In this document: positions 1 to 36,805 of the stretch, in pieces
How positions within the stretch are numbered: position 1 is the first letter of the stretch
Layout of the letters: the number at the start of each line of letters is the position of its first letter
Source: Verrucomicrobiia bacterium
GTDB taxonomy: Bacteria; Verrucomicrobiota; Verrucomicrobiia; Limisphaerales; UBA11358
Length of the DNA stretch: 36,805 bases
NCBI GenBank assembly: GCA_036509625.1
Contig: DATCFH010000206.1
Coordinates: 1-36,805 of the forward strand
Direction: 5' to 3'
The notes under the pieces: generated by a model
The model's database searches: none
What the model was told of the DNA's origin: nothing
The model's input: the letters and a program-made list of their open reading frames with translations, nothing else
Program-made: the position numbers and the translations under genes

Positions 1-757
1 GCTCGTGAGCAACGCGACCGGCTACGATTTTCATCCTGAATTCGACAAGCAAATCGCCTACATCGCCGCACATCCCGAAATCCGCGACGTGCTTTTGAGC
101 GGCGGCGACCCGCTACTCTTGAGCGACGACAAACTGGAAAATTTATTGAGTCGCCTGCGCGCGATTCCGCACATTGAATTTCTCCGCATCGGTTCGCGCA
201 TTCCGACATTTTTGCCGCAACGCATCACGCCGGAACTCTGCGCGATGCTGAAAAAGTTTCATCCGCTCTTCATGAGCATTCACTCGAATCATCCGCGCGA
301 ACTCACGACCGAAGTGCGCGATGCGATGGGTCGCCTTGCCGACGCGGGCATTCCGCTTGGCAACCAAAGTGTGTTGCTCAAGCACGTCAACGACGACGCG
401 GATGTGATGAAAGCGCACGTCCAAAAACTTTTGATGTGCCGGGTAAAACCCTATTACATTTACCAGTGCGATTTGATTTCCGGCTCCGCGCACCTGCGCG
501 TCAGCGTCCGCAAGGGGCTTGAGATCATGGAAAAATTGCGCGGGCACACGACCGGTTACGCCGTGCCGACCTACGTCATTGACGCGCCCGGCGGCGGCGG
601 CAAAGTGCCGGTGAATCCCGAATACGTTTTGAGCCACAACGCCGACCGCGTGGTCATCCGCAATTTCGAGGGGAAAATCTTCGAGTATCCCGAAGCGCCC
701 GACGGCACGCCGCTCGCTAAACCGCCGAAGAAAATTGCAGAGCCGGAGTTGGTTTAA
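1..757 (+). CDS. kamA: Lysine 2,3-aminomutase family radical-SAM protein (KamA/EpmB-like), 5' end cut by the window edge
   Basis: The reading frame is open to the window start. Translated motifs DVLLSGGDPLLL, FMSIHSNHPRELT, PLGNQSVLLKHVNDD and VKPYYIYQCDL match the conserved C-terminal two thirds of KamA-family aminomutases. The CxxxCxxC cluster motif would lie upstream of the window. Confidence 0.8.
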   Translation, partial: LVSNATGYDFHPEFDKQIAYIAAHPEIRDVLLSGGDPLLLSDDKLENLLSRLRAIPHIEFLRIGSRIPTFLPQRITPELCAMLKKFHPLFMSIHSNHPRELTTEVRDAMGRLADAGIPLGNQSVLLKHVNDDADVMKAHVQKLLMCRVKPYYIYQCDLISGSAHLRVSVRKGLEIMEKLRGHTTGYAVPTYVIDAPGGGGKVPVNPEYVLSHNADRVVIRNFEGKIFEYPEAPDGTPLAKPPKKIAEPELV

Positions 758-777
758 GTCTGACGACTGTAAATTTT

Positions 778-1509
778 GTGAATAAACAGCTAGAGCTTTT
801 CTATCTAAATAAATTCAAGGAGAGCTTTTCAAATTTCCCTCATGGAAATATTTTTCCTGATGAAAAACCTGATTTTTTAATCAAAGATGCAAACGAAATT
901 GTGGGGGTTGAAATTACAGGTTTTTACCGTGAAACAGCTTCCAAAACTCAACGCCCGCTACAGCAAAGAGAAGGTTTAAGAAATAGAATTATTGCTCTAG
1001 CTAAATCCATTTATGATGGCAAAGAGTTGCCATCCGTTTATGTAACTATTCAGTTTGATCTTAATTTTTATTGTGGAAAATCCGAGGTTCAACGTATCGC
1101 CGAACGATTTGCTGACTTAACTGAACAGTCGTTATCAAATCTAGCGGAAGGAAAAGTTTGGAAAATTTACGACATTCAGTTGAAAGGCGTTCATTCATTA
1201 TCTGTCGAAAAAAGGGAGTGGCAAAAAAGTGATTGGACTGCACCTCTAGTCAGTTTTCTGCCCACGGCAAATCCACAGCAAATTCAGGAAATTCTTGATG
1301 AGAAAAATATTCTTTGTGAGGTTTACAGAAAAAAGTGCAACAAAATCTGGCTCGTAATAATAATGGATCGTTTTAAGAGCTCATCGTTTTCTTTAATTCC
1401 AGAAATGGTTTCAGAACATTTCTACACGCATAATTTTGATTCGGCTTTTCTATTTTTATACGATCATAATCATCCGCGGAAGCCGCCCATTCTTTTGAAA
1501 AAAGAATAA
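778..1509 (+). CDS. Hypothetical protein in a strongly AT-rich gene; possible PD-(D/E)xK-like nuclease fold at the N-terminus
   Basis: Uninterrupted 243-codon ORF with a GTG start, 20 nt after the kamA stop. Sampled lines are roughly one third G+C by eye, while the flanking genes are well above one half. The N-terminal segment EKPDFLIKDANEIVGVEITGFY looks like a D...E-x-(K/T) nuclease core. I recognise no family with confidence. Confidence 0.5.
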   Translation: MNKQLELFYLNKFKESFSNFPHGNIFPDEKPDFLIKDANEIVGVEITGFYRETASKTQRPLQQREGLRNRIIALAKSIYDGKELPSVYVTIQFDLNFYCGKSEVQRIAERFADLTEQSLSNLAEGKVWKIYDIQLKGVHSLSVEKREWQKSDWTAPLVSFLPTANPQQIQEILDEKNILCEVYRKKCNKIWLVIIMDRFKSSSFSLIPEMVSEHFYTHNFDSAFLFLYDHNHPRKPPILLKKE

Positions 1510-1516
1510 AAATTCC

Positions 1517-1700
1517 CAGCGCCGTAGGCGCGACATCTTTGTAGAAACCCAAACCAAAAATTCTCTAGCCCCGTCGGGGCGACATATTCTTTACCAGAAG
1601 ATTTCGCTCCTTCCGCCTTCGCCTCCGGCTACGGCGCGACAAGACGGAGCTTTGGTCGTTTTTAATTTTCCAACTACAAAGATGCCACTCCTACGGGCTT
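1517..1700. repeat. MITE/REP-like element: three direct copies of a hairpin-bearing unit, closed by an inverted copy
   Basis: Unit 1 is GCCGTAGGCGCGACATCTTTGTAG at 1521-1544. Unit 2 is AGCCCCGTCGGGGCGACATATTCTTTACC at 1567-1595. Unit 3 is GGCTACGGCGCGACAAGACGG at about 1628-1648. The inverted copy CTACAAAGATGCCACTCCTACGGGC lies at 1674-1698. Its reverse complement GCCCGTAGGAGTGGCATCTTTGTAG matches unit 1 except in the central 5 nt. The units contain short palindromes (GCGCC-GTA-GGCGC and GCCCC-GTC-GGGGC). Confidence 0.55.
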
Positions 1701-1706
1701 TCAAAA

Positions 1707-2015
1707 TCAAACCGCTGATTTGATTTTTGGTTCGCCGCGCGCGCCGTGCCAGAAGCGCAGCACATAAATAATTTCACGGTCGGAAAAAATTTCGTAGATG
1801 ATCCGATATGCGCCGTGGATGATTTCGCGGACGGTTGGCTCGCCAATCTCCGGCACGGCGCGGCCAAGTTCTGGAAAAGCAGCGGTGGCCGGCGCGCGGT
1901 CAATCAGTTCATTGCCAAAAGTGCGGGCGCGTCCGGGATTGTCTCTGGCGATGAAGGTGACGATGTTTTCCAAATCGTCCTGCGACTGCGGCGTGAGAAT
2001 TACTTTGAAGCCCAT
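1707..2015 (-). CDS. Type II toxin-antitoxin system toxin, RelE/ParE family
   Basis: 102 aa. The pattern KVILTPQSQDDLENIVTFIARDNP...A..F...L......FPELGR...E......REIIHGAYRIIYEI..REIIYVLRFWHGAR is the typical ParE/RelE layout. It overlaps the upstream small ORF by 16 nt. Confidence 0.85.
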   Translation of the reverse strand: MGFKVILTPQSQDDLENIVTFIARDNPGRARTFGNELIDRAPATAAFPELGRAVPEIGEPTVREIIHGAYRIIYEIFSDREIIYVLRFWHGARGEPKIKSAV

Positions 2016-2206
2016 GCGTCCACCAGCTTGCGGGCGTTTTCTGCCGGAATTCCCTCGCGGTTGCGCGCCTGTTCGCGCGCGGTCTGGAGGCCGGCGAGCA
2101 ATTCAATCTCCCGCGCAATTTCCGCCAGCGGCATTTCGGCCGGCAGTCTGCTGACAAATTCAATGACGGTTTCTCGGCTGCTCACAATGGAATTATCATT
2201 CGCCAC
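2000..2206 (-). CDS. Putative cognate antitoxin of the ParE-like toxin
   Basis: 68-aa ORF with a GTG start, immediately upstream of the toxin gene and overlapping it, which is the classic TA arrangement. I do not recognise the protein family itself. Confidence 0.6.
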   Translation of the reverse strand: MANDNSIVSSRETVIEFVSRLPAEMPLAEIAREIELLAGLQTAREQARNREGIPAENARKLVDAWASK

Positions 2207-2272
2207 CGAAAAGTTGCAAGGCGGACATTTTGCTTCCGCACATTTTTTCGGTTTGCCGCGCGCGCTGCAACC

Positions 2273-4720
2273 TCAACGGCGGCGCTTGGAAAAATTGCCG
2301 CTGTTACTGGCTTTCATCAATGGTCGCTGCGAGGTGGGCAATTGCGAACCGGACGTGCGGAACATCGGCTTCGATTCCGGTGGACGCGCATCTTCCCGTC
2401 GCGCTGAAGTTGAACGCGAATCTTGCGGTCGCGAATCCGACCTGCGTGCGGACGACGGACGGGAATCTTTTTGCTCCGATTTTTTCCAGTGCGATTTGTT
2501 GGCGGGCGTGAATGCCGGACGTTTATTTTCTTGTCGAAACGGCGCAGATTTTTTGGGCTGTGAAAATTGCTGCGGACGCGCGGGCGCAGGACGCGATGCT
2601 TGCGGACGCAACGGCGCAGGTTTGCGTTCTTCCACGGCCAGACAAAAATCCACCTGCTTCTTGAACGAATCCACTTTGGCAACTTGCACCGTGAGTTTAT
2701 CGCCCAGCTTGATCACGCGGCGCGTGCGGCGGCCAACGAGATTGCGACGACGGTCGTCAAAGACATAAAAGTCATCTTCAATCGTGGACAACGGCACGAG
2801 GCCGCTCATCGCAAGTCCGGTCACGTCCACAAAAAATCCGAAGTTGCGAACGTCCGTCACGAGCGCGGGATATTTTATCGGCTCGCCGGATTCCAATTGC
2901 ACTTTCAAGAACGCAAACAACTTCACGTCTTTGCTGTCGCGCTCGGCGTCGGCGGAATTTCTTTCCGTGACGGAAATATGTTCAGCGATTTCTTTCAGCG
3001 CGGATTCTTTCGCCGCGATTTTATCAAACAACGCGCGATGCACGACGAGGTCGGCATAGCGGCGGATGGGCGAGGTGAAGTGCGTGTATTTTTTCTTCGC
3101 GAGTCCGTAATGACCGAGCGGCTCGACCGAGTAGCACGCACGCATAAGCGATTTCAGAAAACCAATCTTGAGCGCCGGACCAATCGGCAATGTGCCGAGC
3201 TTCGATAAAAGTTTTTGCACTTCGGCGGGCTGGCTCAAGTTGCCACATTGGACATTGTGCGCCAAAACATCCTGCCGGTATTCCTGCAAACGCCGCGCGT
3301 CCGGCTCCTCGTGCACGCGATAAATCGCGGGTGTCCGCAAACTCATCAGCCGCGTCGCGACGGCTTCGTTTGCGAGCAACATATATTCCTCGATCAACTG
3401 ATGTGACACGTCGTTCTCGTTTTTCTCGATGCGTAAAATTTTTCCATTTTCGTCCAGCCGGATTTTCGTTTCGGGAAAATCCAGTTCCAGTGAACCATTC
3501 TTGAAACGATGCTTGCGGATTTTTTGCGCGAGCTGATGCGCCGAATGCAGCATTTGTTCAATCGGATCGTCCGCCGGTGCGTGTTGCAAAATTTCCAGCA
3601 CTTGCGCGTAAGCGAAACGCTTTTGAGAATGAATGACGGCAGCGTGAAATTTCGTGCTCAACACGCGCCCATCCGCCGAAACTAAAAATTCCACGCACTT
3701 CGTCAGCCGATCCACGTTTGGTTTGAGCGAGCAAAGTTCGTTGCTCAAGGCTTCCGGCAGCATCGGAATCACACGGTCCACGAGGTAAGTTGAGTTGCCG
3801 CGTTTGCGCGCTTCTTCGTCGAGCGCCGTTCCCGGTTTGACGTAATGCGACACGTCCGCGATGTGAACCCACAAGCGCCATTGCTCCGGCGAAATTTTTT
3901 CGAGACAAATCGCGTCGTCAAAATCTTTCGCGTCGTCGGGATCAATCGTGACGACGTTGTGCGCGCGGCAATCAAGGCGACCGGCCAGATCTTTTTCGTG
4001 AACCGTTGAGCCGACGGCATGCGCCTCGGCCAAAACATTTTTTGGAAAATGCAGCGGCAAATTGTATTGGCGCAAAACCGAAAGCATATCTACGCCTTCT
4101 TCATCCGGCGCGCCGAGGACTTCGACAATTTCGCCTTCGGGATTGGCGTTGCGCTCTTCCCATTCGCGCAGTTCGACGACCACTTTGTCACCCACGCGCG
4201 CGGGACGACCGACATCGCGCGGCGGCGTCACATAAACATCGTGCGGAATGCGCGGGTCATCGGGAACAACGTAGAGAAAACTTTTGCTCTGTTGCAACGT
4301 GCCGACAATCTGTGTGCGACGGCGTTCCAAAATGCGGACGACTGTGCCGGTTTCGGTGTCGCCGTCGCGAAAATTTTTCCGGCGCACATCGCGGCGCACG
4401 AGCACGCGATCTTCATGCAACGCCGTGCCAGTGGCGCTTTCGGCAATGGCAATTTCCTTCAAGTTGGAATCGTCCGGCTGCAAAAAACCTTTGCCCGCGC
4501 GGTTCATGCGGATGCGACCGGGAATCAAATCCGCATCGCTGGCGAGCGCGTAACGCGCGCCTTTGATCTGCACGATTTCGCCATCGCGTTCCAGCTTGCG
4601 AAGCATGCGCTGAAATTCCGGCTCCTGCTCCGGCGTCACGCGCAGGTGACGCTGCAAATTTTCAAAACTTAAAGGAACATAATCTTTTTGTTCCAGCAAC
4701 CGGATGATTTGGTCTTTCAT
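2273..4720 (-). CDS. rnr: Ribonuclease R (3'-5' exoribonuclease) with a long basic low-complexity C-terminal tail
   Basis: N-terminal HTH and cold-shock-like region, RNB catalytic motifs (TIDPDDAKDFDDA, STYLVDRVIPMLP, YTHFTSPIRRYADLVVHR), a C-terminal S1 domain and a Lys/Arg/Ser/Pro-rich tail. I prefer the ATG at 4720 (MKDQIIRLLEQ) because it forms an ATGA overlap with the upstream stop. The ORF track start at 4753 would overlap the upstream gene by 37 nt. Confidence 0.93.
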   Translation of the reverse strand: MKDQIIRLLEQKDYVPLSFENLQRHLRVTPEQEPEFQRMLRKLERDGEIVQIKGARYALASDADLIPGRIRMNRAGKGFLQPDDSNLKEIAIAESATGTALHEDRVLVRRDVRRKNFRDGDTETGTVVRILERRRTQIVGTLQQSKSFLYVVPDDPRIPHDVYVTPPRDVGRPARVGDKVVVELREWEERNANPEGEIVEVLGAPDEEGVDMLSVLRQYNLPLHFPKNVLAEAHAVGSTVHEKDLAGRLDCRAHNVVTIDPDDAKDFDDAICLEKISPEQWRLWVHIADVSHYVKPGTALDEEARKRGNSTYLVDRVIPMLPEALSNELCSLKPNVDRLTKCVEFLVSADGRVLSTKFHAAVIHSQKRFAYAQVLEILQHAPADDPIEQMLHSAHQLAQKIRKHRFKNGSLELDFPETKIRLDENGKILRIEKNENDVSHQLIEEYMLLANEAVATRLMSLRTPAIYRVHEEPDARRLQEYRQDVLAHNVQCGNLSQPAEVQKLLSKLGTLPIGPALKIGFLKSLMRACYSVEPLGHYGLAKKKYTHFTSPIRRYADLVVHRALFDKIAAKESALKEIAEHISVTERNSADAERDSKDVKLFAFLKVQLESGEPIKYPALVTDVRNFGFFVDVTGLAMSGLVPLSTIEDDFYVFDDRRRNLVGRRTRRVIKLGDKLTVQVAKVDSFKKQVDFCLAVEERKPAPLRPQASRPAPARPQQFSQPKKSAPFRQENKRPAFTPANKSHWKKSEQKDSRPSSARRSDSRPQDSRSTSARREDARPPESKPMFRTSGSQLPTSQRPLMKASNSGNFSKRRR

Positions 4721-5595
4721 GGTTTTGGTTTTAATCGCGCGCCCGGCGCCCACGTTTCATTTTCCAGCAGTTGAATTCCGGGTTTAAGAAATTCGATGCG
4801 CCGCGTTTTGTAAAGTTTTCCAAGCGCCTGCTTGAAGGCTTTTTTGCTCACGTTGAAATTTTGCCGAATCTCGACGGGCGAACTGTTGTCGTCAAATGTC
4901 AATTTGCCGCCGCTCATTTTGAGCGCCGTGACAATTAAATCCGTCAGCGGCGCGACGCGTTTATAGCCAACGGCATCAAGGCTTAAATCAATTTTTCCAT
5001 TCGCGCGCACGGTGCGGACAAAACCTTTCATGCGTGCGCCAATCTTGAGCGCGTAGGCGAGCTGGCTTTTGTAAAGCAAACCGAAATGCGCGTTGTCCAC
5101 GATGGCGTTGTAGCCGAGCGGCGTCTTGGCGGTGACGAGAATGCTGACCGGCTGCCCGTCGCGATACGCGGGCGTGTCGCGATTGAGATGACGATTGAGC
5201 CGCGTGCTGGCGAGAATGCGATTCGTCTGCGCGTCGAGTGCGACAAAAACCACCGCCCAATCGCCGACGCGCAACGGGATTTCCTGTTCGCGAAACGGCA
5301 CGAGCAAATCTTTCGCGAGTCCCCAATCGAGAAACGCGCCGATCTGCGGATTCACGTTGATGACTTTCATGTAGCCGAATTCGCCGACCAGCGCGTGCGG
5401 TTTTTCCGTGGTGGCGACGAGGCGATCTTCGGAATCGCGATAGACAAAAACATCCAGCTTTTGCTTCGGCGCGAGACCGGCGGGAATGTAGCGGCCGGGC
5501 AAAAGAATTTCGCCGAGCTCGCCGCCGTCGAGATACAGACCGGGCTGCGACGCGCGGATGATCGCGAGCGAATTGCGTTTGCCGAGAATTGCCAT
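4717..5595 (-). CDS. cvfB: CvfB/YitL family S1-domain RNA-binding protein
   Basis: 292 aa. The hallmark segment GEFGYMKVINVNPQIGAFLDWGLAKDLLVPFREQ, repeated S1-like modules and a C-terminal winged-helix-like region (SKKAFKQALGKLYKTRRIEF) fit the family. Confidence 0.8.
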   Translation of the reverse strand: MAILGKRNSLAIIRASQPGLYLDGGELGEILLPGRYIPAGLAPKQKLDVFVYRDSEDRLVATTEKPHALVGEFGYMKVINVNPQIGAFLDWGLAKDLLVPFREQEIPLRVGDWAVVFVALDAQTNRILASTRLNRHLNRDTPAYRDGQPVSILVTAKTPLGYNAIVDNAHFGLLYKSQLAYALKIGARMKGFVRTVRANGKIDLSLDAVGYKRVAPLTDLIVTALKMSGGKLTFDDNSSPVEIRQNFNVSKKAFKQALGKLYKTRRIEFLKPGIQLLENETWAPGARLKPKP

Positions 5596-5679
5596 GCGCA
5601 GACAGCGTAAGCCGGTCGCGCGATCAACGGTAGGAAAAACGGTGGCGAATGTCCGGCGGACAAACGCAAAAGAAAATTT

Positions 5680-6810
5680 TTAACGCGCGTTGACGGCGGC
5701 GGAAAACTTTTCCAGCGCATCGGCAAACTGTTTTGGATCGAAATCAGGAATGGACTGCGCAAGTTTGAATAATTGGTTGAGTGAGGCTTGCACCGGCTCG
5801 TTATTTTTCAATTCCGGTAATGCGGCAACCAAACGGTCGAGCGCGAGCACTAGACGCTCGGCGCGGCGGGCTTGGTATTCATTGGAAAAGTCTGTATCAC
5901 CTCCGAACCCAAGATGATTCTTGTCTAAAAGTTGGTTCAGACATTTGCGTGAAAGAGCGGAAGTCCATTCGATATTAGCAGCAGCGTGAGCAAGCTGGTC
6001 GGCCCATTTTTGATTGCTCGCATGAGTTCCCATTGAATCTCTAACATCGGCAGGCAAGCTGGCATCTGCTCCATCTATCTGTTTCAAAACCCAGACCAGG
6101 GCTAACCAACGATTCTCCTGATTTTCCGTCGGTGAAGTTTCCTTGGCAAGTTGCCAGCTCATTTCGCGCAACGCTACCGCCTGTCCGACGAGCCACGCCT
6201 GCGCGCCATTGCCGTTTTTGTCCGCGCTCCAATGTTTTGGTTCGGCGACGCTTTGGCCGTCGAGTTCAAAAATTAATTCAGGATGACCGGCTTTGAGAAT
6301 GTCGGCATCCACATTCTGATGACACGCAACGCAAGTGTTCGCGCGGACGTAAAGATTTTGCAGGTCGCGCATTCCCGTCGCCGTGCGGTCGGCGTGCGTA
6401 TAATCCGTCCGCGTGTGCGAACGAATCCAGTTCTCCGCCGGGCCGTGGCAGCTTTCGCACGAAACACCTTCGCTCACCTTGAAATCTTCGCCGCGCAGAT
6501 TTTCCGGCACGTCATGCAGCGGCGCATGGCAGGTCGTGCAGCGCGCGTCCGCCGTCGCATCTTTGATTTGCAGCGCATCGGCAATTTGTTTTGCGCGCGC
6601 CGTCGTGAGCGTTGCCGCTGGTCGTTGCGAATGAAAATCTTTGAGCGACCAGACGAGGAACTGGTTTTGATTCTGGCCGCCGCCGCCGTGGCAACTGGAA
6701 TCGGCGCAGGAATTCGCGCCAAGAAATTTTGGCGGCGTGTCCGCGCCGCGCGTTGCGACGACGGCCAGCAGCAATCCGGCAATGAGAGGGCGACAAATTG
6801 TTTTACTCAC
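5680..6810 (-). CDS. Secreted multiheme c-type cytochrome (3 CxxCH plus 1 Cx4CH) with a heme-free helical C-terminal half
   Basis: Heme motifs are CADSSCH, CTTCH, CESCH and CVACH. I prefer the GTG start at 6810 (VSKTICRPLIAGLLLAVVATRGADT), which gives a signal peptide. The longer ORF to 6942 is Arg-rich and overlaps the divergent gene. Confidence 0.8.
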   Translation of the reverse strand: MSKTICRPLIAGLLLAVVATRGADTPPKFLGANSCADSSCHGGGGQNQNQFLVWSLKDFHSQRPAATLTTARAKQIADALQIKDATADARCTTCHAPLHDVPENLRGEDFKVSEGVSCESCHGPAENWIRSHTRTDYTHADRTATGMRDLQNLYVRANTCVACHQNVDADILKAGHPELIFELDGQSVAEPKHWSADKNGNGAQAWLVGQAVALREMSWQLAKETSPTENQENRWLALVWVLKQIDGADASLPADVRDSMGTHASNQKWADQLAHAAANIEWTSALSRKCLNQLLDKNHLGFGGDTDFSNEYQARRAERLVLALDRLVAALPELKNNEPVQASLNQLFKLAQSIPDFDPKQFADALEKFSAAVNAR

Positions 6811-6839
6811 GGCGACAAATTGGTTAATGGAGTGGCAGC

Positions 6840-8147
6840 GTGAATGCAACCCTAATTGATTCCCTGCGCGTCGCCAGCGGAGGCAGTTTGAGCTTCGCCG
6901 CCGGCATTGCGCTGCTCGCCGGACTGCTCGCGTGGCTCGCATTGGAAATTTTCCGTTCGCTCCTCCGCGTTTTGGCCGAGAACCGGCAGCAGCACGTCGC
7001 GCTGGAAAAACTGCACGCCCAACTCGCCGAAACGAAACTTCGTTGCCGCGAGGCCGAATCGGCGCAAACCGGCTGGAACGGTTTGCGGAAATTTTCCGTC
7101 GTCAAAAAAAATCCCGAGTGCGAGGACGTGAACGCATTTTATTTGAAGCCGCACGACGGCCGTCCGCTGCCGCAGTTCAAGCCCGGCCAGTATCTCACAT
7201 TTCAACTCGATGTGCCCGGACGCGATAAACCTTTGATTCGTTGTTACTCGCTTTCCGACAGTCCGCATCAAAAAGAGTATTACCGCGTCACCATCAAAAA
7301 AGAAAAAGCGCCGCCGGACAAACCGGAATTGCCACACGGTGCTGGTTCCAGTTTTTTCACCGACGTGGTGAAAGAAGGCGACATCCTCAACGTCAAAGCG
7401 CCGACCGGCCATTTCTTTTTGGACATGACGAAAACGAACCCCGTCGTGTTGCTCGCGGGCGGCGTCGGCATCACACCGATGTTGAGCATGGCCAGCGCGA
7501 TTGCGGCGAGCGGCTCGAAACGCGAGGCGTATTTTTTCTTTGGCGTCCGCAATGTCCGCGAACACATCCATAAAGCCGAACTGGAAAAACTGGCGGCGGA
7601 AAATGACAACATCCATTTGCACATCGCTTACAGCAAACCCGGTGAGCGCGATGTGAAAGGAAAAGACTTTCATCACGAAGGCCGCGTGGGCATTGAGCTT
7701 TTGAAGGAAATTTTGCCGTCGAACAATTTTGAATACTACCTTTGCGGCAGCGGCGCATTCATGAAAAGTCTGACGGACGGCCTCGAAGCGTGGGGCGTGC
7801 CGGACAGCGTCGTCCACTTCGAGGCGTTTGGCCCGGCGACGGTGAAGAAAAAAACGACCGCGCCATCGCCAAGTGAAACGGTTCATCTCGCAAAAATAAA
7901 TGTGACCTTCGCGCGCTCGAACAAGACGGTGCGCTGGGATCCGGCGGCGGAAAATATTTTGGAATTTGCCAAGGCGCAAGGTGTGAAGATTGATTCCGGC
8001 TGTTGCGCGGGCAGTTGCGGTTCGTGCGTCGTCGCCATCAAATCCGGCGACGTGGATTATTTGAAGAAGCCCGACGCCACGCCCGAAGCCGGCAGTTGTT
8101 TCACCTGCGTTTGCCGACCGAAAAACGATTTGGTTTTGGATGCTTAA
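6840..8147 (+). CDS. Membrane-anchored FAD/NAD(P)H oxidoreductase with a C-terminal plant-type 2Fe-2S ferredoxin domain
   Basis: Domain order is an N-terminal TM helix (LSFAAGIALLAGLLAWLALEIF), a coiled segment, the FAD motif RCYSLS, the NAD(P) motif GGVGITPMLSM, YLCGSGAFM, and the 2Fe-2S motif C-x4-C-x2-C...C (CCAGSCGSC...CVC). The start is a GTG at 6840. Confidence 0.85.
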   Translation: MNATLIDSLRVASGGSLSFAAGIALLAGLLAWLALEIFRSLLRVLAENRQQHVALEKLHAQLAETKLRCREAESAQTGWNGLRKFSVVKKNPECEDVNAFYLKPHDGRPLPQFKPGQYLTFQLDVPGRDKPLIRCYSLSDSPHQKEYYRVTIKKEKAPPDKPELPHGAGSSFFTDVVKEGDILNVKAPTGHFFLDMTKTNPVVLLAGGVGITPMLSMASAIAASGSKREAYFFFGVRNVREHIHKAELEKLAAENDNIHLHIAYSKPGERDVKGKDFHHEGRVGIELLKEILPSNNFEYYLCGSGAFMKSLTDGLEAWGVPDSVVHFEAFGPATVKKKTTAPSPSETVHLAKINVTFARSNKTVRWDPAAENILEFAKAQGVKIDSGCCAGSCGSCVVAIKSGDVDYLKKPDATPEAGSCFTCVCRPKNDLVLDA

Positions 8148-8165
8148 AAAAATTCCGAACTAAAA

Positions 8166-9890
8166 ATGCCCGCCGCCCCGACCATTCTCGAACGCCCGCA
8201 ACGCTGGGACGCCGCGTTCGACGCGAACATGACCGACGCGGATGTGGAGCGGTTGCTGGCCACCGCGCCGTTCAGCGGGATGGATGCGGAGAAATTTCCC
8301 AAACGCACGCCGCTTCGCGAAATCATCCGCAACGACATGCGCATCCTGAAGTTTCGCAAGGGCGAAATCATCATGCGCCAGGGCGATTACGGCACGTCGG
8401 CGTTTTTGATTTTGCAAGGCGCAGCGCGCGTGGTGTTAAAACCTGATCTCGCACCGTCGCTGCTGGGACGTCAGGCCACGAATAAAAAAGGCGTCTTCCG
8501 CACGCTCGCGCAACTTTGGAATCGTTCGCGTCCGCCGGAAATGTTGCCGCGCACCCTGCTCGGACAAAGTTCCGGCGTCAGCGCACGGCAAAACGAAAAA
8601 GAGACGCGCGTTTTTTTGCAGGACGTGCCGCGCATTTTGGACCAGCACCGCACGGCGCAGATGACCGCCGGCGAATTTTTCGGCGAGATTGCCGCGTTGA
8701 GCCGCATGGCGCGCACGTCCACAATTTTTGCCGACAGCGACGACGCAGAACTTTTGGAAATCCGCTGGCAGGGTCTGCGCGACCTGATGAAATACGACGA
8801 CGCGCTGCGCGCGCACATCAACAGGATTTACCGCGAACGCGCGCTGGCTTCGTATCTTCGCGCCACGCCGCTCTTCAAAAATCTGTCAGAAGAACAGCTT
8901 GGTCGCGTGGCCGAGGCCGTGGAATTTTCGACTTACGGCGACTACGACTGGTCGGGCGAATACAAACGCCTCGCGCAATCCGGCAGCGTGCGCCCGGAGA
9001 AAGAGCCTGTCATTGTTGGCGAAGGTGATTATCCAAACGGCATCGTGCTGTTGCGCGCCGGCTTCGCGCGCGTGAGCCAGAAATTCGGCGGCGGCGAACG
9101 CACGTTGAATTACATCGGCGCGGGACAGATTTTCGGCCTCAACGAAATCGCCCACAACTGGCGCAATAAAGATGCGGCGGTGAATTTTCAATTCTCGCTG
9201 CGCGCCATCGGCTACACGCATTTGCTCGTCGTGCCAACGCGCGTGATGGAAGAAATTGTTTTGCCGTCGCTGCCGAAAAACGAACTGCCGCCGCTCGTCG
9301 CGAAGCATGAAGACGAGTTTGATTCCGCACCACCCGAAGTTGCCACGCGCGAAAAAGTCGGCGCAGAGATTTTGGAATTTCTCACCGAGAACCGTTTTTT
9401 TAACGGCACGGCTTCGATGGTGATTGACCTCGACCGTTGCACGCGCTGCGACGATTGCGTGCGCGCCTGCGCCTCGACGCACGACAATAATCCGCGCTTT
9501 CTGCGCCACGGGCCGAGCGCCGGGCGGCTCATGATTGCCAATGCCTGTATGCACTGCGCCGATCCGGTTTGCATGATCGGCTGTCCGACTGGCGCGATTC
9601 ACCGCGAGTCTTTTGCCGGACAGGTTGTTATCAATCCCACGACGTGCATCGGCTGCAAATCCTGTTTCACGAACTGTCCTTACGACGCCATCCGCATGGT
9701 CGAGGCGCGCGACGAACGCGGTGAATTTCTCATGGATCAGGAAATGAAACCCATCACGAAGGCGACCAAATGTGACCTCTGCGTGGAAAACCACGGCGGC
9801 CCCGCCTGCGAACGCGCGTGCCCGCACGGCGCGCTCACGCGGATGAATTTGAACAATCTGGATTCGCTTTCGAAGTGGTTAAAGTTATGA
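8166..9890 (+). CDS. Tandem cyclic-nucleotide-binding domains fused to a DmsB/NrfC-type ferredoxin module with four [4Fe-4S] motifs
   Basis: There are two cNMP-binding-like domains. The first carries GEFFGEIAALSRMARTSTIFA and the second carries GQIFGLNEIA. The four Cys clusters are CTRCDDCVRAC, CMHCADPVCMIGCP, CIGCKSCFTNCP and CDLCVENHGGPACERACP. Confidence 0.85.
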   Translation: MPAAPTILERPQRWDAAFDANMTDADVERLLATAPFSGMDAEKFPKRTPLREIIRNDMRILKFRKGEIIMRQGDYGTSAFLILQGAARVVLKPDLAPSLLGRQATNKKGVFRTLAQLWNRSRPPEMLPRTLLGQSSGVSARQNEKETRVFLQDVPRILDQHRTAQMTAGEFFGEIAALSRMARTSTIFADSDDAELLEIRWQGLRDLMKYDDALRAHINRIYRERALASYLRATPLFKNLSEEQLGRVAEAVEFSTYGDYDWSGEYKRLAQSGSVRPEKEPVIVGEGDYPNGIVLLRAGFARVSQKFGGGERTLNYIGAGQIFGLNEIAHNWRNKDAAVNFQFSLRAIGYTHLLVVPTRVMEEIVLPSLPKNELPPLVAKHEDEFDSAPPEVATREKVGAEILEFLTENRFFNGTASMVIDLDRCTRCDDCVRACASTHDNNPRFLRHGPSAGRLMIANACMHCADPVCMIGCPTGAIHRESFAGQVVINPTTCIGCKSCFTNCPYDAIRMVEARDERGEFLMDQEMKPITKATKCDLCVENHGGPACERACPHGALTRMNLNNLDSLSKWLKL

Positions 9891-10702
9891 AACGCTTTCG
9901 CCGACAACTTGCTTTTGGTTTGTTCGCGCTGATTGCCGCAACGGTGGGCGCGTTGTGGTTGAATGGAAAATCCAACACGCTGCCGAACTACGCCTATCTC
10001 ACCGGCTGGGCGCTGCTCGCGGGGATGTTCGTGTTGACAATCTACAACGTGCGGAAAAAACTGCCGTTCCTGCCGCTCGGCAAATCCGAGACGTGGTTGC
10101 AAATCCACATCTATCTCGGCTTTTTCACGACGCTGCTGTTTCTCATCCACCTGAATTTCCGCGCGCCGCACGGCTGGTTTGAGGTCGTGCTGGCTTGGCT
10201 ATTCGTGCTGGTCAGCGGCAGTGGCATGGTCGGATTATTTTTCAGCCGCGTGCTGCCACGTCGGCTGGCGACGCGCGGCGGCGAGGTCATTTTTGAAAAA
10301 ATTCCCGCTTTACGCCACGCGTTAAAAACCGAGGTGGAAAAACTTTCGCTCGGCGCGGATGCAAAATCTTTGGTCATCGCGGAATTTTACACGAAGCGGC
10401 TAGCGCCGTTTTTCTCCGGCCCAAAAAATTTCTGGAACCATCTGGCTGAATCGCGTCGCGAAGTCAGCGCGCTGCTCGCGGAACTCGAAGACCTGCGCCG
10501 TTTCGCCAACGACATGGAAAAAGAAAAAATCGAACGACTTGGCGCGCTCGTCCGCCAAAAAGACGGGCTGGATTATCACCGCGCGTTGCAACTCGCGTTG
10601 CGATTGTGGTTGTTTGTCCACATTCCGCTGACTTACGGGCTGTTAATTTTCACCGCGCTGCACATCATTTTGGTCTTCGGATTTTCGGGAGGTGCGCGAT
10701 GA
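9887..10702 (+). CDS. Integral membrane protein with two H-x13-H helices; putative di-heme cytochrome b-type subunit
   Basis: The ATG at 9887 forms an ATGA overlap with the upstream stop. I predict about 5 TM helices. Helix 3 (IHIYLGFFTTLLFLIHL) and the last helix (VHIPLTYGLLIFTALHI) each carry two His residues 14 positions apart. A helical loop of about 100 aa separates TM4 from TM5. Confidence 0.65.
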   Translation: MKRFRRQLAFGLFALIAATVGALWLNGKSNTLPNYAYLTGWALLAGMFVLTIYNVRKKLPFLPLGKSETWLQIHIYLGFFTTLLFLIHLNFRAPHGWFEVVLAWLFVLVSGSGMVGLFFSRVLPRRLATRGGEVIFEKIPALRHALKTEVEKLSLGADAKSLVIAEFYTKRLAPFFSGPKNFWNHLAESRREVSALLAELEDLRRFANDMEKEKIERLGALVRQKDGLDYHRALQLALRLWLFVHIPLTYGLLIFTALHIILVFGFSGGAR

Positions 10703-12270
10703 GCGAGCAACTGCCAGCACCGGATTTCGACGCCCAAAATTATGCGCGGCCAAATCAAAACTGGATTTGCGGTCATGCGTGCGAAGGCAATGCGTGTCGG
10801 CCCGGTCCGGATCAAAAAGGAAATTGCTGCGCGACGGCGGAATGCAAACCAGTTCTCAAAATCAAACCAGGTGAAACGAAAGGCCGCTGGGTTTGCACGC
10901 GCACTGGCGGAGAATGTGAATCTGGTCCGTTGCCGGACGGAAGCTGCTGCAATCCTATTCCAAAATGTTCGCCCGTGCCGACGCTACGCGTGTGGCGCGG
11001 GCGCGTAACGCTCGCGGTCATCGCCGCAGCGTGCGCGGTGTTGCTGGTCGTGCTCGGCAATCCGCCGTGGCGGAATAATTTCATCAGCCCCGGAATAGTT
11101 TCTAGTCCGCATTCCGGCGCGGCGTTCGCGGCACTGGCGTTGACGAATCGTCTGAATCAAAGTTGTGGTGCGTGCCACGTTGCGGGAAATTCCGGGCCGA
11201 ATGAAATGGTGAGTGTTGCGTTGCACGCGGAGCCGGGAATTTTGGATTTGAAAAAACTCGTGTTCGCCAAAGCGGCCGGGCCGACGGCGATTGACGAGGC
11301 GTGTTTGAAATGTCACGCGGGCAAAAATGTTCATCAGCCGGATGCGCCGCAAATTTCCTGCTCGTTCTGCCATGTAGAGCATCAGGGAATAAAAATCGCG
11401 GCGACGATGGATGCTAACTGCAATTTTTGCCACGGCAATGCGGCGAAAATGCCGGCGGCCATTGGCGGAAAACCGTTTGCGCTCGTCCACCATTTTGCGG
11501 ACGACCATCCGCAGTTTCGTTTTCTCACGGAAAAATTACGCGACCCGGATACTTTGAAATTCAATCACGCGCTGCATCTGACGGGCACGACGATTCCGAA
11601 TTTGCCGGGTGGCTCAAAGTTGGATTGTGTGTTTTGTCATTCGCCGGATGCGGCGGGCGCGTTTATGAAGCCGGTGGCGTTTGAGAAAAATTGCCGCGTG
11701 TGTCACTCGCTGCAATTTGATCCGGCGACGCCGGAACTGCAATTGCCGCACGGCAGCGCGGAATTTGTGTCGGCGTATCTGCGGAGTCTGCCAAAGCAGT
11801 ATTTGGATTTGGCGGCGAAGCAAAATGTCGCGGACGGAAATAATTTTGTTCAGCAGAAGCTGGCGGATTTGCGGACGCAATTTGGCAGCGGTGAGGATTT
11901 GGAAAAACGCATTTTCTTCAGCACGGCGACGACTGCGCCGGAAATAAATGTGGGGAATGTGAGCGGCGTAACGCGCGCGATTTTTCCCGGCTGCGCGTAT
12001 TGTCACGAAGTAAAATCAATTGGCGGCTTGCCGGAAATCACGAAGCCAATTCAAACGGAACACTGGCTGGTGCAGGCGAAATTTAATCACGCGGCGCACG
12101 CGAACATTGCCTGCACGCAGTGCCATGACGCGGTTCACAGCAAGGATACGGCGGATATTTTGTTGCCGCCGAAGGAAACGTGCGTGACGTGTCACAGTCC
12201 GCGCGGCGGCGTGGCGGACACTTGCGCGGAGTGTCATACTTACCATAAGCTGCCGGTCGCGGCGCAGTGA
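10699..12270 (+). CDS. Membrane-anchored decaheme c-type cytochrome with a Cys-rich N-terminal domain
   Basis: The ATG at 10699 forms an ATGA overlap with the upstream stop. The ten CxxCH motifs are CGACH, CLKCH, CSFCH, CNFCH, CVFCH, CRVCH, CAYCH, CTQCH, CVTCH and CAECH. One TM helix (VTLAVIAAACAVLLVVL) is preceded by RVWRGR. The roughly 95-aa N-terminal region has 11 Cys. Confidence 0.85.
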   Translation: MSEQLPAPDFDAQNYARPNQNWICGHACEGNACRPGPDQKGNCCATAECKPVLKIKPGETKGRWVCTRTGGECESGPLPDGSCCNPIPKCSPVPTLRVWRGRVTLAVIAAACAVLLVVLGNPPWRNNFISPGIVSSPHSGAAFAALALTNRLNQSCGACHVAGNSGPNEMVSVALHAEPGILDLKKLVFAKAAGPTAIDEACLKCHAGKNVHQPDAPQISCSFCHVEHQGIKIAATMDANCNFCHGNAAKMPAAIGGKPFALVHHFADDHPQFRFLTEKLRDPDTLKFNHALHLTGTTIPNLPGGSKLDCVFCHSPDAAGAFMKPVAFEKNCRVCHSLQFDPATPELQLPHGSAEFVSAYLRSLPKQYLDLAAKQNVADGNNFVQQKLADLRTQFGSGEDLEKRIFFSTATTAPEINVGNVSGVTRAIFPGCAYCHEVKSIGGLPEITKPIQTEHWLVQAKFNHAAHANIACTQCHDAVHSKDTADILLPPKETCVTCHSPRGGVADTCAECHTYHKLPVAAQ

Positions 12271-12279
12271 TTATTTATT

Positions 12280-13308
12280 TCAGAAACGGACGGTGAGATT
12301 CAATCCACCACCGGCGTTGAGCGTATCGCTGTTCTGCACATAGAAACCGTCGGTCTTCAAAATGTCGTAGCTGACGTAGCCGCGCAGGGTGACGTAGTCG
12401 TTGAGTGGAATATAAAGCGCGAGGCCGAAGGAGTTCAAATAATCATCGCGCCAAGTGGTGGTGAAATGAGTTTGTTGAAAACGGTAGGACGGCTGCAAAA
12501 TCACATGACTGCACAAACGCCAACTGCCGGCGACGACGAGGCTGTTATCCATGCGGTTGTTAAAATTGCTGCCGTTCAGCGGCGGATTGTTCGCGGTGTC
12601 GGTCAGGCGAGCATCGCCTTCGTATCCAATGGAAATGGCGGTTTTATCACTCGTAAAGAGATCGCGGCGGATCGCCCAGTTCGGGACGTATTCGTTATAA
12701 AATTGGTCGGTGTTTTGATCGTCGTTGAGCTGGCGATAAAAACCGCCAGCGGTGAAAGTCCAATTTTGTTTGCTCCATGACACGTCGCTGAAAATGGTCA
12801 TGGCGTTGAAATCAAATTGGTCGAGATTGGCGCGGCTGAAGGTATGGGTGTTGAGATTGTAAGCATCCACCGTTTGCGGACCGCTCAAACCGTAGTTGAA
12901 CCATTGCTGCTGGAAGCCGAGGCGAGGCGCGAGTTTTCCGTCGGCAAAATCATACGCGGTCGGCGCGAGCGCAGCTTGCACGGTGCTGACGAGAACATCA
13001 GCGCCTTGTTTCTTCTGATTCGCGAGGAACATATTATCCGTATAAAAATACTGCGCGTCGGCAAACGCCTCGATGTAGGTGCGGCGCGTTTTGGTTTGAA
13101 GGACGGATTGCGGGCCGACATCGCTGGATTCACCGGCGTAAAGTTCCGGCACGGCGTTCGTGGCAATCATCATTTGCGCGGCCTGATCAAGCTGGTGGCG
13201 TTGCTGGACGGAATCCACCTGCTGACTGGCGTTCGGCATTTGCGCGAAGGCGGTCACGCTCGCGACCAACCCAATTGCGCCCGTGAGAAAATATTTTTTT
13301 AGGCTCAT
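12280..13308 (-). CDS. Outer-membrane beta-barrel protein (porin-like)
   Basis: Signal peptide MSLKKYFLTGAIGLVASVTAFAQ, starting at the ATG at 13308. Alternating amphipathic strands rich in Tyr, Gly, Asn and Asp, with the terminal sequence GGGLNLTVRF ending in Phe. Confidence 0.65.
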   Translation of the reverse strand: MSLKKYFLTGAIGLVASVTAFAQMPNASQQVDSVQQRHQLDQAAQMMIATNAVPELYAGESSDVGPQSVLQTKTRRTYIEAFADAQYFYTDNMFLANQKKQGADVLVSTVQAALAPTAYDFADGKLAPRLGFQQQWFNYGLSGPQTVDAYNLNTHTFSRANLDQFDFNAMTIFSDVSWSKQNWTFTAGGFYRQLNDDQNTDQFYNEYVPNWAIRRDLFTSDKTAISIGYEGDARLTDTANNPPLNGSNFNNRMDNSLVVAGSWRLCSHVILQPSYRFQQTHFTTTWRDDYLNSFGLALYIPLNDYVTLRGYVSYDILKTDGFYVQNSDTLNAGGGLNLTVRF

Positions 13309-13318
13309 AAAATAAAAA

Positions 13319-14194
13319 TTATCCACGGAATCCAATCGTGGTGGTGGGGCGGCCGCCGGGTCCGACGTTGCTAGGCGGTGGACCTGATTTGCTTTGATTC
13401 AGCGAATTGAACTGCCGGTTATTCAACGGCGGGTGCGCCGCCGTGTCGTAGGTGGCGGGGTCGAGCACGTTCTGGCCATTGCCGGGCGGCGATGGCGGCA
13501 GGAAAAATTCCGGCGGCTGGCCGGTATCGGACGACGCGCCGGATTTAATCTGGAAATCCTGATCTTGAATCGCCAGCAGAATCAGCGGCAACGAAGACAG
13601 GTCATGCGAAAAGCCTTTGACCAATTGCGAGCCGGCGACGAGCTTGTCCAAGTTGATGCTGAAAACCTTGCTGAATTCCGTTCCGCCCGGCAGCACGAAA
13701 ACTTCCTGGCCGGCTTTGAGCGTTACGGAATTTCCATTTGGCAAAGTAACTTTGCCTTTACCTTCCAGCAAAATTACTTTGAACCCGCCGCCGGTCGTGG
13801 CTGACATAATCAACGTCGTGCCGAGCACCGCCGCCGCCGCGCCGCCGGATTTGATTGTGCCGCCGCCGAGACCTTTCGGCGCGTGAAAGAGCACGTTGCC
13901 CTGTTCCAAATTCAAAGTGCGTCCGCTGTCCGCATAGGAAAAAACCGTGTTCGCGCCGACGCGTGTAATTGTCTTATCCGGCGCGGTGAGTTCCGCGCGC
14001 GACTGCGGGCCGGTGCGGACGCGCTGCGGCGCTTTCAAAATATCGCCCGACTTGGCCGTCGTGGCATCGCCAGTGGCAGACACCGTGTTCACGTCATTGA
14101 TGATTTCCGTGAACGTGCTTTCCGTCAACGGCGCGGCGTAAAGCGGCAACGCCAGTCCGGCGAGCGCGAACAGTAGCAAATATTTCGTCTTCAT
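13319..14194 (-). CDS. Secreted FecR-domain protein (paralog 2) with a Pro-rich C-terminal tail
   Basis: Signal peptide MKTKYLLLFALAGLALPLYA, with the ATG at 14194. The FecR-like core is RVRTGPQSRAELTAPDKTITRVGANTVF...LEQGNVLFH...GGAAAAVLGTT...VTLKAGQEVFV. By eye it is roughly half identical to the upstream paralog. Confidence 0.8.
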   Translation of the reverse strand: MKTKYLLLFALAGLALPLYAAPLTESTFTEIINDVNTVSATGDATTAKSGDILKAPQRVRTGPQSRAELTAPDKTITRVGANTVFSYADSGRTLNLEQGNVLFHAPKGLGGGTIKSGGAAAAVLGTTLIMSATTGGGFKVILLEGKGKVTLPNGNSVTLKAGQEVFVLPGGTEFSKVFSINLDKLVAGSQLVKGFSHDLSSLPLILLAIQDQDFQIKSGASSDTGQPPEFFLPPSPPGNGQNVLDPATYDTAAHPPLNNRQFNSLNQSKSGPPPSNVGPGGRPTTTIGFRG

Positions 14195-14229
14195 ATTATT
14201 GAAATTTCTAGGGGAAATGTTTGGGCTTG

Positions 14230-15072
14230 TCAATTGCCGACGTCGCTGTGAAAACCACCATACCAAGGCTGATTGGGAAAAGTTTGCGTCGGGGAAACAT
14301 AAACCTGCGTGCGGTCGGGCGCATTCACCATCCACGGCGGAAGCCGTCGGACAGGCATGATGTCCAGCCCCAGACTGGCCGTCAGAAACGACACGAGGTT
14401 CGGCAACGTGCCAGCGAGAATCTGGTCGTTTTGCAATTGGATTGCGGTGGTGATGAACGGCAGCGACGACAACGGATTTGAAAAGCCCGTGACCAACAAC
14501 AGGCGGGAAACAAGTTGCTCCAGATTAAAAACCATTATGGCGCTGAACTCATTTCCATCCGGCGACACAATCACCATCTGCCCGGCCTCCAGCAAAATGT
14601 GCGTATTATTTTTCAACGTCACCTGCACATGCCCTTCGAGATCGAGAATTTTGAAACGGCCGTCCGGCAGCACCGCGCAAACCATCGTCGTTCCCAGCAC
14701 CGCCGCCGCCGTGCCGCGATACCGAACCGTTCCGCCGCCAACGCCAGCCGGCGGATGAAACAACACGCTGCCCTTTTCCAATAGAATATTTCTTCCGCCC
14801 GGCTCAAAAGTAAAAACCGTGTTCGCGCCGACGCGCGTAATGGTTTGATCCGGCGCGGTCATTTCCACGCGCGACGCCGGGCCGGTGCGAACCAAATCCG
14901 GCACTTTGAAAACCGTGTTCGTCACGGCGGGCGTCACGGATTTATTGGCGGCGGCGAGCACATCTGCCGTGCGGATAATTTCCGTGAAAGTGCTTTCTGT
15001 CAGCGGGGTCACTGCCAGCGCCGATACGCGGGTGCAAACGGCCAAGCCGGCCAGAAGAGAAAAAGTTTTCAT
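14230..15072 (-). CDS. Secreted FecR-domain protein (paralog 1)
   Basis: Signal peptide MKTFSLLAGLAVCTRVSALA. The FecR-like core is LVRTGPASRVEMTAPDQTITRVGANTVF...LEKGSVLFH...GTAAAVLGTT...ILLEAGQMVIV. Confidence 0.8.
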   Translation of the reverse strand: MKTFSLLAGLAVCTRVSALAVTPLTESTFTEIIRTADVLAAANKSVTPAVTNTVFKVPDLVRTGPASRVEMTAPDQTITRVGANTVFTFEPGGRNILLEKGSVLFHPPAGVGGGTVRYRGTAAAVLGTTMVCAVLPDGRFKILDLEGHVQVTLKNNTHILLEAGQMVIVSPDGNEFSAIMVFNLEQLVSRLLLVTGFSNPLSSLPFITTAIQLQNDQILAGTLPNLVSFLTASLGLDIMPVRRLPPWMVNAPDRTQVYVSPTQTFPNQPWYGGFHSDVGN

Positions 15073-15138
15073 GTTTGCACCGCCGTGGGATTACAAGACT
15101 AACTTAACACCTGTATTAAATTGTCAAGGTTGCGCCCG

Positions 15139-17262
15139 ATGAATAACCTGCGGCAGCATTACGTTTTCACCCAAAACCAAACGATGAAACCCGCCGCCCG
15201 CCGCACCGCCATCGTCCTCGCCATCTGCGCGGTCTGCACGCTGGTATTTTTGTTTTTGTGGCAGCGCGGGTTTGTGCCGTTGCAGGAAATGGAGTTTTCC
15301 GCGCAGGACTGGCAGGCTCGGCTCGGCCGCAAAACGCCAATGGATGACCGCCTCGTCCTCATCGGCATTGACAAGCCGGTTTATGCCGCCGACTTCAGCG
15401 ACGAAGAAATTCAGCGCGAACCCGTCCTGAAAAATTTGCAAAATACTTTTCCGTGGTCGCGCGCCGTCTGGGCGCGGCTCATCGAAAAACTTTCGGACGC
15501 GGGCGCAAAAGTAATTTTATTCGACTTGGTTTTCGCCTCGCAAAACGATGGCGACGACGCCCTCCGCGCCGCGCTCGAAAAGTATAAAGACCGCGTTGTC
15601 ATTGGCTATAACATCAGCGCCAAAAAAACCGGGCGCGGCGATTTCATGGAGCTGGAATTCCCCAATTCGTCCGTCGTGCAGACGAGCGAAACCAATTCGC
15701 CGGTGGCCGACGACCGGCTCGGTTACGTCAACATCTGGCCGGATTTCGACGGCATTTTGCGGCGCGCGCGCTATCGCCAGACCGGCGCACAAATCGACGA
15801 CATTCTGCCCGCCGAAACTATTCTCGAATCCATGGACGCCCGCGCGCTCCGCAAATTTGGCCGCGCTGATCTCATTCCCAGCGGCTTTGGCGAACAACTG
15901 TTTCGCTACACCGCGCGTCCCGGCGACGGCTACAAACCGATTCCCATTGGCGACGTGCTTTCGCCCGAGCTGTGGGAAAAGACCTATCACAACGGAAAAG
16001 ATTTTGCGGGCAAAATAATTCTCGTTGGCCCGACGGCGGAAATTTTTCAAGACGTTCACGACACGCCGTTCGATCCGAAAGCGATGGCCGGCCCGGAAAT
16101 TCATCTGCAAATTATCAACGCCGCCTTGCACGGCGAACTGCTCCGCGAACTGCCGCCGTTCGCCGCGAGTTTGTTCATTGCGCTCGCCGGATTTATTGCC
16201 GCCGGCTTTTGCCAGTTCATCCGCGCGCCGTTCAAGCGGCTGCTCCTGATTTTTCTTTTGGGCGGCGCATTTTTTCTCGCTTCCATCATTTGTTACAACC
16301 ACGCCAACCTCGTTTTGCCCGTGATGCCGCCGCTGCTCGTGCTGATGCTCATCGGCCTCGCAACCTTCGTTTACGATTTTGTCGTCGAGCGGTTGGAGCG
16401 CATGAAGTTGAAGCACACGATGGGACTATATTTTTCGCCGCGCGTGCTCGAAGCCGTGCTGGCCGATCCCGGCTCAATGGAACCGCGCCGCGCCAACGTC
16501 GTTTTGCTGTTGACCGATTTGCGTAATTCCACGCCGCTCGCCGAGGCGCTCGGTCCGAAAGGAATGTTCGATCTGCTCAATCAAGTTTTTGAAGCGCAAA
16601 CGAGCGCCATCATGGGCGAAGAAGGCAACCTCGAACATTTTCTCGGCGACCAGTTTTTAAGTTACTGGGGCGCGCCGCAAAAACAGGCGGACGCCGCCGA
16701 CCGCGCCAGCCGCGCCGCGCTGAAACTTATTTCCGCCATGGAAAATCTGCGCGCCACGCTCACGCCGGAAGTGCAAAAATTATTTGGTTACGGCGTCGCG
16801 CTGCACAGCGGCGGCGTGTTGGTGGGCAATAAAGGTTCCGCGTTGCGACTCGATTACGGCCTCGTCGGCGACACGGTGAACGAGGCCGCGCGCGTTGAGG
16901 CGCTTACGAAATACTACGGCGCGCGCCTGCTCGTGACGCGCGACGCGTTCGCGCAATTCAGCGCGCAGGGACAGCATCGCCTGATTGACCGCGTCATCGT
17001 GAAAGGCAAAAGCGAGCCGGTGGAATTGTTCGAGTGCGAAAATCCCTGCACGCCGCCGAACTTCGCGGAGATTTGCGCGCGCTACAAAAAAGCTTTCGAC
17101 GAATATCACTTTGGCCGTTTCGTCGAGGCGCAGCTAATGTTTGCCGCCATCGGCAAGGAATTTTCCGACGGACCGAGCAAAACCTTGTCCGCCCGCTGCG
17201 CCACGCTCGTCATTCATCCGCCGGAAAACTGGAACGGCATCTGGAAAATGGATGCAAAATAA
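15139..17262 (+). CDS. CHASE2 sensor domain / class III adenylate-guanylate cyclase
   Basis: An N-terminal TM helix is followed by a periplasmic region of about 300 aa (LVLIGIDKP..., ILFDLVF, GYVNIWPDFDGILRR, ILVGPTAE), about 3 TM helices and a class III cyclase domain (VVLLLTDLRNST, FLGDQFLSYWGAP, GLVGDTVNEAARVE). The start is uncertain: ATG at 15139, ATG at 15184 (MKPAARR), or TTG at 15121. Confidence 0.85.
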   Translation: MNNLRQHYVFTQNQTMKPAARRTAIVLAICAVCTLVFLFLWQRGFVPLQEMEFSAQDWQARLGRKTPMDDRLVLIGIDKPVYAADFSDEEIQREPVLKNLQNTFPWSRAVWARLIEKLSDAGAKVILFDLVFASQNDGDDALRAALEKYKDRVVIGYNISAKKTGRGDFMELEFPNSSVVQTSETNSPVADDRLGYVNIWPDFDGILRRARYRQTGAQIDDILPAETILESMDARALRKFGRADLIPSGFGEQLFRYTARPGDGYKPIPIGDVLSPELWEKTYHNGKDFAGKIILVGPTAEIFQDVHDTPFDPKAMAGPEIHLQIINAALHGELLRELPPFAASLFIALAGFIAAGFCQFIRAPFKRLLLIFLLGGAFFLASIICYNHANLVLPVMPPLLVLMLIGLATFVYDFVVERLERMKLKHTMGLYFSPRVLEAVLADPGSMEPRRANVVLLLTDLRNSTPLAEALGPKGMFDLLNQVFEAQTSAIMGEEGNLEHFLGDQFLSYWGAPQKQADAADRASRAALKLISAMENLRATLTPEVQKLFGYGVALHSGGVLVGNKGSALRLDYGLVGDTVNEAARVEALTKYYGARLLVTRDAFAQFSAQGQHRLIDRVIVKGKSEPVELFECENPCTPPNFAEICARYKKAFDEYHFGRFVEAQLMFAAIGKEFSDGPSKTLSARCATLVIHPPENWNGIWKMDAK

Positions 17263-17384
17263 TCAAAGCGGTTCCTTCCTTGCGACTGCAAAAAAAAGTT
17301 GCCAAAGGCATTTCCGCCAGCAAACTTGGTGCAAAGGATTCGGTCTGGCGGATGGTCTGACGGACTGAAATAATCTCATTTGCC

Positions 17385-20300
17385 ATGCATAGCCAGTTGC
17401 CTGCCCATCTCATCGCGCACATCAACGTCAAACTCGCCCTCATCGGCTGCTCGCCCGTGCCGCTCGAAGGCGACAAGGAATTCGTCGAGATCGCCGCCGC
17501 GATGGCCGCGCAATCGCGCGAAAAAGACCGGCTGCTCGGCCAGCATCTTTGTCCCGCCGACGCGCGCATCCAGACTTTTCTCTACGATTATTTGCAGGAC
17601 ATTCCCGCGCCGAAATTGCCCGCGCGCACGTTCACGCTCGACCGCGCGGGTCTCGCGCGGGTGCTTTCGCTGCCGGTTGACCGCAATGATTTTTCATCCG
17701 ACATCATCAATTCCTACCGCGTCAAACAAGGCGTTTTACACAATCCGAAAAGCGACCGCCGCACGACCGCCGGAATTTTTCACGTCTGCGAAGGCGGTTT
17801 GCCGATTCCCGACGACAAGCTCGGCGTGCCGAAAGCTACGTTCGCAAAAATCGTCCAGCACGCGCTCACGCCGCCACGCGAACTGCTGAAATTGCCGTTC
17901 ACTTCCACGCAGCCGCAGCCGGCGGAATGTTTCGTCACGCTGTTGATCCGCCCGCTCGTGTGTCCCGAAGTTCCCGGCTTCACCAAAAAGAAAACGATGG
18001 AAGTCCGCTTCTTCGTGCCGGGCAATCTCGTGAGCAATTTGGATTTCGTCGAAGCCATTTTTGAAAACGGCGGCGACCCGTTGCTGCCGGAAAATGACGC
18101 CGCACTCGACACGGAACATTGGAGCGGCCACACCGGCTGCATCATTCTTGCGCCGCATTTGACGAAGCTCACGAAAAAATCCGTCGGTTTGCCGGATTGG
18201 GATTCCGCCACGGAACGCCAGCGGCGCGACGGGATGTGCTGGAAAAAAGAAGACGAACTTTACAACGGCGGCAACGCTTTCAAGCTGACCTGCCGTGACG
18301 AAACGGGCGTCATTGTTACGATTATCGCCGACAATTATTTCGGCTATTGCAAAAAAGAAGTGAAGACGCAGTTGAGTTACGCCGCCAATTTGTTCGGTCT
18401 CGCCGAAGAAGAACACGCGGGCGGCGCGCTCGTTTTTCAGAGCTACGATCTCGGCGAGGAATTCAGCGGCGATGTCCACGTCCGTCGGCTCGGCCATCGT
18501 TTTGAGGAAGTGGCCGCCCTATTCGCCGGCGCGCTAGAGGTGAAGCCGGAAGGCTACGCGGTGGACAAAAAATTTCCGGAGATTCTCTACATTCCGCACG
18601 ACGCGCATTTTGATTTGAAGTCGCAAAAAGTTTCGTGGACGAATGCGACGGGCGATCACGCCATCAAACTTTCGCCGGAAAAAACTTACGTCCGCCCGTC
18701 CGGCTACAAGGTCAAAATGGAAAAACCGCCGGGCGCGGGACGTCAATGGCGGCTCGTCGGCACGGTCGCCGAAGGAACTTTCTGCCACAAGCCCTGCACG
18801 GTTTCCGGCGGCGGCAAATCGGAAATTTCAAAACCGATCACGGACGCAATTTTGACCGGCCCGGTTTTTGTTTCGGATTTGAAAAACGATTTTGACCGCG
18901 TCGAAGAATTGATTGACCGCGATTACTCAAATCGTTTTGCCGACCAGGCGCACACCGACGCGCGCACCGTGCTTTCGCCCGAACGCTCGCTTGGCTCCGT
19001 CATCAAACTGCTCACGCCGGACGAACACGATTACACGCCGAATTACAATACCTGGCTCGCGTCGTTGCCGCAGCACGTCAAGGAACTCGCCTTCGTCGTG
19101 AAGCGCTATTACAAGCCGGAATGGGGCGCGGACTGGCGCGCGCATTTCAGCGTGGACATCATCAACGGCATACCCGGCAACGAACTCAAGTGCGACAACC
19201 GCAAGCTCGTCACGACTTATTTGCGCGTCGGTTTCGACGGCGACGGCGCGTGGCGCACGTTTGGTTTGCGCAAGGATTTTTATCCCGCCGTCAAAGTGCA
19301 GATGGAAGACGATATCACCGCGTCCACCGTTGTGCCACCGGGTTTGCTGGAAGATTTGCCCGCCAACATTGATGAAAACTGCTCGCTTAAGTTTGCCCAG
19401 AACTGTGAACAGCGTTTATTCCAGCGCCCCGACGACGCGATTCATCGCGGCTACGACAAGCAGGCGGAACTGGATTTCGTGCAGCCGGAAAATTTCTTTT
19501 CCAATTACGAACCGCTCACGCCGAAAAATGCGCGCGACATGGTGGAGGACGCGCTGGGCTTCCACGAGTTCACCGAGCCGATGCAAAGGTTCGTGGGCGA
19601 AGTCGCGGCGACGGGCGCGCCGGATTATTTTGTCTGCACCGCGAATCCGCGCATCGTGGACGGCAAGCCGACGAAAAATCCACGCTACTTGCAAAAGCGT
19701 CCCGACCTCGTGCGCGCGAGCGAAACGTATCTGGCGGAAATTTCCGCGCGCCTGCGCCGCCGCGTGCCGCCGGAAAAACCGTTATACACACCGGTCACCG
19801 CCGTGTTGCCGGGACGCCGCAACAATCCGCCGGAAACCGGCATCCGCGCGCTGGCGTGCTACAACCCGATTCATTTCATGGAATTGCCGGAATTGTTCAT
19901 GGAAGTGATTTGCAGCATGACCGGCAAATCGCCTTCGACCACCGGCGCGGGTTCGGAAGGCGCGCTGACGAAAGGGCCGTTCAACGCGCTGCCGCCGATC
20001 ATTGACCTGAACAACGCGCTCGTGTCATTTATTCTTACGGGACAAAACGCGTTTGTGACCGCCGCCGGTTACGTCGGGCCAAATCTGCGTGTGGATCACG
20101 ATGTCAGTTTGATTGTGCCGGAAATCTGGTGTCGCCTGACCGCCGAGGAACGCAATCCGAAATTTCTCATCGCGAACCATTTTCTCGACAAGTGCGCGGA
20201 CTTTGAGCACGACGGTAAAAAAGTTTTGGCGAGCCGGCTCGGCTGGCGCATCAACGCGCGCTTCGTCCACAATTTTTTTGGCCGTATGTTCAACCATCCG

Positions 20301-20801
20301 CAGGCCGTGTTCACCGAGGCGATGCTCAAGCCGGAATTACAGGGCAAAGACATTTTTGCGGATGGCATGGACAACATCGTGGCCACGCAAAAACGCGTCG
20401 CAAAAATGTATTTCGCCGACGGCAGCATCGCGCAGGCGTGCCCGCCGTTGCAGGCGTTGCTGCACATCATGCTCAACGACGAATGGGACGGGAAACAGCT
20501 CGACCATGCGGAGGTTCGGAAACTTTTTACGCGCGAAAACCTGCTGGCAAGCCCGTGGTATGCGGCGCGTTTGGCGGCGAAACAAAAAGTGGATCGTAAT
20601 CTCTGGAAGCGCCACGTCGAATGCTTGAACCAGTTTTTACGCCGCCCGAATTACACGGACGTTTCGGAAAAGCTCGGCATCGCGGACCGCCTCACGGCCG
20701 CGCGAAAAACTTTGGAAGCGGTCGAGTCTGCGGATTATCCGAAGCAACTGGTGGGAACCATCGGTGCGGAGCCGATTGAAAATTACGCGCGCGCAAGTTA
20801 G
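17385..20801 (+). CDS. Large conserved cytoplasmic protein (1138 aa); possibly PPi-dependent phosphoenolpyruvate carboxykinase (tentative)
   Basis: The uninterrupted 1138-codon ORF is very likely real. No signal peptide or TM helix is apparent. A P-loop-like CTVSGGGKSEISK resembles the kinase-1a loop of PEPCKs, and IIADNYFGYCKKE sits where ATP-PEPCKs have IGDDEHGW. The size matches the roughly 130-kDa PPi-PEPCK family. The functional call rests on memory only. Confidence 0.45.
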   Translation: MHSQLPAHLIAHINVKLALIGCSPVPLEGDKEFVEIAAAMAAQSREKDRLLGQHLCPADARIQTFLYDYLQDIPAPKLPARTFTLDRAGLARVLSLPVDRNDFSSDIINSYRVKQGVLHNPKSDRRTTAGIFHVCEGGLPIPDDKLGVPKATFAKIVQHALTPPRELLKLPFTSTQPQPAECFVTLLIRPLVCPEVPGFTKKKTMEVRFFVPGNLVSNLDFVEAIFENGGDPLLPENDAALDTEHWSGHTGCIILAPHLTKLTKKSVGLPDWDSATERQRRDGMCWKKEDELYNGGNAFKLTCRDETGVIVTIIADNYFGYCKKEVKTQLSYAANLFGLAEEEHAGGALVFQSYDLGEEFSGDVHVRRLGHRFEEVAALFAGALEVKPEGYAVDKKFPEILYIPHDAHFDLKSQKVSWTNATGDHAIKLSPEKTYVRPSGYKVKMEKPPGAGRQWRLVGTVAEGTFCHKPCTVSGGGKSEISKPITDAILTGPVFVSDLKNDFDRVEELIDRDYSNRFADQAHTDARTVLSPERSLGSVIKLLTPDEHDYTPNYNTWLASLPQHVKELAFVVKRYYKPEWGADWRAHFSVDIINGIPGNELKCDNRKLVTTYLRVGFDGDGAWRTFGLRKDFYPAVKVQMEDDITASTVVPPGLLEDLPANIDENCSLKFAQNCEQRLFQRPDDAIHRGYDKQAELDFVQPENFFSNYEPLTPKNARDMVEDALGFHEFTEPMQRFVGEVAATGAPDYFVCTANPRIVDGKPTKNPRYLQKRPDLVRASETYLAEISARLRRRVPPEKPLYTPVTAVLPGRRNNPPETGIRALACYNPIHFMELPELFMEVICSMTGKSPSTTGAGSEGALTKGPFNALPPIIDLNNALVSFILTGQNAFVTAAGYVGPNLRVDHDVSLIVPEIWCRLTAEERNPKFLIANHFLDKCADFEHDGKKVLASRLGWRINARFVHNFFGRMFNHPQAVFTEAMLKPELQGKDIFADGMDNIVATQKRVAKMYFADGSIAQACPPLQALLHIMLNDEWDGKQLDHAEVRKLFTRENLLASPWYAARLAAKQKVDRNLWKRHVECLNQFLRRPNYTDVSEKLGIADRLTAARKTLEAVESADYPKQLVGTIGAEPIENYARAS

Positions 20802-20817
20802 CGCGCACGGGGAAAAC

Positions 20818-21576
20818 CTAATCCGGTTTTTCGCCGTAGTTGATGGCCATCGCGCCGCCGAGCAGGTTGATGACGCGGACATTTTTTAATTTCAACGCGC
20901 GCATTTTTTCCGCCACGGCGAGTTGCGCGGGATAATGTTTGAGCGATTCCAAAATGTAGGCGTAAGCCGAGGCGTCGCCGCAAAACAGCCAGCCCATCAG
21001 CGGCACGGACATTTTTAAGTGCGTAAAATAAAGGCTGCGCCAGAGTGCGTTCGCCGGTTTGCCGAAGTCCAGCACGATGAGCCGCGCGCCAGGTTTGGCG
21101 ACGCGAAACATTTCATCCAAACCCCGTTCCCAGCTCGTCAAATTACGCAAGCCGTAGCCGACGGTGACGATGTCGCAGAAATTTTCCGGAAACGGAAGCT
21201 GCTGCGCGTCGCCCTGAAGGAATTGCGGATTGTGGATTGCGGATTGTGGATTTTTATTCTGATTTCCGGCTTCTGACTTCTGGCTTCTGTTGGCGGCGAC
21301 TTCGAGCATTTGCGCGCTGAAATCAAGGCCGATAGTTTCCGCGCCGCCGCGCGCGAGGGCAAAAGAAATATCGCCCGTGCCGCAACAGAGGTCGAGCGCG
21401 CGGTCGCCATTTTTTATTTGCGCGAGTTTGACGACGCGACGTTTCCAAAGCCGGTGCAGGCCGAAGCTTTGCAGGTCGTTCAGAAAATCGTAGCGGCGGG
21501 CGATGCGGGCGAAGAGGTCGTTGACCTTCGCCGCGCGCTGGTCGCCGGGTGCGTAATAGGCGTTGCTCACCCGCAC
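20818..21576 (-). CDS. ubiE: Demethylmenaquinone / ubiquinone biosynthesis C-methyltransferase UbiE/MenG
   Basis: Family motifs VNDLFARIARRYDFLNDLQSFGLHRLWKR, the SAM motif LDLCCGTGD, TVGYGLRNLTSWERGL, and the C-terminal GGAMAINYGEK. Confidence 0.9.
   Translation of the reverse strand: MRVSNAYYAPGDQRAAKVNDLFARIARRYDFLNDLQSFGLHRLWKRRVVKLAQIKNGDRALDLCCGTGDISFALARGGAETIGLDFSAQMLEVAANRSQKSEAGNQNKNPQSAIHNPQFLQGDAQQLPFPENFCDIVTVGYGLRNLTSWERGLDEMFRVAKPGARLIVLDFGKPANALWRSLYFTHLKMSVPLMGWLFCGDASAYAYILESLKHYPAQLAVAEKMRALKLKNVRVINLLGGAMAINYGEKPD
21225..21289. repeat. Two short heptanucleotide tandem-repeat tracts inside the ubiE coding sequence
   Basis: GCGGATTGTGGATT occurs twice in tandem at 21225-21252, which amounts to four 7-nt units GCGGATT/GTGGATT. 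CTTCTGA CTTCTGG CTTCTG lies at 21270-21289. On the coding strand the region translates in frame as RSQKSEAGNQNKNPQSAIHNPQ. Confidence 0.75.
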
Positions 21577-21684
21577 AGTCTAGCGGTGGCGGCGCGCATG
21601 GCAAAGCCGAGAAATGTCTTTGCGCCGGACAGGAGCTTTGTTAGGTTCGGTGCGAAGTTTCAGCGGATTCTTACGAACAAATTT

Positions 21685-22095
21685 ATGAGCACCGGCGGAC
21701 AGCCTAAAAAAATCTTGGTGGTGGACGACAACGAAATTGTCATCAAGACCATTTCCCTAAAGTTGCAGGGGGCGGGCTACCAAGTATTGACGGCCATGGA
21801 CGGTTCGACCGCCGTGTCCATCGCGCGGAAAGAAACGCCGGATTTGATTCTGTTAGACTTGAGTTTTCCGCCAGACGTGGACGGCGTGCCGTGGGACGGT
21901 TTCCGCATCATGGAATGGTTTCACCGGCTGGACAACGTAAAAAAAATTCCCATCATCGTCATTACCGGCACCGATGATCCCTTGGCGAAACAGCGCGCCA
22001 CCAACACGGGCGCGGTGGCCTATTTTCAAAAGCCACTGGAACATGACTATCTGCTGAAAGTCATCCGGGCGACGCTGGGCGAAAGCGTCAAGTGA
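21685..22095 (+). CDS. Stand-alone response regulator receiver protein (CheY-like)
   Basis: ATG at 21685. The sequence KKILVVDDNEIVIKT...DLILLDLSFP...IPIIVITGT...GAVAYFQKP shows the receiver acidic pocket, the phospho-acceptor Asp, and the conserved Thr and Lys. There is no output domain. The longer ORF from 21310 is antisense to ubiE. Confidence 0.85.
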   Translation: MSTGGQPKKILVVDDNEIVIKTISLKLQGAGYQVLTAMDGSTAVSIARKETPDLILLDLSFPPDVDGVPWDGFRIMEWFHRLDNVKKIPIIVITGTDDPLAKQRATNTGAVAYFQKPLEHDYLLKVIRATLGESVK

Positions 22096-22109
22096 CGGAA
22101 AATTCAGGC

Positions 22110-22137
22110 TTGCCAGTCGCGGCGACTGGCTTATGAT
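22110..22137 (+). promoter_or_regulatory. Putative sigma-70-type promoter for tRNA-Gly, overlapping a possible terminator hairpin of the upstream receiver gene
   Basis: TTGCCA at 22110-22115, a 16-nt spacer, then TATGAT at 22132-22137, which is 16 nt before the mature tRNA 5' end. The spacer holds an 8-bp stem with a 3-nt loop (GCCAGTCG-CGG-CGACTGGC, 22112-22130). That hairpin could instead terminate the receiver gene. Confidence 0.35.
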
Positions 22138-22153
22138 ACACAGACCTTTGGAT

Positions 22154-22229
22154 GCGAGCGTAGCTCAGTTGGTAGAGCATCACGTTGCCAACGTGAACGT
22201 CGAGGGTTCAAGTCCCTTCGCTCGCTCCA
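22154..22229 (+). tRNA. tRNA-Gly (anticodon GCC), with encoded CCA
   Basis: I folded the cloverleaf by hand. Acceptor stem GCGAGCG/CGCTCGC, D arm GCTC-AGTTGGTA-GAGC, anticodon arm TCACG-TTGCCAA-CGTGA, variable loop ACGTC, T arm GAGGG-TTCAAGT-CCCTT, discriminator T, then CCA. Total length is 76 nt. Confidence 0.95.
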
Positions 22230-22423
22230 CTCTTTTATTCGGATTTCTGCAAATTCCCGCCACCTTGGCCGAATTTTTCTCGGTATTCGATCCCTTCCCG
22301 CTCATGCTTTATCATGCCGTTTGGTGCGGACTTAAAAAATATCCGGATGCACGGCAGTAAAACATATCCGTCCAACCGATGTGTAAGCAGCGTCCATGTC
22401 GAGATGGAAGCTGACGCAAAACA

Positions 22424-23143
22424 TTAGCGGAGGATTGATTGGTTGGATTTAAGCCATTGCTCAGCCATTAAGTAATCTGGGCACAAACGCTCCACTTCCT
22501 GCCAAAATTTATTGGAATGATTCATCTGCTTACGATGTGCCAGTTCATGCAGGATGATATAATCGCGAACAAATGTCGGCGTCTGAATCAATCGCCAGTT
22601 CAGTGAAATTGTTCCTCTCCTCGAACATGAACCCCACCGTGATTTTTGATTCCTGACTGATACGCGCGAAACCTCAATGCCGTGAAGGGCTGCCAATTCC
22701 ATGACCCGCGCTAGAAATTCCTGTTGAGCGAGTTTACGAAGATACTTTTGAATTGCTGGTCTCAAATCCACAGACACATCACGAAGATCCAACAATTCAG
22801 AACCAAAGCGAATCCGTCCAGCCGTTTCAACCTCAATCCGCACAAGCTCACCCCTAAACAAAATCTCTGTTCCCAGCCTCCATTCAGTTACGGTTTTGGG
22901 TTGTGCGGCTAACCGTTGGAATTGCAGTTCCAGCCAGCCGATGTTTCTTAAAGCAAATTCTGTGGCAGCCTTAATCGAACCCCTCCTCGGAACCGTGACG
23001 CGCGCAACCCCATCCTGTCGTAAGCGTAAAAGATAACGACGGGCACGCGGATGATGCACGAATAACAATGACACCGATCTTGAGCCTACTTGCAAAACAT
23101 CGGTCTTCGGCTCTGGCTTAAATCTAAAAAGTTGGTCGAACAT
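22424..23143 (-). CDS. YgjP/DUF45-type (M48-like) metal-dependent hydrolase
   Basis: The C-terminal signature is WGSCSRRGTISLNWRLIQTPTFVRDYIILHELAHRKQMNHSNKFWQEVERLCPDY, with HELAH as the HExxH motif. I prefer the ATG at 23143; a TTG at 23167 is also possible. The gene is visibly more AT-rich than its neighbours. Confidence 0.8.
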   Translation of the reverse strand: MFDQLFRFKPEPKTDVLQVGSRSVSLLFVHHPRARRYLLRLRQDGVARVTVPRRGSIKAATEFALRNIGWLELQFQRLAAQPKTVTEWRLGTEILFRGELVRIEVETAGRIRFGSELLDLRDVSVDLRPAIQKYLRKLAQQEFLARVMELAALHGIEVSRVSVRNQKSRWGSCSRRGTISLNWRLIQTPTFVRDYIILHELAHRKQMNHSNKFWQEVERLCPDYLMAEQWLKSNQSILR

Positions 23144-23225
23144 TGTGCTGCTAATGTTTTCGCCCAATGCACAGGGAATGTAAAGACGCGGCTGAACGGG
23201 AAATGACTGGCCTACGAAATTGTGA

Positions 23226-23504
23226 TTAATTCATCAACGCCCGCCGTCCGTGACAGTTGCGCCCGTCGAGCAAAAACAAATCGTCGAGTGGAGCGGCTTT
23301 ACGGGTCGCACCGAGCCGGTGGAGTCGGTGGAAATTCGCCCGCGCGTTTCCGGTTACATTCAGGAAGTGCGTTTTCAATCCGGTCAGTTGGTGAAGAAAG
23401 GCGACGTGCTTTCCGTCATTGATCCGCGCTGGCATCAGGCAGTGTTCGATCAGCGCCAGGCTGAATATGGCCACGCCAAAAGCGAGAACGATCGCACCGC
23501 TTAA
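23226..23504 (+). pseudogene. Remnant of an RND/MFP efflux periplasmic adaptor gene, truncated at both ends
   Basis: The fragment translates as [75 protein letters not shown]. This matches the N-terminal lipoyl/hairpin-start region of AcrA/MexA-type adaptors. An in-frame stop at 23223-23225 removes the signal/lipobox region. The frame ends after about 90 codons, overlapping the stop of the SecA-like gene. Confidence 0.6.
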
Positions 23505-25489
23505 ATAGTGTCACCACCCGCGAACGACAGCGCCTCGTCCAGCCGCAAATCGGAACGCACCACGTCTTTGCGTTGCTTGAATGCCAGTGCCTGCGCCTTG
23601 CGCTGGGCAAAGTTAAAAGCCCACTTCGCAATTTTTTCTTTGCCCGGCAAATTACTTTTGACCACGACTTTTTGAACTGGTTTCGGCAGGTATTTGCAAA
23701 TCAACTCGTCCTCAAAACTCACGAATGCCTGCGCGCTGCCGGGATCGCCTTGCCGACCGGCGCGACCAAATAATTGCCGATCCACACGACCAGATTCGTG
23801 CAACTCCGTCGCGATGACGTGCAAGCCGCCCAACGCGACCATGTCTTGACCCAGCTTGATGTCCGTGCCGCGACCGGCCATGTTCGTCGCGATAATAATT
23901 CGTCCTTTTTCGCCGGCGAGTGAAATAAGTTCCGCCTCTTCCTTCAATCGCGTCGCGTTCAAAATTTTTGCTTCCAGCCCGCGCTCGCTCAGCCATTGCC
24001 ACAACCGTTCGCTCGCCAAAACGCTGCGCGTGCCGACGAGCAGCGGTCTTCCCGTCGCGTGCATTTTTTCAATCTCGGCAATGATTGCGCGCCATTTACC
24101 TTTTTCGTCCGCAAAAAATTGATCCGGCAATTGCTTGCGGACGCACGGCTTGTTCGGCGGAATCGCCACCGTCGGCAAACCATAAACCTGCCACAATTCG
24201 CCCGCCGCTTCGCGCGCCGTGCCGGTCATGCCGGACAACTTGTGAAAGCATTTGAAAAATCTTTGGAAACTTAAACGCGCAATTGTTTCCGTCGGATCGG
24301 AAATCGTCAGACCTTCTTTCGCCTCGACGGCCTGGTGCATGCCCGCGCGCCACGAACGTTGCGGCATCGGGCGTCCGGTAAATTCATCCACGATGACAAT
24401 CTTGTCGCCTTCGATGATGTATTGCTGGTTGCGATGAAAAAATTCGCGCGCGACCAACGCTTGAATGACCAATTCCAATCGCCGGTCTTGCCCTTGCCAC
24501 AAGCCGGGCAGATGTGCGGCTTGCGCGACCATTTTTTTCAGACCATCTTTCGTCAGCTCGATTTCCTTGTAGCGCGGATTGGTGTGATAATCAATTTCCG
24601 GCTTCAAGACGGAAATCATTTCCTGCGCGAGTTCGGCGGCGTTGCGGAGCGATTCATTTTTGTGGCTGGCGGAAATTATCAGCGGCGTCACCGCTTCATC
24701 AATCAAAATGCTGTCCGCCTCATCCACAATGGCCGTGTGCAAACCGCGCAAAACCATGCCGTCTTGAACTTCCAGTTGCGGCGCAAGCATCCGGCGAATC
24801 AGGCGGCGTGTTGGATTTTGCATTTTTCCCAGATGCAAACGGTCACGCAAAAAGTCCGCGAGCAGTTCTTTGCTCGTGACGTAAGTAATATCGCAATTGT
24901 AATTTTTTACACGTTCGGTTGGATTGCTCGAACCTGTGACAAAACCAACGCGCACGCCGCAAAAATGGTAGAGCGGCTCCAGCCGTTCCGCGTCGCGCTG
25001 AACCAAATAATCATTCACCGTCACGATGTGGCACGGATGTTTGGTCCAACCCGCAAGAACGGCTGCGAGTCCCGCCGTCAAAGTTTTGCCTTCGCCCGTC
25101 GCCATTTCCGCGAGGTGTCCGCGATGCAACGCCAGCACGCCCACGAGCTGAACCGGAAACGGCCGCAAGCCAAGTTTGCGATCCGCCGCTTCGCGAATCG
25201 CCGCGAGCGCGGGCAGCAGAAATTTTTCCGCCACTTTTCCGCCGCGCCGGAAATGTTCGCGAAATTCCAGCAGCCGTTTTTGCAACTGCGCGTCGGAAAG
25301 TTCAACCCATTCGCGTTCCTGTAAAACGATTTTATCCGCGTCTTGCTTGAGCGATTCGAGGATTTTTTTGCGGCGACGAAACTTGCCGATGCCACTGTTC
25401 ACGAGCGCATCAAGGCCGGCGAGCGGGCGCGGTGGCACGCGATAATCGCTGCGCCGGTAGTCTTGCGTGGGAATCGCAATCATGGGCAT
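23501..25489 (-). CDS. SecA-family ATPase paralog, C-terminally truncated (662 aa)
   Basis: SecA motor motifs are present: [38 protein letters not shown], a PPXD-like segment [28 protein letters not shown], then [26 protein letters not shown] and [31 protein letters not shown]. The protein ends about 90 aa after the last motor motif. Confidence 0.85.
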
Positions 25490-27640
25490 TCAAATCTGAT
25501 AGCGCTTCTGGAGCAGTTGCCAGAGGCTGCGCGTCCAGCGCGGCAACAGCGGCTGCGGCTCCAGTTTGAAACTGATTTTTCCCGAACGACCGTCGAGCAG
25601 CGCGACGCCAGCCTGCGAATTCAAATCACCCAGCACTTCAAAAAACGGTTCGGCGGATTTGTTGCCCTGCGAATTTTCGTCCAGTGCCACCGGCACTTCG
25701 CCGCCCGCGCTCCAGCCGAGTGCCGCCGACGGCAAAATGTGTTGTCCGCCGGGAATCACGCGCCAATGCGCGACGGGCATTTTTTCTCCAGCCGTGCCGT
25801 AAAGCCGCACGTTCGCGCCGTAAATTTTTTTGGCGAACAGCGCGTTCACATCTTCTTCTCGCACCGTCGCGGCAAATTCAAATGCAGCGGGATTCGCGAG
25901 CAAACCCAAATCCGAACCGCGCGGCAGCCAGCGGCCAACGTAATCTTCAATGCCGGGCGCGACCCAAACGCCATCGTGCCGCGCGCGGACGGTCAAATTT
26001 TTCGAATCTTGCGTGAGTTTTTTTAACTCGTCGCTGACGGAATCGCGCAAGCTGGTCAGCGGCGTGATGTCGGCGGAATCTTTGTCCATCGCCTGCAACA
26101 AACGCGCATTTACTTCACCCAAATGCGCGCGCGTATCGGCCAATTCCAAAGTCAGCTCGGAATTTTTCAATTGCAGCAACGGCTGGCCTTGCTTCACCTG
26201 ACTGCCCGATGCGACCAGCAATTCCACAACTTCGCCCGCCGTTTCGCTGGCGACTTGCGTGCGTTGCGTGGCGATAACAATGCCCGGCGCGCGGAACGAA
26301 TACGGAAACGGCACCACGGCGAGCAGCACAATCAAAACCGCCGCGATGCCCGCCGTCACCGCAATGGCGCGTGGACGCACGCGGTCGAGGCGCGGATTGG
26401 AAGAAAGATATTTTACAAAACGAATGACCGGCGCGATTGCCCATGAAATCAAACACGCGGCGGCCATCACGATGCCGATGATTAAAAACCGGTCGGCGAC
26501 GAAAAGCAAAACGCCGCTGAAAACGATGACACGATAAATTCCACTTGTGATGCCAAAAACCGTTAGCCAAGTCGCTTCGCGGCGCGTAGCGGCCTGGGTT
26601 TCGGAATTTTTTACGCCGAACAAATGACGTTCACAGAGATGCCGCAGTTGCGTCGTGGCGCGCTGGTTGAGATTTGGAATTTCCAGCAGGTCGGACAAAA
26701 TATAATAGCCGTCGAAGCGCAGCAGCGGATTGAGATTGAAAATCAACGTCGAGACCGACGCGACGAACATGATGTTGTAGGCGATGCTGTGGACGACGCC
26801 CGGCGCGGTTTTCGACCAGACGAACGCGGCGATGGCGGCAAAAAATAATTCCACAATCATGCCCGCCGCGCCGACGAGCACGCGTTTCCAGCGTTCGCGA
26901 AAACTCCAACTTGAGGTCGCGTCCACATACGGCATCGGCGTAAAAACCATGAGCATCACGCCCATGACGTGAACTTCGCCGCCGAAACGCCGGCAAAAAT
27001 AGGCGTGACCGAATTCGTGCAGCGCCTTGATGCCAATCGTGCTGAGGTAGAGCAGGAATAAATTGTTCGTCGCGAGAATGCCTTCGCCTTGCACACGCAA
27101 GTCGCTGAAATTATCCACGGCAATTTTCAATCCGAAGCCGACGACGAATAGCCACAACAACGCGCCGAACGGACTGATTAGTTTTTTGACGACCGGCATT
27201 GTGCGAACGAGAAAACGATCAGGGTCGAGCAACGGAAATCGCATGAACATGATGTTCAGGAAACGAAAACCGATTTCGCGCTGCTTGCGTTTTTTGTAGC
27301 GCTCAAAAAGCTGCGCGCTATCAGCGGCCAAATCGTATTGCAGCAGATTGGAAAAATAGAGCTGCGACAAAAGTTGGATGACGGCTTCCTGACTCGGCGC
27401 GATGTCGGGAAAACGATTCAAACATTGCTGCCAAACTTCTTCGACAGTGCAATCGGGACGCAAACGCGAGACAAATTCGTAAGCCGCCGGACGCAGGCGG
27501 AAGTATTGGTTGCTGAACGGATTTTCGAGGACGATCCAGCGTTCGCCGCGAAAGTTCTGGCGGCGCACATTGATGGCCGGACGCAGGCAAATCTTTTGAT
27601 TCGCCACGCGATACCAGGATTCGCTAAAGGTTTTATCCAT
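25490..27640 (-). CDS. Fusion protein: PqqD/RRE-like N-domain, M50 site-2 metalloprotease membrane domain and HlyD-type periplasmic adaptor domain
   Basis: The M50 motifs HEFGH and NLNPLLRFDGYY sit in hydrophobic helices. The C-terminal third contains APGIVIATQRTQVASETAGEVVELLVASGSQVKQGQPLLQL plus a coiled coil, as in HlyD/MFP proteins. The N-terminal roughly 100 aa (RLRPAAYEFVSRLRPDCTVEEVWQQCLNRFPDIAPSQEAVIQLLSQLYFSNLL) resemble a PqqD-like peptide-binding domain. Confidence 0.8.
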   Translation of the reverse strand: MDKTFSESWYRVANQKICLRPAINVRRQNFRGERWIVLENPFSNQYFRLRPAAYEFVSRLRPDCTVEEVWQQCLNRFPDIAPSQEAVIQLLSQLYFSNLLQYDLAADSAQLFERYKKRKQREIGFRFLNIMFMRFPLLDPDRFLVRTMPVVKKLISPFGALLWLFVVGFGLKIAVDNFSDLRVQGEGILATNNLFLLYLSTIGIKALHEFGHAYFCRRFGGEVHVMGVMLMVFTPMPYVDATSSWSFRERWKRVLVGAAGMIVELFFAAIAAFVWSKTAPGVVHSIAYNIMFVASVSTLIFNLNPLLRFDGYYILSDLLEIPNLNQRATTQLRHLCERHLFGVKNSETQAATRREATWLTVFGITSGIYRVIVFSGVLLFVADRFLIIGIVMAAACLISWAIAPVIRFVKYLSSNPRLDRVRPRAIAVTAGIAAVLIVLLAVVPFPYSFRAPGIVIATQRTQVASETAGEVVELLVASGSQVKQGQPLLQLKNSELTLELADTRAHLGEVNARLLQAMDKDSADITPLTSLRDSVSDELKKLTQDSKNLTVRARHDGVWVAPGIEDYVGRWLPRGSDLGLLANPAAFEFAATVREEDVNALFAKKIYGANVRLYGTAGEKMPVAHWRVIPGGQHILPSAALGWSAGGEVPVALDENSQGNKSAEPFFEVLGDLNSQAGVALLDGRSGKISFKLEPQPLLPRWTRSLWQLLQKRYQI

Positions 27641-27641
27641 T

Positions 27642-29495
27642 TCACCACCAAAGTTTCATGCGCAGAAAATCCACCGTGCGATGCGTGAGAATCCAGAACA
27701 GCGTGCGTTTCTCCGTGGAAATTTTGCACAGGCCGGTCATGCCGGGACGCCACCATTGCACCGCGCCGTTGTCGGGTTTCAAGCGCACGATGAAAACGTT
27801 GCCGTCTTTTTTGGTGACGGCGGCGGGCTGGACGATTTGCAACGTGACGGGATATTTTATTTTTGGCTGCGTGACGAAAGCGATTTCGCCTTTCGATTTT
27901 CCAAGAATTTCCTGCACGTCGCGCTCGTTGATTTCGGCCTCGACATAAAGCGTGTCAATGCGCGCGACTTTGAAAAGTGCGTCGCCCTGCTTGACCGGCG
28001 ACGCAATGCGTTCACGCAAATCGCCTTCGACAACCACGCCGTCGAAAGTGGCTTTGATGACCGCGTCGTCGAGCCGATAGCGCACGAGATCGAGCCGCGC
28101 CTGTGCCTGCTGCGCCTGCGCGTTGGCAATGCTCATGTCGGCGATGCTGTTGGCGGCGCGCGCTTTTTCCGCCTCGCGCTGATAGCGCACGACATCCGCG
28201 AGCGCGCCCGATTGGTCGAGCAAAAGTTCACTGCGATTCAAACTCACGAGCGGCTGACTTTTGGCAACGTGATCGCCAGCGCGAACAAAAACTTGATCAA
28301 TGTATCCGTCGAACGGCGCGGTCAAATACTCGGCTTCGTCGCTGCGTAAAATGAAATTGCCCTCGACGCGATAATTCACGCGCACGAGAAACAGCGCGAT
28401 CAAAACGACCGCGAGAAAAATTGCGGTGACTTTGCTCCAAGTGTGTTCCGGCCCAAGCCAGCGGGAAAAATACTCGCGCGTGTGCGCCGCCCAGCGCGCG
28501 CCAAACCAGCGGTCGTAATTTTTCAATTCGCTCAAACGGCGCACGACTTGATCGCAGCACAAACGGATTTGTTGAAGTTCAACGGCGGTGAAATTTACGT
28601 CTTGCCGTTCGCACGTCAGCACGCCAACCACTTTGCCGTCGAGGCGCAAAGGAACGGAACAGATGTTGCCGGACTTTTGTTCGGCGGAAAATTTTTCGTG
28701 GTCGCGCGCGACCGTCGTGACGCCTTCTGGCGACGGAAAAAGAATTTCTTCGTCTTGATCCACGCATTCTTCCATCGCAACTTCGAGCGCCTGCGCGGCG
28801 GCCATCTGGCGATTGAACTGCTCGGTGCGGCTCATCGCGCGCAATTTGATGTAGCCGCCTTCGAGCCAGCCGAGGCTTGCGCGATCGCAGCGAAAGCGTG
28901 TGGCGACGCCGTTGCAAAACGCGAGCGCAGCGGAAAGAAATTTGGTCGCGTCGTTCACCGGCACGTTCAAATCCAAAACGGCGGCAAATTTTTCCACGTC
29001 GTTGCGCGATTTTTGCGCGAGCAGATTTTGTTGAAATGCCGTCGGCACATCGGCGACGAGACGCAAACGCGCGAGCGCCTCGTTCGCGGCGGATGCGGTA
29101 AAGTCCTTTAACTGCGCGGCGAAAATGACTTCATCCTCGGCGCGGGAAAGTTTCAAACGCACGGCGATGGTGAAACTGCCGCTGGCCATGTCGGTTTGCT
29201 CAACGAAACTGCCGCTGCTCAAACCGCGTTCGGCGATGGCTTCGAGTTGCGAGGTAAATTGCGTGCGCACACGCGACAAACCGGAGCCGGAATCCCATTC
29301 GCCAATTTTCGCCCAACGTGGCGTTTTGCCAGGATTGCCGAGCAGTAAAACGGCGATGTCCGCCGAAACTAACTTGGCGGCGGCGGCTAAAAAAGTCGGC
29401 CAAAAATTTTTCGGTTCTCCGGAAAACTGGCGCAGCGCGGCGAGTTCGTCCAGCGCGCGGGAAAATTCAGCGTTATTGCCGCCATTGGTTTCCAT
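27642..29495 (-). CDS. Cytoplasmic tandem GAF-like domains, one TM helix and a HlyD-family periplasmic adaptor domain
   Basis: GAF-like endings appear in ICSVPLRLDGKVVGVLTCERQDVNFTAVELQQIRLCCDQVV and in an earlier weaker copy. The TM helix is VTAIFLAVVLIALFLV. The HlyD signature is APFDGYIDQVFVRAGDHVAKSQPLVSL, followed by a coiled coil, IKATFDGVVVEGD and a beta-barrel end. Confidence 0.7.
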   Translation of the reverse strand: METNGGNNAEFSRALDELAALRQFSGEPKNFWPTFLAAAAKLVSADIAVLLLGNPGKTPRWAKIGEWDSGSGLSRVRTQFTSQLEAIAERGLSSGSFVEQTDMASGSFTIAVRLKLSRAEDEVIFAAQLKDFTASAANEALARLRLVADVPTAFQQNLLAQKSRNDVEKFAAVLDLNVPVNDATKFLSAALAFCNGVATRFRCDRASLGWLEGGYIKLRAMSRTEQFNRQMAAAQALEVAMEECVDQDEEILFPSPEGVTTVARDHEKFSAEQKSGNICSVPLRLDGKVVGVLTCERQDVNFTAVELQQIRLCCDQVVRRLSELKNYDRWFGARWAAHTREYFSRWLGPEHTWSKVTAIFLAVVLIALFLVRVNYRVEGNFILRSDEAEYLTAPFDGYIDQVFVRAGDHVAKSQPLVSLNRSELLLDQSGALADVVRYQREAEKARAANSIADMSIANAQAQQAQARLDLVRYRLDDAVIKATFDGVVVEGDLRERIASPVKQGDALFKVARIDTLYVEAEINERDVQEILGKSKGEIAFVTQPKIKYPVTLQIVQPAAVTKKDGNVFIVRLKPDNGAVQWWRPGMTGLCKISTEKRTLFWILTHRTVDFLRMKLWW

Positions 29496-29500
29496 AAAAA

Positions 29501-30226
29501 TTATTCCGTGGTGAGTTGCGCGGAAAGGCCGGGACGAATCTGGTCGGCGGCGTTGTCAAAAATGGCCTTCACTTTCGCGAGGCCGCTCGCGGCGTCCACG
29601 GTCGGCGAGATAAAACAGATTTTTCCGGGAATGATTACGCCGCCATCCACATGGATTTGCACCGCCTCGTCGAGTTGCAAATTGGAAGCGGCTTTGCCTT
29701 CGATGTGGCCGGTGAAATAGCAGCGCGAGGTGTCCACGAGGCGAACAAGCGGTTGATACGGCGCGACGGCGGCGCCGGGTTTGAGCAAGATTTCCGTGAT
29801 GCGCCCGGCAAACGGCGCGATGAGCTGGCGGTTGGCGAGTTGCTGGGCGGCGATACTGTAATCGGCGGCGGCGACATTGTATTCAGCCTCGGCTTTCTGC
29901 ATTTCTTCCTGACTTACGGATTTGGTGGTTTCGATAAGCTGGCGCGTGGAATCAAAAACCATTTTGTTTTGTTCCATCACGGATTTACGGCGCGCGACCT
30001 CGAATGTCTCCAGTTTATTGTCCAACTCCAAAATGGCGTCGCCTTTTTTAACGGCGTCGCCTTCCTTAAAATACTGGTCGCTGATGATGCCGGCGTCGGC
30101 GAGGCCGAGCGTCACGTCCATGAACGGCTCGGTAATGCCGCTGATGGTCACGGGAGCGGCGGCGCGCGCGATGGCAGAAAAATGAATGGCCGCCGCCAGC
30201 ATTAAAATTGGAATGAACTTAAACAT
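29501..30226 (-). CDS. Small secreted periplasmic adaptor (membrane-fusion-protein family, lipoyl plus short hairpin)
   Basis: Signal peptide MFKFIPILMLAAAIHFSAIARAAA. The sequence GIISDQYFKEGDAVKKGDAILELD is followed by a short coiled coil, LIAPFAGRITEILLKPGAAV, and the C-terminal LAKVKAIFDN...IRPGLSAQL. Confidence 0.7.
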   Translation of the reverse strand: MFKFIPILMLAAAIHFSAIARAAAPVTISGITEPFMDVTLGLADAGIISDQYFKEGDAVKKGDAILELDNKLETFEVARRKSVMEQNKMVFDSTRQLIETTKSVSQEEMQKAEAEYNVAAADYSIAAQQLANRQLIAPFAGRITEILLKPGAAVAPYQPLVRLVDTSRCYFTGHIEGKAASNLQLDEAVQIHVDGGVIIPGKICFISPTVDAASGLAKVKAIFDNAADQIRPGLSAQLTTE

Positions 30227-30237
30227 GATTTGGTAAA

Positions 30238-31995
30238 TTAATTGGCGCTGGGGCTGCTCAAAGCGGCGGCGCTGACTCCGTGCAACATCGCGGTGGTCTG
30301 GCGTCTCAACTCTTCGCGCGTGATGTCGAGGTTATGATTTTTCAGAATCGAGCCGACGGTGACTTCGACTTGCAGCAACGAGCGTTGGTATTGCGTGAGC
30401 GCGTTGGCGAGTTCCTGCCGCGCGTCGAGCAAATCGGCTTCGACTTCCAAAACCTTGTGACCGTCCACACGTCCGGCTTTGAGCCGTTCGAGTTGTGTCT
30501 TGAGCAATTCCTCGTTGAAGTGGACGACGGTTTGATAGCTCTGGATGCTTTGTTCCCACGCCTCGGCCTTTTCAATGGAAGTATTGAGACCATTGGCGAT
30601 TTCTGTCTGCACACCTTTCAAGCGGATGTAGGCGGCGTCGAGACTGAGCTTGGAGGCTTGATACAAATTGCGTCCCTTGATGTTGCCGCCCAGCGGCACG
30701 CTTAATTCCACGCCAATCAACCACGAAGGATACGTCTGCTGCTGCGCCATGTTCCACGAACTGTCCGTGGTGAGGCCGAGGCCGTTGAAACCGTAGGCGG
30801 TCTTAAAATCCAGATTCGGCAGCAATTGATTTTTCGCCACGCCGAGCCGCACGCGCTCTTCATCCAATTTTTTTTGCTGAATCAAATAATCGGGATTCAA
30901 GTCAAACGCTTCCTGATAATTGTCCGCGTAGGAAATGGCCGGACTGGTTTCGCGCGGCGTGTCGGTCACGCGAAAAACCGGCTCGCTCGGGCCAGCCAGA
31001 TGCTGGGGAATACTGGTGTCCAAACGCACCTGCTGGTTGCCAAGCGGATCGTAATAATGCCGGAGCGGCGTCGGATTGCCGAGCAACACCCGCAGCGCGC
31101 CCTGCGCATCATAATAACTTTGCAACGCGTCATTCCGTTTGGTGTAACGTAGCGCCAACGCCGATTGCGCCTCCAACACATCAAGCTCCGCGCCCTGGCC
31201 CGCCTTCAATTTTTCGCGGCTGTCGTCCAAAACATTTTGCGCCACCGCCACAGACTGATCGAAGAAATGCACCTGCTCCTGCGAAAAATAAAGATTCCAA
31301 TACGCACTCTCCGCGCGAAACACCGTCACCATCAACTGCTGGCGGTATTCCTGAAAAGCGATGTCCGATTCCAGCGCGGACAGCCGGAGATTGGCCAGCG
31401 TTGGCGTCAGCCAGCCATTTTTCAAAATCGGCTGGGTGAACGTCACGCCCACAAAAGTCTGATACTGCTTGCTCCAATACCCATTCGTTGAAGTTAAAAA
31501 ACTGGCATTCGGATTCACGTTGTTAGCCAGATCGCTCAATGTGTAGCCCAGCCGGATTTTGCCGCCGGTGGGAATCAAATCCTCCACCCCAAAATCATAA
31601 ATATTATTTCGTTCGCTGAAATAACCCTGGCCATTCTGTTGCGCCTGTTGCTGGACATTGTTGGTGCGCTGGTTAGATTCGCGCGTGTAGGCCGCCTGAA
31701 ATTCCGGCTCGAAAATGCCCGCCTCGGCCTTATTTTTGTGCCGCGCGACTTCCGTCTCCAACATTTGCGCCTGCACCGATTCATTGTGCTGCATCACTTG
31801 CGCCAGATAATCGTTCAGCTTGATTCCAATGACCGGAACGTCATTCGTCGCCGCGCTGGATTTTGGCACAAACGCCAGTCCGTCCGCGCCCACGGCCAGA
31901 AATACTAAAACCCTTGCTGACAAGGAGAATAACCATTGCGTCCGCCGCTGCATAAGCTCTGCAAAAAACATTGGACGAAAGCGTAGCAGGGTCAA
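30238..31995 (-). CDS. TolC-family outer-membrane efflux/secretion duct protein
   Basis: The protein shows the two-repeat OEP architecture: LNDYLAQVMQHNESVQAQ...LPNLDFKTAYGF...KLSLDAAYIRLKGVQTEI...LQVEVTVGS. Its N-terminus is signal-like. The start may instead be an internal Met (MQRRTQWLF, about 31953). Confidence 0.8.
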   Translation of the reverse strand: MTLLRFRPMFFAELMQRRTQWLFSLSARVLVFLAVGADGLAFVPKSSAATNDVPVIGIKLNDYLAQVMQHNESVQAQMLETEVARHKNKAEAGIFEPEFQAAYTRESNQRTNNVQQQAQQNGQGYFSERNNIYDFGVEDLIPTGGKIRLGYTLSDLANNVNPNASFLTSTNGYWSKQYQTFVGVTFTQPILKNGWLTPTLANLRLSALESDIAFQEYRQQLMVTVFRAESAYWNLYFSQEQVHFFDQSVAVAQNVLDDSREKLKAGQGAELDVLEAQSALALRYTKRNDALQSYYDAQGALRVLLGNPTPLRHYYDPLGNQQVRLDTSIPQHLAGPSEPVFRVTDTPRETSPAISYADNYQEAFDLNPDYLIQQKKLDEERVRLGVAKNQLLPNLDFKTAYGFNGLGLTTDSSWNMAQQQTYPSWLIGVELSVPLGGNIKGRNLYQASKLSLDAAYIRLKGVQTEIANGLNTSIEKAEAWEQSIQSYQTVVHFNEELLKTQLERLKAGRVDGHKVLEVEADLLDARQELANALTQYQRSLLQVEVTVGSILKNHNLDITREELRRQTTAMLHGVSAAALSSPSAN

Positions 31996-32048
31996 AATTC
32001 AGGGCAATGTTTTAAGCGGGAAAATTGCGCGTGTCGCCAAAAATATTT

Positions 32049-33251
32049 TTACATCGTCAGCGCCGCGTCCCAATCTTTCCACACCGGCTCGTAGCCAAGC
32101 TTGCGAATCAGTTCCGCGACTTCCTGCGGCGAACGTTCGTCCGCAATGTTGAATTGTCCCGTCGCATTCGTCGCGCGGTTTTCCTGCGGCGCCCATTCGC
32201 TCGCACCCGCTGCCAGTTCCACAATTTTCCCGCGCTCGGTATGATGGATTTTTTCCTTGCCCGCGCCGGTGTAACCGCCCGGCTCGGTGTGGCTGCCCGC
32301 GCTCATCATCGTTATCCCCAATGGAATCAAACCATCGCGCAGCTTCGGTGTTTCGCGCGTCGAAAGCACGATGCCGACATCGGGAAACATTATGCGGAAC
32401 GCGCAGATGAGTTGTGCCAGCTCGCGGTCGCTCAAATGCGTGAGCGGCTCGAACTCGCCCGCGCACGGACGCAAGCGCGGCAGCGAAATCGTAATCTGCG
32501 CTTTCCAACAATGACGCAACAAATAATCTGTGTGCGCCGCGAGACTCAATGCTTCCAACCGCCAGTCAGCCAGACCGTAAAGCGGCGCAATGCCAAGCCG
32601 ACGAAAACCGGCGGCGTAGGCGCGCTCCGGCGTTTCGAGCCGCCAATCAAAATTCCGTTTTGGTCCGGCAGTGTGCATCTGCGCGTAAATGTCGCGGTCG
32701 TAAGTTTCCTGATAAACCACAAGTCCATCCGCGCCCGCCGCGACGAGCGGCGCGTAATCGGCAGTTTCCATCGGCCCGACTTCGAGCGAGATGCCCGGCC
32801 AGTCCGCGTGCAGCACGGCGATGCAATCGCGCAGATAATTATTCGAGACAAATTTCGGATGTTCGCCCGCGACGAGCAAAATGTTGCGGAAGCCCTGCGC
32901 CTTTAATTCCTGCGCCTCGCGCAAAACTTCTTCGATGGAAAGCGTGACGCGCAAAATCGGATTGTCGCGCGAGAAACCGCAGTAAGAACAATTATTCACG
33001 CACTCATTGGAAAGATACAGCGGCGCAAAAAGGCGGATGGTTTTGCCGAAGCGCTGCTGCGTCAGCAACTGCGCTTTACGTCCGAGCACTTCGAGATTTT
33101 CCGCCGCGGCGGGGGAAATGAGCGCGGCGAAATCGGCGAGGGAAAATTTATCTTTCGCGGCGGCCTCGCGCGCAGCGGCCGCGCTGGTGGCGAGAGACTT
33201 TTTAACGAGCGCAGCCAGCGGCAGGGAATTAAATTCAGCGACAAAACTCAC
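32049..33251 (-). CDS. thiH: 2-iminoacetate synthase ThiH (radical SAM, thiamine thiazole branch)
   Basis: FAPLYLSNECVNNCSYCGFS carries the radical-SAM CxxxCxxC motif. GFRNILLVAGE, VYQETYD and ISLPRLRP match the ThiH pattern. Length is 400 aa. Confidence 0.85.
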   Translation of the reverse strand: MSFVAEFNSLPLAALVKKSLATSAAAAREAAAKDKFSLADFAALISPAAAENLEVLGRKAQLLTQQRFGKTIRLFAPLYLSNECVNNCSYCGFSRDNPILRVTLSIEEVLREAQELKAQGFRNILLVAGEHPKFVSNNYLRDCIAVLHADWPGISLEVGPMETADYAPLVAAGADGLVVYQETYDRDIYAQMHTAGPKRNFDWRLETPERAYAAGFRRLGIAPLYGLADWRLEALSLAAHTDYLLRHCWKAQITISLPRLRPCAGEFEPLTHLSDRELAQLICAFRIMFPDVGIVLSTRETPKLRDGLIPLGITMMSAGSHTEPGGYTGAGKEKIHHTERGKIVELAAGASEWAPQENRATNATGQFNIADERSPQEVAELIRKLGYEPVWKDWDAALTM

Positions 33252-33269
33252 GGAAACAGTCTAGTCGTA

Positions 33270-33302
33270 TCCCGCGCAAAGTCGAGTTGGGCTTTCGCGG
33301 GA
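33270..33302 (-). terminator. Hairpin between the GT2 gene and thiH; possible terminator or attenuator, with no U-tract
   Basis: TCCCGCG(C)AAAG at 33270-33281 pairs with CTTTCGCGGGA at 33292-33302. That gives a 10-bp stem with one bulge and a 10-nt loop, 28 nt after the upstream stop on the minus strand. Confidence 0.25.
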
Positions 33303-33329
33303 AAGGCGGCGGATGCGCCGCGCCGCACT

Positions 33330-34262
33330 TCAGCGTTTGGTGATAAGTTGTTCGAGTTCGAGCAGGCGGAGATTGATACTGTTCAAAATCAAACCGAGGC
33401 CAAGTGAAAAGAATGAAAGCAGTATCAGTGCGGCGGCCAGAATCGCACTCGGCACGCGATGGACAAAATGGTTCGGGTCGGTGACAAAATCATACACCGG
33501 CAACGAGCCAACGGCCATTCCCAGCGCGCATAAAATCAATGCGAGGCTGCCAAAAAAAGTCAACGGCTTGTAGGATTTTACGATGAGGAAAAGGCGCAGC
33601 AGCACGCGGAAACCGTCGCTGAACGTGTTTAATTTCGAGAAGCTGCCTGCGGGTCGCGCGCGATAGGGCGCGGGCATTTCCTGAATGACCTGGCCGCGAT
33701 ACAACGCCTGCAAAGTGAGTTCGGTTTCTACATCGAAGCCTTTCGTCGTGACGGGAATTTGCCGCGCGGATTCGCGCGTGAACGCGCGGTAGCCGGAAAA
33801 AATATCGGAGACGTGCGATTTAAACATCCAATTAATAATGCCGCAAACCATCTGGTTGCCGGCGACGTGGAGCGGGCGAAAAGATTTTTCGCTGTGGCTG
33901 GTGAGCCGCGTGGCGATGGTCATGTCGGCGTCGCCGCGCAAAACGGGTTTTAATAATTCGTGGACGTGGCTGGCTTCGTAAGTGTCATCGCCGTCCACCA
34001 TCACGAGAATGTCCTCGGTGATTTGCTCGAACATCGCGGCGACGACGTAGCCTTTGCCCTGACGTTTTTCGCGGCGGACAATCGCGCCAGCTTTGGCGGC
34101 AAGTTCCGCCGTGCCGTCGGTGCAATTATTGTCATAAACGTAAATGCGCGCGTCCGGCAGTTCGCGGCGAAAATCGGCAACGACTTTGGCGATGGTCACC
34201 GCTTCCTGATAGCAAGCAATCACCACGGCAACGCTGGGAGTGGACGCGGCAGTTTCTGACAT
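33330..34262 (-). CDS. GT2-family polyprenyl-phosphate glycosyltransferase (GtrB/ArnC/DPM1-like) with two C-terminal TM helices
   Basis: VAVVIACYQE, VYDNNCTDGT, VDGDDTY (the DxD motif), SGYRAF, and C-terminal hydrophobic helices (LTFFGSLALILCALGMAV and AILAAALILLSFFSLGLGLIL). Confidence 0.85.
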   Translation of the reverse strand: MSETAASTPSVAVVIACYQEAVTIAKVVADFRRELPDARIYVYDNNCTDGTAELAAKAGAIVRREKRQGKGYVVAAMFEQITEDILVMVDGDDTYEASHVHELLKPVLRGDADMTIATRLTSHSEKSFRPLHVAGNQMVCGIINWMFKSHVSDIFSGYRAFTRESARQIPVTTKGFDVETELTLQALYRGQVIQEMPAPYRARPAGSFSKLNTFSDGFRVLLRLFLIVKSYKPLTFFGSLALILCALGMAVGSLPVYDFVTDPNHFVHRVPSAILAAALILLSFFSLGLGLILNSINLRLLELEQLITKR

Positions 34263-34341
34263 ATTACAGTTTTGGAAACGGATTCAACTTTTCTTAACGG
34301 TCAAGACTCTTATTGAAACGCGGGTTGCGTCAAGAAATAGA

Positions 34342-36255
34342 TTATGAACCACCGGCTTTGGCGGTGGCGTGGTCGAGATGGAGAAGACTCCAGGTTTCTG
34401 ATCCGCGTCCAATGATGGTGACAATGGCCGCGCTCAAAACAATGCGGGCATGATGCTGTTCGCACCATTCATTCAGCGGCAGTGCGGAGGCTTCGTTCCA
34501 TACGGCTTGACGGACAACGATCCATTCGATGTCGTCAGGAATAATCAGGCCGGGCTGGGTGCGATTCGTGCGCAGACACACGACGATGCGCGCGCCGAAC
34601 GGACGCCACAGAGAATATTCCGTGTCATTGGAACCGGCGACGAAACCAATTTTGCGGACGCTGGCCGGCACGGCCTCACGCAAGGATTTGAGCGGATCGT
34701 TGCGGACGGAATAACCGGCATAGACAGAGTTCAACCGCTGCGCGAGACGGCTTTCAGGATGGTGTTCAAGTAAGAATTGCGAAACGGTCAACGCGGGCCA
34801 CAAAGGTCGCGCGGGTGAAAAAATCAGGGCGGGAAATACGCTCAAGGCGACCAGCACAAGCCAGGTTTTCCAAGCGCGAGAATTTAATAAAAAATTTTGC
34901 AGCGGCAGTTTCAAAATGAGAATGAGCAGCAGTGGATAGTAAGGCAATAAAAGCCGCGCGGTGGCTTCGGATCCCATTTTGAGCATATAAACGGAAAAAG
35001 AAATCCATGCGGCCAGCCCGACCGCCAGACCAAGATTGGCGCTCTGGTTTTTCCAGAGAGCCGACCCGCGCTGCGGACGGAGGAGCACGGTGACGATTAG
35101 AAAAACCAAAGTGACGCTGATGCCGAAACCAAGTCCAGCATTTTCCTCGCTGGGCAGTTCGCTGAAGCCGCCCAGATAATAACGGGGAAATTGCTGCCGC
35201 AAAAATTCCTGCCACGAAACCGGCAACGCTTCGTTGAACCGGCGATACACTTCATGCGCCTGCGGCAAAACCGGCGGCAGAAATGATTGTTGCACCAGTT
35301 GAAGACTGTTGCCAAACAAAGCGCCTGGCGCGCTTTTGACCTGCACTTGAGAGAGGTTTTGCGGATCGCCACTCCAGCTTCCCGCATACAAATAATTCAA
35401 GCCCATGATGGGCAGCGCGGAGACCATGACTGTGACGGCTGCCACCGCGAAGTTTCTCACGAGTGAACCCTTCAGCAGCGGCAGCGACGGCCAGACGGCG
35501 ACCAGACACGGCAACGCCAGCGGCAGGTTGGAAAGTTTGACGGCGGTCATCAGCGCCGCCGCCAGCCCGGCCAGCCATACGTCCTGCACGCGTCCGCTTT
35601 TTCGCGCGCGCAAGCCGAAATGCACGGAGGCGAGACAAAAAATTGTGCCGGTGATGTCGTTGCCCAATCCGCCCGCCTGCGTGACGTAGCCGTAGGCAAG
35701 CGGCAAAAGCCACATCCACAGCCAGGCGGTTTTCCGCGCAACACCAACTTGCCGGAACACGGAAAATAAAAGTCCCGGCAGCAATAAAAAGCCGATGGCG
35801 TTGATTGGAAATAATCCGCGGTCGGAATGGAATATGGCCAGTTGCGGCGCGGCCAGCCATTCCCACGCGGGGCCGGAATAATTCATGCGGTCGTTGATGG
35901 TGGGAATCCAAAACCAGTGGCCGACGGCGAGCCAATTCAAAACGCGCGGCAACCGGTAAGTGAGGGCGTCGTAATTGTTCGGCGCGTATAAAATTCCGCC
36001 CAGAAAAACGAGCGCGGCCACGACTAGAAAAATTAATGGAAAAATGCGCGTGAATCGGCGGCGGCATTTGTGAAGCCAATGTTTCCAATCCAAAGGCGCA
36101 TTCAAACGGCGACGGAAAATTCCGACGCCCAACGCAAAAATGATGGTGATTACGCCGTAGCCGAACGCGTTTAGTTCATTGATGGCGGACAGCAGCCAGC
36201 CCGCGACATTTAGATAGGCGCACAACCAAACCCAGAAAGTCAGCAGGGCGGGCAT
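34342..36255 (-). CDS. Polytopic membrane protein, probably a GT-C-fold glycosyltransferase (ArnT/PMT-like)
   Basis: 637 aa with more than 10 hydrophobic helices. A first-loop acidic/aromatic motif (APNNYDALTYRLPRVLNW) sits where GT-C enzymes carry their catalytic Asp. GT2 genes flank it on both sides. The family assignment is not certain. Confidence 0.5.
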   Translation of the reverse strand: MPALLTFWVWLCAYLNVAGWLLSAINELNAFGYGVITIIFALGVGIFRRRLNAPLDWKHWLHKCRRRFTRIFPLIFLVVAALVFLGGILYAPNNYDALTYRLPRVLNWLAVGHWFWIPTINDRMNYSGPAWEWLAAPQLAIFHSDRGLFPINAIGFLLLPGLLFSVFRQVGVARKTAWLWMWLLPLAYGYVTQAGGLGNDITGTIFCLASVHFGLRARKSGRVQDVWLAGLAAALMTAVKLSNLPLALPCLVAVWPSLPLLKGSLVRNFAVAAVTVMVSALPIMGLNYLYAGSWSGDPQNLSQVQVKSAPGALFGNSLQLVQQSFLPPVLPQAHEVYRRFNEALPVSWQEFLRQQFPRYYLGGFSELPSEENAGLGFGISVTLVFLIVTVLLRPQRGSALWKNQSANLGLAVGLAAWISFSVYMLKMGSEATARLLLPYYPLLLILILKLPLQNFLLNSRAWKTWLVLVALSVFPALIFSPARPLWPALTVSQFLLEHHPESRLAQRLNSVYAGYSVRNDPLKSLREAVPASVRKIGFVAGSNDTEYSLWRPFGARIVVCLRTNRTQPGLIIPDDIEWIVVRQAVWNEASALPLNEWCEQHHARIVLSAAIVTIIGRGSETWSLLHLDHATAKAGGS

Positions 36256-36257
36256 GG

Positions 36258-36805
36258 CTAGTTGAAGAAATTATATTTGCAGATGCACCACAGCGCGCGG
36301 AAACCGTCGCGCCAGCCGATTTTTTTCCCCTCGGCGTAGGTGCGTCCGTAATACGAAATGGCCACCTCGTAAATGCGCACCTTGAGTTTCGCCACCTTGG
36401 CGGTGATTTCCGGCTCGAAGCCAAACCGGTTTTCTTCGATTTTGATTTTCTGGAGGATTTCGCGCCGGAACATTTTGTAGCACGTTTCCATGTCGGTCAG
36501 GTTCAAGTCCGTCGCCATGTTGGAAAATGTGGTGAGCAGATTGTTGCCGACCGAATGCCAGAAATACAAAACACGGTGCGCGCCGCCGCCGCCAAAAAAA
36601 CGCGAGCCGAACACCACGTCCGCCTTGCCGGACAAAATCGGCGCGAGCAAGCGGTGGTATTCCTCCGGGTCATATTCCAAATCCGCATCTTGAATGATGA
36701 CGATGTCTGCCGTCGCGTGCGCGATGCCGGTGCGCAACGCCGCGCCTTTGCCTTGGTTGATTTCGTGGCGGACAAGTTGGATGCGGGGTTCGTTTTGCGC
36801 GAGCG
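36258..36805 (-). CDS. GT2-family glycosyltransferase (DPM1-like), 5' end beyond the window
   Basis: The frame is open to the window end. It translates as [49 protein letters not shown]...VFGSRF...[12 protein letters not shown]. The M at 36737 in the ORF track is an internal TTG codon. Confidence 0.85.

Follow-up and report, generated by a model that had tools for sequence, protein, structure and literature searches.

A Verrucomicrobial variant of the ptd gene cluster and its putative quinone-independent route for electrons from NAD(P)H to the periplasm

The window analysed here is a stretch of 36,805 nt of the forward strand of contig DATCFH010000206.1 (assembly GCA_036509625.1), from a Verrucomicrobiia bacterium (Limisphaerales; UBA11358). 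Four consecutive genes lie on its plus strand: G1 (ptdC-like; 6840-8147, 435 aa), G2 (ptdE-like; 8166-9890, 574 aa), G3 (ptdF-like; 9887-10702, 271 aa) and G4 (ptdG-like; 10699-12270, 523 aa), the start codons of G3 and G4 agreeing with the NCBI annotation (HEY5346486/7). G1 and G2 are separated by an 18-nt spacer; ATGA overlaps join G2 to G3 and G3 to G4, i.e. ptdE and ptdF as well as ptdF and ptdG are translationally coupled. The reading frames, their cofactor motifs and the junctions are all as described in a first-pass annotation of this DNA, which had further considered the layout to be unrecognised. This last point is incorrect, as the four genes correspond to ptdC, E, F and G of a cluster named ptdABCDEFG in a 2023-24 preprint, which described it bioinformatically only and termed its function "completely unknown" (bioRxiv 10.1101/2023.11.21.568154). 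Independently of the present analysis, its authors also proposed that these genes encode an electron-transfer complex of the porin-cytochrome kind (bioRxiv 10.1101/2023.11.21.568154).

Upstream of G1, at a distance of 29 nt and on the minus strand, lies a further gene (G0; 5680-6810) that had been overlooked. It encodes a ptdD-like periplasmic tetrahaem cytochrome of the c554 family (Pfam Cytochrome_C554, E = 3e-10; E = 6.6e-7 against Nitrosomonas cytochrome c554, PDB 1bvb). The protein carries a signal peptide, four conserved haem motifs (one CxxxxCH, three CxxCH) and a C-terminal domain of about 200 aa without haem motif. The 29-nt gap between the start codons of the divergent ptdD and ptdC genes (6811-6839) recurs in 16 related loci; a search of the gap for a sigma-70-like site detected none.

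Related loci were drawn from Verrucomicrobiota, Planctomycetota, Hydrogenedentota and MAGs labelled Proteobacteria. The order C-E-F-G is colinear in 61 of 80 loci, and E-F-G in 71, which is far beyond chance; the synteny of the four genes thus extends to relatives of the window. The view of the locus as a four-gene unit nevertheless needs to be widened, since 56 of the 61 loci with this order also have ptdD, either divergent (50) or co-directional between C and E (6). PtdC, D, E, F and G match G1, G0, G2, G3 and G4 one-to-one, and two loci retrieved with G3 as query (L062 and L065) have their genes arranged exactly as published, A-B-C-D-E-F-G, the haem motifs numbering 5, 4 and 10. The window differs from the published cluster in that it lacks ptdA (pentahaem) and ptdB (porin), carries ptdD inverted and divergent from ptdC, and is flanked by genes for a putative outer-membrane protein, FecR proteins and a CHASE2 cyclase. 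The preprint reports the cluster from saline habitats only (bioRxiv 10.1101/2023.11.21.568154), whereas the host of the window belongs to a non-marine lineage of Verrucomicrobiae (subdivision 3 / Limisphaerales). Judged by sequence, the window holds a Verrucomicrobial variant of the already-named ptd cluster, with the arrangement ptdD<>ptdCEFG in a freshwater/soil host.

PtdC consists of an N-terminal transmembrane (TM) segment (residues 11-42) followed by FAD_binding_6, NAD_binding_1 and a C-terminal Fer2 domain of the plant-type [2Fe-2S] class (Pfam). Its best NCBIfam match is the reductase module of the flavohaemoprotein Hmp (266 bits, under the family cutoff), and Cys 388, 393, 396, 420 and 423 are conserved together with the RxYS and GGxGxxP motifs. 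Entry of electrons from NAD(P)H, as originally proposed, is not universal: four loci (L077-L079 and L081) have no PtdC beside the cluster, and NAD(P)H may therefore not be the donor in every lineage.

PtdE has no signal peptide and is predicted to be cytoplasmic. Residues 417-570 form a ferredoxin module of HycB/HydN type (E = 2e-17) with four [4Fe-4S] motifs (Pfam Fer4 families), the 16 cysteines of which are invariant among 68 homologs; the preprint gives two Fe-S clusters for this protein (bioRxiv 10.1101/2023.11.21.568154), while four were found here. Residues 1-410, passed over in the first-pass annotation, are made up of two cNMP-binding domains (residues ~35-205 and ~235-365; Pfam cNMP_binding, E = 1e-22). 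The first has a conserved phosphate-binding cassette (FGE..R-T-x-T) that aligns to PKG cassettes, and the cassette of the second is degenerate. As PtdE bears these domains, regulation, and not wiring alone, would be a central feature of the module. A candidate source of the ligand is the neighbouring class III adenylate/guanylate cyclase with a CHASE2 sensor (15121-17262, plus strand; Pfam CHASE2, E = 1e-40; Guanylate_cyc, E = 3e-11). In 28 of the 80 loci, 25 of which belong to a single clade, a cyclase is encoded no more than 3.2 kb from the cluster. The class III cyclases adjoining the cluster are found in three clades and bear sensor domains of three unrelated types (CHASE2, FHA and Tll0287-like); one of them, a haem-c Tll0287-type sensor cyclase, follows ptdG by 34 nt on the same strand.

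PtdF is a putative dihaem cytochrome b with five TM helices and a cytoplasmic helical domain of ~110 aa, from a family of 1730 representative homologs. The four histidines of its motifs, H74-x13-H88 and H245-x13-H259, are invariant in 78 locus-derived and 61 database homologs. In a confident AF2 model (pLDDT 93.6) they are embedded in the membrane, in the parallel helices TM3 and TM5, as the earlier reading requires; taken with the positive-inside rule, the model places H74/H245 on the cytoplasmic and H88/H259 on the periplasmic side. Comparison with Pfam, NCBIfam and PDB assigned PtdF to no family and revealed no PDB sequence or fold match, nor was there a Foldseek match. The Pfam matches all remained below threshold: Ni_hydr_CYTB in 12 of 16 family members, DUF4405 in 11 (17 bits, against a gathering score of 26.7) and Ferric_reduct (PF01794) in two (best E = 0.017). 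In hhalign, HyaC, MsrQ and YodB scored probabilities below 1% (E. coli MsrQ, 0.4%). As no haem-protein family was matched at significance, it is the histidine motif that suggests haem binding by PtdF. The label "ferric reductase-like" given to PtdF in the preprint found no support in the PF01794, MsrQ and Foldseek results. In one lineage PtdE and PtdF are naturally fused into a single protein of 843 aa (P0079), with a PtdG homolog encoded directly after the fusion gene. This fusion indicates that PtdE and PtdF work together at the cytoplasmic face.

PtdG comprises a cytoplasmic domain (residues 1-97), a single TM helix (98-124) and a periplasmic part with ten haem sites and a cytochrome c7/ActA-like C-terminus; its predicted structure is poor (pLDDT 42). 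The ptdF and ptdG matches abut without gap in 27 loci, as they do in the window. Among 74 homologs all ten CxxCH motifs are invariant, and ten distal histidines are conserved (eight invariant, two at 86%), so that the ten c haems appear bis-His ligated. Apart from these two histidines every ligand is invariant among homologs, in keeping with the earlier description of a chain of cofactors unbroken across the four proteins. Another feature that had escaped notice is the 97-aa cytoplasmic domain, which consists of two repeats with four conserved cysteines each (C24, C33, C43, C49, C66, C73, C83 and C90; at least 99% conserved in 74 homologs).

Convergent with ptdG and 9 nt away lies G5 (12280-13308, minus strand), encoding a protein of 342 aa with a signal peptide and a C-terminal ...LTVRF, from which an outer-membrane location is inferred. 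G5 is clade-specific: within the window's clade it stands beside the cluster at 24 loci. It matched nothing in Pfam, NCBIfam or PDB and is not detectably related to PtdB. It is followed by genes for two secreted FecR-domain proteins (~13319-14194 and 14230-15072, both minus strand; Pfam FecR, E = 2.5e-10 and 7e-6), which are conserved together with the cyclase in 28 loci. In many loci a pair of genes for a barrel-like outer-membrane protein and a multihaem protein adjoins the cluster; in the window's clade, no terminal reductase or porin-cytochrome pair was recognisable. The first-pass annotation had noted the absence of a catalytic subunit; such a subunit is neither present in the window nor conserved across the 81 related loci, and no known respiratory enzyme is attached to the genes in either.

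We propose, with a probability of roughly 0.55, that PtdC, D, E, F and G form a quinone-independent and possibly cNMP-gated wire from NAD(P)H to the periplasm. NAD(P)H would reduce the FAD of membrane-anchored PtdC, and electrons would pass to its [2Fe-2S] cluster and on through the four [4Fe-4S] clusters of cytoplasmic PtdE. They would then cross the bilayer via two stacked bis-His b haems of PtdF, from H74/H245 to H88/H259, move directly onto PtdG and along its ten bis-His c haems, and reach the soluble c554-like tetrahaem protein PtdD. PtdD would hand them to a lineage-specific outer partner. In marine lineages this is presumably PtdAB, the pair of a pentahaem protein and a porin, while elsewhere in the Verrucomicrobia different barrel/multihaem pairs would take its place. 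Candidate acceptors are Fe(III), humics or some other oxidant in the periplasm or outside the cell. Because electrons flowing outward use up both NAD(P)H and membrane potential, we further propose that the wire is gated, the cNMP domains of PtdE responding to cAMP or cGMP from the neighbouring sensor cyclases.

PtdF might instead be a cytochrome b that interacts with quinone or quinol, in the manner of FdnI, NarI, CymA or CbcL, and there would then be no direct wire: either PtdC-E-F would use NAD(P)H to reduce menaquinone, or PtdF-G would be a menaquinol:cytochrome c oxidoreductase. Quinone-linked CISM enzymes have just such a combination, a four-cluster ferredoxin with a dihaem cytochrome b, as their electron-transfer module; PtdE resembles HydN, DmsB and NrfC, and the weak Ni_hydr_CYTB matches of PtdF point the same way. 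To our knowledge, moreover, the known inner-membrane entries to extracellular electron transfer are all quinol oxidases. We still consider quinone coupling unlikely, given that PtdF reaches no family threshold, including in the HyaC, MsrQ and YodB alignments, and displays no nameable quinone-site motif. The translational coupling of ptdF and ptdG, the TM helix and cytoplasmic domain that PtdG has of its own, and the fusion of PtdE with PtdF argue for one continuous complex. The same wiring could also serve periplasmic maintenance or detoxification rather than respiration or extracellular electron transfer, acting on nitrogen oxides, hydroxylamine, peroxide or oxidised proteins, or in assimilatory Fe(III) reduction, with Fre-MsrQ-MsrP and eukaryotic FRE/NOX as analogues. 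Outward flow would suit such a role, as it conserves no energy; in addition, the closest named relative of PtdC is the reductase module of NO-detoxifying Hmp, and the c554 type, to which PtdD belongs, is linked to the chemistry of hydroxylamine and NO. The preprint assigns PtdA to the NrfA COG and records the cluster from nitrite oxidisers and nod-expressing bacteria (bioRxiv 10.1101/2023.11.21.568154). However, fourteen c haems exceed the need of one periplasmic enzyme, the barrel and multihaem pairs beside the cluster point outward, and no catalytic subunit accompanies it, which together render a housekeeping function improbable.

With regard to direction, PtdD and PtdG could oxidise Fe(II), reduced humics or a cathode and send electrons inward to reduce NAD(P)+ for biosynthesis. 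All cofactors are reversible in principle, and among the carriers of the cluster are chemolithoautotrophs that depend on reverse electron flow (Nitrospina, Nitrospirales). Electrons going inward through a bare haem wire, however, move against the membrane potential, which makes NAD(P)+ reduction from periplasmic donors implausible; this reduction needs about -320 mV, and the domain content includes no proton-coupled or bifurcating element. Bis-His ligation, which all c haems appear to have, is typically a trait of wires at low potential and not of haems that oxidise Fe(II) or nitrite, and we regard import as very unlikely. Least credible to us is a sensor, in which the haem/Fe-S chain would report the periplasmic redox state to the cytoplasm jointly with cNMP signalling. 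While the cNMP domains of PtdE, the adjoining sensor cyclases and a cNMP-binding MscS homolog close by in seven loci would suit it, none of the subunits has an output domain (kinase, HTH or GGDEF), an NAD(P)H dehydrogenase of its own and as many as 21 redox centres are more than a sensor would need, and ptdAB transcription is high in situ (bioRxiv 10.1101/2023.11.21.568154).

The proposed wire shares features with several known systems. As in the porin-cytochrome conduits MtrCAB, Geobacter Pcc and Verrucomicrobia porin-MHC, a decahaem gene lies near the gene of a putative outer-membrane protein, and pairs of barrel-like and multihaem genes adjoin the cluster in related ptd loci. PtdG, in contrast, is anchored in the inner membrane, has a cytoplasmic domain and does not match the MtrA/DmsE family model, and G5 is convergent and merely 342 aa long, whereas the Verrucomicrobia porin-MHC described by He et al. 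in 2017 combines an 8-haem cytochrome with a porin of at least 20 strands (PMC5615132). With DUF4405, PepSY-like and MsrQ-like cytochromes PtdF has in common that they are small membrane proteins with four central histidines (PMC11334425). For DUF4405, models give six TM helices, binding of haem b has been demonstrated, and a function as electron carrier across the cytoplasmic membrane to extracytosolic acceptors has been proposed (PMC11334425); the partners there are ApbE-flavinylated proteins, those of PtdF multihaem cytochromes c.

In NOX/FRE, STEAP and MsrQ with Fre, as proposed for ptd, NAD(P)H and flavin feed two stacked bis-His b haems, with the acceptor on the opposite side. In these ferric-reductase-domain transporters, too, two parallel helices bear the His pairs, with a spacing of 12-14 residues, but they have six TM helices where PtdF has five. 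In ptd, furthermore, the dehydrogenase is a separate protein of Hmp/FNR type with a [2Fe-2S] cluster, and a four-cluster ferredoxin is interposed between it and the membrane subunit. The Tmc and Hmc complexes of sulfate reducers consist of periplasmic multihaem cytochromes c, a membrane cytochrome b and a cytoplasmic Fe-S protein, without a catalytic molybdo-subunit. They are not homologous to ptd (TmcA is matched with 19 bits at E = 9.5e-4, the cutoff being 114 bits), their cytoplasmic partner is an HdrD-like CCG protein instead of a cNMP-domain HydN-type ferredoxin with an FNR-type reductase, and their presumed direction is inward, that of ptd outward. Their architecture is nevertheless the same, linking periplasmic with cytoplasmic redox chemistry, and by this analogy complexes of the logic suggested for ptd already exist.

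The four co-directional ORFs reported between 6840 and 12270 in the first-pass annotation were reproduced in the window, i.e. ptdC (6840-8147), ptdE (8166-9890), ptdF (9887-10702) and ptdG (10699-12270), all on the forward strand and joined, as described there, by one 18-nt spacer and two ATGA overlaps. The unit as such is larger than the four genes proposed, since ptdD (5680-6810, reverse strand), located 29 nt upstream of ptdC, also belongs to it. By exact-sequence look-up the source was traced to a Verrucomicrobiae MAG contig, in which the starts of PtdF and PtdG are deposited identically (HEY5346486/7) and the products are named '4Fe-4S dicluster domain-containing protein' for PtdE and 'hypothetical' for both PtdF and PtdG. 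The gap between the divergent start codons of ptdD and ptdC (6811-6839) has the identical length in 16 related loci. A promoter scan detected no sigma-70-like site within this gap, and the promoter and terminator scan of the region 5400-15400 yielded signals at background level. Given the shortness of the gap, either both promoters would overlap coding sequence or the gene pair would be subject to unusual regulation.

Conservation of this gene neighbourhood was evaluated in 80 loci obtained by scanning a genome collection with PtdF as query; most derived from Verrucomicrobiota, and some from Planctomycetota, Hydrogenedentota and MAGs labelled Proteobacteria. The genes ptdE-ptdF-ptdG were present in 71 of the 80 loci. 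All four genes from ptdC to ptdG were colinear in 61 loci and were accompanied by ptdD in 56, where ptdD was either divergent from ptdC (50/80 loci) or co-directional and placed between ptdC and ptdE (6/80 loci). Loci lacking the full gene set were mostly truncated contigs, and in some lineages no ptdC was found beside the cluster. One of the 1730 representatives of the PtdF family (E up to 1e-3 in a library of 1.84 billion proteins) is a natural PtdE-PtdF fusion of 843 aa (P0079) with an Arg-rich linker. On its contig the fusion gene is directly followed by a ptdG homolog encoding a Cys-rich N-terminus and ten CxxCH motifs, with neither ptdC nor ptdD nearby. This fusion and its linker show that E-F-G is the core of the system and that the membrane protein and the Fe-S module act together at the cytoplasmic side.

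The gene set has already been named ptdABCDEFG in a preprint (bioRxiv 10.1101/2023.11.21.568154), which describes PtdA as pentahaem and containing a beta-sandwich, PtdB as a porin, PtdC as an FAD/NAD(P) oxidoreductase, PtdD as a periplasmic tetrahaem protein, PtdE as a protein with cNMP-binding domains and 4Fe-4S clusters, PtdF as a 'ferric reductase-like' membrane protein and PtdG as a decahaem protein. Its authors propose a porin-cytochrome complex, call the function 'completely unknown', report saline habitats only and list 20 carriers (Table S7), including one marine Verrucomicrobiales MAG and the cultured strains Roseibium aggregatum, Tistlia consotensis and Sulfidibacter corallicola; our literature search found no second paper using the name. 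Two distant loci of our set (L062 and L065) display the seven genes in exactly the order A to G, with 5, 4 and 10 haem motifs in their cytochromes, and the connection between the window and ptd rests on the gene content and order of these two loci. Since these match ptdABCDEFG, the window probably represents a ptdD<>ptdC-E-F-G variant. In tblastn searches with the PtdA- and PtdB-like proteins of L065 and of the Planctomycetota locus L077, neither ptdA nor ptdB was found in the 36.8-kb window, which thereby differs from the described cluster with its pentahaem and porin genes at the head. The window therefore most likely holds a rearranged Verrucomicrobial variant without ptdAB of a cluster that is named, though uncharacterised.

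PtdC and PtdD agree with the published description. In PtdC, a TM segment near the N-terminus (residues 11-42) precedes FAD_binding_6, NAD_binding_1 and, at the C-terminus, a plant-type Fer2 domain (Pfam), as expected of an FAD/NAD(P) oxidoreductase. Among named NCBIfam entries it comes closest to the reductase module of flavohaemoprotein Hmp, a likeness also noted in the preprint; as the match (266 bits) lies under the family cutoff, it holds at the domain level only. PtdD carries a signal peptide and is a secreted tetrahaem cytochrome, like its described counterpart but encoded on the opposite strand. Of its four haem motifs, three are CxxCH and one is CxxxxCH, and it is a member of the cytochrome c554 family by its matches to Pfam (E = 3e-10) and to PDB 1bvb (E = 6.6e-7).

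For PtdE, no signal peptide was found. A HydN/HycB/DmsB-type ferredoxin with four clusters occupies residues 417-570, and all 16 cysteines of its [4Fe-4S] motifs are invariant among 68 homologs. This region matches HydN, DmsB, NrfC and HycB (best E = 1e-18 for the AegA model of NCBIfam; 1e-17 for HydN), with every match beneath the respective family's own cutoff. The first 410 residues, which had been overlooked previously, comprise two cyclic-nucleotide-binding domains (Pfam cNMP_binding, E = 1e-22), so that PtdE unites the two domain types described for its namesake, here with four cluster motifs. The first of these domains is interrupted by an insertion of approximately 65 aa and contains the phosphate-binding cassette GEFFGEIAALSRMARTSTIFA, which aligns with PKG cassettes and whose FGE and R-T residues are kept at ≥90% among the 68 homologs; the cassette of the second domain is degenerate. 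By sequence, the first domain thus has the canonical CAP/PKA/PKG cassette (Gly-Glu, Arg-Thr/Ser) and is a putative ligand-binding domain.

PtdF is a membrane protein of 271 aa that, as noted in the first-pass annotation, contains two helices with an H-x13-H spacing: H74-x13-H88 in TM3 and H245-x13-H259 in TM5. These four histidines are invariant in 78 locus-derived and 61 database homologs (down to approximately 33% identity), and PtdF is 41-46% identical to the product of the same-position gene in L062, L065 and L077. A confident AlphaFold model built on an alignment of homologs (pLDDT 93.6, pTM 0.86) contains five TM helices, together with approximately 110 residues that fold into a helical domain on the cytoplasmic side. 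Within this domain (121-235), His185, which lies outside the four presumed haem ligands, is kept in 99% of the 78 locus-derived homologs. By Lys/Arg counts, the N-terminus lies inside, as does the TM2-3 loop, from which we infer that TM3 and TM5 run parallel, with H74/H245 towards the cytoplasm and H88/H259 towards the periplasm. PtdF would accordingly be expected to work like a dihaem transmembrane cytochrome b, with two putative haem-binding sites at opposite faces of the membrane.

Which family of such cytochromes PtdF might belong to was evaluated by sequence and structure comparison. With the ferric reductase superfamily, PtdF shares two His pairs, each spaced by 12-14 residues and each carried by one of two parallel TM helices. 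A ferric reductase domain (PF01794) was matched by just 2 of 16 PtdF members, with a best E of 0.017 and none over the gathering score; moreover, PtdF has five TM helices, not the six of NOX, STEAP and MsrQ, and hhalign gave a probability of 0.4% against E. coli MsrQ. Assignment to cytochrome b561/Ni_hydr_CYTB (PF01292; FdnI, HyaC, CybB) fared no better: hits were obtained for 12 of the 16 members, all sub-threshold and at best with E = 0.0066, far under the 30.1-bit cutoff, and the hhalign probabilities against the E. coli proteins were 0.2% (HyaC) and 0.1% (YodB). The nearest weak Pfam match is DUF4405 (11/16 members, again sub-threshold), a domain experimentally found to bind haem b (PMC11334425). 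No NCBIfam match was obtained, neither the single sequence nor a profile retrieved anything relevant in PDB sequence searches, and Foldseek searches of the model against the PDB retrieved generic helical bundles only (best E = 0.27), with no FRD protein among them. Together, these results indicate that PtdF fits no described family.

The TM anchor and the ten CxxCH motifs previously assigned to PtdG were recovered, the former at residues 98-124 and the latter all invariant; of the ten conserved distal histidines, eight are invariant and two are kept at 86%. PtdF and PtdG therefore follow each other as the TM protein and decahaem cytochrome of the described cluster, and 889 PtdG homologs were found with E up to 1e-10. 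The cytoplasmic N-terminus (residues 1-97; window 10699-10989) had been overlooked. It consists of a tandem repeat, W-[IV]-C...C..GP...C(C)....C-[KS]-P, the eight cysteines of which are kept at ≥99% in 74 homologs, and it matched no family, including those of Pfam. This segment may represent a metal or Fe-S site that docks onto PtdE. The AF2 model of PtdG (pLDDT 42) was unusable.

A class III cyclase gene was found no more than 3.2 kb from the cluster in 28 of the 80 loci. In the clade of the window, the region downstream of ptdG contains a gene for a 342-aa putative outer-membrane protein (12280-13308, reverse strand), convergent with ptdG at a distance of 9 nt and without similarity to PtdB, any PDB chain or any family, as well as genes for one or two secreted FecR-domain proteins and a CHASE2 class III nucleotide cyclase. 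Two further, unrelated sensor modules occur elsewhere: an FHA domain in the Planctomycetota loci L077 (2935-4677, reverse strand, divergent from ptdD) and L078, and a Tll0287-like haem-c domain in the Akkermansiaceae MAG locus L064 (10538-12508, forward strand, 34 nt past ptdG on the same strand). Different cyclase sensors thus converge on the same ptd cluster. An MscS-type mechanosensitive channel with a C-terminal cNMP-binding domain was also repeatedly encoded a few kb away from the cluster and the cyclase (L002, L013, L018, L020, L025, L034 and L056), which gives the neighbourhood a further element of cNMP signalling. Because the adjacency of cyclase and MscS channel coincides with an intact cassette in PtdE, these data suggest that a cyclic nucleotide controls the Ptd complex, on the basis of an association to which a single clade contributes 25 of the 28 cyclase loci.

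Other genes near the cluster vary between lineages. In other Verrucomicrobial clades, ptd is flanked by a gene for an outer-membrane barrel-like protein of approximately 800-1000 aa without Pfam match, accompanied by genes for a multihaem cytochrome, in which as many as 9 CxxCH motifs occur, and for a secreted protein that contains two HbpS/GlcG-like domains. This trio occupies 10506-16723 in L053 and similar positions in approximately 20 loci (e.g. L037, L044 and L063), and may be what He et al. 2017 (PMC5615132) described as a porin-multihaem system. In the window, the CHASE2 cyclase is directly followed by an ORF of 1138 aa without Pfam match (17385-20801, forward strand), which clustered with an ORF in one of the 80 loci only, that of the closest relative, L001. 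Farther downstream, a gene string on the reverse strand (23501-31995) ends with a short SecA-like ATPase (662 aa; SecA_DEAD, PP_bind, P-loop), preceded upstream, in order, by an OEP/TolC outer-membrane factor, a second HlyD, a GAF+HlyD membrane-fusion protein and an M50-peptidase-like/biotin-lipoyl-like protein; an accessory SecA beside such an export set is unusual.

The reading of these genes as an electron conduit from NAD(P)H to a periplasmic decahaem cytochrome is thus partly supported: the observation holds and is extended, for a cluster that already carries a name. The present analysis adds several points: PtdE has four Fe-S clusters instead of two, PtdE and PtdF occur as a fusion, PtdG carries a cytoplasmic domain with 8 Cys, PtdF is an orphan-family protein, cyclases recur beside the cluster, and the distribution extends widely beyond saline habitats. 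In the simplest path, electrons would pass from NAD(P)H to the FAD and [2Fe-2S] of PtdC, from there to the four [4Fe-4S] clusters of PtdE, on to the two b haems of PtdF and the ten c haems of PtdG, and finally through the four c haems of PtdD to a lineage-specific outer partner. Inward electron transfer through a bare haem stack runs against the membrane potential and, to reduce NAD(P)+, would have to attain -320 mV. This makes import to NAD(P)+ implausible, and on these bioenergetic grounds we infer an outward direction. Such a flow would be doubly downhill with no energy conserved, which makes tight regulation sensible. Alternatively, PtdF may carry a quinone site. We tentatively propose, with a probability of roughly one in four, that Ptd is the first second-messenger-gated respiratory wire, i.e. 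a quinone-independent connection from NAD(P)H to periplasmic or extracellular acceptors across an unclassified 5-TM dihaem b family, with a cAMP/cGMP switch on its Fe-S subunit that is set by CHASE2, haem-c Tll0287 or FHA sensor cyclases, and with the 8-Cys domain of PtdG as an additional metal/redox site. The cultured carriers listed in the preprint render this hypothesis directly testable. Members of the ptd family abound among Verrucomicrobiota of soils, bogs and lakes and among bacteria of marine oxygen-deficient zones. Given this abundance and the size of the family, the role of Ptd may matter for carbon and iron cycling; the anaerobic physiology of soil, bog and lake Verrucomicrobiota is poorly understood.

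The cluster also stands apart from the systems to which it had initially been compared, and the distinctions drawn then were upheld. PtdE shares the four-cluster [4Fe-4S] subunit with CISM enzymes (Nrf, Psr, Dms, Fdh), whereas no molybdopterin or other catalytic subunit was found in the window, in the gene families conserved beside the 80 loci or in the related locus L081. An MtrAB/Pcc conduit is not indicated either: the inner-membrane-anchored PtdG does not match the DmsE/MtrA model, and the 342-aa protein downstream is convergent and familyless, unlike a large co-oriented porin. The 8-haem cytochrome and the porin of at least 20 strands reported by He et al. 2017 (PMC5615132) likewise set their system apart from the cluster of the window. 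Membership in Nqr or Rnf was rejected, as NqrF and RnfB gave matches at the domain level only. To our knowledge, the characterised inner-membrane gateways for EET all draw on the quinone pool (CymA, ImcH, CbcL, CbcBA) or on an NDH-2/quinone branch (Listeria). NAD(P)H wired straight to multihaem cytochromes would, if confirmed, represent a different solution from these quinone-fed gateways, serving as a redox safety valve or as a route to acceptors that bypasses the quinone pool, and control by cyclic nucleotides would tie a second messenger directly to electron flux rather than to transcription.

Follow-up and report, generated by a model that had tools for sequence, protein, structure and literature searches.

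A protein of 574 residues, encoded at 8166..9890 on the forward strand (ATG to TGA) of the window, the whole 36,805-nucleotide stretch of DNA analysed here, joins two cyclic-nucleotide-binding (CNB) domains to a ferredoxin module and lies among genes for electron transfer. From the N-terminus, this PtdE-like protein consists of a short motif, CNB-1, CNB-2, a linker and a module predicted to hold four [4Fe-4S] clusters. In the preliminary description, a four-cluster ferredoxin was preceded by two CNB domains and encoded in a redox operon, and Pfam, NCBIfam and the neighbouring genes bear out that arrangement. We consider the chances evenly poised that a cyclic nucleotide (cNMP) acts post-translationally, by way of this subunit, on a chain that would carry electrons from NAD(P)H to the periplasm.

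The architecture itself is not new. It was named PtdE in a 2023/24 preprint, which described the multihaem operon ptdABCDEFG in Alphaproteobacteria UBA11136 and other marine metagenome-assembled genomes (MAGs) and termed its function "completely unknown" (bioRxiv 10.1101/2023.11.21.568154). The protein described here, which shares the CNB and iron-sulfur architecture of PtdE, is a new member of this named, uncharacterised family; the architecture also bears a composite name in JGI annotation. Its neighbours, an FAD/NAD(P) oxidoreductase, a transmembrane protein and a decahaem cytochrome, are those of the ptd operon and in the same order, and the full ptdABCDEFG order is found at one locus (L066). 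Unlike that operon, the window lacks a pentahaem PtdA (no ORF anywhere in it has five CxxCH motifs) and a PtdB-type porin, the only beta-barrel-like candidate (12280-13335) being unrelated in size and without a detected family, and its tetrahaem gene lies on the opposite strand. The hosts also differ, the present one being a Verrucomicrobiae MAG, and the preprint assigns two 4Fe-4S clusters to PtdE, whereas four complete Cys motifs are present here. The protein is 52-53% identical to its Rhodospirillaceae and Hwanghaeella orthologs. The family counts 583 clusters at 50% identity with E <1e-30, and has hosts in Verrucomicrobiota, Planctomycetota and Alphaproteobacteria, to which the preprint adds Nitrospirales and Gammaproteobacteria (bioRxiv 10.1101/2023.11.21.568154). 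Literature searches, directed at characterised CNB-ferredoxins and at the ptd operon, brought up this preprint alone.

In the 574-residue protein, the Pfam family cNMP_binding (PF00027) matches three stretches with E 1.1e-22 and a score of 80.2 bits against a curated cut-off of 27.5. Read from the sequence, these stretches correspond to two CNB domains, CNB-1 being split by an insertion. An AlphaFold2 model, built from a 91-sequence alignment, reached a pLDDT of 92.8 and a pTM of 0.89, and among PDB folds it is matched best by the CNB-A/B tandems of PKG and of PKA regulatory subunits (E 1e-17 to 1e-12). CNB-1 retains the Glu and Arg-Thr/Ser of these proteins. In contrast to them, the PtdE-like protein (about 15% identical in sequence) carries 69 extra residues in the CNB-1 beta4-beta5 loop, lacks the Glu of CNB-2 and has a fused iron-sulfur module, not a kinase, as its output. 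Fusion of CNB domains to non-transcriptional outputs is also seen in the SthK and MloK1 channels, the cNMP-EAL protein Bd1971 and the CNB-diguanylate cyclase 5h5o, and bacterial CNB-regulated effectors give weak sequence matches to the protein. No characterised CNB effector with an electron-transfer output module was found in the literature. Identity as a CRP/FNR-type transcription factor was rejected, as neither Pfam nor NCBIfam detects an HTH or other DNA-binding domain and the C-terminus is a ferredoxin module. Because the protein has no signal or Tat peptide, it is probably cytoplasmic. The N-terminal motif RPQRWDxPF (residues 10-18, 8193..8219, forward strand) is conserved among the syntenic orthologs, with R13 kept in 78, W14 in 76 and D15 in 70 of 79, and recurs in distant representatives. 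In some relatives, including Ca. Uabimicrobium amorphum (complete genome), the same protein carries an extra FHA domain, which would mark proteins of this type as signalling targets.

CNB-1 (residues about 23-235, 8232..8870, forward strand), as delimited by Pfam, the secondary structure of the model and PDB alignments, is modelled as a beta-barrel and B/C helices with the insertion in between. The insertion (residues 93-161, 8442..8648, forward strand) is skipped by the PDB alignments and is common to the whole family. The phosphate-binding cassette, FFGEIAALSRMARTSTIFA, occupies residues 172-189 (8679..8732, forward strand) and has canonical Glu174 and Arg183-Thr184, i.e., F-G-E followed by Arg-Thr/Ser nine residues past the Glu. 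The first domain had been described earlier as having a canonical cassette on the strength of the string GEFFGEIAALSRMARTS, which sits at residues 169-185; this assignment holds, since the cassette FFGEIAALSRMARTS aligns without gaps to those of PKG and PfPKA-R and its key residues do not vary. Across 79 syntenic orthologs (51-95% identity) from three phyla, Verrucomicrobiota, Planctomycetota and Alphaproteobacteria, F172, G173, E174, A177, R180 and R183 are invariant (79/79), and position 184 is Thr or Ser in 75. Loss of the Glu and Arg contacts from both domains had been named as evidence against nucleotide control, and E174 and R183 are retained throughout this set. The cassette is also the most conserved segment of the protein, with a mean column identity of 0.87 compared with 0.82 for the iron-sulfur module. 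Such invariance of predicted ligand contacts, combined with conservation of the cassette, is a pattern typical of a working ligand site. In 28 of 91 more distant representatives, the Glu or Arg of CNB-1 is missing; therefore, nucleotide sensing is not universal in the wider family.

The same conservation might instead reflect constraints of the fold or of an interface. In that case, the CNB tandem would be a scaffold or docking module that has lost sensing and serves to keep the ferredoxin attached to the reductase and the membrane protein. The compact whole-protein model (pTM 0.89), the conserved 69-residue insertion, the non-canonical cassette of CNB-2 and the 28 of 91 distant representatives lacking the CNB-1 Glu or Arg are consistent with such a role, as is the lack of a nearby cyclase at most non-verrucomicrobial loci. 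However, the fixed E174 and R183, the near-constant Thr/Ser at position 184 and a cassette conserved above the iron-sulfur module argue against it, together with the recurrence of cyclases and other CNB effectors beside the cluster. We regard a purely structural tandem as unlikely.

CNB-2 (residues about 236-368, 8871..9269, forward strand; best Pfam stretch 279-364) departs from the canonical pattern. Its equivalent of the phosphate-binding cassette was placed at residues 320-350 (9123..9215, forward strand) by alignment to PKG I and T. thermophilus CRP and by conservation, and begins with the string GQIFGLNEIA (residues 320-329). In these alignments, L325 stands at the position of the Glu, where all but one of the 79 orthologs have a hydrophobic residue (L, F, Y or I). 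About ten residues are inserted in the cassette, followed by a conserved R346-A347-x-G349, so that both the cassette Glu and the canonical Glu-to-Arg spacing are missing. At the same time, G324, R302, T313 and G349 are invariant in the 79 orthologs, and E327 and R346 each occur in 78 of them. The earlier suggestion that the second domain is non-canonical and perhaps degenerate thus stands in its first part, whereas "degenerate" is too strong for a domain with four invariant residues. CNB-2 is best described, from its alignment, as conserved but non-canonical.

The invariance of R302 and T313 alongside a missing Glu would also suit a CNB ligand other than cAMP or cGMP, such as a nucleoside, a nicotinamide or flavin nucleotide, or a metabolite reflecting redox or energy state, in which case regulation would be metabolic. 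Trypanosome PKA-R proteins that bind inosine or guanosine are among the fold matches (ranks 28-29 and 45-50), and the adjacent cyclase described below has non-standard specificity residues. Against this reading, CNB-1 has a complete Glu...Arg-Thr cassette with the spacing of PKA, PKG and HCN-type sites, and it is at this cassette that the nucleoside-binding trypanosome proteins differ: the title of PDB entry 6h4g lists E311A, T318R and V319A as introduced changes, which we take to restore the canonical cassette. A ligand other than these two cyclic nucleotides is judged quite unlikely for the protein.

The C-terminal module (residues 417-560, 9414..9845, forward strand) is of the HycB/HydN/DmsB type. 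Several Fer4 families match it in Pfam, with Fer4_11 spanning residues 456-557, and its 16 Cys residues form four motifs (C425/428/431/435, C461/464/469/473, C494/497/500/504 and C536/539/548/552), each able to complete a [4Fe-4S] cluster. Each of these Cys residues is shared by at least 88 of the 91 diverse relatives compared. In NCBIfam and PDB sequence searches, residues 417-570 group with HydN, HycB3, the N-terminus of AegA, DmsB, DsrO and NrfC. Among solved structures, the nearest by sequence are HycB3 and HycB4 from the hydrogen-dependent CO2 reductase (PDB 7qv7), and the alignment to HycB3 (7qv7_A) extends across all four Cys motifs with E 2e-17. No named NCBIfam equivalog (HydN, DmsB, NrfC, DsrO or others) claims the protein, the best score being 66.9 bits against cut-offs of 200-1003. 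Compared with HycB/HydN/DmsB/NrfC-type subunits, it lacks a Tat signal and a catalytic partner subunit, and it has a 416-residue sensor region ahead of the module.

The genes around it offer candidate partners on either side of the ferredoxin. Upstream, and separated from it by 18 nt, lies the gene for a PtdC-like, FNR-like reductase (6840..8147, forward strand), in which an N-terminal TM helix is followed by FAD_binding_6 and NAD_binding_1 domains and, at the C-terminus, a plant-type [2Fe-2S] domain. Its relatives include the reductase modules of PaaE, GbcB and Hmp, through which electrons leave NAD(P)H for a partner protein. Downstream are a PtdF-like membrane protein (9887..10702, forward strand; 271 aa, five long TM helices) and a PtdG-like decahaem cytochrome c (10699..12270, forward strand) with a Cys-rich N-terminus, one TM helix and ten CxxCH motifs; the ptdE-like and ptdF-like genes, and likewise the ptdF-like and ptdG-like genes, overlap in ATGA start/stop sequences. 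A PtdD-like tetrahaem cytochrome c is encoded on the reverse strand at 5680..6942, in divergent orientation; it is c554-like, with three CxxCH motifs and one CxxxxCH, and its actual start probably lies within the longest ORF. The order ptdC-E-F-G is kept in about 70 of 80 loci, the PtdC-like gene being syntenic in 71 and the PtdG-like gene in about 70, and the PtdD-like gene is present in 65.

The PtdF-like protein has two His pairs at i/i+14 spacing, H74/H88 and H245/H259, on two predicted TM helices, each of the four residues being conserved to 96% or more across 54 orthologs. Two such pairs, with members 13-14 residues apart, are a mark of ferric-reductase-like TM domains. Because of this placement of the His pairs, the protein is suggested to be a di-haem b protein. 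Together with the NAD(P)H-flavin reductase, it invites an analogy with NOX enzymes and ferric reductases, and PtdF has been called 'ferric reductase-like' (bioRxiv 10.1101/2023.11.21.568154). In contrast to those enzymes, the components in the window are separate polypeptides with a ferredoxin in between, and the PtdF-like protein matches neither the Pfam family Ferric_reduct nor a PDB fold. Its only Pfam match is a weak one to DUF4405 (E 0.009), PDB sequence searches returned nothing, and the predicted structure (52-sequence alignment, pLDDT 82.6) found no better Foldseek match in the PDB than E 0.9. A relationship to NOX, FRD or MsrQ was therefore set aside, as fold and profile searches of the PDB gave nothing significant.

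In a further account, the nucleotide would control assembly or oligomerisation, for instance by bringing the ferredoxin to the membrane protein or by promoting HycB-like filaments, and would not gate a pre-formed complex. HycB3 and HycB4, the closest solved relatives of the iron-sulfur module (PDB 7qv7), form filaments, and the fold matches of the sensor region are PKA-R and PKG. In the PKA-R paradigm, the nucleotide drives association and dissociation. However, natural fusions of the PtdE-like protein with the membrane protein (P0137 and P0161) and the translational coupling of their genes suggest a stable stoichiometric complex, and no evidence of filaments was found. Control of assembly is considered improbable.

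A putative sensor module adjoins the operon. The product of its first gene (12280..13335, reverse strand) has a signal peptide, ends in ...LNLTVRF and is a putative beta-barrel protein of the outer membrane; it has no Pfam or NCBIfam match and shows weak collinear similarity to the product of the equivalent gene at another locus (L055). Next come a gene for a FecR-domain protein with a signal peptide (13319..14335, reverse strand; Pfam FecR E 2.5e-10), whose true start is probably near 14194, and one for a paralogous FecR-domain protein (14230..15072, reverse strand; E 7.3e-6). At 15121..17262 on the forward strand, a CHASE2 sensor is fused to a class III nucleotide cyclase (Pfam CHASE2 E 1.2e-40, Guanylate_cyc E 3.2e-11), a candidate source of the cNMP sensed by the PtdE-like protein. 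Where its best PDB match, the photoactivated adenylyl cyclase OaPAC, has a Lys/Thr pair to specify the substrate, this cyclase has His and Gly, and on account of this replacement no product was assigned from these residues. The remainder of the window (17.3-36.8 kb) holds genes for a UbiE methyltransferase, YgjP, a SecA-like protein, HlyD/TolC-like efflux components and a radical SAM protein, with no evident link to the ptd-type operon.

The presence of this module beside the ptd cluster in two verrucomicrobial orders is new here and is not mentioned in the preprint (bioRxiv 10.1101/2023.11.21.568154). OMP-like, FecR and CHASE2-cyclase genes adjoin ptdG both in Limisphaerales and among Akkermansiaceae/Verrucomicrobiaceae, and the modules of the two orders share only 28-39% identity. 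Of 47 loci with sufficient flanking sequence, 26 have a class III cyclase no more than 8 kb downstream of the cluster. At one locus (L062), a Tll0287-cyclase directly follows ptdG instead, and additional CNB effectors are found nearby at others, namely a CNB-MscS channel (L055 and L057) and a CNB-ABC transporter (L065). The alphaproteobacterial, planctomycete and Opitutaceae loci showed no cyclase close to the cluster, and within Limisphaerales the adjacency could in part be inherited gene order. The possible allosteric control of electron flow by cAMP or cGMP, as proposed in the preliminary description, gains indirect support from the cyclases and other CNB effectors that recur beside the cluster in Verrucomicrobiota.

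In the proposed mechanism, the PtdE-like protein would serve as the cytoplasmic iron-sulfur subunit of a four-gene electron conduit. Electrons would enter from NAD(P)H at the FAD and [2Fe-2S] cluster of the membrane-anchored PtdC-like reductase, pass to the four [4Fe-4S] clusters of the PtdE-like protein and from there to two haems b in the PtdF-like membrane protein, and finally reach the periplasmic decahaem and tetrahaem cytochromes c. The tandem CNB unit would be the regulatory input. CNB-1 would take up a 3',5'-cyclic nucleotide through its canonical cassette, and the resulting rearrangement of the PKA-R-like tandem may alter docking of the ferredoxin module or the passage of electrons between its partners, with CNB-2 acting as a conserved, non-canonical transducer or a site for a second ligand. 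In this lineage, the adjacent CHASE2 cyclase would probably be the source of the nucleotide, and the neighbouring FecR and outer-membrane proteins may relay an envelope signal to it. The most far-reaching form of this proposal, in which the outer-membrane, FecR-like and CHASE2-cyclase proteins act as a trans-envelope sensor that makes cNMP, and binding to CNB-1 directly opens or closes the conduit, is put forward tentatively and judged rather unlikely.

Control of respiratory and extracellular electron-transfer chains is generally ascribed to the expression of their genes or the supply of substrate. With an invariant predicted cNMP site, a ferredoxin subunit would switch electron flow directly and post-translationally. 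Tight control of such a conduit would have a reason, because export of electrons from NAD(P)H across the membrane would cost the cell reducing power and membrane potential. Cultured carriers of the family, Hwanghaeella grinnelliae and Ca. Uabimicrobium amorphum, make the hypothesis of cNMP control directly testable. If the trans-envelope form of the proposal is true, it would describe the first second-messenger-gated electron-transfer chain, with control exerted within the wire rather than by transcription.

The ORF at 8166-9890 (+), which runs from ATG to TGA and encodes 574 residues, joins two cyclic-nucleotide-binding (CNB) domains to a four-cluster ferredoxin module, as the preliminary description had proposed; Pfam matches, cysteine motifs, and fold matches of an AlphaFold2 model agree on this architecture. 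The Pfam family cNMP_binding matched the protein in three stretches (E = 1.1e-22), and several Fer4 families were also recovered, with Fer4_11 at residues 456-557. Four complete cysteine motifs are present (425-435, 461-473, 494-504, and 536-552), and in a set of 91 diverse full-length relatives each of their 16 cysteines is shared by 88 or more. In NCBIfam and PDB sequence searches, residues 417-570 grouped with HydN, HycB3, the N-terminus of AegA, DmsB, DsrO, and NrfC, with scores far beneath all equivalog cut-offs. The AlphaFold2 model, for which 91 aligned sequences served as input, was confident throughout (pLDDT 92.8, pTM 0.89), and the PDB folds that matched it best were the CNB-A/B tandems of PKG and of PKA regulatory subunits (E = 1e-17 to 1e-12). 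The NCBI name of the protein is "4Fe-4S dicluster domain-containing protein", and JGI annotation gives close homologs (83-94% identical) a composite name. Ahead of CNB-1 lies the motif RPQRWDxPF (8193-8219, +), which persists even in remote members of the family and by its position recalls the inhibitor segment of PKA-R.

The Pfam match to CNB-1 (residues about 23-235) is split because a 69-residue insertion (93-161) lies within the beta4-beta5 loop. The phosphate-binding cassette of this domain, FFGEIAALSRMARTSTIFA, had been called canonical, and the alignment suggested at that stage bears this out. The cassette aligns without gaps to those of Plasmodium PKG and PfPKA-R, with E174 on the Glu and R183-T184 on the Arg-Ser/Ala. 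Among 79 syntenic orthologs from Verrucomicrobiota, Planctomycetota, and Alphaproteobacteria (51-95% identical), F172, G173, E174, A177, R180, and R183 never vary, and 75 of the orthologs have Thr or Ser at position 184. In the ortholog subset at no more than 70% identity, the cassette is the most conserved part of the protein (mean column identity 0.87), followed by the Fe-S module (0.82) and other segments (0.46-0.65). Across the wider family, both Glu and Arg are kept in 63 of 91 representatives of 50%-identity clusters, with losses mostly in distant members. The invariance of the ligand-contacting residues weighs most heavily against reading the CNB tandem as a pure scaffold, which we consider improbable. 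Somewhat less probable again, and suggested by analogy with trypanosome PKA-R, is a ligand for these domains that is neither cAMP nor cGMP.

CNB-2 (residues about 236-368) had been suspected of being degenerate. It does depart from the canonical pattern: L325 falls on the Glu of PKG and Thermus thermophilus CRP in the alignment, a position where 78 of the 79 syntenic orthologs carry a hydrophobic or aromatic residue, and about ten extra residues precede R346-A347. The domain is, however, not decaying, as G324, G349, R302, and T313 are invariant across the same orthologs, and E327 and R346 are present in 78. On these alignments, the most fitting description of CNB-2 is a CNB domain that is non-canonical yet conserved.

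The placement of the gene inside a redox operon was likewise confirmed, and the operon is tightly packed. The gene upstream (6840-8147) encodes an FNR-like FAD/NAD protein that is anchored in the membrane, carries a [2Fe-2S] domain at its C-terminus, and has relatives in the Hmp reductase, GbcB, and PaaE modules. Downstream, the stop codon of the CNB-ferredoxin gene overlaps the start of a gene for a 271-residue membrane protein as ATGA (9887-9890), and a second ATGA (10699-10702) joins the latter to a ten-CxxCH cytochrome; these overlaps suggest translational coupling. A tetrahaem c554-like cytochrome gene is divergently transcribed. The order reductase, CNB-ferredoxin protein, membrane protein, decahaem cytochrome is kept in about 70 of 80 related loci from three phyla, and natural fusions of the second and third proteins exist (relatives P0137 and P0161). 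Profile and fold searches found no significant PDB relative of the membrane protein; we therefore infer its cofactor content. Four His residues, at least 96% conserved, form two i/i+14 pairs on two predicted TM helices, a pattern that would fit two bis-His haems b. In the decahaem cytochrome, at 10699-11130 (+), a Cys-rich N-terminal stretch of about 100 residues, for which Pfam has no family, precedes a single TM helix. Orthologs from Hwanghaeella, Ca. Uabimicrobium, and Akkermansiaceae share the motif Y-x-RPNQ-x-W-x-CG, and the stretch may be a cytoplasmic domain for metal binding or docking.

While the preliminary description was thus right about the two CNB domains, the four-cluster ferredoxin, the redox operon, and the CNB-1 cassette, the architecture is not new and has been published as PtdE. 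The cluster was described as the ptdABCDEFG operon, encoding a pentahaem protein (PtdA), a porin (PtdB), an FAD/NAD(P) oxidoreductase (PtdC), a periplasmic tetrahaem protein (PtdD), a ferric reductase-like TM protein (PtdF), and a decahaem protein (PtdG); its authors suggested a porin-cytochrome complex and stated that the function "remains completely unknown" (bioRxiv 10.1101/2023.11.21.568154). A full-text literature search returned no other description of the cluster. The exact published order surrounds a 53% identical ortholog in a Rhodospirillaceae MAG (L066). In the window, the ptdC-E-F-G core is present and ptdD is divergent; neither a pentahaem gene nor a PtdB-type porin was found there. 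Unlike the published operon, that of the window lacks PtdA and PtdB, and a cyclase module is linked to it. The CNB-ferredoxin protein adds a new verrucomicrobial member to a named, uncharacterised family.

Downstream of the decahaem gene lie an outer-membrane-barrel-like ORF and two FecR-domain paralogs (12280-15072, -), followed by a CHASE2 class III cyclase (15121-17262, +). The barrel-like protein ends in LNLTVRF, and these three secreted proteins separate the operon from the cyclase. The arrangement resembles FecA-FecR cell-surface signalling, except that a cyclase would take the place of the sigma factor as its target; FecR-domain proteins beside CHASE2 sensors have likewise been reported from a Burkholderia operon (PMC5192318). 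Of the 47 loci whose flank extends for at least 7 kb, 26 have a cyclase no more than 8 kb downstream. Three Akkermansiaceae/Verrucomicrobiaceae loci (L055, L057, and L067) carry the same barrel-like/FecR/CHASE2-cyclase module at only 28-39% identity, and the first two additionally encode an MscS-type channel with a CNB domain (L055 12220-13725, -). In L065, ptdG is directly followed by a CHASE2 cyclase and then an ABC transporter with a C-terminal CNB domain (14439-16676, +), and in L062 the cyclase after ptdG has a different, Tll0287-like sensor domain. No cyclase was found near the cluster in alphaproteobacterial, planctomycete, or Opitutaceae loci. Since different cyclases and additional CNB effectors recur at the same position, they argue for a functional link and not for inherited gene order alone. 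The loci with the CNB channel or transporter belong to Akkermansiaceae and Luteolibacter MAGs, where effectors, cyclase, and ptd-like cluster may form a local cyclic nucleotide signalling island. An FHA domain is added, N-terminally or internally, in relatives P0125, P0130, P0213, and L048 7683-9695, relatives that include the ortholog from the complete genome of Ca. Uabimicrobium amorphum; this would mark the protein as a point of signal convergence.

At the two substrate-specifying positions, where the aligned photoactivated adenylyl cyclase OaPAC has Lys and Thr, the window cyclase has His (LEHFLGD) and Gly (LDYGLVGD). The His-Gly pair occurs in all 23 loci with this cyclase type; Akkermansiaceae-type neighbour cyclases have Lys and Gly. 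Directly after the cyclase, an ORF of 1138 residues (17385-20801, +) matched nothing in Pfam or NCBIfam, nor, by tblastn, anything in the 80 related loci. A SecA-like protein of only 662 residues (23501-25489, -) has DEAD, preprotein-binding, and P-loop domains, and its usual C-terminal region is apparently absent. At 27642-29495 (-), a GAF domain is fused to an HlyD-type membrane-fusion protein within an efflux-like cluster, together with an M50/HlyD-like protein and a TolC-like outer-membrane factor (30238-31995).

The explanation we favor, at about even odds, is that the protein serves as the cytoplasmic Fe-S subunit of a chain from NAD(P)H to the periplasm, with electron flow modulated through a cyclic nucleotide at CNB-1. 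NAD(P)H would hand its electrons to FAD and [2Fe-2S], from where they would reach the four [4Fe-4S] clusters, two haems b, and finally the periplasmic haems c; the reductase family (PaaE, GbcB, and Hmp-type modules) indicates the direction, and sequence motifs the cofactors. A nucleotide bound by CNB-1 might then be relayed by the PKA-R-like tandem to the ferredoxin module or to the way this module docks with its partners. We infer gating of electron flow from this arrangement; that the nucleotide controls assembly instead seems a rather remote prospect. The interpretation offered in the preliminary description is supported in part.

Many outputs are known for CNB domain fusions, and no demonstrated case of an electron-transfer module as such an output was found in the literature. 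The family to which this protein belongs is large and experimentally accessible.

Follow-up and report, generated by a model that had tools for sequence, protein, structure and literature searches.

A conserved FecR, beta-barrel and CHASE2 cyclase locus in Verrucomicrobiia as a probable split relative of the rhizobial NsrA sensing system

CHASE2-type class III nucleotide cyclases have an outer-membrane partner in S. meliloti, where two reports describe the outer-membrane protein NsrA, with a barrel portion at residues 600-1200, as required for signal perception by CyaK and CyaD1/D2 (PMC7529298, PMC13001267). The original prediction's remark that the signalling logic of such neighbourhoods is not understood is outdated. 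On pSymB, a 1219-aa ORF abuts cyaK and comprises, in addition to its C-terminal half, TPR repeats and a FecR domain at residues 85-179; judging by its size and position, this ORF is probably NsrA. [quoted passage not shown] In the Burkholderia BiofilmReg operon and at P. aeruginosa PA4035/PA4036 (PMC5192318), the gene for a secreted FecR-domain protein adjoins a CHASE2 sensor gene, and output there runs through a histidine kinase and a response regulator.

We analyzed a verrucomicrobial stretch of 36,805 nt (hereafter the window) in which two FecR genes and a barrel gene lie divergently from a CHASE2 cyclase gene (Table 1). We consider it probable, though well short of certain, that the products of these four genes make up a sensory module spanning the envelope, in which signal passes from the barrel through FecR to the CHASE2 cyclase. 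By analogy, this module is most likely a split, TPR-less variant of the rhizobial NsrA sensing system.

Table 1. Coordinates of the FecR-barrel-cyclase locus and neighboring features within the window
Feature	Position	Strand	Description
FecR1	15072..14230	-	Secreted FecR-domain protein, 280 aa, signal peptide, cyclase-side paralog
FecR2	14194..13319	-	Secreted FecR-domain protein, 291 aa, barrel-side paralog; start MKTKYLLLF
Outer-membrane beta-barrel	13308..12280	-	342 aa, start MSLKKYFL, C-terminus ...LNLTVRF
CHASE2 class III nucleotide cyclase	15184..17262	+	692 aa, divergent from FecR-barrel operon; start (MKPAARR) set by comparison with orthologues
Divergent intergenic region	15073..15183	.	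111 nt between FecR1 and cyclase genes
Gap between convergent stops of barrel and decahaem cytochrome genes	12271..12279	.	9 nt, TTATTTATT
PtdE-like ferredoxin	8166..9890	+	cNMP-binding and 4Fe-4S domains (Pfam)

The gene anatomy agrees with what had been predicted for this locus: FecR1, FecR2 and the barrel gene are separated by spacers of exactly 35 and 10 nt, the stops of the barrel gene and the plus-strand multihaem cytochrome gene are 9 nt apart, and the two FecR proteins, described as about half identical, share 52-53% identity over ~200-225 aa. Spacing and conserved gene order suggest that FecR1, FecR2 and the barrel gene are co-transcribed. The divergent intergenic region presumably holds both promoters, and it contains a block, TTAACACnTGTATTAAATTGTCAAGGTTGC, that is common to the three closest loci.

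The divergent gene is a CHASE2 class III cyclase, as proposed, with Pfam matches to CHASE2 (E 1e-40) and Guanylate_cyc (E 3e-11). Its hydropathy profile places a transmembrane segment at residues 3-33, followed by a periplasmic CHASE2 domain, a transmembrane cluster at 322-404 and a cytoplasmic cyclase domain. Alignment to OaPAC and Cya2-E488K shows that both metal-binding Asp residues, the Asn, the Arg and the KGK motif are retained, and we count these intact catalytic residues in favor of a sensory module. The motifs LEHFLGD and DYGLVGD are kept across the cyclase subclade down to 45% identity. At the nucleotide-specifying positions the protein has His/Gly instead of the adenine-specifying pair, from which the product cannot be predicted. 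Synechocystis Cya2 (PMC5995499; PDB 2W01) likewise joins CHASE2 to a class III cyclase domain and is a guanylate cyclase; in our alignment the Cya2-derived chain 6FHT shares the Gly at the second specificity position. At the first position, however, Cya2 has Glu where the present cyclase and its subclade have His, and a single Glu-to-Lys change at that position switches Cya2 from GTP to ATP (PMC5995499).

Both FecR proteins match the Pfam FecR family (FecR1, E 7e-6; FecR2, E 2.5e-10), and the only hydrophobic segment in the FecR1 hydropathy profile is its N-terminal signal peptide. In the AlphaFold2 model of FecR2, residues 25-170 form a beta domain (pLDDT >90), and residues 228-291 are a disordered tail rich in Pro and Gly. 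The beta domain superimposes on the periplasmic domains of the FecR-type regulators 4M0N and PupR (PDB 6OVK) with an rmsd of 2.5-3.0 Å. The 6OVK entry is a complex, in which we take the partner to be the signalling domain of PupR's outer-membrane transducer, and we count the match toward the sensory module.

FecR has duplicated in this lineage, giving the cyclase-side FecR1 and the barrel-side FecR2, and the two probably act as a relay. FecR1 falls within a paralog clade that evolves fast and is strongly supported (100/99, on a stem of length 0.43); members of this clade adjoin the cyclase in 4/4 loci. These include lineage L056, where the module lies in two pieces, the FecR1-type gene with the cyclase and the FecR2-type gene with the barrel, a division that also speaks for the sensory module. 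The single FecR gene of relatives is closer to FecR2 than to FecR1 in nearly all loci and is the FecR2 orthologue in the closest lineages. With a single FecR gene in L054, some lineages can dispense with FecR1, which weighs against the module as proposed.

The assignment of the third protein to outer-membrane barrels is borne out by its AlphaFold2 model (pLDDT 75), which is all-beta at residues 79-342 with 12-14 strands; Foldseek returned outer-membrane barrels only, namely autotransporter beta-domains, OmpG and CymA, at query TM-scores of no more than 0.48. A signal peptide (residues 1-22), a helix (27-45) and a conserved motif (53-70, PELYAGESSDVGPQSVL) precede the barrel, which ends in a terminal Phe. 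Searches against Pfam and against PDB sequences gave no match, and the protein is a member of a small, unannotated family of 378 clusters at 50% identity (1.84 billion representative proteins searched). None of the 150 clusters listed exceeds 405 aa, and among the sampled genomes the family was seen in one verrucomicrobial class only. The N-terminal motif, PELYxGExxDVGPQS, is among the family's most conserved parts and lies in a region predicted to be disordered. Such a combination is typical of a partner-binding peptide, and we count the conserved motif toward the sensory reading.

The linkage of these genes is conserved. The FecR-barrel pair is an obligate unit, found in 19/19 readable loci of the order; in many of these the stop and start codons overlap. 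The pairing extends to more distant genomes of the class. A CHASE2 cyclase adjoins the pair in 13 of the 18 assessable loci; the remaining 5/18 pairs stand without one, which counts against the module, since the pair might have further partners or work by itself. A FecR gene also directly precedes the second CHASE2 cyclase of this genome. Pairing, cyclase adjacency and this second case together favor the sensory module, and locus comparison within the order shows that the grouping of FecR, barrel and CHASE2-cyclase genes is genuine and conserved. The recurrence of FecR genes beside CHASE2 genes, noted in the original prediction, holds for both cyclases of this genome, the 13/18 related loci, alphaproteobacterial plasmids and the literature (PMC5192318, PMC9239204).

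In the proposed mechanism, the barrel would sense or admit an envelope or external cue, and its conserved periplasmic N-terminal segment would hand the signal to the soluble periplasmic FecR-domain proteins. The target of the FecR proteins would be the CHASE2 domain on the periplasmic side of the inner-membrane cyclase, and this input would set the cyclic-nucleotide output. Both the contacts and the direction of signal flow are inferences. Functionally the module would resemble NsrA-CyaK, the closest known system, where a CHASE2 class III cyclase likewise has a FecR domain and an outer-membrane barrel component encoded beside it, and where the outer-membrane protein acts before the cyclase. 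Homology is found between the FecR domains (FecR2 against the pSymB ORF, 33% identity over 94 aa, E 4e-8), and we count the domains of that ORF, with the role of NsrA in perception, toward the sensory module. No sequence homology was detected between the present barrel and that of NsrA, so the analogy rests on architecture. Whereas the presumed NsrA is a single FecR/TPR/barrel protein, FecR and barrel are separate here, each with a signal peptide; the present module also differs in having no TPR region, a 12-14-strand barrel, a duplicated FecR gene and His/Gly in its cyclase. NsrA-like proteins in which FecR and TPR are fused to a TonB-receptor-like barrel are encoded directly upstream of CHASE2 cyclases in the same order, indicating that fused and split forms share one position, a further point for the module; unlike the present barrel, these relatives match a TonB-dependent-receptor barrel model in their C-terminal half.

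The Campylobacterota and plasmid clusters share a FecR-domain protein and an envelope component beside a CHASE2 cyclase, but TPR proteins are part of them, as is a phosphodiesterase in Campylobacterota; the present locus has neither. Their FecR proteins are 655-849 aa long with other C-terminal domains, and they have no member of the present barrel family. BiofilmReg and PA4035/PA4036 differ in their kinase output, in the LysM on their FecR protein and in having no barrel gene.

The original prediction extended the module into a complete circuit acting on the adjacent redox operon. As an addition to the sensory module and not a replacement for it, its cyclic nucleotide could be a dedicated signal for the PtdE-like ferredoxin, so that the ptd electron conduit would come under the control of an envelope cue. 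We regard this as possible but doubtful. The ferredoxin, a candidate local effector only, does carry the predicted domains (cNMP_binding, E 1e-22, plus 4Fe-4S), and the first of its cNMP domains contains a phosphate-binding cassette of canonical form (FGEIAAL...RTS, residues 172-185). Adjacency is kept in four genomes, with convergent stops 6-110 nt apart, and the metagenome lineages L052/53, L054, L055 and L056 keep it too, despite a drop in barrel identity to ~33-50%; gaps are similarly small (~6-27 nt) in L052, L054, L055 and L056. Two genomes of the same genus have neither block yet retain genes from both flanks, and L050 and L056, other loci of this cyclase subclade, have cNMP-binding genes close by as well. 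PtdE occurs in 14/25 genomes with the barrel versus 20/126 without it, an enrichment (odds ratio 6.7, uncorrected for kinship) set against 11 barrel genomes that lack PtdE and those 20 PtdE genomes that lack the barrel.

Linkage itself speaks against the circuit. The original prediction named unlinked blocks in related genomes as its own refutation, and within the order the blocks lie apart in 10/14 genomes with both; the module adjoins only 4/36 ptd loci, and an additional cNMP-binding gene near the module was found in 0/10 further module-carrying genomes. The adjacent cases all fall among the closest PtdE relatives (at least 70% identity), which fits one inherited juxtaposition, and L050, a close relative (barrel 73% identical), has no adjacency. 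CHASE2 proteins occur in 133/151 genomes, with up to nine matches in one genome, and cNMP domains gave 4-15 matches in each of ten genomes surveyed; given this abundance, the pairing cannot be read from presence alone. The adjacency is confined to one lineage, a single PtdE subclade, in which local coupling may occur, and the link between module and redox operon is weak. Being convergent, the barrel and cytochrome genes are not co-transcribed; a site scan of the 9-nt gap found no terminator-like site.

It is rather unlikely that the FecR-FecR-barrel operon is instead an output, an envelope function switched on by the cyclase product. In S. meliloti, cAMP-Clr targets smc02177, a gene for a FecR-domain protein without which signal perception still proceeds (PMC5498481); a FecR protein near a cyclase can therefore lie on the output side instead of the input side. 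The divergent layout with its shared 111-nt control region would also suit co-regulation. However, NsrA, the sole genetically tested outer-membrane partner of CHASE2 cyclases, acts upstream (PMC7529298), and the ORF taken as NsrA bears a FecR domain. Periplasmic domains of the FecR type are known to relay signals, and the window encodes no cNMP-domain transcription factor.

We give very little weight to the barrel being the porin of a ptd porin-cytochrome conduit, beside FecR by chance, although the ptd cluster as first described contains the porin PtdB (bioRxiv 10.1101/2023.11.21.568154) and the barrel gene here lies directly beside that of the decahaem cytochrome. No such adjacent barrel is present at 32/36 ptd loci of the order, PtdE and barrel occur apart in the 20 and 11 genomes noted above, and a FecR gene always precedes the barrel gene. 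Known cytochrome-sheathing porins are also far larger than a 12-14-strand barrel.

The least probable reading is classical FecR-type anti-sigma signalling to an ECF sigma factor: the Pfam FecR matches fit it, as does the resemblance in fold to the PupR and BDI_1681 periplasmic domains, and in FecA-FecR-FecI and PupB-PupR a FecR-type periplasmic domain similarly bridges a barrel's N-terminal extension and an inner-membrane signalling step, but both FecR proteins here have a cleavable signal peptide and no cytoplasmic anti-sigma domain or membrane anchor, the window holds neither an ECF sigma factor nor a TonB-dependent (22-strand) transducer, and the conserved neighbor of the FecR genes is a nucleotide cyclase, which would be the output.

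The module of two FecR genes, a barrel gene and a divergent CHASE2 class III cyclase gene is real and conserved, and it is best understood as an NsrA-type input to a CHASE2 cyclase, in a split form. CHASE2 is among the commonest bacterial extracellular sensor domains. To our knowledge, the system built around NsrA, an outer-membrane protein of S. meliloti, is the only CHASE2 input system with genetics, and we know of no CHASE2 ligand or activation mechanism.

On the minus strand, positions 12280-15072 hold three co-directional genes, FecR1, FecR2 and the barrel gene. The FecR1-FecR2 spacer is 35 nt, the FecR2-barrel spacer is 10 nt, and the barrel stop lies 9 nt from the stop of a plus-strand multihaem cytochrome gene, all three distances being exactly those of the original prediction. 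Although the longest FecR2 ORF begins farther upstream, the signal peptide MKTKYLLLFALAGLALPLYA shows where the gene really starts. Comparison with orthologues places the start of the cyclase gene at 15184, which leaves a divergent control region of 111 nt. A promoter and terminator scan returned 14 terminator-like sites against 12.2 expected, which is background. Both FecR proteins match Pfam FecR above the curated cut-off; by hydropathy each has an N-terminal cleavable signal peptide and no other hydrophobic feature, and the pair is 52-53% identical over ~200-225 residues, in line with the description of two secreted paralogs about half identical. The divergent gene does encode a CHASE2 class III cyclase (Pfam CHASE2, E 1e-40; Guanylate_cyc, E 3e-11). 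Every checkable detail of the predicted locus, including the outer-membrane barrel treated below, was right.

Features of the FecR-barrel-CHASE2 module and of NsrA-like proteins at comparison loci (L118, L119, L120 and L123)
Feature	Location	Strand	Description
FecR1	15072..14230	minus	280 aa; FecR-domain protein
FecR2	14194..13319	minus	291 aa; FecR-domain protein
Barrel gene	13308..12280	minus	342 aa; N-terminus MSLKKYFL, C-terminus LNLTVRF
Barrel N-terminal segment	residues 23-78		contains motif PELYAGESSDVGPQSVL
Cyclase topology (hydropathy)	TM 3-33; TM cluster 322-404		periplasmic CHASE2 between the two; cytoplasmic cyclase domain after the second
Cyclase domains	residues 34-321; ~405-692		CHASE2; catalytic domain
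NsrA-like ~1200-aa protein	L118:2268-5867		FecR + TPR + TonB-dependent-receptor-like barrel (Pfam)
NsrA-like ~1200-aa protein	L123:2100-5678		FecR + TPR + TonB-dependent-receptor-like barrel (Pfam)
NsrA-like ~1200-aa protein	L120:7180-10854	minus	FecR + TPR + TonB-dependent-receptor-like barrel (Pfam)
NsrA-like ~1200-aa protein	L119:7280-11023	minus	seen only with a purpose-made FecR profile

We surveyed 151 genomes of the same order and found the barrel in 25 of them. A FecR gene lies immediately upstream of the barrel in all 19 loci read, and in many of them the stop and start codons overlap. Of the 18 loci open to assessment (locus L033 was excluded, its contig ending just past the FecR gene), 13 have an adjacent CHASE2 cyclase, mostly divergent and at times co-directional or convergent. 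The pairing extends beyond the barrel: a FecR gene directly precedes the second CHASE2 cyclase of the window's own genome, on another contig, and lies upstream of at least 6 of 20 further CHASE2 genes in genomes lacking the barrel. The arrangement is recurrent, as stated in the original prediction. Preceding that second FecR/CHASE2-cyclase pair is a protein of 650 aa that combines TPR repeats with an O-antigen-ligase domain (L003:4247-6199, minus strand, contig C11); the repeats echo the TPR partners seen in other phyla. At one locus (L044:8586-14422, genome G050), two FecR-barrel pairs stand in tandem downstream of a single CHASE2 cyclase, so the input part has been duplicated there in another way.

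The fold of FecR2 is that of a periplasmic FecR domain (Pfam PF04773). Its model has pLDDT >90 over residues 25-220 and comprises a beta domain and helices followed by a disordered Pro/Gly-rich tail. In Foldseek, the beta domain superposes on the FecR-type periplasmic domains 4M0N and 6OVK (PupR) with an rmsd of 2.5-3.0 A (E 5e-7 to 8e-5); PDB 6OVK is a complex of PupR and the signalling domain of the outer-membrane transducer that acts with it. A FecR/PupR anti-sigma (ECF) system was nonetheless rejected because its three defining features, a cytoplasmic anti-sigma domain, a membrane anchor and an ECF sigma factor, are absent; neither sigma-70 r2/r4 nor TonB-receptor domains were found in the scanned window ORFs of at least 150 aa. 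Mature FecR1 and FecR2 begin at a conserved PLTESTFTEI. Across module loci the FecR proteins keep an N-terminal core of ~225 residues and reach total lengths of 250-1048 aa through variable C-terminal tails, in which no known domain was found.

A tree of FecR cores places FecR1 in a long-stemmed paralog clade (support 100/99) that adjoins the cyclase in all four loci possessing it. FecR2 represents the type found beside the barrel, and where the closest lineages have just one FecR gene, that gene is the orthologue of FecR2. On metagenome contig L056, the module is split by the neighbouring redox operon, with the FecR2-type gene and barrel on one side and the FecR1-type gene and cyclase on the other. 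This single rearrangement suggests that FecR1 is the partner of the cyclase and FecR2 that of the barrel, although metagenome contig L054 has one FecR gene only.

Fold prediction was the sole informative search on the barrel protein. The Pfam scan gave no match, comparison with PDB sequences and hhalign against a Shinella FecR protein gave nothing specific, and none of the 120 homologues listed has a functional name in any source or a Pfam domain. An AlphaFold2 model built from 48 homologues (pLDDT 75) contains a signal peptide, a helix at residues 27-45, a low-confidence linker and then, beginning at residue 79, a barrel of 12-14 beta strands that runs up to the C-terminal Phe. Foldseek against the PDB returned outer-membrane barrels only (autotransporter beta-domains, OmpG, CymA and porins), so that an outer-membrane beta-barrel component with its own signal peptide and C-terminal Phe is present at the locus. 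Query TM-scores of at most 0.48 indicate that the model matches no specific known family, and the barrel family itself is unannotated. Searching 1.84 billion representative proteins with a profile gathered only 378 clusters, and among 401 sampled genomes from the phylum, matches were confined to the window's own class. The best fold matches are autotransporter beta-domains, but a type Va autotransporter was rejected: there is no fused N-terminal passenger, the 342-aa protein is free-standing, and the best 150 of the 378 clusters are likewise represented by free-standing proteins of at most 405 aa.

Segment 53-70 of the barrel protein (consensus aPELYxGExxDVGPQSvL) ranks with the best-conserved stretches of the family, also in members only ~30% identical overall, and the model has no confidence there. 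Such a combination is characteristic of a peptide that becomes ordered on binding a partner, and this short peptide is likely the contact point.

[quoted passage not shown] In S. meliloti, the CHASE2 cyclases CyaK and CyaD1/D2 need outer-membrane NsrA to respond to signal (PMC7529298, PMC13001267). We reconstructed the NsrA architecture from pSymB DNA around its single CHASE2 gene. A 1219-aa ORF abuts this gene; its FecR domain spans 85-179 (E 2e-15) and its TPR repeats cover ~400-606. We infer from its size and position that it is NsrA. Its C-terminal half corresponds to what PMC7529298 terms the barrel portion of NsrA, residues 600-1200.

FecR2 is 33% identical to the FecR domain of the pSymB ORF over 94 aa (E 4e-8). 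Common to the two systems are an inner-membrane class III cyclase with a periplasmic CHASE2 domain, a FecR component encoded next to the cyclase and an outer-membrane barrel. At our locus, by contrast, FecR and barrel are separate polypeptides, there is no TPR, and the barrel is small and not detectably related to the pSymB ORF (hhalign probability <1%). Fusions of ~1200 aa that join FecR and TPR to a TonB-receptor-like barrel are also encoded in the window's order, immediately upstream of CHASE2 cyclases, and the fusion at locus L118 aligns to the pSymB ORF across ~500 residues; NsrA-like proteins are therefore not found only in rhizobia. Paracoccus and Shinella plasmids carry TPR/FecR/CHASE2-cyclase operons. 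Set against these known clusters, the locus follows a recurring design that combines a CHASE2 sensor with a FecR domain and a part in the outer membrane; in its version the design is split, lacks TPR and has a small barrel.

Going by its residues, the cyclase is probably catalytically active. Aligned to OaPAC and the Cya2-derived chain in 6FHT, it retains the two metal-binding Asp, the transition-state Asn and Arg and the KGK motif; the motifs LTDLR, FLGD and TVNEAAR align to both proteins and are kept in orthologues. The specificity pair is unusual, with His (LEHFLGD) in place of the Lys and Gly (DYGLVGD) in place of the Asp or Thr of adenylate cyclases. It thus differs from the canonical adenylate cyclase pair and from the Cya2-type guanylate cyclase pair, sharing Gly with the latter at the second position and having His instead of Glu at the first. 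In Cya2, a CHASE2-regulated guanylate cyclase, a single Glu-to-Lys change (E488K) yields an adenylate cyclase (PMC5995499), and the His occupies this switch position. The His/Gly pair and DLRNST (for D(V/I)RGFT) are invariant in one subclade of module cyclases down to 45% identity; other module cyclases, among them the second one of the window's own genome, have canonical Lys/Thr. The product cannot be predicted from sequence.

The neighbouring redox operon is of a type named ptd in a preprint that does not mention cyclases (bioRxiv 10.1101/2023.11.21.568154), and its cNMP-binding Fe-S ferredoxin is PtdE. The original prediction had the module and this operon form a complete circuit, in which an envelope cue acts through the FecR and barrel proteins on the cyclase and its nucleotide on the electron conduit. 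Full-length PtdE occurs in 34 of the 151 genomes, CHASE2 proteins in 133. PtdE and barrel co-occur more often than expected (14 genomes; odds ratio 6.7, with relatedness ignored); the barrel occurs without PtdE in 11 genomes and PtdE without the barrel in 20. Module and ptd operon are adjacent in 4 of the 14 genomes with both (G000, G054, G071 and, read across a contig break, G133), and in the remaining 10 the blocks sit 84 kb from each other or on separate contigs. By PtdE identity (70-75%), those four genomes rank among the window's nearest relatives; the other near one, G072, lacks the barrel. Four further lineages in which module and ptd adjoin (L052/53, L054, L055 and L056) come from metagenome contigs carrying closer relatives of the barrel. 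At locus L050, a close relative with a barrel 73% identical, the module does not adjoin ptd. The two same-genus genomes (96-97% complete) retain genes from both flanks at 72-84% nucleotide identity and lack window 5600-17390, that is, the divergent cytochrome gene, the ptd operon, the FecR-barrel operon and the cyclase; neither has PtdE or the barrel anywhere. This looks like gain or loss of one 11.8-kb block, although genome G076 has its flanks on different contigs. We read the adjacency as one lineage-specific juxtaposition, inherited since and not general to either block, possibly with some selective benefit. The proposed circuit into the redox operon is at most a possibility confined to this lineage.

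PF00027 searches of ten module-carrying genomes gave 4-15 cNMP-domain matches per genome, with none on the module's contig save PtdE in G071 (adjacent) and G114 (84 kb). The idea that cNMP effectors as a rule adjoin module cyclases was rejected, as no additional cNMP-binding gene lies near the module in these 10 further genomes. At L050, a stand-alone gene for a 197-aa cNMP-binding protein (3787-4380) lies ~1.7 kb from the cyclase, and its product may be an alternative local effector. At L056 (9102-20871), the ptd operon looks decayed, with PtdE split into 335 + 224 aa and the FNR-like gene cut to 188 aa; a cNMP-binding-domain ABC transporter follows the cyclase.

The first cNMP domain of PtdE has the canonical cassette FGEIAAL...RTS, which leaves room for local coupling of the module's cyclic nucleotide to PtdE, a tentative reading that we hold rather doubtful. 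Its more specific form, in which the His/Gly subclade makes a non-cAMP nucleotide that binds PtdE in this lineage, so that a barrel/FecR cue gates the electron conduit, is improbable. The barrel would sense an envelope cue, the two FecR proteins would relay it, and the transmembrane electron conduit would be switched on or off at the protein level. If true, this would be a respiratory wire gated by a second messenger, with its own outer-membrane sensor; with the candidate effector next door in one lineage, nucleotide-gated electron transfer is directly testable. That the FecR-barrel operon is instead an output of the nucleotide signal, for which smc02177 is a precedent (PMC5498481), seems quite unlikely. 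The barrel as a ptd porin of PtdB or MtrB type was rejected on distribution, being absent from 32 of 36 ptd loci and present without PtdE in 11 genomes.

As a probable split NsrA-type input, the locus offers FecR plus barrel in minimal form: a FecR region with ~200 folded residues, a barrel of 260 residues and one short conserved peptide. This makes it much more tractable than a fusion of 1200 aa. The locus further delineates a family of unannotated outer-membrane proteins and a subclade of cyclases whose His/Gly pair is unusual. We found no earlier description in the searchable literature of the barrel family and its N-terminal motif, the specialised FecR paralogs or the His/Gly cyclase.

Two minor observations concern repeats. 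Window 1513-1700 holds a short hairpin-rich repeat (GCGCCGTAGGCGCGACAT / CCCCGTCGGGGCGACAT) with matches at several sites, on both strands, of same-genus genomes; it is not a tRNA, has no Rfam match and is probably a REP- or MITE-like element. In G054, a 227-aa ORF (L033:5648-6331, minus strand) between the decahaem gene and the barrel gene carries the motif YCLMPDHMHAVW, which we take to be typical of REP-associated tyrosine transposases.

Follow-up and report, generated by a model that had tools for sequence, protein, structure and literature searches.

Closest described systems

A previous computational study (Kamneva, Poudel & Ward, PLoS One 2015, PMC4452313) described, in phyla including Verrucomicrobia, a module encoding a SecA_DEAD protein without wing and scaffold, an M50+HlyD protein, a GAF+HlyD protein, a small HlyD/biotin-lipoyl protein and sometimes an OEP protein, with no ABC transporter in the locus. 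It was proposed that SecA_DEAD supplies the ATPase activity and that the M50 protein maybe provides membrane passage. The secondary SecA_DEAD clade was placed next to actinobacterial SecA2 and was co-resident with canonical SecA in the same genomes; horizontal transfer of the module was inferred, SapC was a recurrent neighbour (S2 table), and in M. extorquens the GAF gene was expressed with the remaining operon silent. The locus analysed here, in a 36,805-nt stretch of DNA from a Verrucomicrobiia bacterium (the window), shares this gene content and the lack of an ABC transporter, the phyla of the two sets of loci match, and its location in a tRNA-Gly island parallels the transfer inferred there. 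However, it shows a Limisphaerales-type arrangement, with the TolC and small adaptor genes first in one tight five-gene operon, and a cargo and a PqqD-like domain are named only here.

Classical type I systems (HlyB-HlyD-TolC; LapBCE; SapDEF) have in common with this locus a TolC-family duct, membrane-anchored adaptors extended at their cytoplasmic N-terminus, a giant, repeat-rich, calcium-binding adhesin-like cargo (likely so here) and SapC as a recurrent accessory gene. Nevertheless, the HlyB-type ABC transporter is missing here and a soluble SecA-type DEAD motor is found instead, three adaptor paralogs are present rather than one, with a membrane metalloprotease fused to one of them, and the candidate signal is N-terminal (LEPRxLL), whereas the classical signal is C-terminal and uncleaved, often on RTX cargo. 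With canonical SecA and SecA2, the motor shares NBD1, the preprotein cross-linking domain and NBD2 with all helicase/ATPase motifs, but it lacks the wing, the two-helix finger, the C-terminal linker and a SecY2/accessory Sec partner, and its gene sits with TolC and adaptor genes.

The joining of a leader-binding/cleaving module to an exporter recalls C39-ABC transporters (PCAT) and the M50 proteases of RiPP systems (daptide MpaP-type, YydH/LiaK); the M50 domain comes nearest to the daptide protease model and is accompanied by a PqqD-like recognition domain. Unlike PCAT, the protease is of the M50 and not the C39 type and is fused to an adaptor and not to an ABC pump; unlike the RiPP M50 leader proteases, it scores under the curated cut-offs and its neighbours are giants, not short precursors. 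Additionally, giant proteins of Omnitrophota and Actinobacteria contain wing/scaffold-less SecA DEAD and preprotein-binding domains proposed to aid export (bioRxiv 10.1101/2023.11.21.568195). There, SecA_DEAD lies inside the giant protein and partners of the TolC, adaptor or M50 type are not mentioned, whereas the SecA-like product of this locus is a separate 662-aa protein within a dedicated operon.

Architecture of the operon

Table 1. Features of the operon and of its boundary in the 36,805-nt window
Feature	Coordinates	Strand	Evidence
tRNA-Gly(GCC), anchor of the variable island carrying the operon	22154..22229	+	ARAGORN
Boundary scar: 84-aa N-terminal fragment of a MexE-like RND adaptor	23250..23504	+	NCBIfam MexE, E 4e-23, positions 39-120 of 390
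SecA-like DEAD-motor ATPase, 662 aa	23501..25489	-	Pfam SecA_DEAD E 2e-96, SecA_PP_bind, P-loop_SecA
PqqD-like (RRE-type) domain, polytopic M50 metalloprotease and periplasmic adaptor	25490..27640	-	Pfam, NCBIfam, AF2
Cytoplasmic tandem GAF-GAF, one TM helix and periplasmic HlyD-type adaptor	27642..29495	-	Pfam, TM scan, Foldseek
Small secreted periplasmic adaptor, 241 aa	29501..30226	-	TIGR01730 RND_mfp, HlyD_3, HlyD_D23
TolC-family outer-membrane duct (OEP x2)	30238..31953	-	Pfam OEP E 9e-42

A sequence-only reading of this DNA had described five minus-strand genes at 23501-31995, separated by 11, 5, 1 and 0 nt from the TolC gene to the SecA-like gene, and the ORF calls on the window agree with it in number, limits and spacing (Table 1). 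Profile searches with Pfam and NCBIfam also bear out the proposed identities of the five products (TolC, adaptor, GAF-, M50- and SecA-like), with HlyD-family domains spread over three proteins and two OEP domains in the TolC-family protein. As had been claimed, a search of the entire 36.8-kb window gave no ABC, RND or MFS transporter, the only RND-related trace being the MexE-like fragment, and neither a C39 nor an ABC domain was detected by these profiles in any of the five operon proteins. The M50 fusion was likewise rightly taken as the sole polytopic inner-membrane protein of the operon, since no second one is present among the five products. Each of the five ORFs is intact, the M50 catalytic and ATPase motifs are invariant, and an identical copy of the operon was obtained from an independent assembly.

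The longest ORF for the TolC-family protein (30238-31995) has TTG as its first codon, at 31995. Translation likely begins at the ATG at 31953, which is followed by a signal peptide in keeping with the hydrophobic N-terminus of the duct, and which was also chosen by the gene caller on the identical contig (571 aa), the intergenic spacing being unaffected. The TIGR01844 TolC subfamily model scores under its cut-off (E 9e-21), indicating that the duct is divergent. The small adaptor scores 140 bits with RND_mfp (TIGR01730; cut-off 94.9), over profile positions 15-243 of 322; it carries a signal peptide, has neither a lipobox Cys nor a membrane-proximal domain, and is found in 52 of 80 related loci.

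In the third protein, Pfam recognized one GAF domain (E 3e-7), HlyD_D23 (E 1e-14) and HlyD_3, and a single TM segment was located at aa 356-374. The GAF-GAF-TM-HlyD architecture previously assigned to it is supported because the best Foldseek matches of its AF2 model are to the GAF-A/GAF-B tandems of PDE2A/5A/6 (E about 1e-8).

The M50 fusion comprises a PqqD-like domain (aa ~15-100), about 7-8 TM segments (residues 150-443) and an adaptor with an alpha-hairpin (aa ~445-716). Peptidase_M50 matches with 29.1 bits (cut-off 27.2), and the HEFGH (208-212) and NLNPLLRFDG (302-311) sequences, which correspond to the two site-2 protease motifs (HExxH and NxxPxxxxDG), are invariant among 46 homologues. 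The AF2 model (pLDDT 87) places the hairpin at aa 494-547, and the C-terminal fold resembles MexA/MacA/AcrA (Foldseek E about 1e-10). The family is large, with 4,467 50%-identity clusters at E<=1e-30, and the nearest curated M50 families are the daptide intramembrane metalloprotease NF041824 (E 3e-53, under cut-off) and YydH/LiaK. The M50 motifs and the adaptor fold fit the PqqD-like/M50/HlyD fusion described earlier; its PqqD-like part matches weakly in this protein (E 4e-4, under cut-off), PF05402 being recognized in 17 of 27 homologues (best E 5.9e-9). The top PDB profile match to this N-terminal domain is PqqD 3g2b, again weak (E 0.27), and the AF2 secondary structure, strands (17-49) followed by helices (51-96), fits the layout of a leader-binding RRE domain, in which a three-stranded sheet is joined to a three-helix winged helix.

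The start codon of the SecA-like gene directly abuts the stop of the M50 fusion. The protein comprises NBD1, the preprotein cross-linking domain (SecA_PP_bind, E 2e-24), NBD2 and the beginning of the scaffold helix, and aligns with residues 16-603 of B. subtilis SecA at about 40% identity before it stops, its C-terminus falling about 45 aa into the scaffold helix. Neither Pfam nor this alignment revealed the SecA_SW wing/scaffold, the two-helix finger (IRA1) or the C-tail. The GEGKT, DEAD, AGRGTDI and GRxGRQG motifs are 95-100% conserved among 56 homologues. Homologues have a length of about 663 aa and likewise lack SecA_SW (PF07516). The truncation noted in the sequence-only reading is a family-wide architecture, with a median length of 671 aa and no member extending further at the C-terminus. 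A similar protein is 'N68', a deregulated fragment of E. coli SecA. Since the truncated form is family-wide and canonical SecA occurs in the same genomes as this clade (PMC4452313), a full-length secA is likely to be found elsewhere in this genome.

Conservation of the module

Co-occurrence in other genomes, on which the sequence-only reading had made its model depend, holds: the SecA-like gene lies immediately downstream of the M50-adaptor gene in 65 of 71 loci, the GAF-adaptor gene immediately upstream of the M50-adaptor gene in 64 of 70, and the complete set, in the gene order seen here, in 25 of 80. The core trio is linked in at least eight phyla, the module ranging over Verrucomicrobiota, Planctomycetota, Beta-/Gammaproteobacteria, Nitrospirota, Desulfobacterota, Spirochaetota, Fibrobacter and Myxococcota. 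When all ORFs of at least 30 aa around 80 module loci were clustered, ABC-like ORFs were found near the module in two loci and no RND or MFS family was recurrent, which answers the earlier concern that a canonical transporter might regularly belong to homologous clusters. The same clustering returned no recurrent small precursor family or RiPP maturase, no recurrent SecY-like, SecY2-like or Asp-like neighbours, and no conserved anti-sigma/sigma partner or transcription factor beyond generic response regulators. The recurrent small neighbour is DUF3467 (about 100-117 aa, 15 loci), which is not an obvious precursor.

Candidate cargo and the tRNA-Gly island

At some loci, the module is flanked by genes for giant proteins whose N-terminus carries a LEPRxLL motif (NCBIfam NF012209); their lengths range from 1,000 to more than 5,800 aa. 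A long ORF with an N-terminal LEPR-type motif was found at 16 of 84 module loci versus none in reversed-DNA controls, and the NF012209 matches on neighbours (E 4e-8 to 6e-5) are above cut-off. In every close relative checked, the giant gene lies directly 3' of the SecA-like gene: where the SecA-like protein is 86-92% identical or the GAF-adaptor 91% identical, a gene of 3,000-5,860 aa follows, and in loci L202-L205 '...FELEALEPRVLLSAD...' or '...FELESLESRVLLSAD...' is encoded about 140 nt past the SecA-like stop. In the reverse direction, 37 LEPR genes from a metagenome scan had 2.5 kb or more of upstream sequence, and the module lay upstream of 6 of them; where 5 kb or more was available, it did so for 4 of 14. 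The commonest neighbours of the LEPR genes were SapC (11 loci), the small adaptor (9), the SecA-like protein (6) and the M50-adaptor (6), with an ABC-like ORF beside 1 of 75. Adjacency is thus partial: it is seen at only some 20% of the module loci and 16-29% of the LEPR loci, and the others would rely on genes located elsewhere in their genomes.

C-terminal cargo features were readable in one complete LEPR protein (L047), the remaining neighbours being cut by locus ends; it contains cadherin/Big repeats and, at aa 1445-1479 of 1553, RTX calcium repeats. Cadherin/Big repeats with C-terminal RTX repeats are typical of TolC-exported adhesins. A recent preprint (bioRxiv 10.64898/2026.03.19.712371) reported that the Chlorobium chlorochromatii LEPRxLL giants Cag_663 and Cag_665, flanked by sapC and tolC and without known signals, are exported to a partner cell, accumulate in the periplasm when that cell is absent, and share their expression with Cag_1676, a horizontally acquired 'secA' (so named there).

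The sequence-only reading had seen no substrate ORF in the window, and the giant gene is indeed absent from it. The MexE-like fragment, which lies outside the export machine, terminates inside the SecA-like stop codon, and nucleotide homology to the relatives' operons stops at 23505, that is, at this same stop. The UbiE / response-regulator / tRNA-Gly block of the window recurs in relative L207, where it precedes a phage-type integrase and then the operon and the giant gene; the operon is inverted here with respect to L207. The cargo gene was lost through a rearrangement at the tRNA-Gly island, the locus being severed precisely at the SecA-like stop, which explains the missing substrate gene; consequently, the operon might be idle in this genome. 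That it is a stranded, non-functional remnant split from its cargo gene is suggested by this exact end of homology, the adjoining truncated RND-adaptor gene, the inversion and the missing giant gene. However, the five intact ORFs with invariant motifs, the identical copy assembled independently and the frequent non-adjacency of the LEPRxLL gene elsewhere too (about 80% of loci) make this unlikely.

Proposed export mechanism and alternatives

The gene content, the intact catalytic motifs, the conserved linkage, the absence of a pump and the LEPRxLL/SapC neighbourhood association are established features of the module. The operon belongs to the secondary SecA_DEAD / T1SS-like type of Kamneva et al. 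and, judged by gene content and neighbourhood, serves somewhat more probably than otherwise as a TolC-dependent, envelope-spanning exporter of LEPRxLL giants. The two membrane-anchored adaptors, GAF-GAF-TM-adaptor and PqqD-like/M50/adaptor, would form the inner-membrane platform, the small soluble adaptor would help to build a periplasmic tunnel docking onto the TolC duct, and the wing-less SecA-type ATPase would stand in for the ABC ATPase found in classical type I systems. The putative cargo would be repeat-rich giants without a Sec signal peptide, bearing the N-terminal LEPRxLL(S/A) motif (NF012209). This motif would be bound in the cytoplasm by the PqqD-like domain, as leader peptides are by RiPP recognition elements; the unfolded chain would then be gripped in the SecA-like preprotein clamp and fed with ATP into the membrane complex, its N-terminal tag being clipped or released by the M50 protease before the chain leaves via the adaptor/TolC conduit. 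The GAF domains may gate the system upon a small-ligand signal.

Several observations speak against export by this route. Inner-membrane passage would rest on the M50 fusion, the only polytopic protein present, and a role as protein-conducting channel is not known for M50 proteases. Canonical SecA is coupled to its channel through the two-helix finger and scaffold/wing elements, which the SecA-like protein lacks. Additionally, the 2026 preprint (bioRxiv 10.64898/2026.03.19.712371) proposes C-terminus-first export via SapC/TolC/HlyD without invoking the module; export in that direction would suit the RTX repeats that one LEPR protein carries close to its C-terminus. The partial adjacency and the weakness of the PqqD-like assignment in this protein also count against it.

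In one alternative, export proceeds in two steps, the SecA-like protein handing the signal-less giants to the housekeeping SecYEG, in the manner of accessory SecA2 systems, and the adaptors and TolC merely moving them from the periplasm to the outside, as is done with enterotoxin by MacAB-TolC. Such a route would avoid the missing inner-membrane channel, and it is in agreement with the retained cross-linking domain and ATPase motifs, with the position of the clade beside actinobacterial SecA2 (PMC4452313) and with the periplasmic build-up of giants in Chlorobium (bioRxiv 10.64898/2026.03.19.712371). However, we regard it as quite unlikely, considering that the elements by which SecA docks on SecY (two-helix finger, wing and most of the scaffold) are missing, that SecY2-like/Asp-like genes are not recurrent near the module, and that the tight translational coupling with the M50-adaptor (0 nt here; 65/71 loci) points to a dedicated partner.

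A second alternative, a leader-dependent exporter of small RiPP or bacteriocin peptides, would have the PqqD-like domain bind the leader, the M50 protease remove it and the peptide exit through adaptor and TolC. Daptide and epipeptide M50 proteases remove leader peptides, and the kinship to NF041824 and YydH/LiaK, the PqqD-like RRE domain and the analogy with C39 exporters drawn in the sequence-only reading all fit. Nevertheless, no small precursor or RiPP maturase recurs at the 80 loci, DUF3467 being no obvious one, the recurrent large neighbours are the giant LEPRxLL genes, and a short peptide would hardly call for a SecA-type motor, so this reading is very improbable. Least probable is regulated intramembrane proteolysis or signalling, in which a GAF sensor and the M50 protease would process an envelope protein and TolC and the adaptors would serve small-molecule efflux: GAF domains are ligand sensors, M50 proteases are classic in signalling cascades and the M. 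extorquens GAF gene is expressed with the rest of the operon silent (PMC4452313), but a conserved anti-sigma/sigma partner or transcription factor beyond generic response regulators is lacking at the loci, three adaptor paralogs with TolC and a polypeptide-clamping ATPase would be excessive, and the efflux would have to work without any pump.

One-step, type-I-like export, as put forward in the sequence-only reading, therefore remains the best reading, inferred from gene content. It is not new, since the module and the ATPase/protease export idea were already published in 2015 (PMC4452313), and a small-peptide cargo is less likely than the LEPRxLL giants. The addition made here is the candidate cargo: as the neighbourhoods suggest in both directions, the module likely serves giant LEPRxLL surface or adhesin-like proteins and not small peptides.

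Gene content of the operon

The operon comprises five minus-strand ORFs, whose coordinates were confirmed together with their spacers of 11, 5, 1 and 0 nt, so that the SecA-like gene directly abuts the M50-adaptor gene. The domain assignments that had been proposed for all five products in the sequence-only reading were borne out by profile searches.

Features of the five-gene operon and the adjoining gene fragment
Feature	Coordinates	Strand	Evidence
Gene 1, divergent TolC-family duct	30238-31953/31995	-	OEP x2, E 9e-42
Gene 2, 241-aa small adaptor	29501-30226	-	RND_mfp; signal peptide, without lipobox
Gene 3, GAF-adaptor	27642-29495	-	Pfam GAF; one TM at residues 356-374; HlyD-type periplasmic domain
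Gene 4, M50-adaptor	25490-27640	-	HEFGH and NLNPLLRFDG motifs
Gene 5, SecA-like ATPase	23501-25489	-	Aligns with B. subtilis SecA residues 16-603 and ends there
MexE-like RND efflux adaptor, N-terminal fragment of 84 aa	23250-23504	+	NCBIfam E 4e-23, profile positions 39-120 of 390

In the small adaptor, the RND_mfp match scored 140 bits (cut-off 94.9) and spanned only profile positions 15-243 of 322. Structure models (AF2) were built on database homologues 69-91% identical to the window proteins. The GAF-adaptor model was mediocre overall (pLDDT 66) and good across residues 8-160, and its top matches were the tandem GAF-A/GAF-B segments of PDE2A/5A/6 (E ~1e-8), so that the "GAF-GAF" label originally given to this protein holds. 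For the M50-adaptor, the two motifs were found invariant in 46 homologues, with ~7-8 hydrophobic helices located between residues 150 and 443 and a confident model (pLDDT 87) whose C-terminal portion resembles MexA/MacA/AcrA (E ~1e-10). The N-terminal domain of this protein is laid out as three strands followed by three helices; PqqD (PF05402) was matched in 17 of 27 homologues (best E 5.9e-9), and the PqqD structure 3g2b was the first-ranked PDB profile match for this domain, at a weak E of 0.27. The SecA-like protein retains NBD1, the preprotein cross-linking domain, NBD2 and every ATPase motif, and is devoid of the wing, the two-helix finger and the C-tail. As previously claimed from the sequence, no ABC, RND or MFS transporter gene was found across the entire window. 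Promoter and terminator scans of the operon returned fewer matches than shuffled sequence and were uninformative.

Conservation and prior description of the module

The M50-adaptor fusion belongs to a family of 4,467 clusters (50% identity, E<=1e-30; representative library). Using this fusion as the anchor of a genome-collection scan, 80 genomic loci were fetched from Verrucomicrobiota, Planctomycetota, Beta- and Gammaproteobacteria, Nitrospirota, Desulfobacterota, Spirochaetota, Fibrobacter and Myxococcota, the closest to the window operon being locus L002 (78% identity). Among loci with sufficient flank, a SecA-like gene (~660-670 aa) was found directly downstream of the M50-adaptor in 65 of 71, and a GAF-adaptor directly upstream in 64 of 70; the complete five-gene set was present in 25 of the 80. 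The GEGKT, DEAD, AGRGTDI and GRxGRQG motifs are invariant in the SecA-like proteins of related loci, and no homologue runs more than 40 aa beyond the C-terminus of the window protein. Some of these homologues (P0191, P0197, P0206 and P0232) are annotated as "prepilin peptidase" in NCBI MAGs and as "preprotein translocase subunit SecA" by JGI, both of which are misleading. ABC-like ORFs occurred within 6 kb of the module at only two of the 80 loci, and no recurrent RND or MFS family emerged from clustering of their neighbours. The module is therefore real and strongly conserved: its genes do co-occur elsewhere, and a canonical transporter is not a regular part of homologous clusters, either of which might have turned out otherwise and overthrown the initial proposal.

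In six loci (L017, L035, L052, L053, L055 and L062), the M50-adaptor fusion lacks an adjoining intact SecA-like gene, L052 having only a weak match (84 bits) within a long frame, and no obvious replacement ATPase was found in them. The SecA-like gene may sit elsewhere in these genomes, an arrangement that was reported for some genomes by Kamneva et al. (PMC4452313).

Exactly the present locus had already been described by Kamneva, Poudel and Ward (PLoS One 2015, PMC4452313). In that study, "secondary SecA_DEAD domain proteins", which have lost the wing/scaffold domain, were reported to form a clade of their own, apart from the canonical SecA that the same genomes encode. Their genes were described as accompanied by those for Peptidase_M50/HlyD, GAF/HlyD and HlyD/biotin-lipoyl proteins and, in some cases, an OEP, in the absence of an ABC transporter. 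Horizontal transfer was inferred, and it was proposed that SecA_DEAD is the ATPase while the M50 protein possibly provides membrane passage; the cargo was not named. Since no experimental follow-up was found in the searchable literature, the operon is a renewed finding of a published, uncharacterised module, this time in a Limisphaerales-like genome. The type-I-like exporter powered by a SecA-like motor, as first read from the sequence, agrees with the published hypothesis and was not refuted by the co-occurrence and transporter checks, but its novelty is lost to the 2015 publication. The new element is a cargo link to the LEPRxLL giants, very large proteins with a shared N-terminal motif, which is unreported as far as the searchable literature shows.

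LEPRxLL giants as candidate cargo

Clustering of the flanks of the 80 loci revealed giant ORFs carrying the N-terminal motif (L/V)ExLE(P/E/D/Q)Rx(L/M)LSA, which are matched above cut-off by NCBIfam NF012209 (LEPR-8K, "LEPR-XLL domain-containing protein"; E 4e-8 to 6e-5). Under a stricter pattern, accepting the motif only inside a long ORF and no more than 120 codons from its frame start, 16 of 84 module loci were positive versus none of the reversed-DNA controls. The LEPR N-termini are devoid of a hydrophobic signal-peptide core. In close relatives of the window operon (SecA-like 86-92% or GAF-adaptor 91% identical), the gene after the SecA-like one encodes 3,000 to 5,860 aa, and the LEPR motif lies ~140 nt downstream of the SecA-like stop where the sequence was read (L202-L205). 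One complete LEPR protein, that of L047, was scanned against Pfam, showing Big_9/cadherin repeats and C-terminal RTX repeats.

The association was also approached from the opposite direction, by a metagenome scan for DNA encoding ExLEPRxLLSAxP, in which "xP" was added for specificity and the sample is consequently biased to the LEPRxLLSAxP subtype. The motif headed a long ORF in 83 of the 120 loci returned. Where the upstream sequence extended for 2.5 kb or more, the module was found ahead of the LEPR gene in 6 of 37 loci, and where it reached 5 kb or more, in 4 of 14. The most frequent upstream neighbours were SapC (11 of 83), the small adaptor (9), the SecA-like gene (6) and the M50-adaptor (6), with an ABC-like ORF near only one of 75 LEPR genes.

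In L203-L205 (12060-12831) and L202 (12060-15968), gene callers start the giants hundreds of codons late or, in a nanopore assembly, split them, and the in-frame upstream LEPR motif is preceded by non-ATG starts only, probably TTG. Public annotations therefore probably miss some LEPRxLL N-termini.

A 2026 preprint (10.64898/2026.03.19.712371) described two Chlorobium chlorochromatii giants, Cag_663 (36,806 aa) and Cag_665 (20,647 aa), which have N-terminal LEPRxLL domains and no known transport signals, have sapC and tolC as flanking genes, and are passed to the partner bacterium. Both are expressed together with a "secA" of horizontal origin, Cag_1676, and the M50/SecA-like module is not mentioned in the preprint. 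Cag_1676 is a lead only as a tie between these giants and the module.

Two further families recur beside the module. A SapC-family protein (PF07277, E 3e-76), corresponding to cluster 4 of the S2 table in Kamneva et al. (PMC4452313), was found at 9 of the 80 loci (e.g., L045 5992-6756), and a DUF3467 protein of ~100-117 aa (PF11950, E 2e-17), for which no PDB relatives were found by sequence, at 15 (e.g., L075 3441-3794). A chaperone or adaptor function for either would be a guess; neither gene is present in the window.

Separation of the operon from a giant neighbour

The window was said to hold no visible substrate ORF, and it does not: the sole LEPR-like regex match, at 3749 on the minus strand, is out of frame within an RNase R-like gene (2273-4753) and is not cargo. 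In the related locus L207, UbiE (-), a response regulator (+), tRNA-Gly(GCC) and a phage-type integrase (-) precede the five genes, which are followed by a 4,991-aa gene. The UbiE/response regulator/tRNA-Gly(GCC) block is common to the window (20828-22229) and L207 (4249-7282) at 82% nucleotide identity, with the operon inverted (window 31812-23505 aligns with L207 7683-16000) and no integrase in the window. Homology with L207 stops exactly at the SecA-like stop, and the MexE-like fragment terminates within that same stop codon, where the nucleotide homology of relatives' operons ceases; hence, the fragment looks like a recombination scar. Additionally, synteny between L002 and the window is limited to the operon, and RadC, ArdC-N and Dam genes lie upstream of the operon in L206, L208 and L209. 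These features thus indicate that the module is carried on a tRNA-linked mobile island and that a rearrangement in the present genome parted the operon from its giant neighbour.

The upstream radical-SAM gene (32049-33251), considered as a peptide maturase, encodes ThiH, whose profile it matches at 442 bits (cut-off 380), and shows no conserved association with the module. Elsewhere in the window, a 1,138-aa ORF (17385-20801, +) was matched by neither Pfam nor NCBIfam at E<=0.01 and, being without TM or signal features, is cytoplasmic in appearance. A cluster with genes at 5680-6942 (-), 6840-9890 (+) and 10606-12270 (+) combines multihaem cytochrome-like proteins (c554/c7/MtrC-like motifs), a FAD/NAD/2Fe-2S oxidoreductase and a 4Fe-4S protein that binds cNMP, and may represent an extracellular or periplasmic electron-transfer locus of a Verrucomicrobiota-like genome.

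Proposed mechanism and alternative readings

Any model can build on the domain content, the intact active sites, the tight gene linkage, the missing canonical pump and the association, in either search direction, with LEPRxLL giants and SapC. The export model first read from the sequence is unproven. As a general proposal, we somewhat favour the module being a dedicated exporter of LEPRxLL giants, the individual steps being rated lower. The N-terminal tag would be read by the PqqD-like domain and processed by the M50 protease, the unfolded chain being fed by the SecA-like motor, which we take to be akin to the deregulated N68 fragment of E. coli SecA. The two membrane-anchored adaptors and the small soluble adaptor could form a periplasmic tunnel reaching TolC, and the GAF domains might gate the system. 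Inner-membrane passage is the weakest point of the model, since M50 proteases are not known to act as channels and the motor lacks the SecA-SecY coupling elements. Less likely alternatives would be an exporter of small peptides, a two-step route through SecYEG, a protease acting in signalling, or an operon left behind as a stranded remnant.

If the module does act as an exporter of giants, a wider pathway, in which it is joined by accessory SapC and also serves the 20,000-37,000-aa proteins of phototrophic consortia, is a more tentative proposition. The authors of the Chlorobium study favour export C-terminus-first (10.64898/2026.03.19.712371), with which RTX repeats close to the C-terminus would agree.

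Implications

To our knowledge, all characterised TolC-linked export systems depend for energy on a membrane transporter of the ABC, RND or MFS type. If the model is true, the module is a distinct secretion system, in which a PqqD-like domain reads an N-terminal tag, an adaptor-fused M50 protease processes it, and a SecA-type motor replaces the ABC transporter as the driver of one-step TolC export. A soluble SecA-type motor combined with a protease-adaptor fusion, occurring in many phyla, would be a new energising mode for two-membrane transport, and it may explain how proteins of 5,000 to 37,000 aa are exported without a recognisable signal peptide. At present, the module genes are mislabelled as "preprotein translocase SecA", "prepilin peptidase" and "RND efflux adaptor". 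The LEPRxLL link, supported by both search directions, turns an orphan bioinformatic observation of 2015 into a testable substrate-and-machine pair and thereby makes the system experimentally tractable, its carriers in culture including Methylobacterium, Ruegeria, Bordetella avium and Achromobacter.

Follow-up and report, generated by a model that had tools for sequence, protein, structure and literature searches.

The window analyzed here, a stretch of 36,805 nucleotides from a Verrucomicrobiia bacterium, carries on its minus strand a five-gene operon that ends in a gene for a short SecA-like protein. The genes encode, in order, a TolC-like protein, an HlyD-type adaptor, a GAF-HlyD protein, an RRE/M50-protease-HlyD fusion (M50-HlyD) and, last, the short SecA. 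These genes and two features of the short SecA are as follows:

30238..31995, minus strand: putative TolC-family outer-membrane factor, opening the operon (PF02321 OEP in relatives)
29501..30226, minus strand: periplasmic adaptor RND_mfp/HlyD_3, 241 aa (TIGR01730, 140 bits, above cutoff)
27642..29495, minus strand: GAF-HlyD, 617 aa (Pfam, NCBIfam, TM prediction)
25490..27640, minus strand: RRE/M50-protease-HlyD fusion, 716 aa (daptide_HExxH, E 3e-53; motifs; structure model)
23501..25489, minus strand: short SecA-like ATPase, 662 aa (Pfam, NCBIfam, phmmer, conservation, AlphaFold2)
24323..24631, minus strand: PPXD, residues 287-389 of short SecA (Pfam SecA_PP_bind, E 2e-24)
23525..23644, minus strand: C-terminal 40-residue helix, residues 616-655 of short SecA (DSSP on the model; B. 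subtilis SecA alignment)

The intergenic gaps along the operon are 11, 5, 1, and 0 nt, and the junction between the M50-HlyD stop and the short secA start reads TGAATG, as a preliminary description of this DNA had stated. The coordinates given for the TolC-like gene are those of the longest ORF; its true start probably lies near 31890, because relatives are called at 530-555 aa. This gene matched TIGR01844 with an E value of 9e-21 and 74 bits (cutoff, 225 bits), and a Pfam OEP match is precomputed for its ortholog in relatives. Pfam and NCBIfam recognized an HlyD-type adaptor domain in three of the operon genes; among these, the 241-aa adaptor carries an N-terminal signal or anchor, and GAF-HlyD consists of an N-terminal cytoplasmic region with a GAF domain, one TM helix (residues ~356-374), and a periplasmic HlyD-type adaptor. 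Scanning the operon for promoters and terminators yielded a site count no higher than in shuffles.

M50-HlyD combines a cytoplasmic PqqD/RRE-like domain (residues ~17-96), a site-2-protease-like M50 domain of ~7 TM helices, and a periplasmic adaptor domain of the MacA/MexA type (residues ~444-716). The M50 domain contains HExxH (H208, E209, H212) and NxxPxxxxDG (N302...D310, G311) motifs, both located in transmembrane helices, and H208, E209, H212, N302, P305, D310, and G311 were invariant among 43 sequences, down to 29% identity. The structure model shows an N-domain of beta-strands and three helices, ~7 TM helices, and, in the adaptor, an alpha-hairpin; the adaptor part matches MacA, MexA, and AcrA, proteins that dock with channels of the TolC type. 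A daptide leader-protease model matched residues 19-402 with 181 bits versus a cutoff of 300, and the YydH/LiaK model scored 36 bits versus 225. PqqD matches are precomputed in many M50-HlyD homologs, some of which are named "PqqD family peptide modification chaperone" by NCBI; named homologs come from Salipiger, Roseobacter, Novosphingobium, and Burkholderiales.

Domain content of the short SecA

Short SecA consists of an N-terminal extension, NBD1 with an inserted PPXD, NBD2, and one C-terminal scaffold helix. Pfam placed SecA_DEAD at residues 39-433 (E 2e-96) and P-loop_SecA/NBD2 from residue 448 (E 1e-52). Among 66 family members, Walker A (G131, E132, G133, K134), D255, E256, D258, and the arginines of GRxxRQG (R575 and R578) were invariant, and A257 of the DEAD motif (D255, E256, A257, D258) was at least 90% conserved; these matches and residues bear out the NBD1, PPXD, and NBD2 signatures that had been claimed for 23501-25489. 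A ~20-residue insertion relative to canonical SecA follows DFLRDRL.

By contrast, neither SecA_SW (wing/scaffold) nor SEC-C gave a Pfam match in short SecA, and SecA_SW was absent from its C-terminal 129 aa even at E<=10. Short SecA scored below the equivalog cutoffs of PRK12904 (591 versus 814 bits) and TIGR00963 (589 versus 800 bits), and its NCBIfam SecA and SecA2 matches, all far below cutoff, ended near model position 600 of ~790. Similarly, phmmer aligned residues 41-647 with residues 13-600 of the 841 residues of B. subtilis SecA, with 37-39% identity across the common part; an exact-sequence look-up with the 662-aa protein returned no match. The AlphaFold2 model (pLDDT 92, pTM 0.90) has a folded PPXD and terminates, according to DSSP, in a single helix (residues 616-655), after which 7 disordered residues remain; this helix is the equivalent of the SecA long scaffold helix, most of whose length is present. 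Superposition of the model on SecA structures gave TM scores of 0.68-0.78, with SecY-bound SecA at the top (6itc_A, 0.78; 5eul_A, 3dl8_A, and 3din_A, 0.76 each).

Sequence, profile, structure prediction, and six-frame searches are thus concordant in supporting a protein that keeps the motor and the PPXD and has no helical wing domain (HWD), two-helix finger, C-terminal linker, or zinc tail, as the preliminary description had claimed. Some details of that description require correction. GRQGDPG occupies residues 577-583, and 79 aa, rather than ~90, remain after it; the chain does not stop "just into" the first scaffold helix, as the full 40-residue helix is present in the model; and the N-terminal extension is real, with a size of about 28 aa rather than ~25 aa. 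As SecA is universal in bacteria, the label "paralog" is used for short SecA, and a canonical secA presumably lies elsewhere in the source genome.

Native shortness and local rearrangement

Short SecA is a member of a large monophyletic clade of ~660-aa SecA-like proteins, and absence of the wing domain, of the two-helix finger that inserts into SecY, and of the C-terminal tail is native to this clade. The best 150 representatives at 50% clustering were all short (144 of the 150 had 630-700 aa; median, 663) and shared a common end column; in 124 of the 144 aligned members, zero residues lay beyond the query end. The N-terminal extension ahead of the canonical N-terminus is likewise conserved in the clade. 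Short and canonical SecA were separated with 100/100 bootstrap support in an NJ tree obtained after relabelling of L066 (canonical SecA with a frameshift) and L024 (an ORF extended too far); the truly frameshifted L066 grouped with canonical SecA and has a downstream SEC-C remnant ORF.

In the window as assembled, the operon orientation is inverted relative to close relatives, with the breakpoint just downstream of the secA stop, within a few bases, and an RND adaptor fragment abuts this breakpoint on the strand opposite to short secA. Two artefacts that the preliminary description had allowed for were considered against this background. With regard to a longer C-terminus hidden by a frameshift, neither tblastn nor an HMM of the C-terminal regions of 60 canonical SecA proteins found such a region in any window frame beyond the short SecA's own 3' end. 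With regard to a 3' end lost along with the truncation of the adaptor, the breakpoint lies after the stop, and relatives with 60-91% identity, in intact contexts, have an identical C-terminal ending; since these relatives and the whole clade share the same C-terminus, no part of it was removed by the event behind the adaptor fragment. The rearrangement appears, in the window, to have parted the substrate gene from the operon, and neither a giant substrate gene nor an LEPR-XLL motif was found within the window.

Conserved gene neighborhood and giant neighbors

The short-SecA module recurs in Verrucomicrobiota, Planctomycetota, and Alpha- and Betaproteobacteria (at least three phyla), with carriers that include Verrucomicrobiia, Planctomycetota, Limnohabitans isolates, and Pseudooceanicola batsensis HTCC2597; none of the module genes occurred at the ~62 full-length secA loci of the same scan. 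M50-HlyD lies directly upstream of short SecA in 22 of the 27 loci with any sequence upstream, GAF-HlyD is its neighbor, and the M50-HlyD stop and short secA start overlap in L004, L007, L010, L022, L040, L092, and L097. With stop/start overlaps usual at these loci and seen across phyla, coupling to the M50-HlyD gene is stronger than was previously claimed, and the conserved overlap suggests that M50-HlyD may be a stoichiometric partner of short SecA. Two loci (L002 and L003) have short SecA and a giant gene, with the membrane genes not nearby; in the planctomycete locus L092, the machinery is present and the giant gene is absent.

A small gene, DUF3467, recurs in the proteobacterial and planctomycete versions of the module. 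It had no PDB sequence match, and its candidacy as a SecB-like chaperone gained no support from hhalign, a weak test here (4 sequences), which gave a probability of 0.1% versus an E. coli SecB template. ABC genes lie near the module only in L097, where they make up an importer set that includes TOBE and a solute-binding protein.

The module usually adjoins adhesin-like genes that are large or truncated by a contig end. In close relatives these giant neighbors encode at least 4748-5128 aa, and in P. batsensis the giant gene encodes 12,228 aa; contig ends cut large ORFs in L019, L022, and L030, and the verrucomicrobial giant genes run past contig ends. The giant proteins have cadherin-like, Big_9, and dockerin domains, and Big_9 and cadherin-like domains were the only ones recognized in the last 2361 aa of the P. 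batsensis protein. At their N-termini, LEPR-XLL (NF012209) scored above cutoff (25-33 bits versus 17) in L001, L002, L003, L005, L012, and L017, and the motif is present on every adjacent giant gene with a readable N-terminus, a set outside which the proteobacterial giants fall. As a control, an LEPR-XLL regular expression gave 7 matches in 326 kb of short-SecA loci versus 1 in 874 kb of canonical loci. Pfam Planc_extracel (PF07595) matched the giant N-termini at the right position and below threshold (10-14.5 bits versus 25.5), and it is plausible that the two motifs are identical. The LEPR-XLL/RRLxxExLExRxLLA N-terminal motif, proposed in 2004 as a novel export signal, has been a long-suspected, orphan signal; the residues at the place of the hydrophobic core of a Sec signal are charged in it (E, E, R, D).

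A proposed exporter with a SecA-type motor

Taken with the gene neighborhood, the domain content of short SecA suggests that this protein is probably the cytoplasmic ATPase of a dedicated envelope-spanning exporter for giant surface proteins. Such a system would be a type-I-like exporter in which a SecA-type motor replaces the ABC transporter and the M50 domain serves as leader peptidase, with a putative physical pairing of short SecA and M50-HlyD to which gene neighborhood and domain logic point. The cytoplasmic PqqD/RRE-like domain of M50-HlyD would recognize the LEPR-XLL leader of the unfolded giant substrate, possibly with a contribution from the cytoplasmic GAF domain of GAF-HlyD. Short SecA would dock on these two membrane partners, either in place of SecYEG, on which it may be unable to dock, or alongside it, and its conserved N-terminal extension might form the contact; short SecA would then clamp the giant chain and drive it N-to-C with ATP. 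The chain would pass through an inner-membrane assembly of the M50 and adaptor TM helices into the adaptor tunnel and on to the TolC-like channel, and the leader might be removed by the M50 active site, as it is by the C39 peptidase domain in bacteriocin ABC exporters. Several observations weigh against this reading: the operon encodes no known inner-membrane channel for proteins, the window has no substrate gene, L002 and L003 lack nearby membrane genes, L092 lacks a giant gene, and a Vibrio protein with LEPR-XLL has features of type I cargo.

We advance more tentatively, as a proposal that may or may not hold, that the module represents an unrecognized class of Gram-negative secretion system, in which a TolC/HlyD conduit is energized by a SecA-derived ATPase that bypasses SecYEG, an RRE-site-2-protease-adaptor serves as receptor, leader peptidase, and inner-membrane platform, and the whole is the missing machinery for the LEPR-XLL/"planctomycete extracellular" N-terminal signal on giant surface proteins of Planctomycetota, Verrucomicrobiota, and Proteobacteria. 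A search of the openly accessible literature found no published description of a short-SecA/M50-HlyD/TolC module.

Alternative explanations

Short SecA could instead be a targeting motor in a two-step, SecA2-like pathway, feeding LEPR-XLL preproteins into the housekeeping SecYEG, perhaps together with canonical SecA, after which the M50 domain would clip the N-terminal anchor in the membrane and HlyD and TolC would carry the chain from the periplasm to the outside. In solved complexes, a large share of the surface that touches SecY is formed by the PPXD, NBD2, and long helix, all of which are kept, and the model fits SecY-bound SecA best (6itc_A). Pfam and NCBIfam found no known protein-conducting inner-membrane channel among the operon components, and we know of no site-2 protease that conducts polypeptides; these proteases normally cut membrane-embedded segments, which would fit a signal-anchor intermediate. 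However, the clade as a whole has no two-helix finger, wing domain, or tail, a conserved extension precedes the canonical N-terminus, and E. coli SecA-N68, with a similar cut point, has unregulated ATPase activity and is not known to translocate. The conserved stop/start overlap suggests M50-HlyD as the stoichiometric partner, no secY paralog is linked to the module, and the LEPR-XLL region is charged where a Sec signal is hydrophobic. We consider this two-step pathway unlikely.

Less likely still is a role for short SecA only as a cytoplasmic holdase, unfoldase, or gatekeeper, with translocation through HlyD and TolC by an ABC transporter encoded elsewhere. RTX and serralysin domains are typical features of cargo in classical type I secretion, which an ABC transporter drives. 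For one giant LEPR-XLL protein of Vibrio, such domains have been reported at the C-terminus (PMC10868602), and LEPR-XLL may therefore not be a translocation signal; in addition, L002 and L003 retain short SecA beside a giant gene without the membrane genes. Yet the window operon encodes no ABC exporter, none lies within or next to the module at any related locus examined, and the tight coupling of short secA is with a membrane protein gene rather than with the substrate.

We regard as very improbable a system for maturation and export of small, RiPP-like peptides, with the giant genes as coincidental neighbors. The daptide_HExxH and YydH/LiaK NCBIfam models do match the M50 part, and PqqD matches as well as database names ("PqqD family peptide modification chaperone," "putative peptide zinc metalloprotease," YydH- or daptide-like) point in the same direction, but all of the model matches are below cutoff, the gene tables that were read list neither a radical-SAM enzyme nor any other modification enzyme, the module has giant genes next to it in several phyla, and a short peptide has no need of a polypeptide-pushing motor with a clamp. 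Finally, a truncated or broken canonical secA (pseudogene, frameshift, or assembly artefact tied to the rearrangement) merits virtually no credence and was rejected: despite a breakpoint a few bases from the stop codon and the adaptor fragment on the other strand, the entire clade terminates at the same column, relatives in intact contexts have the identical C-terminus, no C-domain remnant exists in any window frame, and L066 illustrates how a frameshifted canonical SecA groups and what it leaves behind.

Implications and comparison with known systems

SecA is among the best-studied molecular motors and is not known to work other than with SecYEG. If the proposed exporter is correct, a SecA motor has been re-used on a different conduit, with its SecY-inserting and regulatory C-terminal elements dropped; a fourth kind of energizer would be added to tripartite envelope systems, testable machinery would be at hand for the export of bacterial proteins of 5,000-12,000 residues, and the LEPR-XLL/RRLxxExLExRxLLA motif would have a candidate recognizer. 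Current labels of the module proteins ("preprotein translocase subunit SecA," "hypothetical protein," "PqqD family peptide modification chaperone," "biotin/lipoyl-binding protein") hide the system. Some carriers of the module are in culture (Pseudooceanicola batsensis HTCC2597, Salipiger abyssi, and Limnohabitans spp.), which makes genetics and biochemistry feasible.

With canonical SecA (TIGR00963/PRK12904), short SecA has in common the DEAD motor NBD1/NBD2, the PPXD in NBD1, the first long scaffold helix, and the fold; it differs in lacking the wing domain, two-helix finger (IRA1), C-terminal linker, and zinc motif, in adding the N-terminal extension and the ~20-residue insertion, and in forming a separate clade. 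Nearly equal domain content is seen in E. coli SecA-N68 (5k9t) and the isolated DEAD motor (3bxz), which were retrieved by both sequence and fold. SecA-N68, which has a deregulated ATPase and no known translocation activity, is an engineered laboratory fragment, whereas short SecA is natural, conserved, and widespread and keeps the 40-residue helix and an N-extension of its own.

SecA2 accessory ATPases are likewise specialized SecA-type motors for restricted substrates, which in aSec are large adhesins. They retain the C-terminal helical domain and work with SecY or SecY2. The SecA2 models include mycobacterial TIGR04221, aSec TIGR03714, Listeria NF012136, and B. anthracis TIGR04397. Short SecA stayed far below cutoff with all SecA2 models, with scores, in no particular order of models, of 545/1085, 492/930, 437/725, and 372/1100 bits (score/cutoff), and solved SecA2 chains have 778-786 residues versus 662 aa. 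Moreover, neither the operon nor the related loci contain secY2 or asp genes, and the partners of short SecA there are M50-HlyD, GAF-HlyD, HlyD, and TolC.

Giant Omnitrophota and Actinobacteria proteins embed a SecA motor and PPXD without wing and scaffold, and it has been proposed that these embedded SecA_DEAD and PPXD modules, which coexist with normal SecA, export the giant proteins (West-Roberts et al., bioRxiv 10.1101/2023.11.21.568195). In those proteins the module is part of the giant polypeptide, next to its TM segments, whereas short SecA is a free-standing protein of ~660 aa encoded in an operon.

With regard to tripartite systems, a major review (PMC8277102) names in its abstract only the ABC, RND, and MFS families as energizers; a search of its text gave no M50 protease match and three mentions of SecA, all in connection with SecYEG/SecDF. 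Type I and tripartite systems share with the module HlyD-type adaptors, and the module's putative TolC-family channel would be another common element; also shared are the alpha-hairpin of the adaptors and large, repetitive, adhesin-like cargo encoded alongside, and peptidase-containing bacteriocin ABC exporters likewise place a leader-type peptidase within the inner-membrane component. The module differs from these systems in that it has no ABC, RND, or MFS transporter and its motor is SecA-like; unlike in type I secretion, its peptidase belongs to the M50 intramembrane metalloproteases and is joined to an adaptor, and its candidate signal is N-terminal.

Results

The window carries five tightly packed reverse-strand genes (gaps of 11, 5, 1, and 0 nt), the last of which encodes the short SecA.

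Features of the window
30238-31995, reverse: probable TolC-family outer-membrane factor, first gene of the operon
29501-30226, reverse: 241-aa periplasmic adaptor (Pfam/NCBIfam)
27642-29495, reverse: GAF-HlyD, 617 aa (cytoplasmic GAF-containing N-terminal half, one TM helix, HlyD-type adaptor)
25490-27640, reverse: M50-HlyD fusion, 716 aa (N-terminal domain, M50 membrane domain, C-terminal adaptor)
23501-25489, reverse: short SecA, 662 aa
23250-23504, forward: 255-nt internal fragment of an unrelated MexE-type RND adaptor (matches positions 39-120 of 390)
22424-23167, reverse: YgjP-like metallopeptidase (Pfam/NCBIfam)
20820-22229: UbiE-type methyltransferase and response regulator, collinear with relatives
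10606-12270, 13319-15072, 2273-4753, and 32049-33251: multihaem cytochrome c, two FecR-domain proteins, RNase R-like exoribonuclease, and ThiH

The short SecA retains the SecA motor and preprotein-binding domain (PPXD), as a preliminary description made from the sequence had proposed: Pfam models SecA_DEAD (residues 39-433; E = 2e-96), SecA_PP_bind (residues 287-389; E = 2e-24), and the NBD2 model P-loop_SecA (from residue 448; E = 1e-52) matched. Neither SecA_SW (wing/scaffold) nor SEC-C matched anywhere in the protein, and the last 129 residues matched only the end of NBD2 at E ≤ 10. All NCBIfam SecA and SecA2 models matched strongly yet far under their cutoffs (e.g., 591 versus 814 bits), with the matches stopping near model position 600 of approximately 790. 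In a search against solved structures, residues 41-647 aligned to residues 13-600 of the 841-residue B. subtilis SecA, which indicates approximately 28 extra N-terminal residues (about 25 had been estimated) and a chain that ends early in the helical scaffold domain. While the protein does end shortly after GRQGDPG (residues 577-583) and in the region of the first scaffold helix, the distance is 79 residues rather than the 90 or so first given, and in the AlphaFold2 model the chain does not stop just into that helix but ends with a complete helix of 40 residues. This model (pLDDT 92, pTM 0.90), computed from a 66-member family alignment, predicts NBD1 with the inserted PPXD, NBD2, and the single helix (residues 616-655), followed by disordered residues 657-661. 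The top Foldseek matches were SecA structures only (E of about 1e-54 to 1e-32); the best superpositions were with SecY-bound or substrate-engaged SecA (6itc_A, TM 0.78; 5eul_A, 3dl8_A, and 3din_A, 0.76), and we give little weight to the conformer picked by AlphaFold2. The engineered truncation SecA-N68 (5k9t) was also found. All C-terminal SecY-inserting and regulatory parts, including the wing, two-helix finger, and tail that had been described as absent, are lost from the short SecA.

Among 66 family members (down to 37% identity), Walker A (G131-K134), D255, E256, and D258 of the DEAD box, and R575 and R578 of the GRxxRQG motif are invariant, and A257 is at least 90% conserved; judged by these residues, the short SecA is expected to be an active ATPase, i.e., an active-looking SecA-type motor with a polypeptide clamp. 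The N-terminal extension is family-specific and includes a conserved GLD at approximately residue 25. In comparison with B. subtilis SecA, some 20 residues are also inserted after DFLRDRL throughout the short clade (residues ~221-245; window 24755-24829); this insertion is modeled with lower confidence (pLDDT 74-86) and represents a candidate partner-docking element.

Three independent lines of evidence establish that the short length is real. First, proteins from five Verrucomicrobiia MAG loci (60-91% identity) are 663-665 aa long and share the end ...LDEALSF(A/T)GGDTI. Similarly, HMMER was run exhaustively against 1.84 billion cluster representatives; the 150 best matches were all short, a few of them partial, and 144 fell between 630 and 700 aa (median 663). 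In an alignment of the 144, 124 had no residue past the last residue of the query, and no overhang exceeded 12. Second, when 61 short SecAs and 63 full-length ones were compared over 586 columns by neighbor joining (NJ), the short SecAs split from the others with 100/100 bootstrap support, with two labels corrected: L024 is an over-extended ORF that belongs to the short clade, while L066 clusters with full-length SecA and, with a SEC-C remnant ORF downstream, provides a useful negative example of accidental truncation. In L066 (9989-12512), a frameshift divides a canonical secA into successive ORFs of 638 and 135 aa, the second of which has a terminal CPCGSGKKFKNCHG zinc motif. Third, tblastn and HMM searches of all frames of the window with 60 canonical SecA C-terminal regions found nothing left of a wing, finger, or tail. 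The relatives, the NJ split, and this six-frame search rule out accidental truncation, whether as a longer C-terminus hidden by a frameshift or as loss of the 3' end in a local event, the two possibilities that the preliminary description had set against its own reading; its observation is confirmed and its structural interpretation supported.

The TGA of the M50-HlyD gene abuts the ATG of the short secA, as first reported. The N-terminal domain of M50-HlyD matches PqqD weakly in the window; PqqD matches are precomputed for many homologs, several of which carry the NCBI name "PqqD family peptide modification chaperone". The M50 domain is site-2-protease-like, and its HExxH (H208, E209, H212) and NxxPxxxxDG (N302...D310, G311) motifs do not vary among 43 homologs (down to 29% identity); the best curated match of the protein, below cutoff, is a daptide leader-peptide intramembrane protease model (residues 19-402). 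An AlphaFold2 model (pLDDT 82) shows four strands and three helices at the N-terminus, which we take to be the pattern of a RiPP recognition element (RRE), about seven TM helices, and a lipoyl/alpha-hairpin/beta-barrel adaptor; the latter matched MacA, MexA, and AcrA (Foldseek), adaptors that dock onto TolC-type channels. A CHASE2 adenylate/guanylate cyclase (15121-17262) and a cyclic-nucleotide-binding/4Fe-4S protein (8166-9890) are encoded in the same window, and a response regulator lies just upstream of the operon in relatives; from the GAF domain and these neighbors, control of the exporter by small molecules or a two-component system is possible. The multihaem cytochrome c, FecR-domain, RNase R-like, and ThiH genes have no apparent connection to the short SecA.

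A metagenome scan with conserved SecA peptides recovered both short and full-length SecA and hence had a built-in control. M50-HlyD was directly upstream in 22 of the 27 distinct short-SecA loci with upstream sequence, usually preceded by GAF-HlyD and often with a small adaptor and an OEP/TolC gene close by, while none of approximately 62 full-length secA loci carried any gene of this module. Overlapping stop and start codons occur in L004, L007, L010, L022, L040, L092, and L097. The exceptions to upstream M50-HlyD are L002, L003, L009, L028, and L033, with L028 and L033 having little flanking sequence. In the Verrucomicrobiia loci L002 (7818-13889) and L003 (8007-17995), short secA is directly followed by a giant gene with the N-terminal motif LEPR-XLL (NF012209), and no M50-HlyD, GAF-HlyD, or TolC gene is found within 8 kb upstream, so the motor remains beside the gene for the cargo where the module is split. 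L009 (1355-7758) has the order short secA, OEP, a 423-aa adaptor with a Cds6_C domain, and a GAF-HlyD of reduced length (467 aa); upstream, the place of M50-HlyD is taken by a gene for a solute-binding protein, and the contig ends before an M50 gene could appear. The module occurs in Verrucomicrobiia, one Planctomycetota MAG, Limnohabitans isolates (RefSeq label "hypothetical protein"), and Pseudooceanicola batsensis HTCC2597, a roseobacter in culture; M50-HlyD homologs are recorded, in addition, for Salipiger abyssi, Roseobacter, Novosphingobium, Hyphomicrobiales, Gammaproteobacteria, and Burkholderiales. Proteobacterial and planctomycete modules repeatedly have a small gene for DUF3467 (90-118 aa) that separates GAF-HlyD from the giant gene (L007:4884-5943, L011:1544-1816, L092:4974-5330, L097:7119-8097), in most cases with an unannotated gene (200-233 aa) after it; both are absent from the operon in the window. 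A weak comparison (four sequences, unverified template) found no similarity of DUF3467 to SecB.

A very large gene usually adjoins the module, either directly downstream (≥4748 and ≥5128 aa in the closest relatives) or directly upstream (12,228 aa in P. batsensis), and large ORFs run off the contig end in L007, L011, L012, L017, L019, L022, and L030. Recognizable domains are bacterial Ig, cadherin-like, and dockerin. LEPR-XLL scored above cutoff wherever the N-terminus of a giant was on the contig (L001, L002, L003, L005, L012, and L017), with ...KNTFQLEALEPRVLLSADAL... as a typical sequence; in a regex control, 326 kb of short-SecA loci contained 7 such N-termini, and 874 kb of canonical secA loci contained 1. 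The motif fits the RRLxxExLExRxLLA consensus that Studholme et al. proposed as a new export signal, the Pfam model of which matched the same positions, only below threshold. As read from the sequences, the region is charged (two Glu, Arg, and Asp) at the place of the hydrophobic core of a Sec signal.

Compared with the close relatives L093, L094, and L096 (83% nucleotide identity), window 20820-22229 is collinear and 23505-31812, i.e., the whole operon, is inverted. Homology ends right after the secA stop codon, with the other breakpoint at ~31812, and the intervening 1.27 kb (22230-23504) holds the YgjP-like gene and the adaptor fragment. The inversion reflects either a genuine rearrangement or a faulty join in the assembly; in both cases the coding sequence of secA is intact. 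The window lacks the giant LEPR-XLL gene found after secA in relatives, and a window search found no LEPR-XLL-type N-terminus near the operon. The single regex match, near 3749, falls within the RNase R-like ORF and is probably fortuitous. A 1138-aa ORF (17385-20801, forward) had no Pfam/NCBIfam match at the thresholds used and lacks the motif, and hence is no obvious cargo.

Discussion

The short SecA is genetically coupled, in an obligate-looking manner, to M50-HlyD, GAF-HlyD, a third adaptor, a TolC-like channel, and giant LEPR-XLL proteins. We are highly confident that the short clade and the conserved module are real, and we consider it reasonably probable that the module exports the giant proteins. 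In the mechanism that we propose, the leader would be bound in the cytoplasm by the RRE-like domain, to which the GAF region might contribute; the short SecA would dock on these partners and push the unfolded chain N-to-C; the chain would traverse the envelope via the adaptor/TolC conduit; and the leader might be cut off at the M50 site, by analogy with the C39 domains of bacteriocin ABC exporters. Passage of the inner membrane is the weakest link because no known protein-conducting channel is encoded. For this reason, the strongest competing explanation is a route in two steps, with the short SecA acting as a SecA2-like specialist on the housekeeping SecYEG. That the module bypasses SecYEG is put forward tentatively, at somewhat less than an even chance. 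Less probable is a holdase role only, with an ABC exporter encoded elsewhere: none of the loci examined has an ABC exporter gene with the module, and the tight coupling concerns a membrane protein rather than the substrate. A RiPP-type peptide system, suggested by the PqqD matches and the below-cutoff daptide protease match, is also rated lower, giant genes recurring beside the module in several phyla. An artefact is highly improbable given the shared C-termini and the lack of a C-terminal remnant in any frame of the window.

The short SecA is neither a canonical SecA nor a SecA2, by curated models or domain content, and resembles the laboratory fragment SecA-N68. The module is similar to type I secretion in having HlyD-type adaptors and a putative TolC-like channel but lacks its defining ABC transporter; a comprehensive review names ABC, RND, and MFS as the only energizers of tripartite systems (PMC8277102). 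No description of the module was found in the openly accessible full-text literature searched. The short SecA belongs to a large clade of short SecA motors, apparently not described before, within a conserved envelope-spanning module associated with giant LEPR-XLL proteins. The nearest published observation is that of giant Omnitrophota and Actinobacteria proteins with SecA motor/PPXD modules that lack wing and scaffold and were proposed to export the giant protein (bioRxiv 10.1101/2023.11.21.568195); those modules are embedded in the giants, whereas the short SecA is free-standing in a TolC/HlyD/M50 operon.

Follow-up and report, generated by a model that had tools for sequence, protein, structure and literature searches.

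To our knowledge, both the motor and the signal are known for each of the secretion systems that have been named. In PCATs that work with an HlyD-type adaptor and TolC, a built-in inner-membrane protease recognizes and cleaves the N-terminal leader of the cargo, and export proceeds through the adaptor-TolC tunnel. The system described closest to the one considered here is a secondary, SecA_DEAD-associated and T1SS-related module for which Kamneva, Poudel and Ward proposed a role in secretion from genomics only (PLoS One 2015, PMC4452313). It comprises Peptidase_M50/HlyD, GAF/HlyD and HlyD/Biotin_lipoyl proteins, a secondary SecA_DEAD protein and sometimes an OEP protein, and it occurs in phyla that include Verrucomicrobia and Planctomycetes. 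These authors noted weak M50 similarity, mentioned no PqqD/RRE domain and named no substrate. Our literature search found no follow-up on the module beyond that paper and no experimental work on the family, and the Chem Rev review of T1SS contained nothing relevant on M50 or SecA.

Two further systems are related to our target protein through its protease. Fusions of an RRE with a site-2 protease are described in daptide biosynthesis clusters in the daptide paper. The daptide RRE-peptidase/MpaP family (NF041824) shares with the target protein the N-terminal RRE fused to an intramembrane M50 protease and is its best NCBIfam match (residues 19-402, E 2.6e-53). The score of 181.5 bits is far under the equivalog cut-off of 300 and marks the target protein as a relative rather than a member. 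An adaptor domain is not part of the daptide enzymes, and the daptide genes (oxidative decarboxylase, aminotransferase, methyltransferase, DUF-RRE) are absent from the surroundings of the target locus, which is Gram-negative and TolC-linked. The M50 membrane protease EpeP/YydH is thought to couple the cleavage of an epipeptide with its export (PMC10885120). Its profile matches the target protein weakly (NF058609, E 7.5e-9), and it differs in being Gram-positive, in acting on a small peptide substrate and in having neither an RRE-adaptor fusion nor a SecA-like partner.

The target ORF (25490-27640, minus strand) lies in a window of 36,805 nucleotides, by which we mean the whole stretch of DNA that was analysed. 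It is intact, with an ATG start and 716 aa, and belongs to an operon of five contiguous minus-strand genes (23501 to 31995) separated by gaps of 0-11 nt. The first gene encodes a TolC-family outer-membrane channel of 585 aa (30238-31995, minus strand; Pfam OEP, E 9.4e-42). It is followed by a short membrane-fusion adaptor of 241 aa (29501-30226, minus strand; TIGR01730 at 140 bits, above cut-off, Pfam HlyD_3 and HlyD_D23) with a signal-like hydrophobic stretch at its N-terminus, and by a 617 aa GAF-domain protein fused to a membrane-fusion adaptor (27642-29495, minus strand; Pfam GAF, HlyD_3 and HlyD_D23), whose stop and the target ORF's start are 1 nt apart. The last gene follows without a gap, its start codon adjoining the target ORF's stop codon, and encodes a truncated SecA-like ATPase of 662 aa (23501-25489, minus strand; Pfam SecA_DEAD, SecA_PP_bind and P-loop_SecA). 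This protein keeps NBD1, the preprotein cross-linking domain (PPXD) and NBD2 as well as the first part of the scaffold helix, is without the wing domain, the two-helix finger and the C-terminal tail, and aligns solely to residues 13-603 of B. subtilis SecA. A sequence-only reading of the target ORF had left out all four of these partners. Together with the target ORF, which is of the 'cluster 1' type, they make up the gene set that defines the module of Kamneva et al., the C-terminal truncation of SecA_DEAD included.

No ABC, RND or MFS pump gene is present in the operon, and no obvious translocation pore was found among the module components. In the window we found no match to a C39 peptidase and no LEPR-XLL, SapC or DUF3467 gene. 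The window contains a typical, intact copy of the module without a neighbouring cargo gene; since the module stands alone in it, the gene for its cargo has to lie in another part of the genome. A scan of 22300-33400 for promoters and terminators gave fewer matches than shuffled sequences. A fragment of an RND-type adaptor gene lies at 23250-23504. The ThiH-like radical-SAM gene upstream of the operon (32049-33251) was considered as a possible RiPP maturase and rejected, since neither it nor the YgjP gene is syntenic in any relative.

The sequence-only reading had described the target protein as a fusion of a putative peptide-recognition domain, an intramembrane M50 protease and an HlyD-type adaptor. 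The three-part fusion is genuine and all three parts are confirmed, with domain boundaries that proved essentially correct when compared with Pfam, an AlphaFold2 model (mean pLDDT 86.5), Foldseek and an alignment of 41 full-length homologues at 31-51% identity. Searched as a single sequence against Pfam, the protein reaches 29.1 bits for Peptidase_M50 (cut-off 27.2) and remains below the cut-offs for Biotin_lipoyl_2 (28.1), HlyD_D23 (18.9) and PqqD (18.9, residues 38-95). The family-level evidence for the three domains is stronger than these single-sequence matches.

The N-terminal domain (residues 17-102; 27335-27592, minus strand; predicted cytoplasmic) is, as judged from its model, a winged helix of the RRE/PqqD type, which agrees with the spacing and hydrophobic pattern that had first suggested this assignment. 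Modelled alone it has a pLDDT of 87.5, with block means of 95-97 over residues 11-100, and consists of strands 24-30, 33-40 and 45-49 followed by helices 51-57, 66-76 and 84-96. The best PDB matches found with Foldseek are RREs of lasso-peptide systems with the leader peptide bound, 6jx3_B and TbiB1 (5v1v/5v1u), with target-normalised TM-scores of 0.68-0.70 and modest E-values of 0.01-0.07, none of them <=0.001. Entries for LynD, ThcOx and a sactipeptide synthase come next. Sequence-only PDB searches with this domain, single or profile, returned nothing relevant, and fold comparison alone gave matches. The Pfam PqqD model (PF05402) scores 18.9-21.0 bits in the target protein against a gathering score of 23.4; it matches 26 of the 41 homologous N-domains at E<=0.1, at best with E 6.7e-9.

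The membrane core (residues 157-444; 26309-27172, minus strand) is assigned to M50/site-2 proteases from PF02163, which scores above its gathering threshold, the AlphaFold2 model and hydropathy, and comprises seven predicted helices and a beta-hairpin at 226-239. Both M50 motifs named in the sequence-only reading hold up. HEFGH, the zinc-binding/catalytic motif (residues 208-212; 27005-27019, minus strand), lies in predicted helix 191-218. The second motif, NLNPLLRFDGYY, of the NxxPxxxxDG type (residues 302-313; 26702-26737, minus strand), lies at the end of helix 282-302 and includes the Asp that is the third zinc ligand. None of H208, E209, H212, N302, N304, P305 and D310 varies among the 41 homologues, which argues for real proteolysis. 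With the M. jannaschii S2P structure 3b4r the family profile has a weak match (E 0.02) in the region of HExxH.

The C-terminal third (residues 445-716; 25493-26308, minus strand) is a membrane-fusion adaptor domain of the HlyD/MacA type with a lipoyl domain, an alpha-hairpin (494-547 in the AlphaFold2 model, helices 494-519 and 526-547) and a beta-barrel. Single-sequence Pfam HlyD models remain below their cut-offs here, and the assignment is borne out by Foldseek and by the family profile. Foldseek aligns about 260-300 columns with MacA, MexA and AcrA (E about 5e-12), its matches as a whole, ZneB and CusB included, spanning E 5e-12 to 2e-8; the profile matches chains of MacA, MexA, EmrA, HlyD and LipC. 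The predicted topology has the N-terminus inside and the C-terminus outside. It follows from the seven predicted helices and the positive-inside rule over the 41 homologues, with mean K+R counts of 9.7, 2.4, 5.5 and 2.8 in the proposed cytoplasmic loops and 0.6, 0.0 and 0.4 in the proposed periplasmic ones. The adaptor would therefore be in the periplasm and not in the cytoplasm, where it could not have served the bridging role first suggested for it.

The architecture is far from an isolated oddity, which is how the fusion had first appeared. A homologue search with the target protein gave 13,067 cluster representatives at E<=1e-3 and at least 4,467 at E<=1e-30, the latter from many Gram-negative phyla. 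Most of the best 150 representatives are about 716 aa long and align end to end, and the rest look like fragments. By these comparisons the target protein is an ordinary member of a very large family, and the module, in print since 2015 (PMC4452313), is found in at least 563 species-level genomes. The impression that no example had been characterised was correct as far as the searchable literature shows. Synteny with the target homologue extends across Verrucomicrobiota, Planctomycetota, Proteobacteria, Nitrospirota, Myxococcota and others: the GAF-adaptor is present at 74 of 80 loci, the SecA-like gene at 70 of 80, and an OEP/TolC-like gene stands beside the module at about 24-31 of 80. A scan of the window and 81 related loci for Walker A and LSGGQ motifs found no HlyB-type ABC exporter, only two small soluble ABC ATPase-like ORFs. 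The only recurrent extras beyond the core genes are giant genes, SapC (9 loci) and DUF3467 (16 loci).

The giant genes offer a candidate cargo. A stop-free stretch of at least 1000 codons lies beside the module at 35 of the 57 loci with at least 6 kb of flanking DNA; one apparent giant, on the minus strand of locus L044, was discarded as the shadow of a real plus-strand gene. Several giants carry RTX, Calx-beta, PKD or Ig-like domains, and RTX repeats are typical of the cargo of ABC-type T1SS. All 12 LEPR-XLL motif matches in the related loci are N-terminal in long ORFs, 12-45 aa downstream of a start codon, while the controls gave at most 1 qualifying match; two further loci have the variants FEPR and LEDR. 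At least 14 giants, variants included, thus start with an Arg-rich LEPR-XLL leader; the N-termini of the majority of giant neighbours lie beyond the retrieved DNA. Its form is RR[KR][FLY]x[LF]EALEPR[LVI]LLSAD, and nine of the giants pass the curated cut-off of NCBIfam NF012209. At the two loci closest to ours, L002 (78% identity) and L003, a LEPR-XLL giant begins 164 and 148 nt after the SecA-like gene. For the giants of these two loci and of L045, Pfam gave no domain over the N-terminal 1,100-2,600 residues.

The link can also be followed in the opposite direction. A search for the coding pattern LEALEPRxLLSAD gave 120 metagenome stretches, with the pattern N-terminal in 117. The SecA-like gene is immediately upstream in 17 of the 98 stretches with at least 1 kb of upstream DNA, and both it and the M50-adaptor gene are upstream in 10 of the 30 with at least 4.5 kb. 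Adjacency to the module is limited to roughly one sixth to one third of LEPR-XLL genes, and the association is strong but not exclusive. No title or abstract returned by a literature search on 'LEPR-XLL' concerns the module. What is new relative to PMC4452313 is the assignment of an RRE fold, the conservation of the active site, the predicted topology and the link to LEPR-XLL giants; the lack of an ABC exporter at related loci and the frequency of giant neighbours are likewise new here.

Our preferred reading, in which we place about even confidence, is that the target protein is the leader-recognising and leader-cleaving polytopic inner-membrane subunit of an ABC-less, type-1-like, TolC-dependent exporter of giant proteins that works with a shortened SecA paralogue. 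It starts from what the computations gave, namely the folds, the conservation of catalytic residues, the predicted topology, the operon with its conserved gene order, the lack of an ABC exporter and the two-way LEPR-XLL link. From these we infer leader binding by the RRE, cleavage by the M50 core, energy supply by the SecA-like protein and the identity of the inner-membrane conduit. The cargo would typically be an extracellular giant that is rich in repeats and lacks a Sec signal. Its Arg-rich N-terminal LEPR-XLL leader would be captured by the cytoplasmic RRE-like domain, which probably recognises this leader, and removed at an M50 active site near the cytoplasmic face of the membrane. Against this, the leader is charged and not transmembrane, and site-2 proteases normally cleave membrane-embedded helices; the RTX repeats of some neighbouring giants and the lack of an obvious pore also speak against the reading. 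The SecA-like motor, which retains its ATPase domains and polypeptide clamp, may feed the unfolded chain forward into a periplasmic tunnel to the TolC-like channel, built from the GAF-adaptor, the short adaptor and the adaptor domain of the target protein, and the cytoplasmic GAF domain would probably gate the system. Recognition, cleavage and bridging in one polypeptide, as envisaged in the sequence-only reading, remain the best account of the protein, and both checks that this reading had proposed, on the fold of the N-domain and on the membrane topology, spoke for it; a small RiPP as the substrate has become less likely.

In its proposed logic this arrangement is like that of the PCATs, as a functional analogy only. 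It is unlike them in having no ABC transporter and no C39 cysteine protease, and instead a zinc M50 protease, recognition through an RRE, an adaptor fused to the protease and a SecA paralogue as the candidate motor. With canonical T1SS (HlyBD-TolC, LapBCE) it shares the TolC-family channel, adaptors of the membrane-fusion type and, as the proposed cargo, repeat-rich giants that lack a Sec signal, but it has no ABC component, and its candidate signal is an N-terminal LEPR-XLL leader where T1SS use an uncleaved C-terminal signal. The module is not a canonical T1SS and at most works like one. Somewhat more tentatively, we propose a distinct two-membrane secretion pathway without an ABC transporter, in which a truncated SecA paralogue drives unfolded giants of thousands of residues into an assembly with the target protein as its inner-membrane subunit, the RRE reads the LEPR-XLL leader and the site-2-protease core removes it while the giant is exported by way of a mixed adaptor tunnel and TolC. 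If this is true, LEPR-XLL is a new class of cleavable secretion signal, TolC-dependent secretion has its first RiPP-type recognition element and SecA motor, and some of the largest proteins of bacteria may be exported by a widespread module that has no ABC transporter. The LEPR-XLL link gives a module that has been without a substrate since 2015 a concrete cargo, a signal and cultivable hosts such as Methylobacterium extorquens AM1 (META1p2399-2402), Vreelandella aquamarina, Marinobacterium mangrovicola and Pseudomaricurvus alkylphenolicus; it would also show what the LEPR-XLL N-terminal domain is for and aid the annotation of many proteins mislabelled as 'site-2 protease family' and 'biotin/lipoyl-binding'.

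The module could export giant proteins and nevertheless use the target protein differently, with the M50 core mainly a conduit or scaffold, or a protease that clears stalled cargo, and the RRE serving as a dock for another partner, for example a C-terminal signal, the SecA-like ATPase itself or, as a chaperone, DUF3467 or SapC. Kamneva et al. proposed the M50 protein as a pore (PMC4452313), and it is the sole polytopic membrane component of the operon. The SapC and DUF3467 genes of the related loci would suit a chaperone; SapC is known from the sap S-layer export locus of Campylobacter fetus and is discussed as a T1SS operon component in a 2026 preprint, and for DUF3467 no solved relative was found. 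A C-terminal motif, (D/E)(Y/W)W(L/V/T)(D/E)xxxL-COOH, is common to four giants, but these are related proteins of beta/gamma-proteobacteria to which the motif is confined, and we rejected it as a general signal of the giants. A core that were mainly a scaffold is also hard to square with catalytic residues invariant in 41 homologues, and the closest characterised relatives use their RRE for leader binding. We consider this arrangement possible but unlikely.

More doubtful still is the proposal that the target protein matures and exports small ribosomal peptides (RiPPs, bacteriocins), with the RRE binding the precursor leader, the M50 core cutting it and the product leaving through the adaptor and TolC. 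The daptide match, the weaker one to the YydH/LiaK epipeptide protease, the RRE fold of the N-domain and the action of M50 proteases in several RiPP pathways all speak for it, but the daptide score falls well short of membership and no daptide tailoring genes were found in the window or the related loci. When all ORFs of at least 35 aa in the window and in the first 81 related loci were clustered, neither tailoring enzymes nor a conserved family of small precursors emerged; the conserved small-ORF candidates were out-of-frame shadows of core genes. The ThiH-like gene is no help to this proposal, being non-syntenic, and why a short peptide should need a SecA-like motor with a polypeptide clamp is not easily explained. 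Of the maturation and export role suggested in the sequence-only reading, export and leader processing are favoured, while the RiPP tailoring enzymes and conserved small precursor genes expected of a small-peptide pathway do not accompany the family. The substrate is more probably the LEPR-XLL leader of giant extracellular proteins than a small RiPP peptide.

Regulated intramembrane proteolysis is the classical role of M50 proteases, of which RseP and SpoIVFB are the classical signalling examples, and a GAF sensor protein adjoins the target. An S2P-type protease that frees a membrane-tethered regulator, with the adaptor-like part as its sensor, is nevertheless very improbable, since the related neighbourhoods contain no conserved anti-sigma factor, sigma factor or site-1 protease, and the adaptor fold, the TolC gene and the two further adaptors point to a trans-envelope conduit. 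Hardest of all to credit is an accessory subunit of a tripartite efflux pump for small molecules, for although the adaptors resemble RND and MacA types and the fragment beside the operon is RND-type, neither the operon nor the related loci contain an RND, MFS or ABC pump gene, and SecA-like and RRE domains both handle polypeptides.

Two minor observations concern the leader that our preferred reading assigns to the giant cargo. A homologue search with one LEPR leader returned three short fragments only, and the daptide leader motif ELExMEAP resembles LEALEPR by eye, which we record as a lead only.

The M50-adaptor gene (25490..27640, minus strand) is an intact open reading frame of 716 aa with an ATG start, and its two zinc motifs, HEFGH and NLNPLLRFDGYY, lie at residues 208-212 and 302-313. 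The sequence-only reading had described a three-part fusion of a putative peptide-recognition domain, an M50 protease and an HlyD-type adaptor, and our searches support all three parts. With the target sequence alone, Pfam Peptidase_M50 scored 29.1 bits, above its gathering score of 27.2, and Biotin_lipoyl_2, HlyD_D23 and PqqD each fell slightly under their own gathering scores. The top NCBIfam match was NF041824, daptide RRE-intramembrane metalloprotease (residues 19-402, E 2.6e-53), at 181 bits and so below the equivalog cut-off of 300; several NCBIfam adaptor families matched residues from about 425 to 560. H208, E209, H212, N302, N304, P305 and D310 are invariant in our alignment of 41 homologues, which argues for a functional protease.

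With the target as query, a set of 1.84 billion cluster representatives was searched exhaustively with phmmer, which returned 13,067 proteins at E ≤ 1e-3, of which 4,467 reached E ≤ 1e-30. The best 150 matches are mostly about 716 aa long and alignable over their whole length, with 31-51% identity; the remainder resemble fragments. The size of the family and its full-length matches point, at the level of sequence, to an ancient and conserved fusion. The source labels of the homologues ('putative peptide zinc metalloprotease protein', 'site-2 protease family protein', 'biotin/lipoyl-binding protein') carry no functional information, the nearest named relatives are Chthoniobacteraceae MAGs, which makes a verrucomicrobial origin of the window probable, and we found no solved structure of any close relative.

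The AlphaFold2 model of the target, built from the 41-homologue alignment, has a mean pLDDT of 86.5. Its C-terminal third resembles the adaptors MacA, MexA, AcrA, ZneB and CusB (Foldseek E about 5e-12, alignments spanning roughly 260-300 columns), and the family profile also matched HlyD and LipC chains. Modelled separately, the N-domain reached a pLDDT of 87.5, with block means of 95-97 over residues 11-100, and consists of strands at 24-30, 33-40 and 45-49 followed by helices at 51-57, 66-76 and 84-96. Its top PDB matches are leader-bound RiPP recognition elements (RREs), namely the lasso-peptide B1 protein 6jx3_B and TbiB1 (5v1v/5v1u), with a TM-score to the target of 0.68-0.70 and a probability of 1.00; LynD, ThcOx and sactipeptide-synthase entries rank next. 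Because the Foldseek E-values of this domain are modest (0.01-0.07), the RRE assignment leans also on the coverage by NF041824 and on Pfam PqqD, which matches 26 of the 41 homologous N-domains (best E 6.7e-9). The model contains seven long membrane helices (157-176, 191-218, 250-277, 282-302, 353-384, 386-414 and 422-442) and a beta-hairpin at 226-239 that is too short to cross the membrane. Across the 41 sequences, the putative cytoplasmic loops average 9.7, 2.4, 5.5 and 2.8 Lys+Arg and the putative periplasmic loops 0.6, 0.0 and 0.4. The helices and this charge distribution predict a cytoplasmic RRE and a periplasmic, not cytoplasmic, adaptor, with both zinc motifs close to the cytoplasmic face.

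The gene belongs to an operon of five minus-strand genes separated by 0-11 nt: a TolC-family channel (30238-31995), a short adaptor (29501-30226), a GAF-domain adaptor (27642-29495), the M50-adaptor and a 662-aa SecA-like protein (23501-25489). Against B. subtilis SecA, the SecA-like protein aligns over residues 13-603 only; the two nucleotide-binding domains and the preprotein cross-linking domain are retained, and the wing domain, two-helix finger and C-terminal tail are missing. In SecA these missing parts engage SecY. Scanning a single genome for each GTDB species gave at least 563 relatives, and the best 80 loci were taken for synteny. These come from Verrucomicrobiota, Planctomycetota, beta-, gamma- and delta-Proteobacteria, Nitrospirota, Myxococcota, Fibrobacter and Spirochaetota, and include the cultured Pseudomaricurvus alkylphenolicus, Vreelandella aquamarina and Marinobacterium mangrovicola. 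The GAF-adaptor gene adjoins the M50-adaptor in 74 of the best 80, mostly directly upstream; the SecA-like gene follows in 70 (half of the exceptions are contig ends), and the TolC and short-adaptor genes adjoin in roughly a third. The ThiH-like and YgjP neighbours in the window showed no conserved synteny in the relatives. Two related loci have the SecA-like gene broken into two neighbouring ORFs (L084, 12148-14108, 518 + 125 aa; L038, 7737-9480), which may reflect a frameshift, a pseudogene or a sequencing error.

This module was described by Kamneva, Poudel and Ward (PLoS One 2015; PMC4452313), who suggested that it acts in secretion, SecA_DEAD serving as ATPase and the M50 protein possibly forming the pore, and inferred that it had spread by horizontal transfer. 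Their study contains no experiments, does not mention a PqqD or RRE domain and names no substrate, and we found no later study of the module in the literature searched. Our target is a typical member of a module already described and never characterised. No pore candidate other than the M50 core is evident, and neither the window nor the 81 related loci searched contain an HlyB-type ABC exporter.

Of the 57 loci whose flanks reach at least 6 kb, 35 have a stop-free stretch of at least 1000 codons beside the module, a count that takes in ORFs running off locus ends; such stretches extend up to 2,654 codons before the available sequence ends, and called genes in further contigs follow the same pattern. 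Several of the giants carry RTX repeats or Calx-beta, PKD, He_PIG, Big_9 or cadherin-type Ig domains and are extracellular-type proteins. The interval separating the giant gene from the TolC gene repeatedly holds genes for small DUF3467 proteins (16 related loci; for example L082, 7020-7349) and SapC-family proteins (9 loci; for example L019, 4801-5544), which could serve as chaperones for the cargo or as accessory factors. SapC and TolC in the vicinity of giant genes are also a topic of a 2026 preprint on the giant proteins of Chlorochromatium, which does not treat this module. Four beta-/gamma-proteobacterial giants beside modules (L019, 136-4707; L024, 49-3216; L026, 14564-17227, minus strand; L028, 39-3845) share the C-terminal motif (D/E)(Y/W)W(L/V/T)(D/E)xxxL-COOH, which may be a second sorting signal or mere common descent.

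Some of these giants begin with LEPR-XLL, an N-terminal leader motif, and our analysis adds this link to the module. In six-frame translations of the related loci, the pattern LE[PQE]R.[LM][LFM] occurred 12 times, in every case N-terminally in a long ORF and preceded by a start codon 12-45 aa away; the reversed sequences yielded 6 matches, none qualifying, and triplet shuffles 0-3, with at most one qualifying. Counting the FEPR and LEDR variants of L008 and L036, there are 14 such loci, and 9 of the 14 leader N-termini score above the cut-off curated for NCBIfam NF012209 ('LEPR-XLL domain-containing protein'). The giant gene begins shortly after the SecA-like gene in most of these loci, among them L002 (78% identity) and L003, the window's two nearest relatives. 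In the reverse test, a coding pattern for LEALEPRxLLSAD was searched against metagenome contigs and gave at least 120 stretches. Among the 120 listed, the motif lies within 125 aa of the preceding stop in 117, and an ORF of at least 300 aa or open-ended follows in 104 (maximum >4,600 aa). Of the 98 listed stretches that extend at least 1 kb upstream, 17 have a SecA-like gene directly upstream on the same strand; of the 30 that extend at least 4.5 kb, 10 have both SecA-like and M50-adaptor genes upstream. Among those listed, the share of LEPR-XLL genes that adjoin the module is therefore no more than roughly one-sixth to one-third. The association holds in both search directions.

The leader, with the consensus RR[KR][FLY]x[LF]EALEPR[LVI]LLSAD, is Arg-rich and lacks a hydrophobic core of the Sec type; the 30 residues preceding the motif contain 7.3 Lys+Arg and 1.9 Asp+Glu. 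By eye, its start, RR[KR][FL]x[LF], is superficially like a twin-arginine motif (L088-L207, L002/L003/L045), and the LEALEP core is reminiscent of ELExMEAP, a leader motif of daptides. Daptides were discovered by way of RRE domains joined to the N-terminus of an intramembrane site-2 protease (S2P), and M50 proteases are involved in epipeptide and pearlin maturation (PMC10885120).

The LEPR-XLL giants are probably the exported cargo of the module. The cytoplasmic RRE would bind the leader, the M50 site would cut it off, the SecA-like motor and clamp would push the unfolded chain onward through a tunnel of three adaptor species and TolC, and the GAF domain may regulate the system. Peptidase-containing ABC transporters follow a logic parallel to the proposed one, although every component differs. 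The usual S2P substrate is a transmembrane helix, and the LEPR-XLL leader is not one, which counts against the mechanism. Of the earlier proposal of peptide maturation and export, the recognition domain and periplasmic adaptor stand by prediction, but giant proteins replace a small peptide as the probable cargo. The mechanism, if true, would be a new type of secretion pathway, and the cargo link makes it testable.

The window has no LEPR-XLL, SapC or DUF3467 gene, so the cargo of its module would be encoded elsewhere or have been lost. In L002 and L003 the LEPR-XLL giant gene occupies the site of an 84-aa ORF (23250-23504, plus strand) that matches Pfam Biotin_lipoyl_2 (E 3.8e-8), resembles the N-terminal piece of an RND-type membrane-fusion protein and ends exactly at the end of the SecA-like gene on the opposite strand; the junction may be an insertion, a deletion or an assembly join. 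A tRNA-Gly(GCC) gene (22154-22229, plus strand) about 1.3 kb past the 3' end of the module, beyond the YgjP-like gene, could be an island boundary in light of the reported horizontal spread; GC content gave no clear signal.

Elsewhere in the window, a 1138-aa protein (17385-20801, plus strand) has no Pfam or NCBIfam match and aligns end to end (E = 0) with the solved PPi-dependent PEP carboxykinases 6k31 and 8e1u, a family that seems to be missing from both profile libraries. The ORFs at 34342-36255 (minus), 778-1509 (plus), 9818-10702 (plus) and 12280-15072 (minus) are sizeable and likewise had no Pfam or NCBIfam match; one of them, of 637 aa, is flanked by GT2 glycosyltransferase ORFs. Otherwise the window resembles ordinary chromosomal DNA, encoding RNase R, CvfB, multihaem cytochromes, a CHASE2-cyclase, UbiE and a response regulator.
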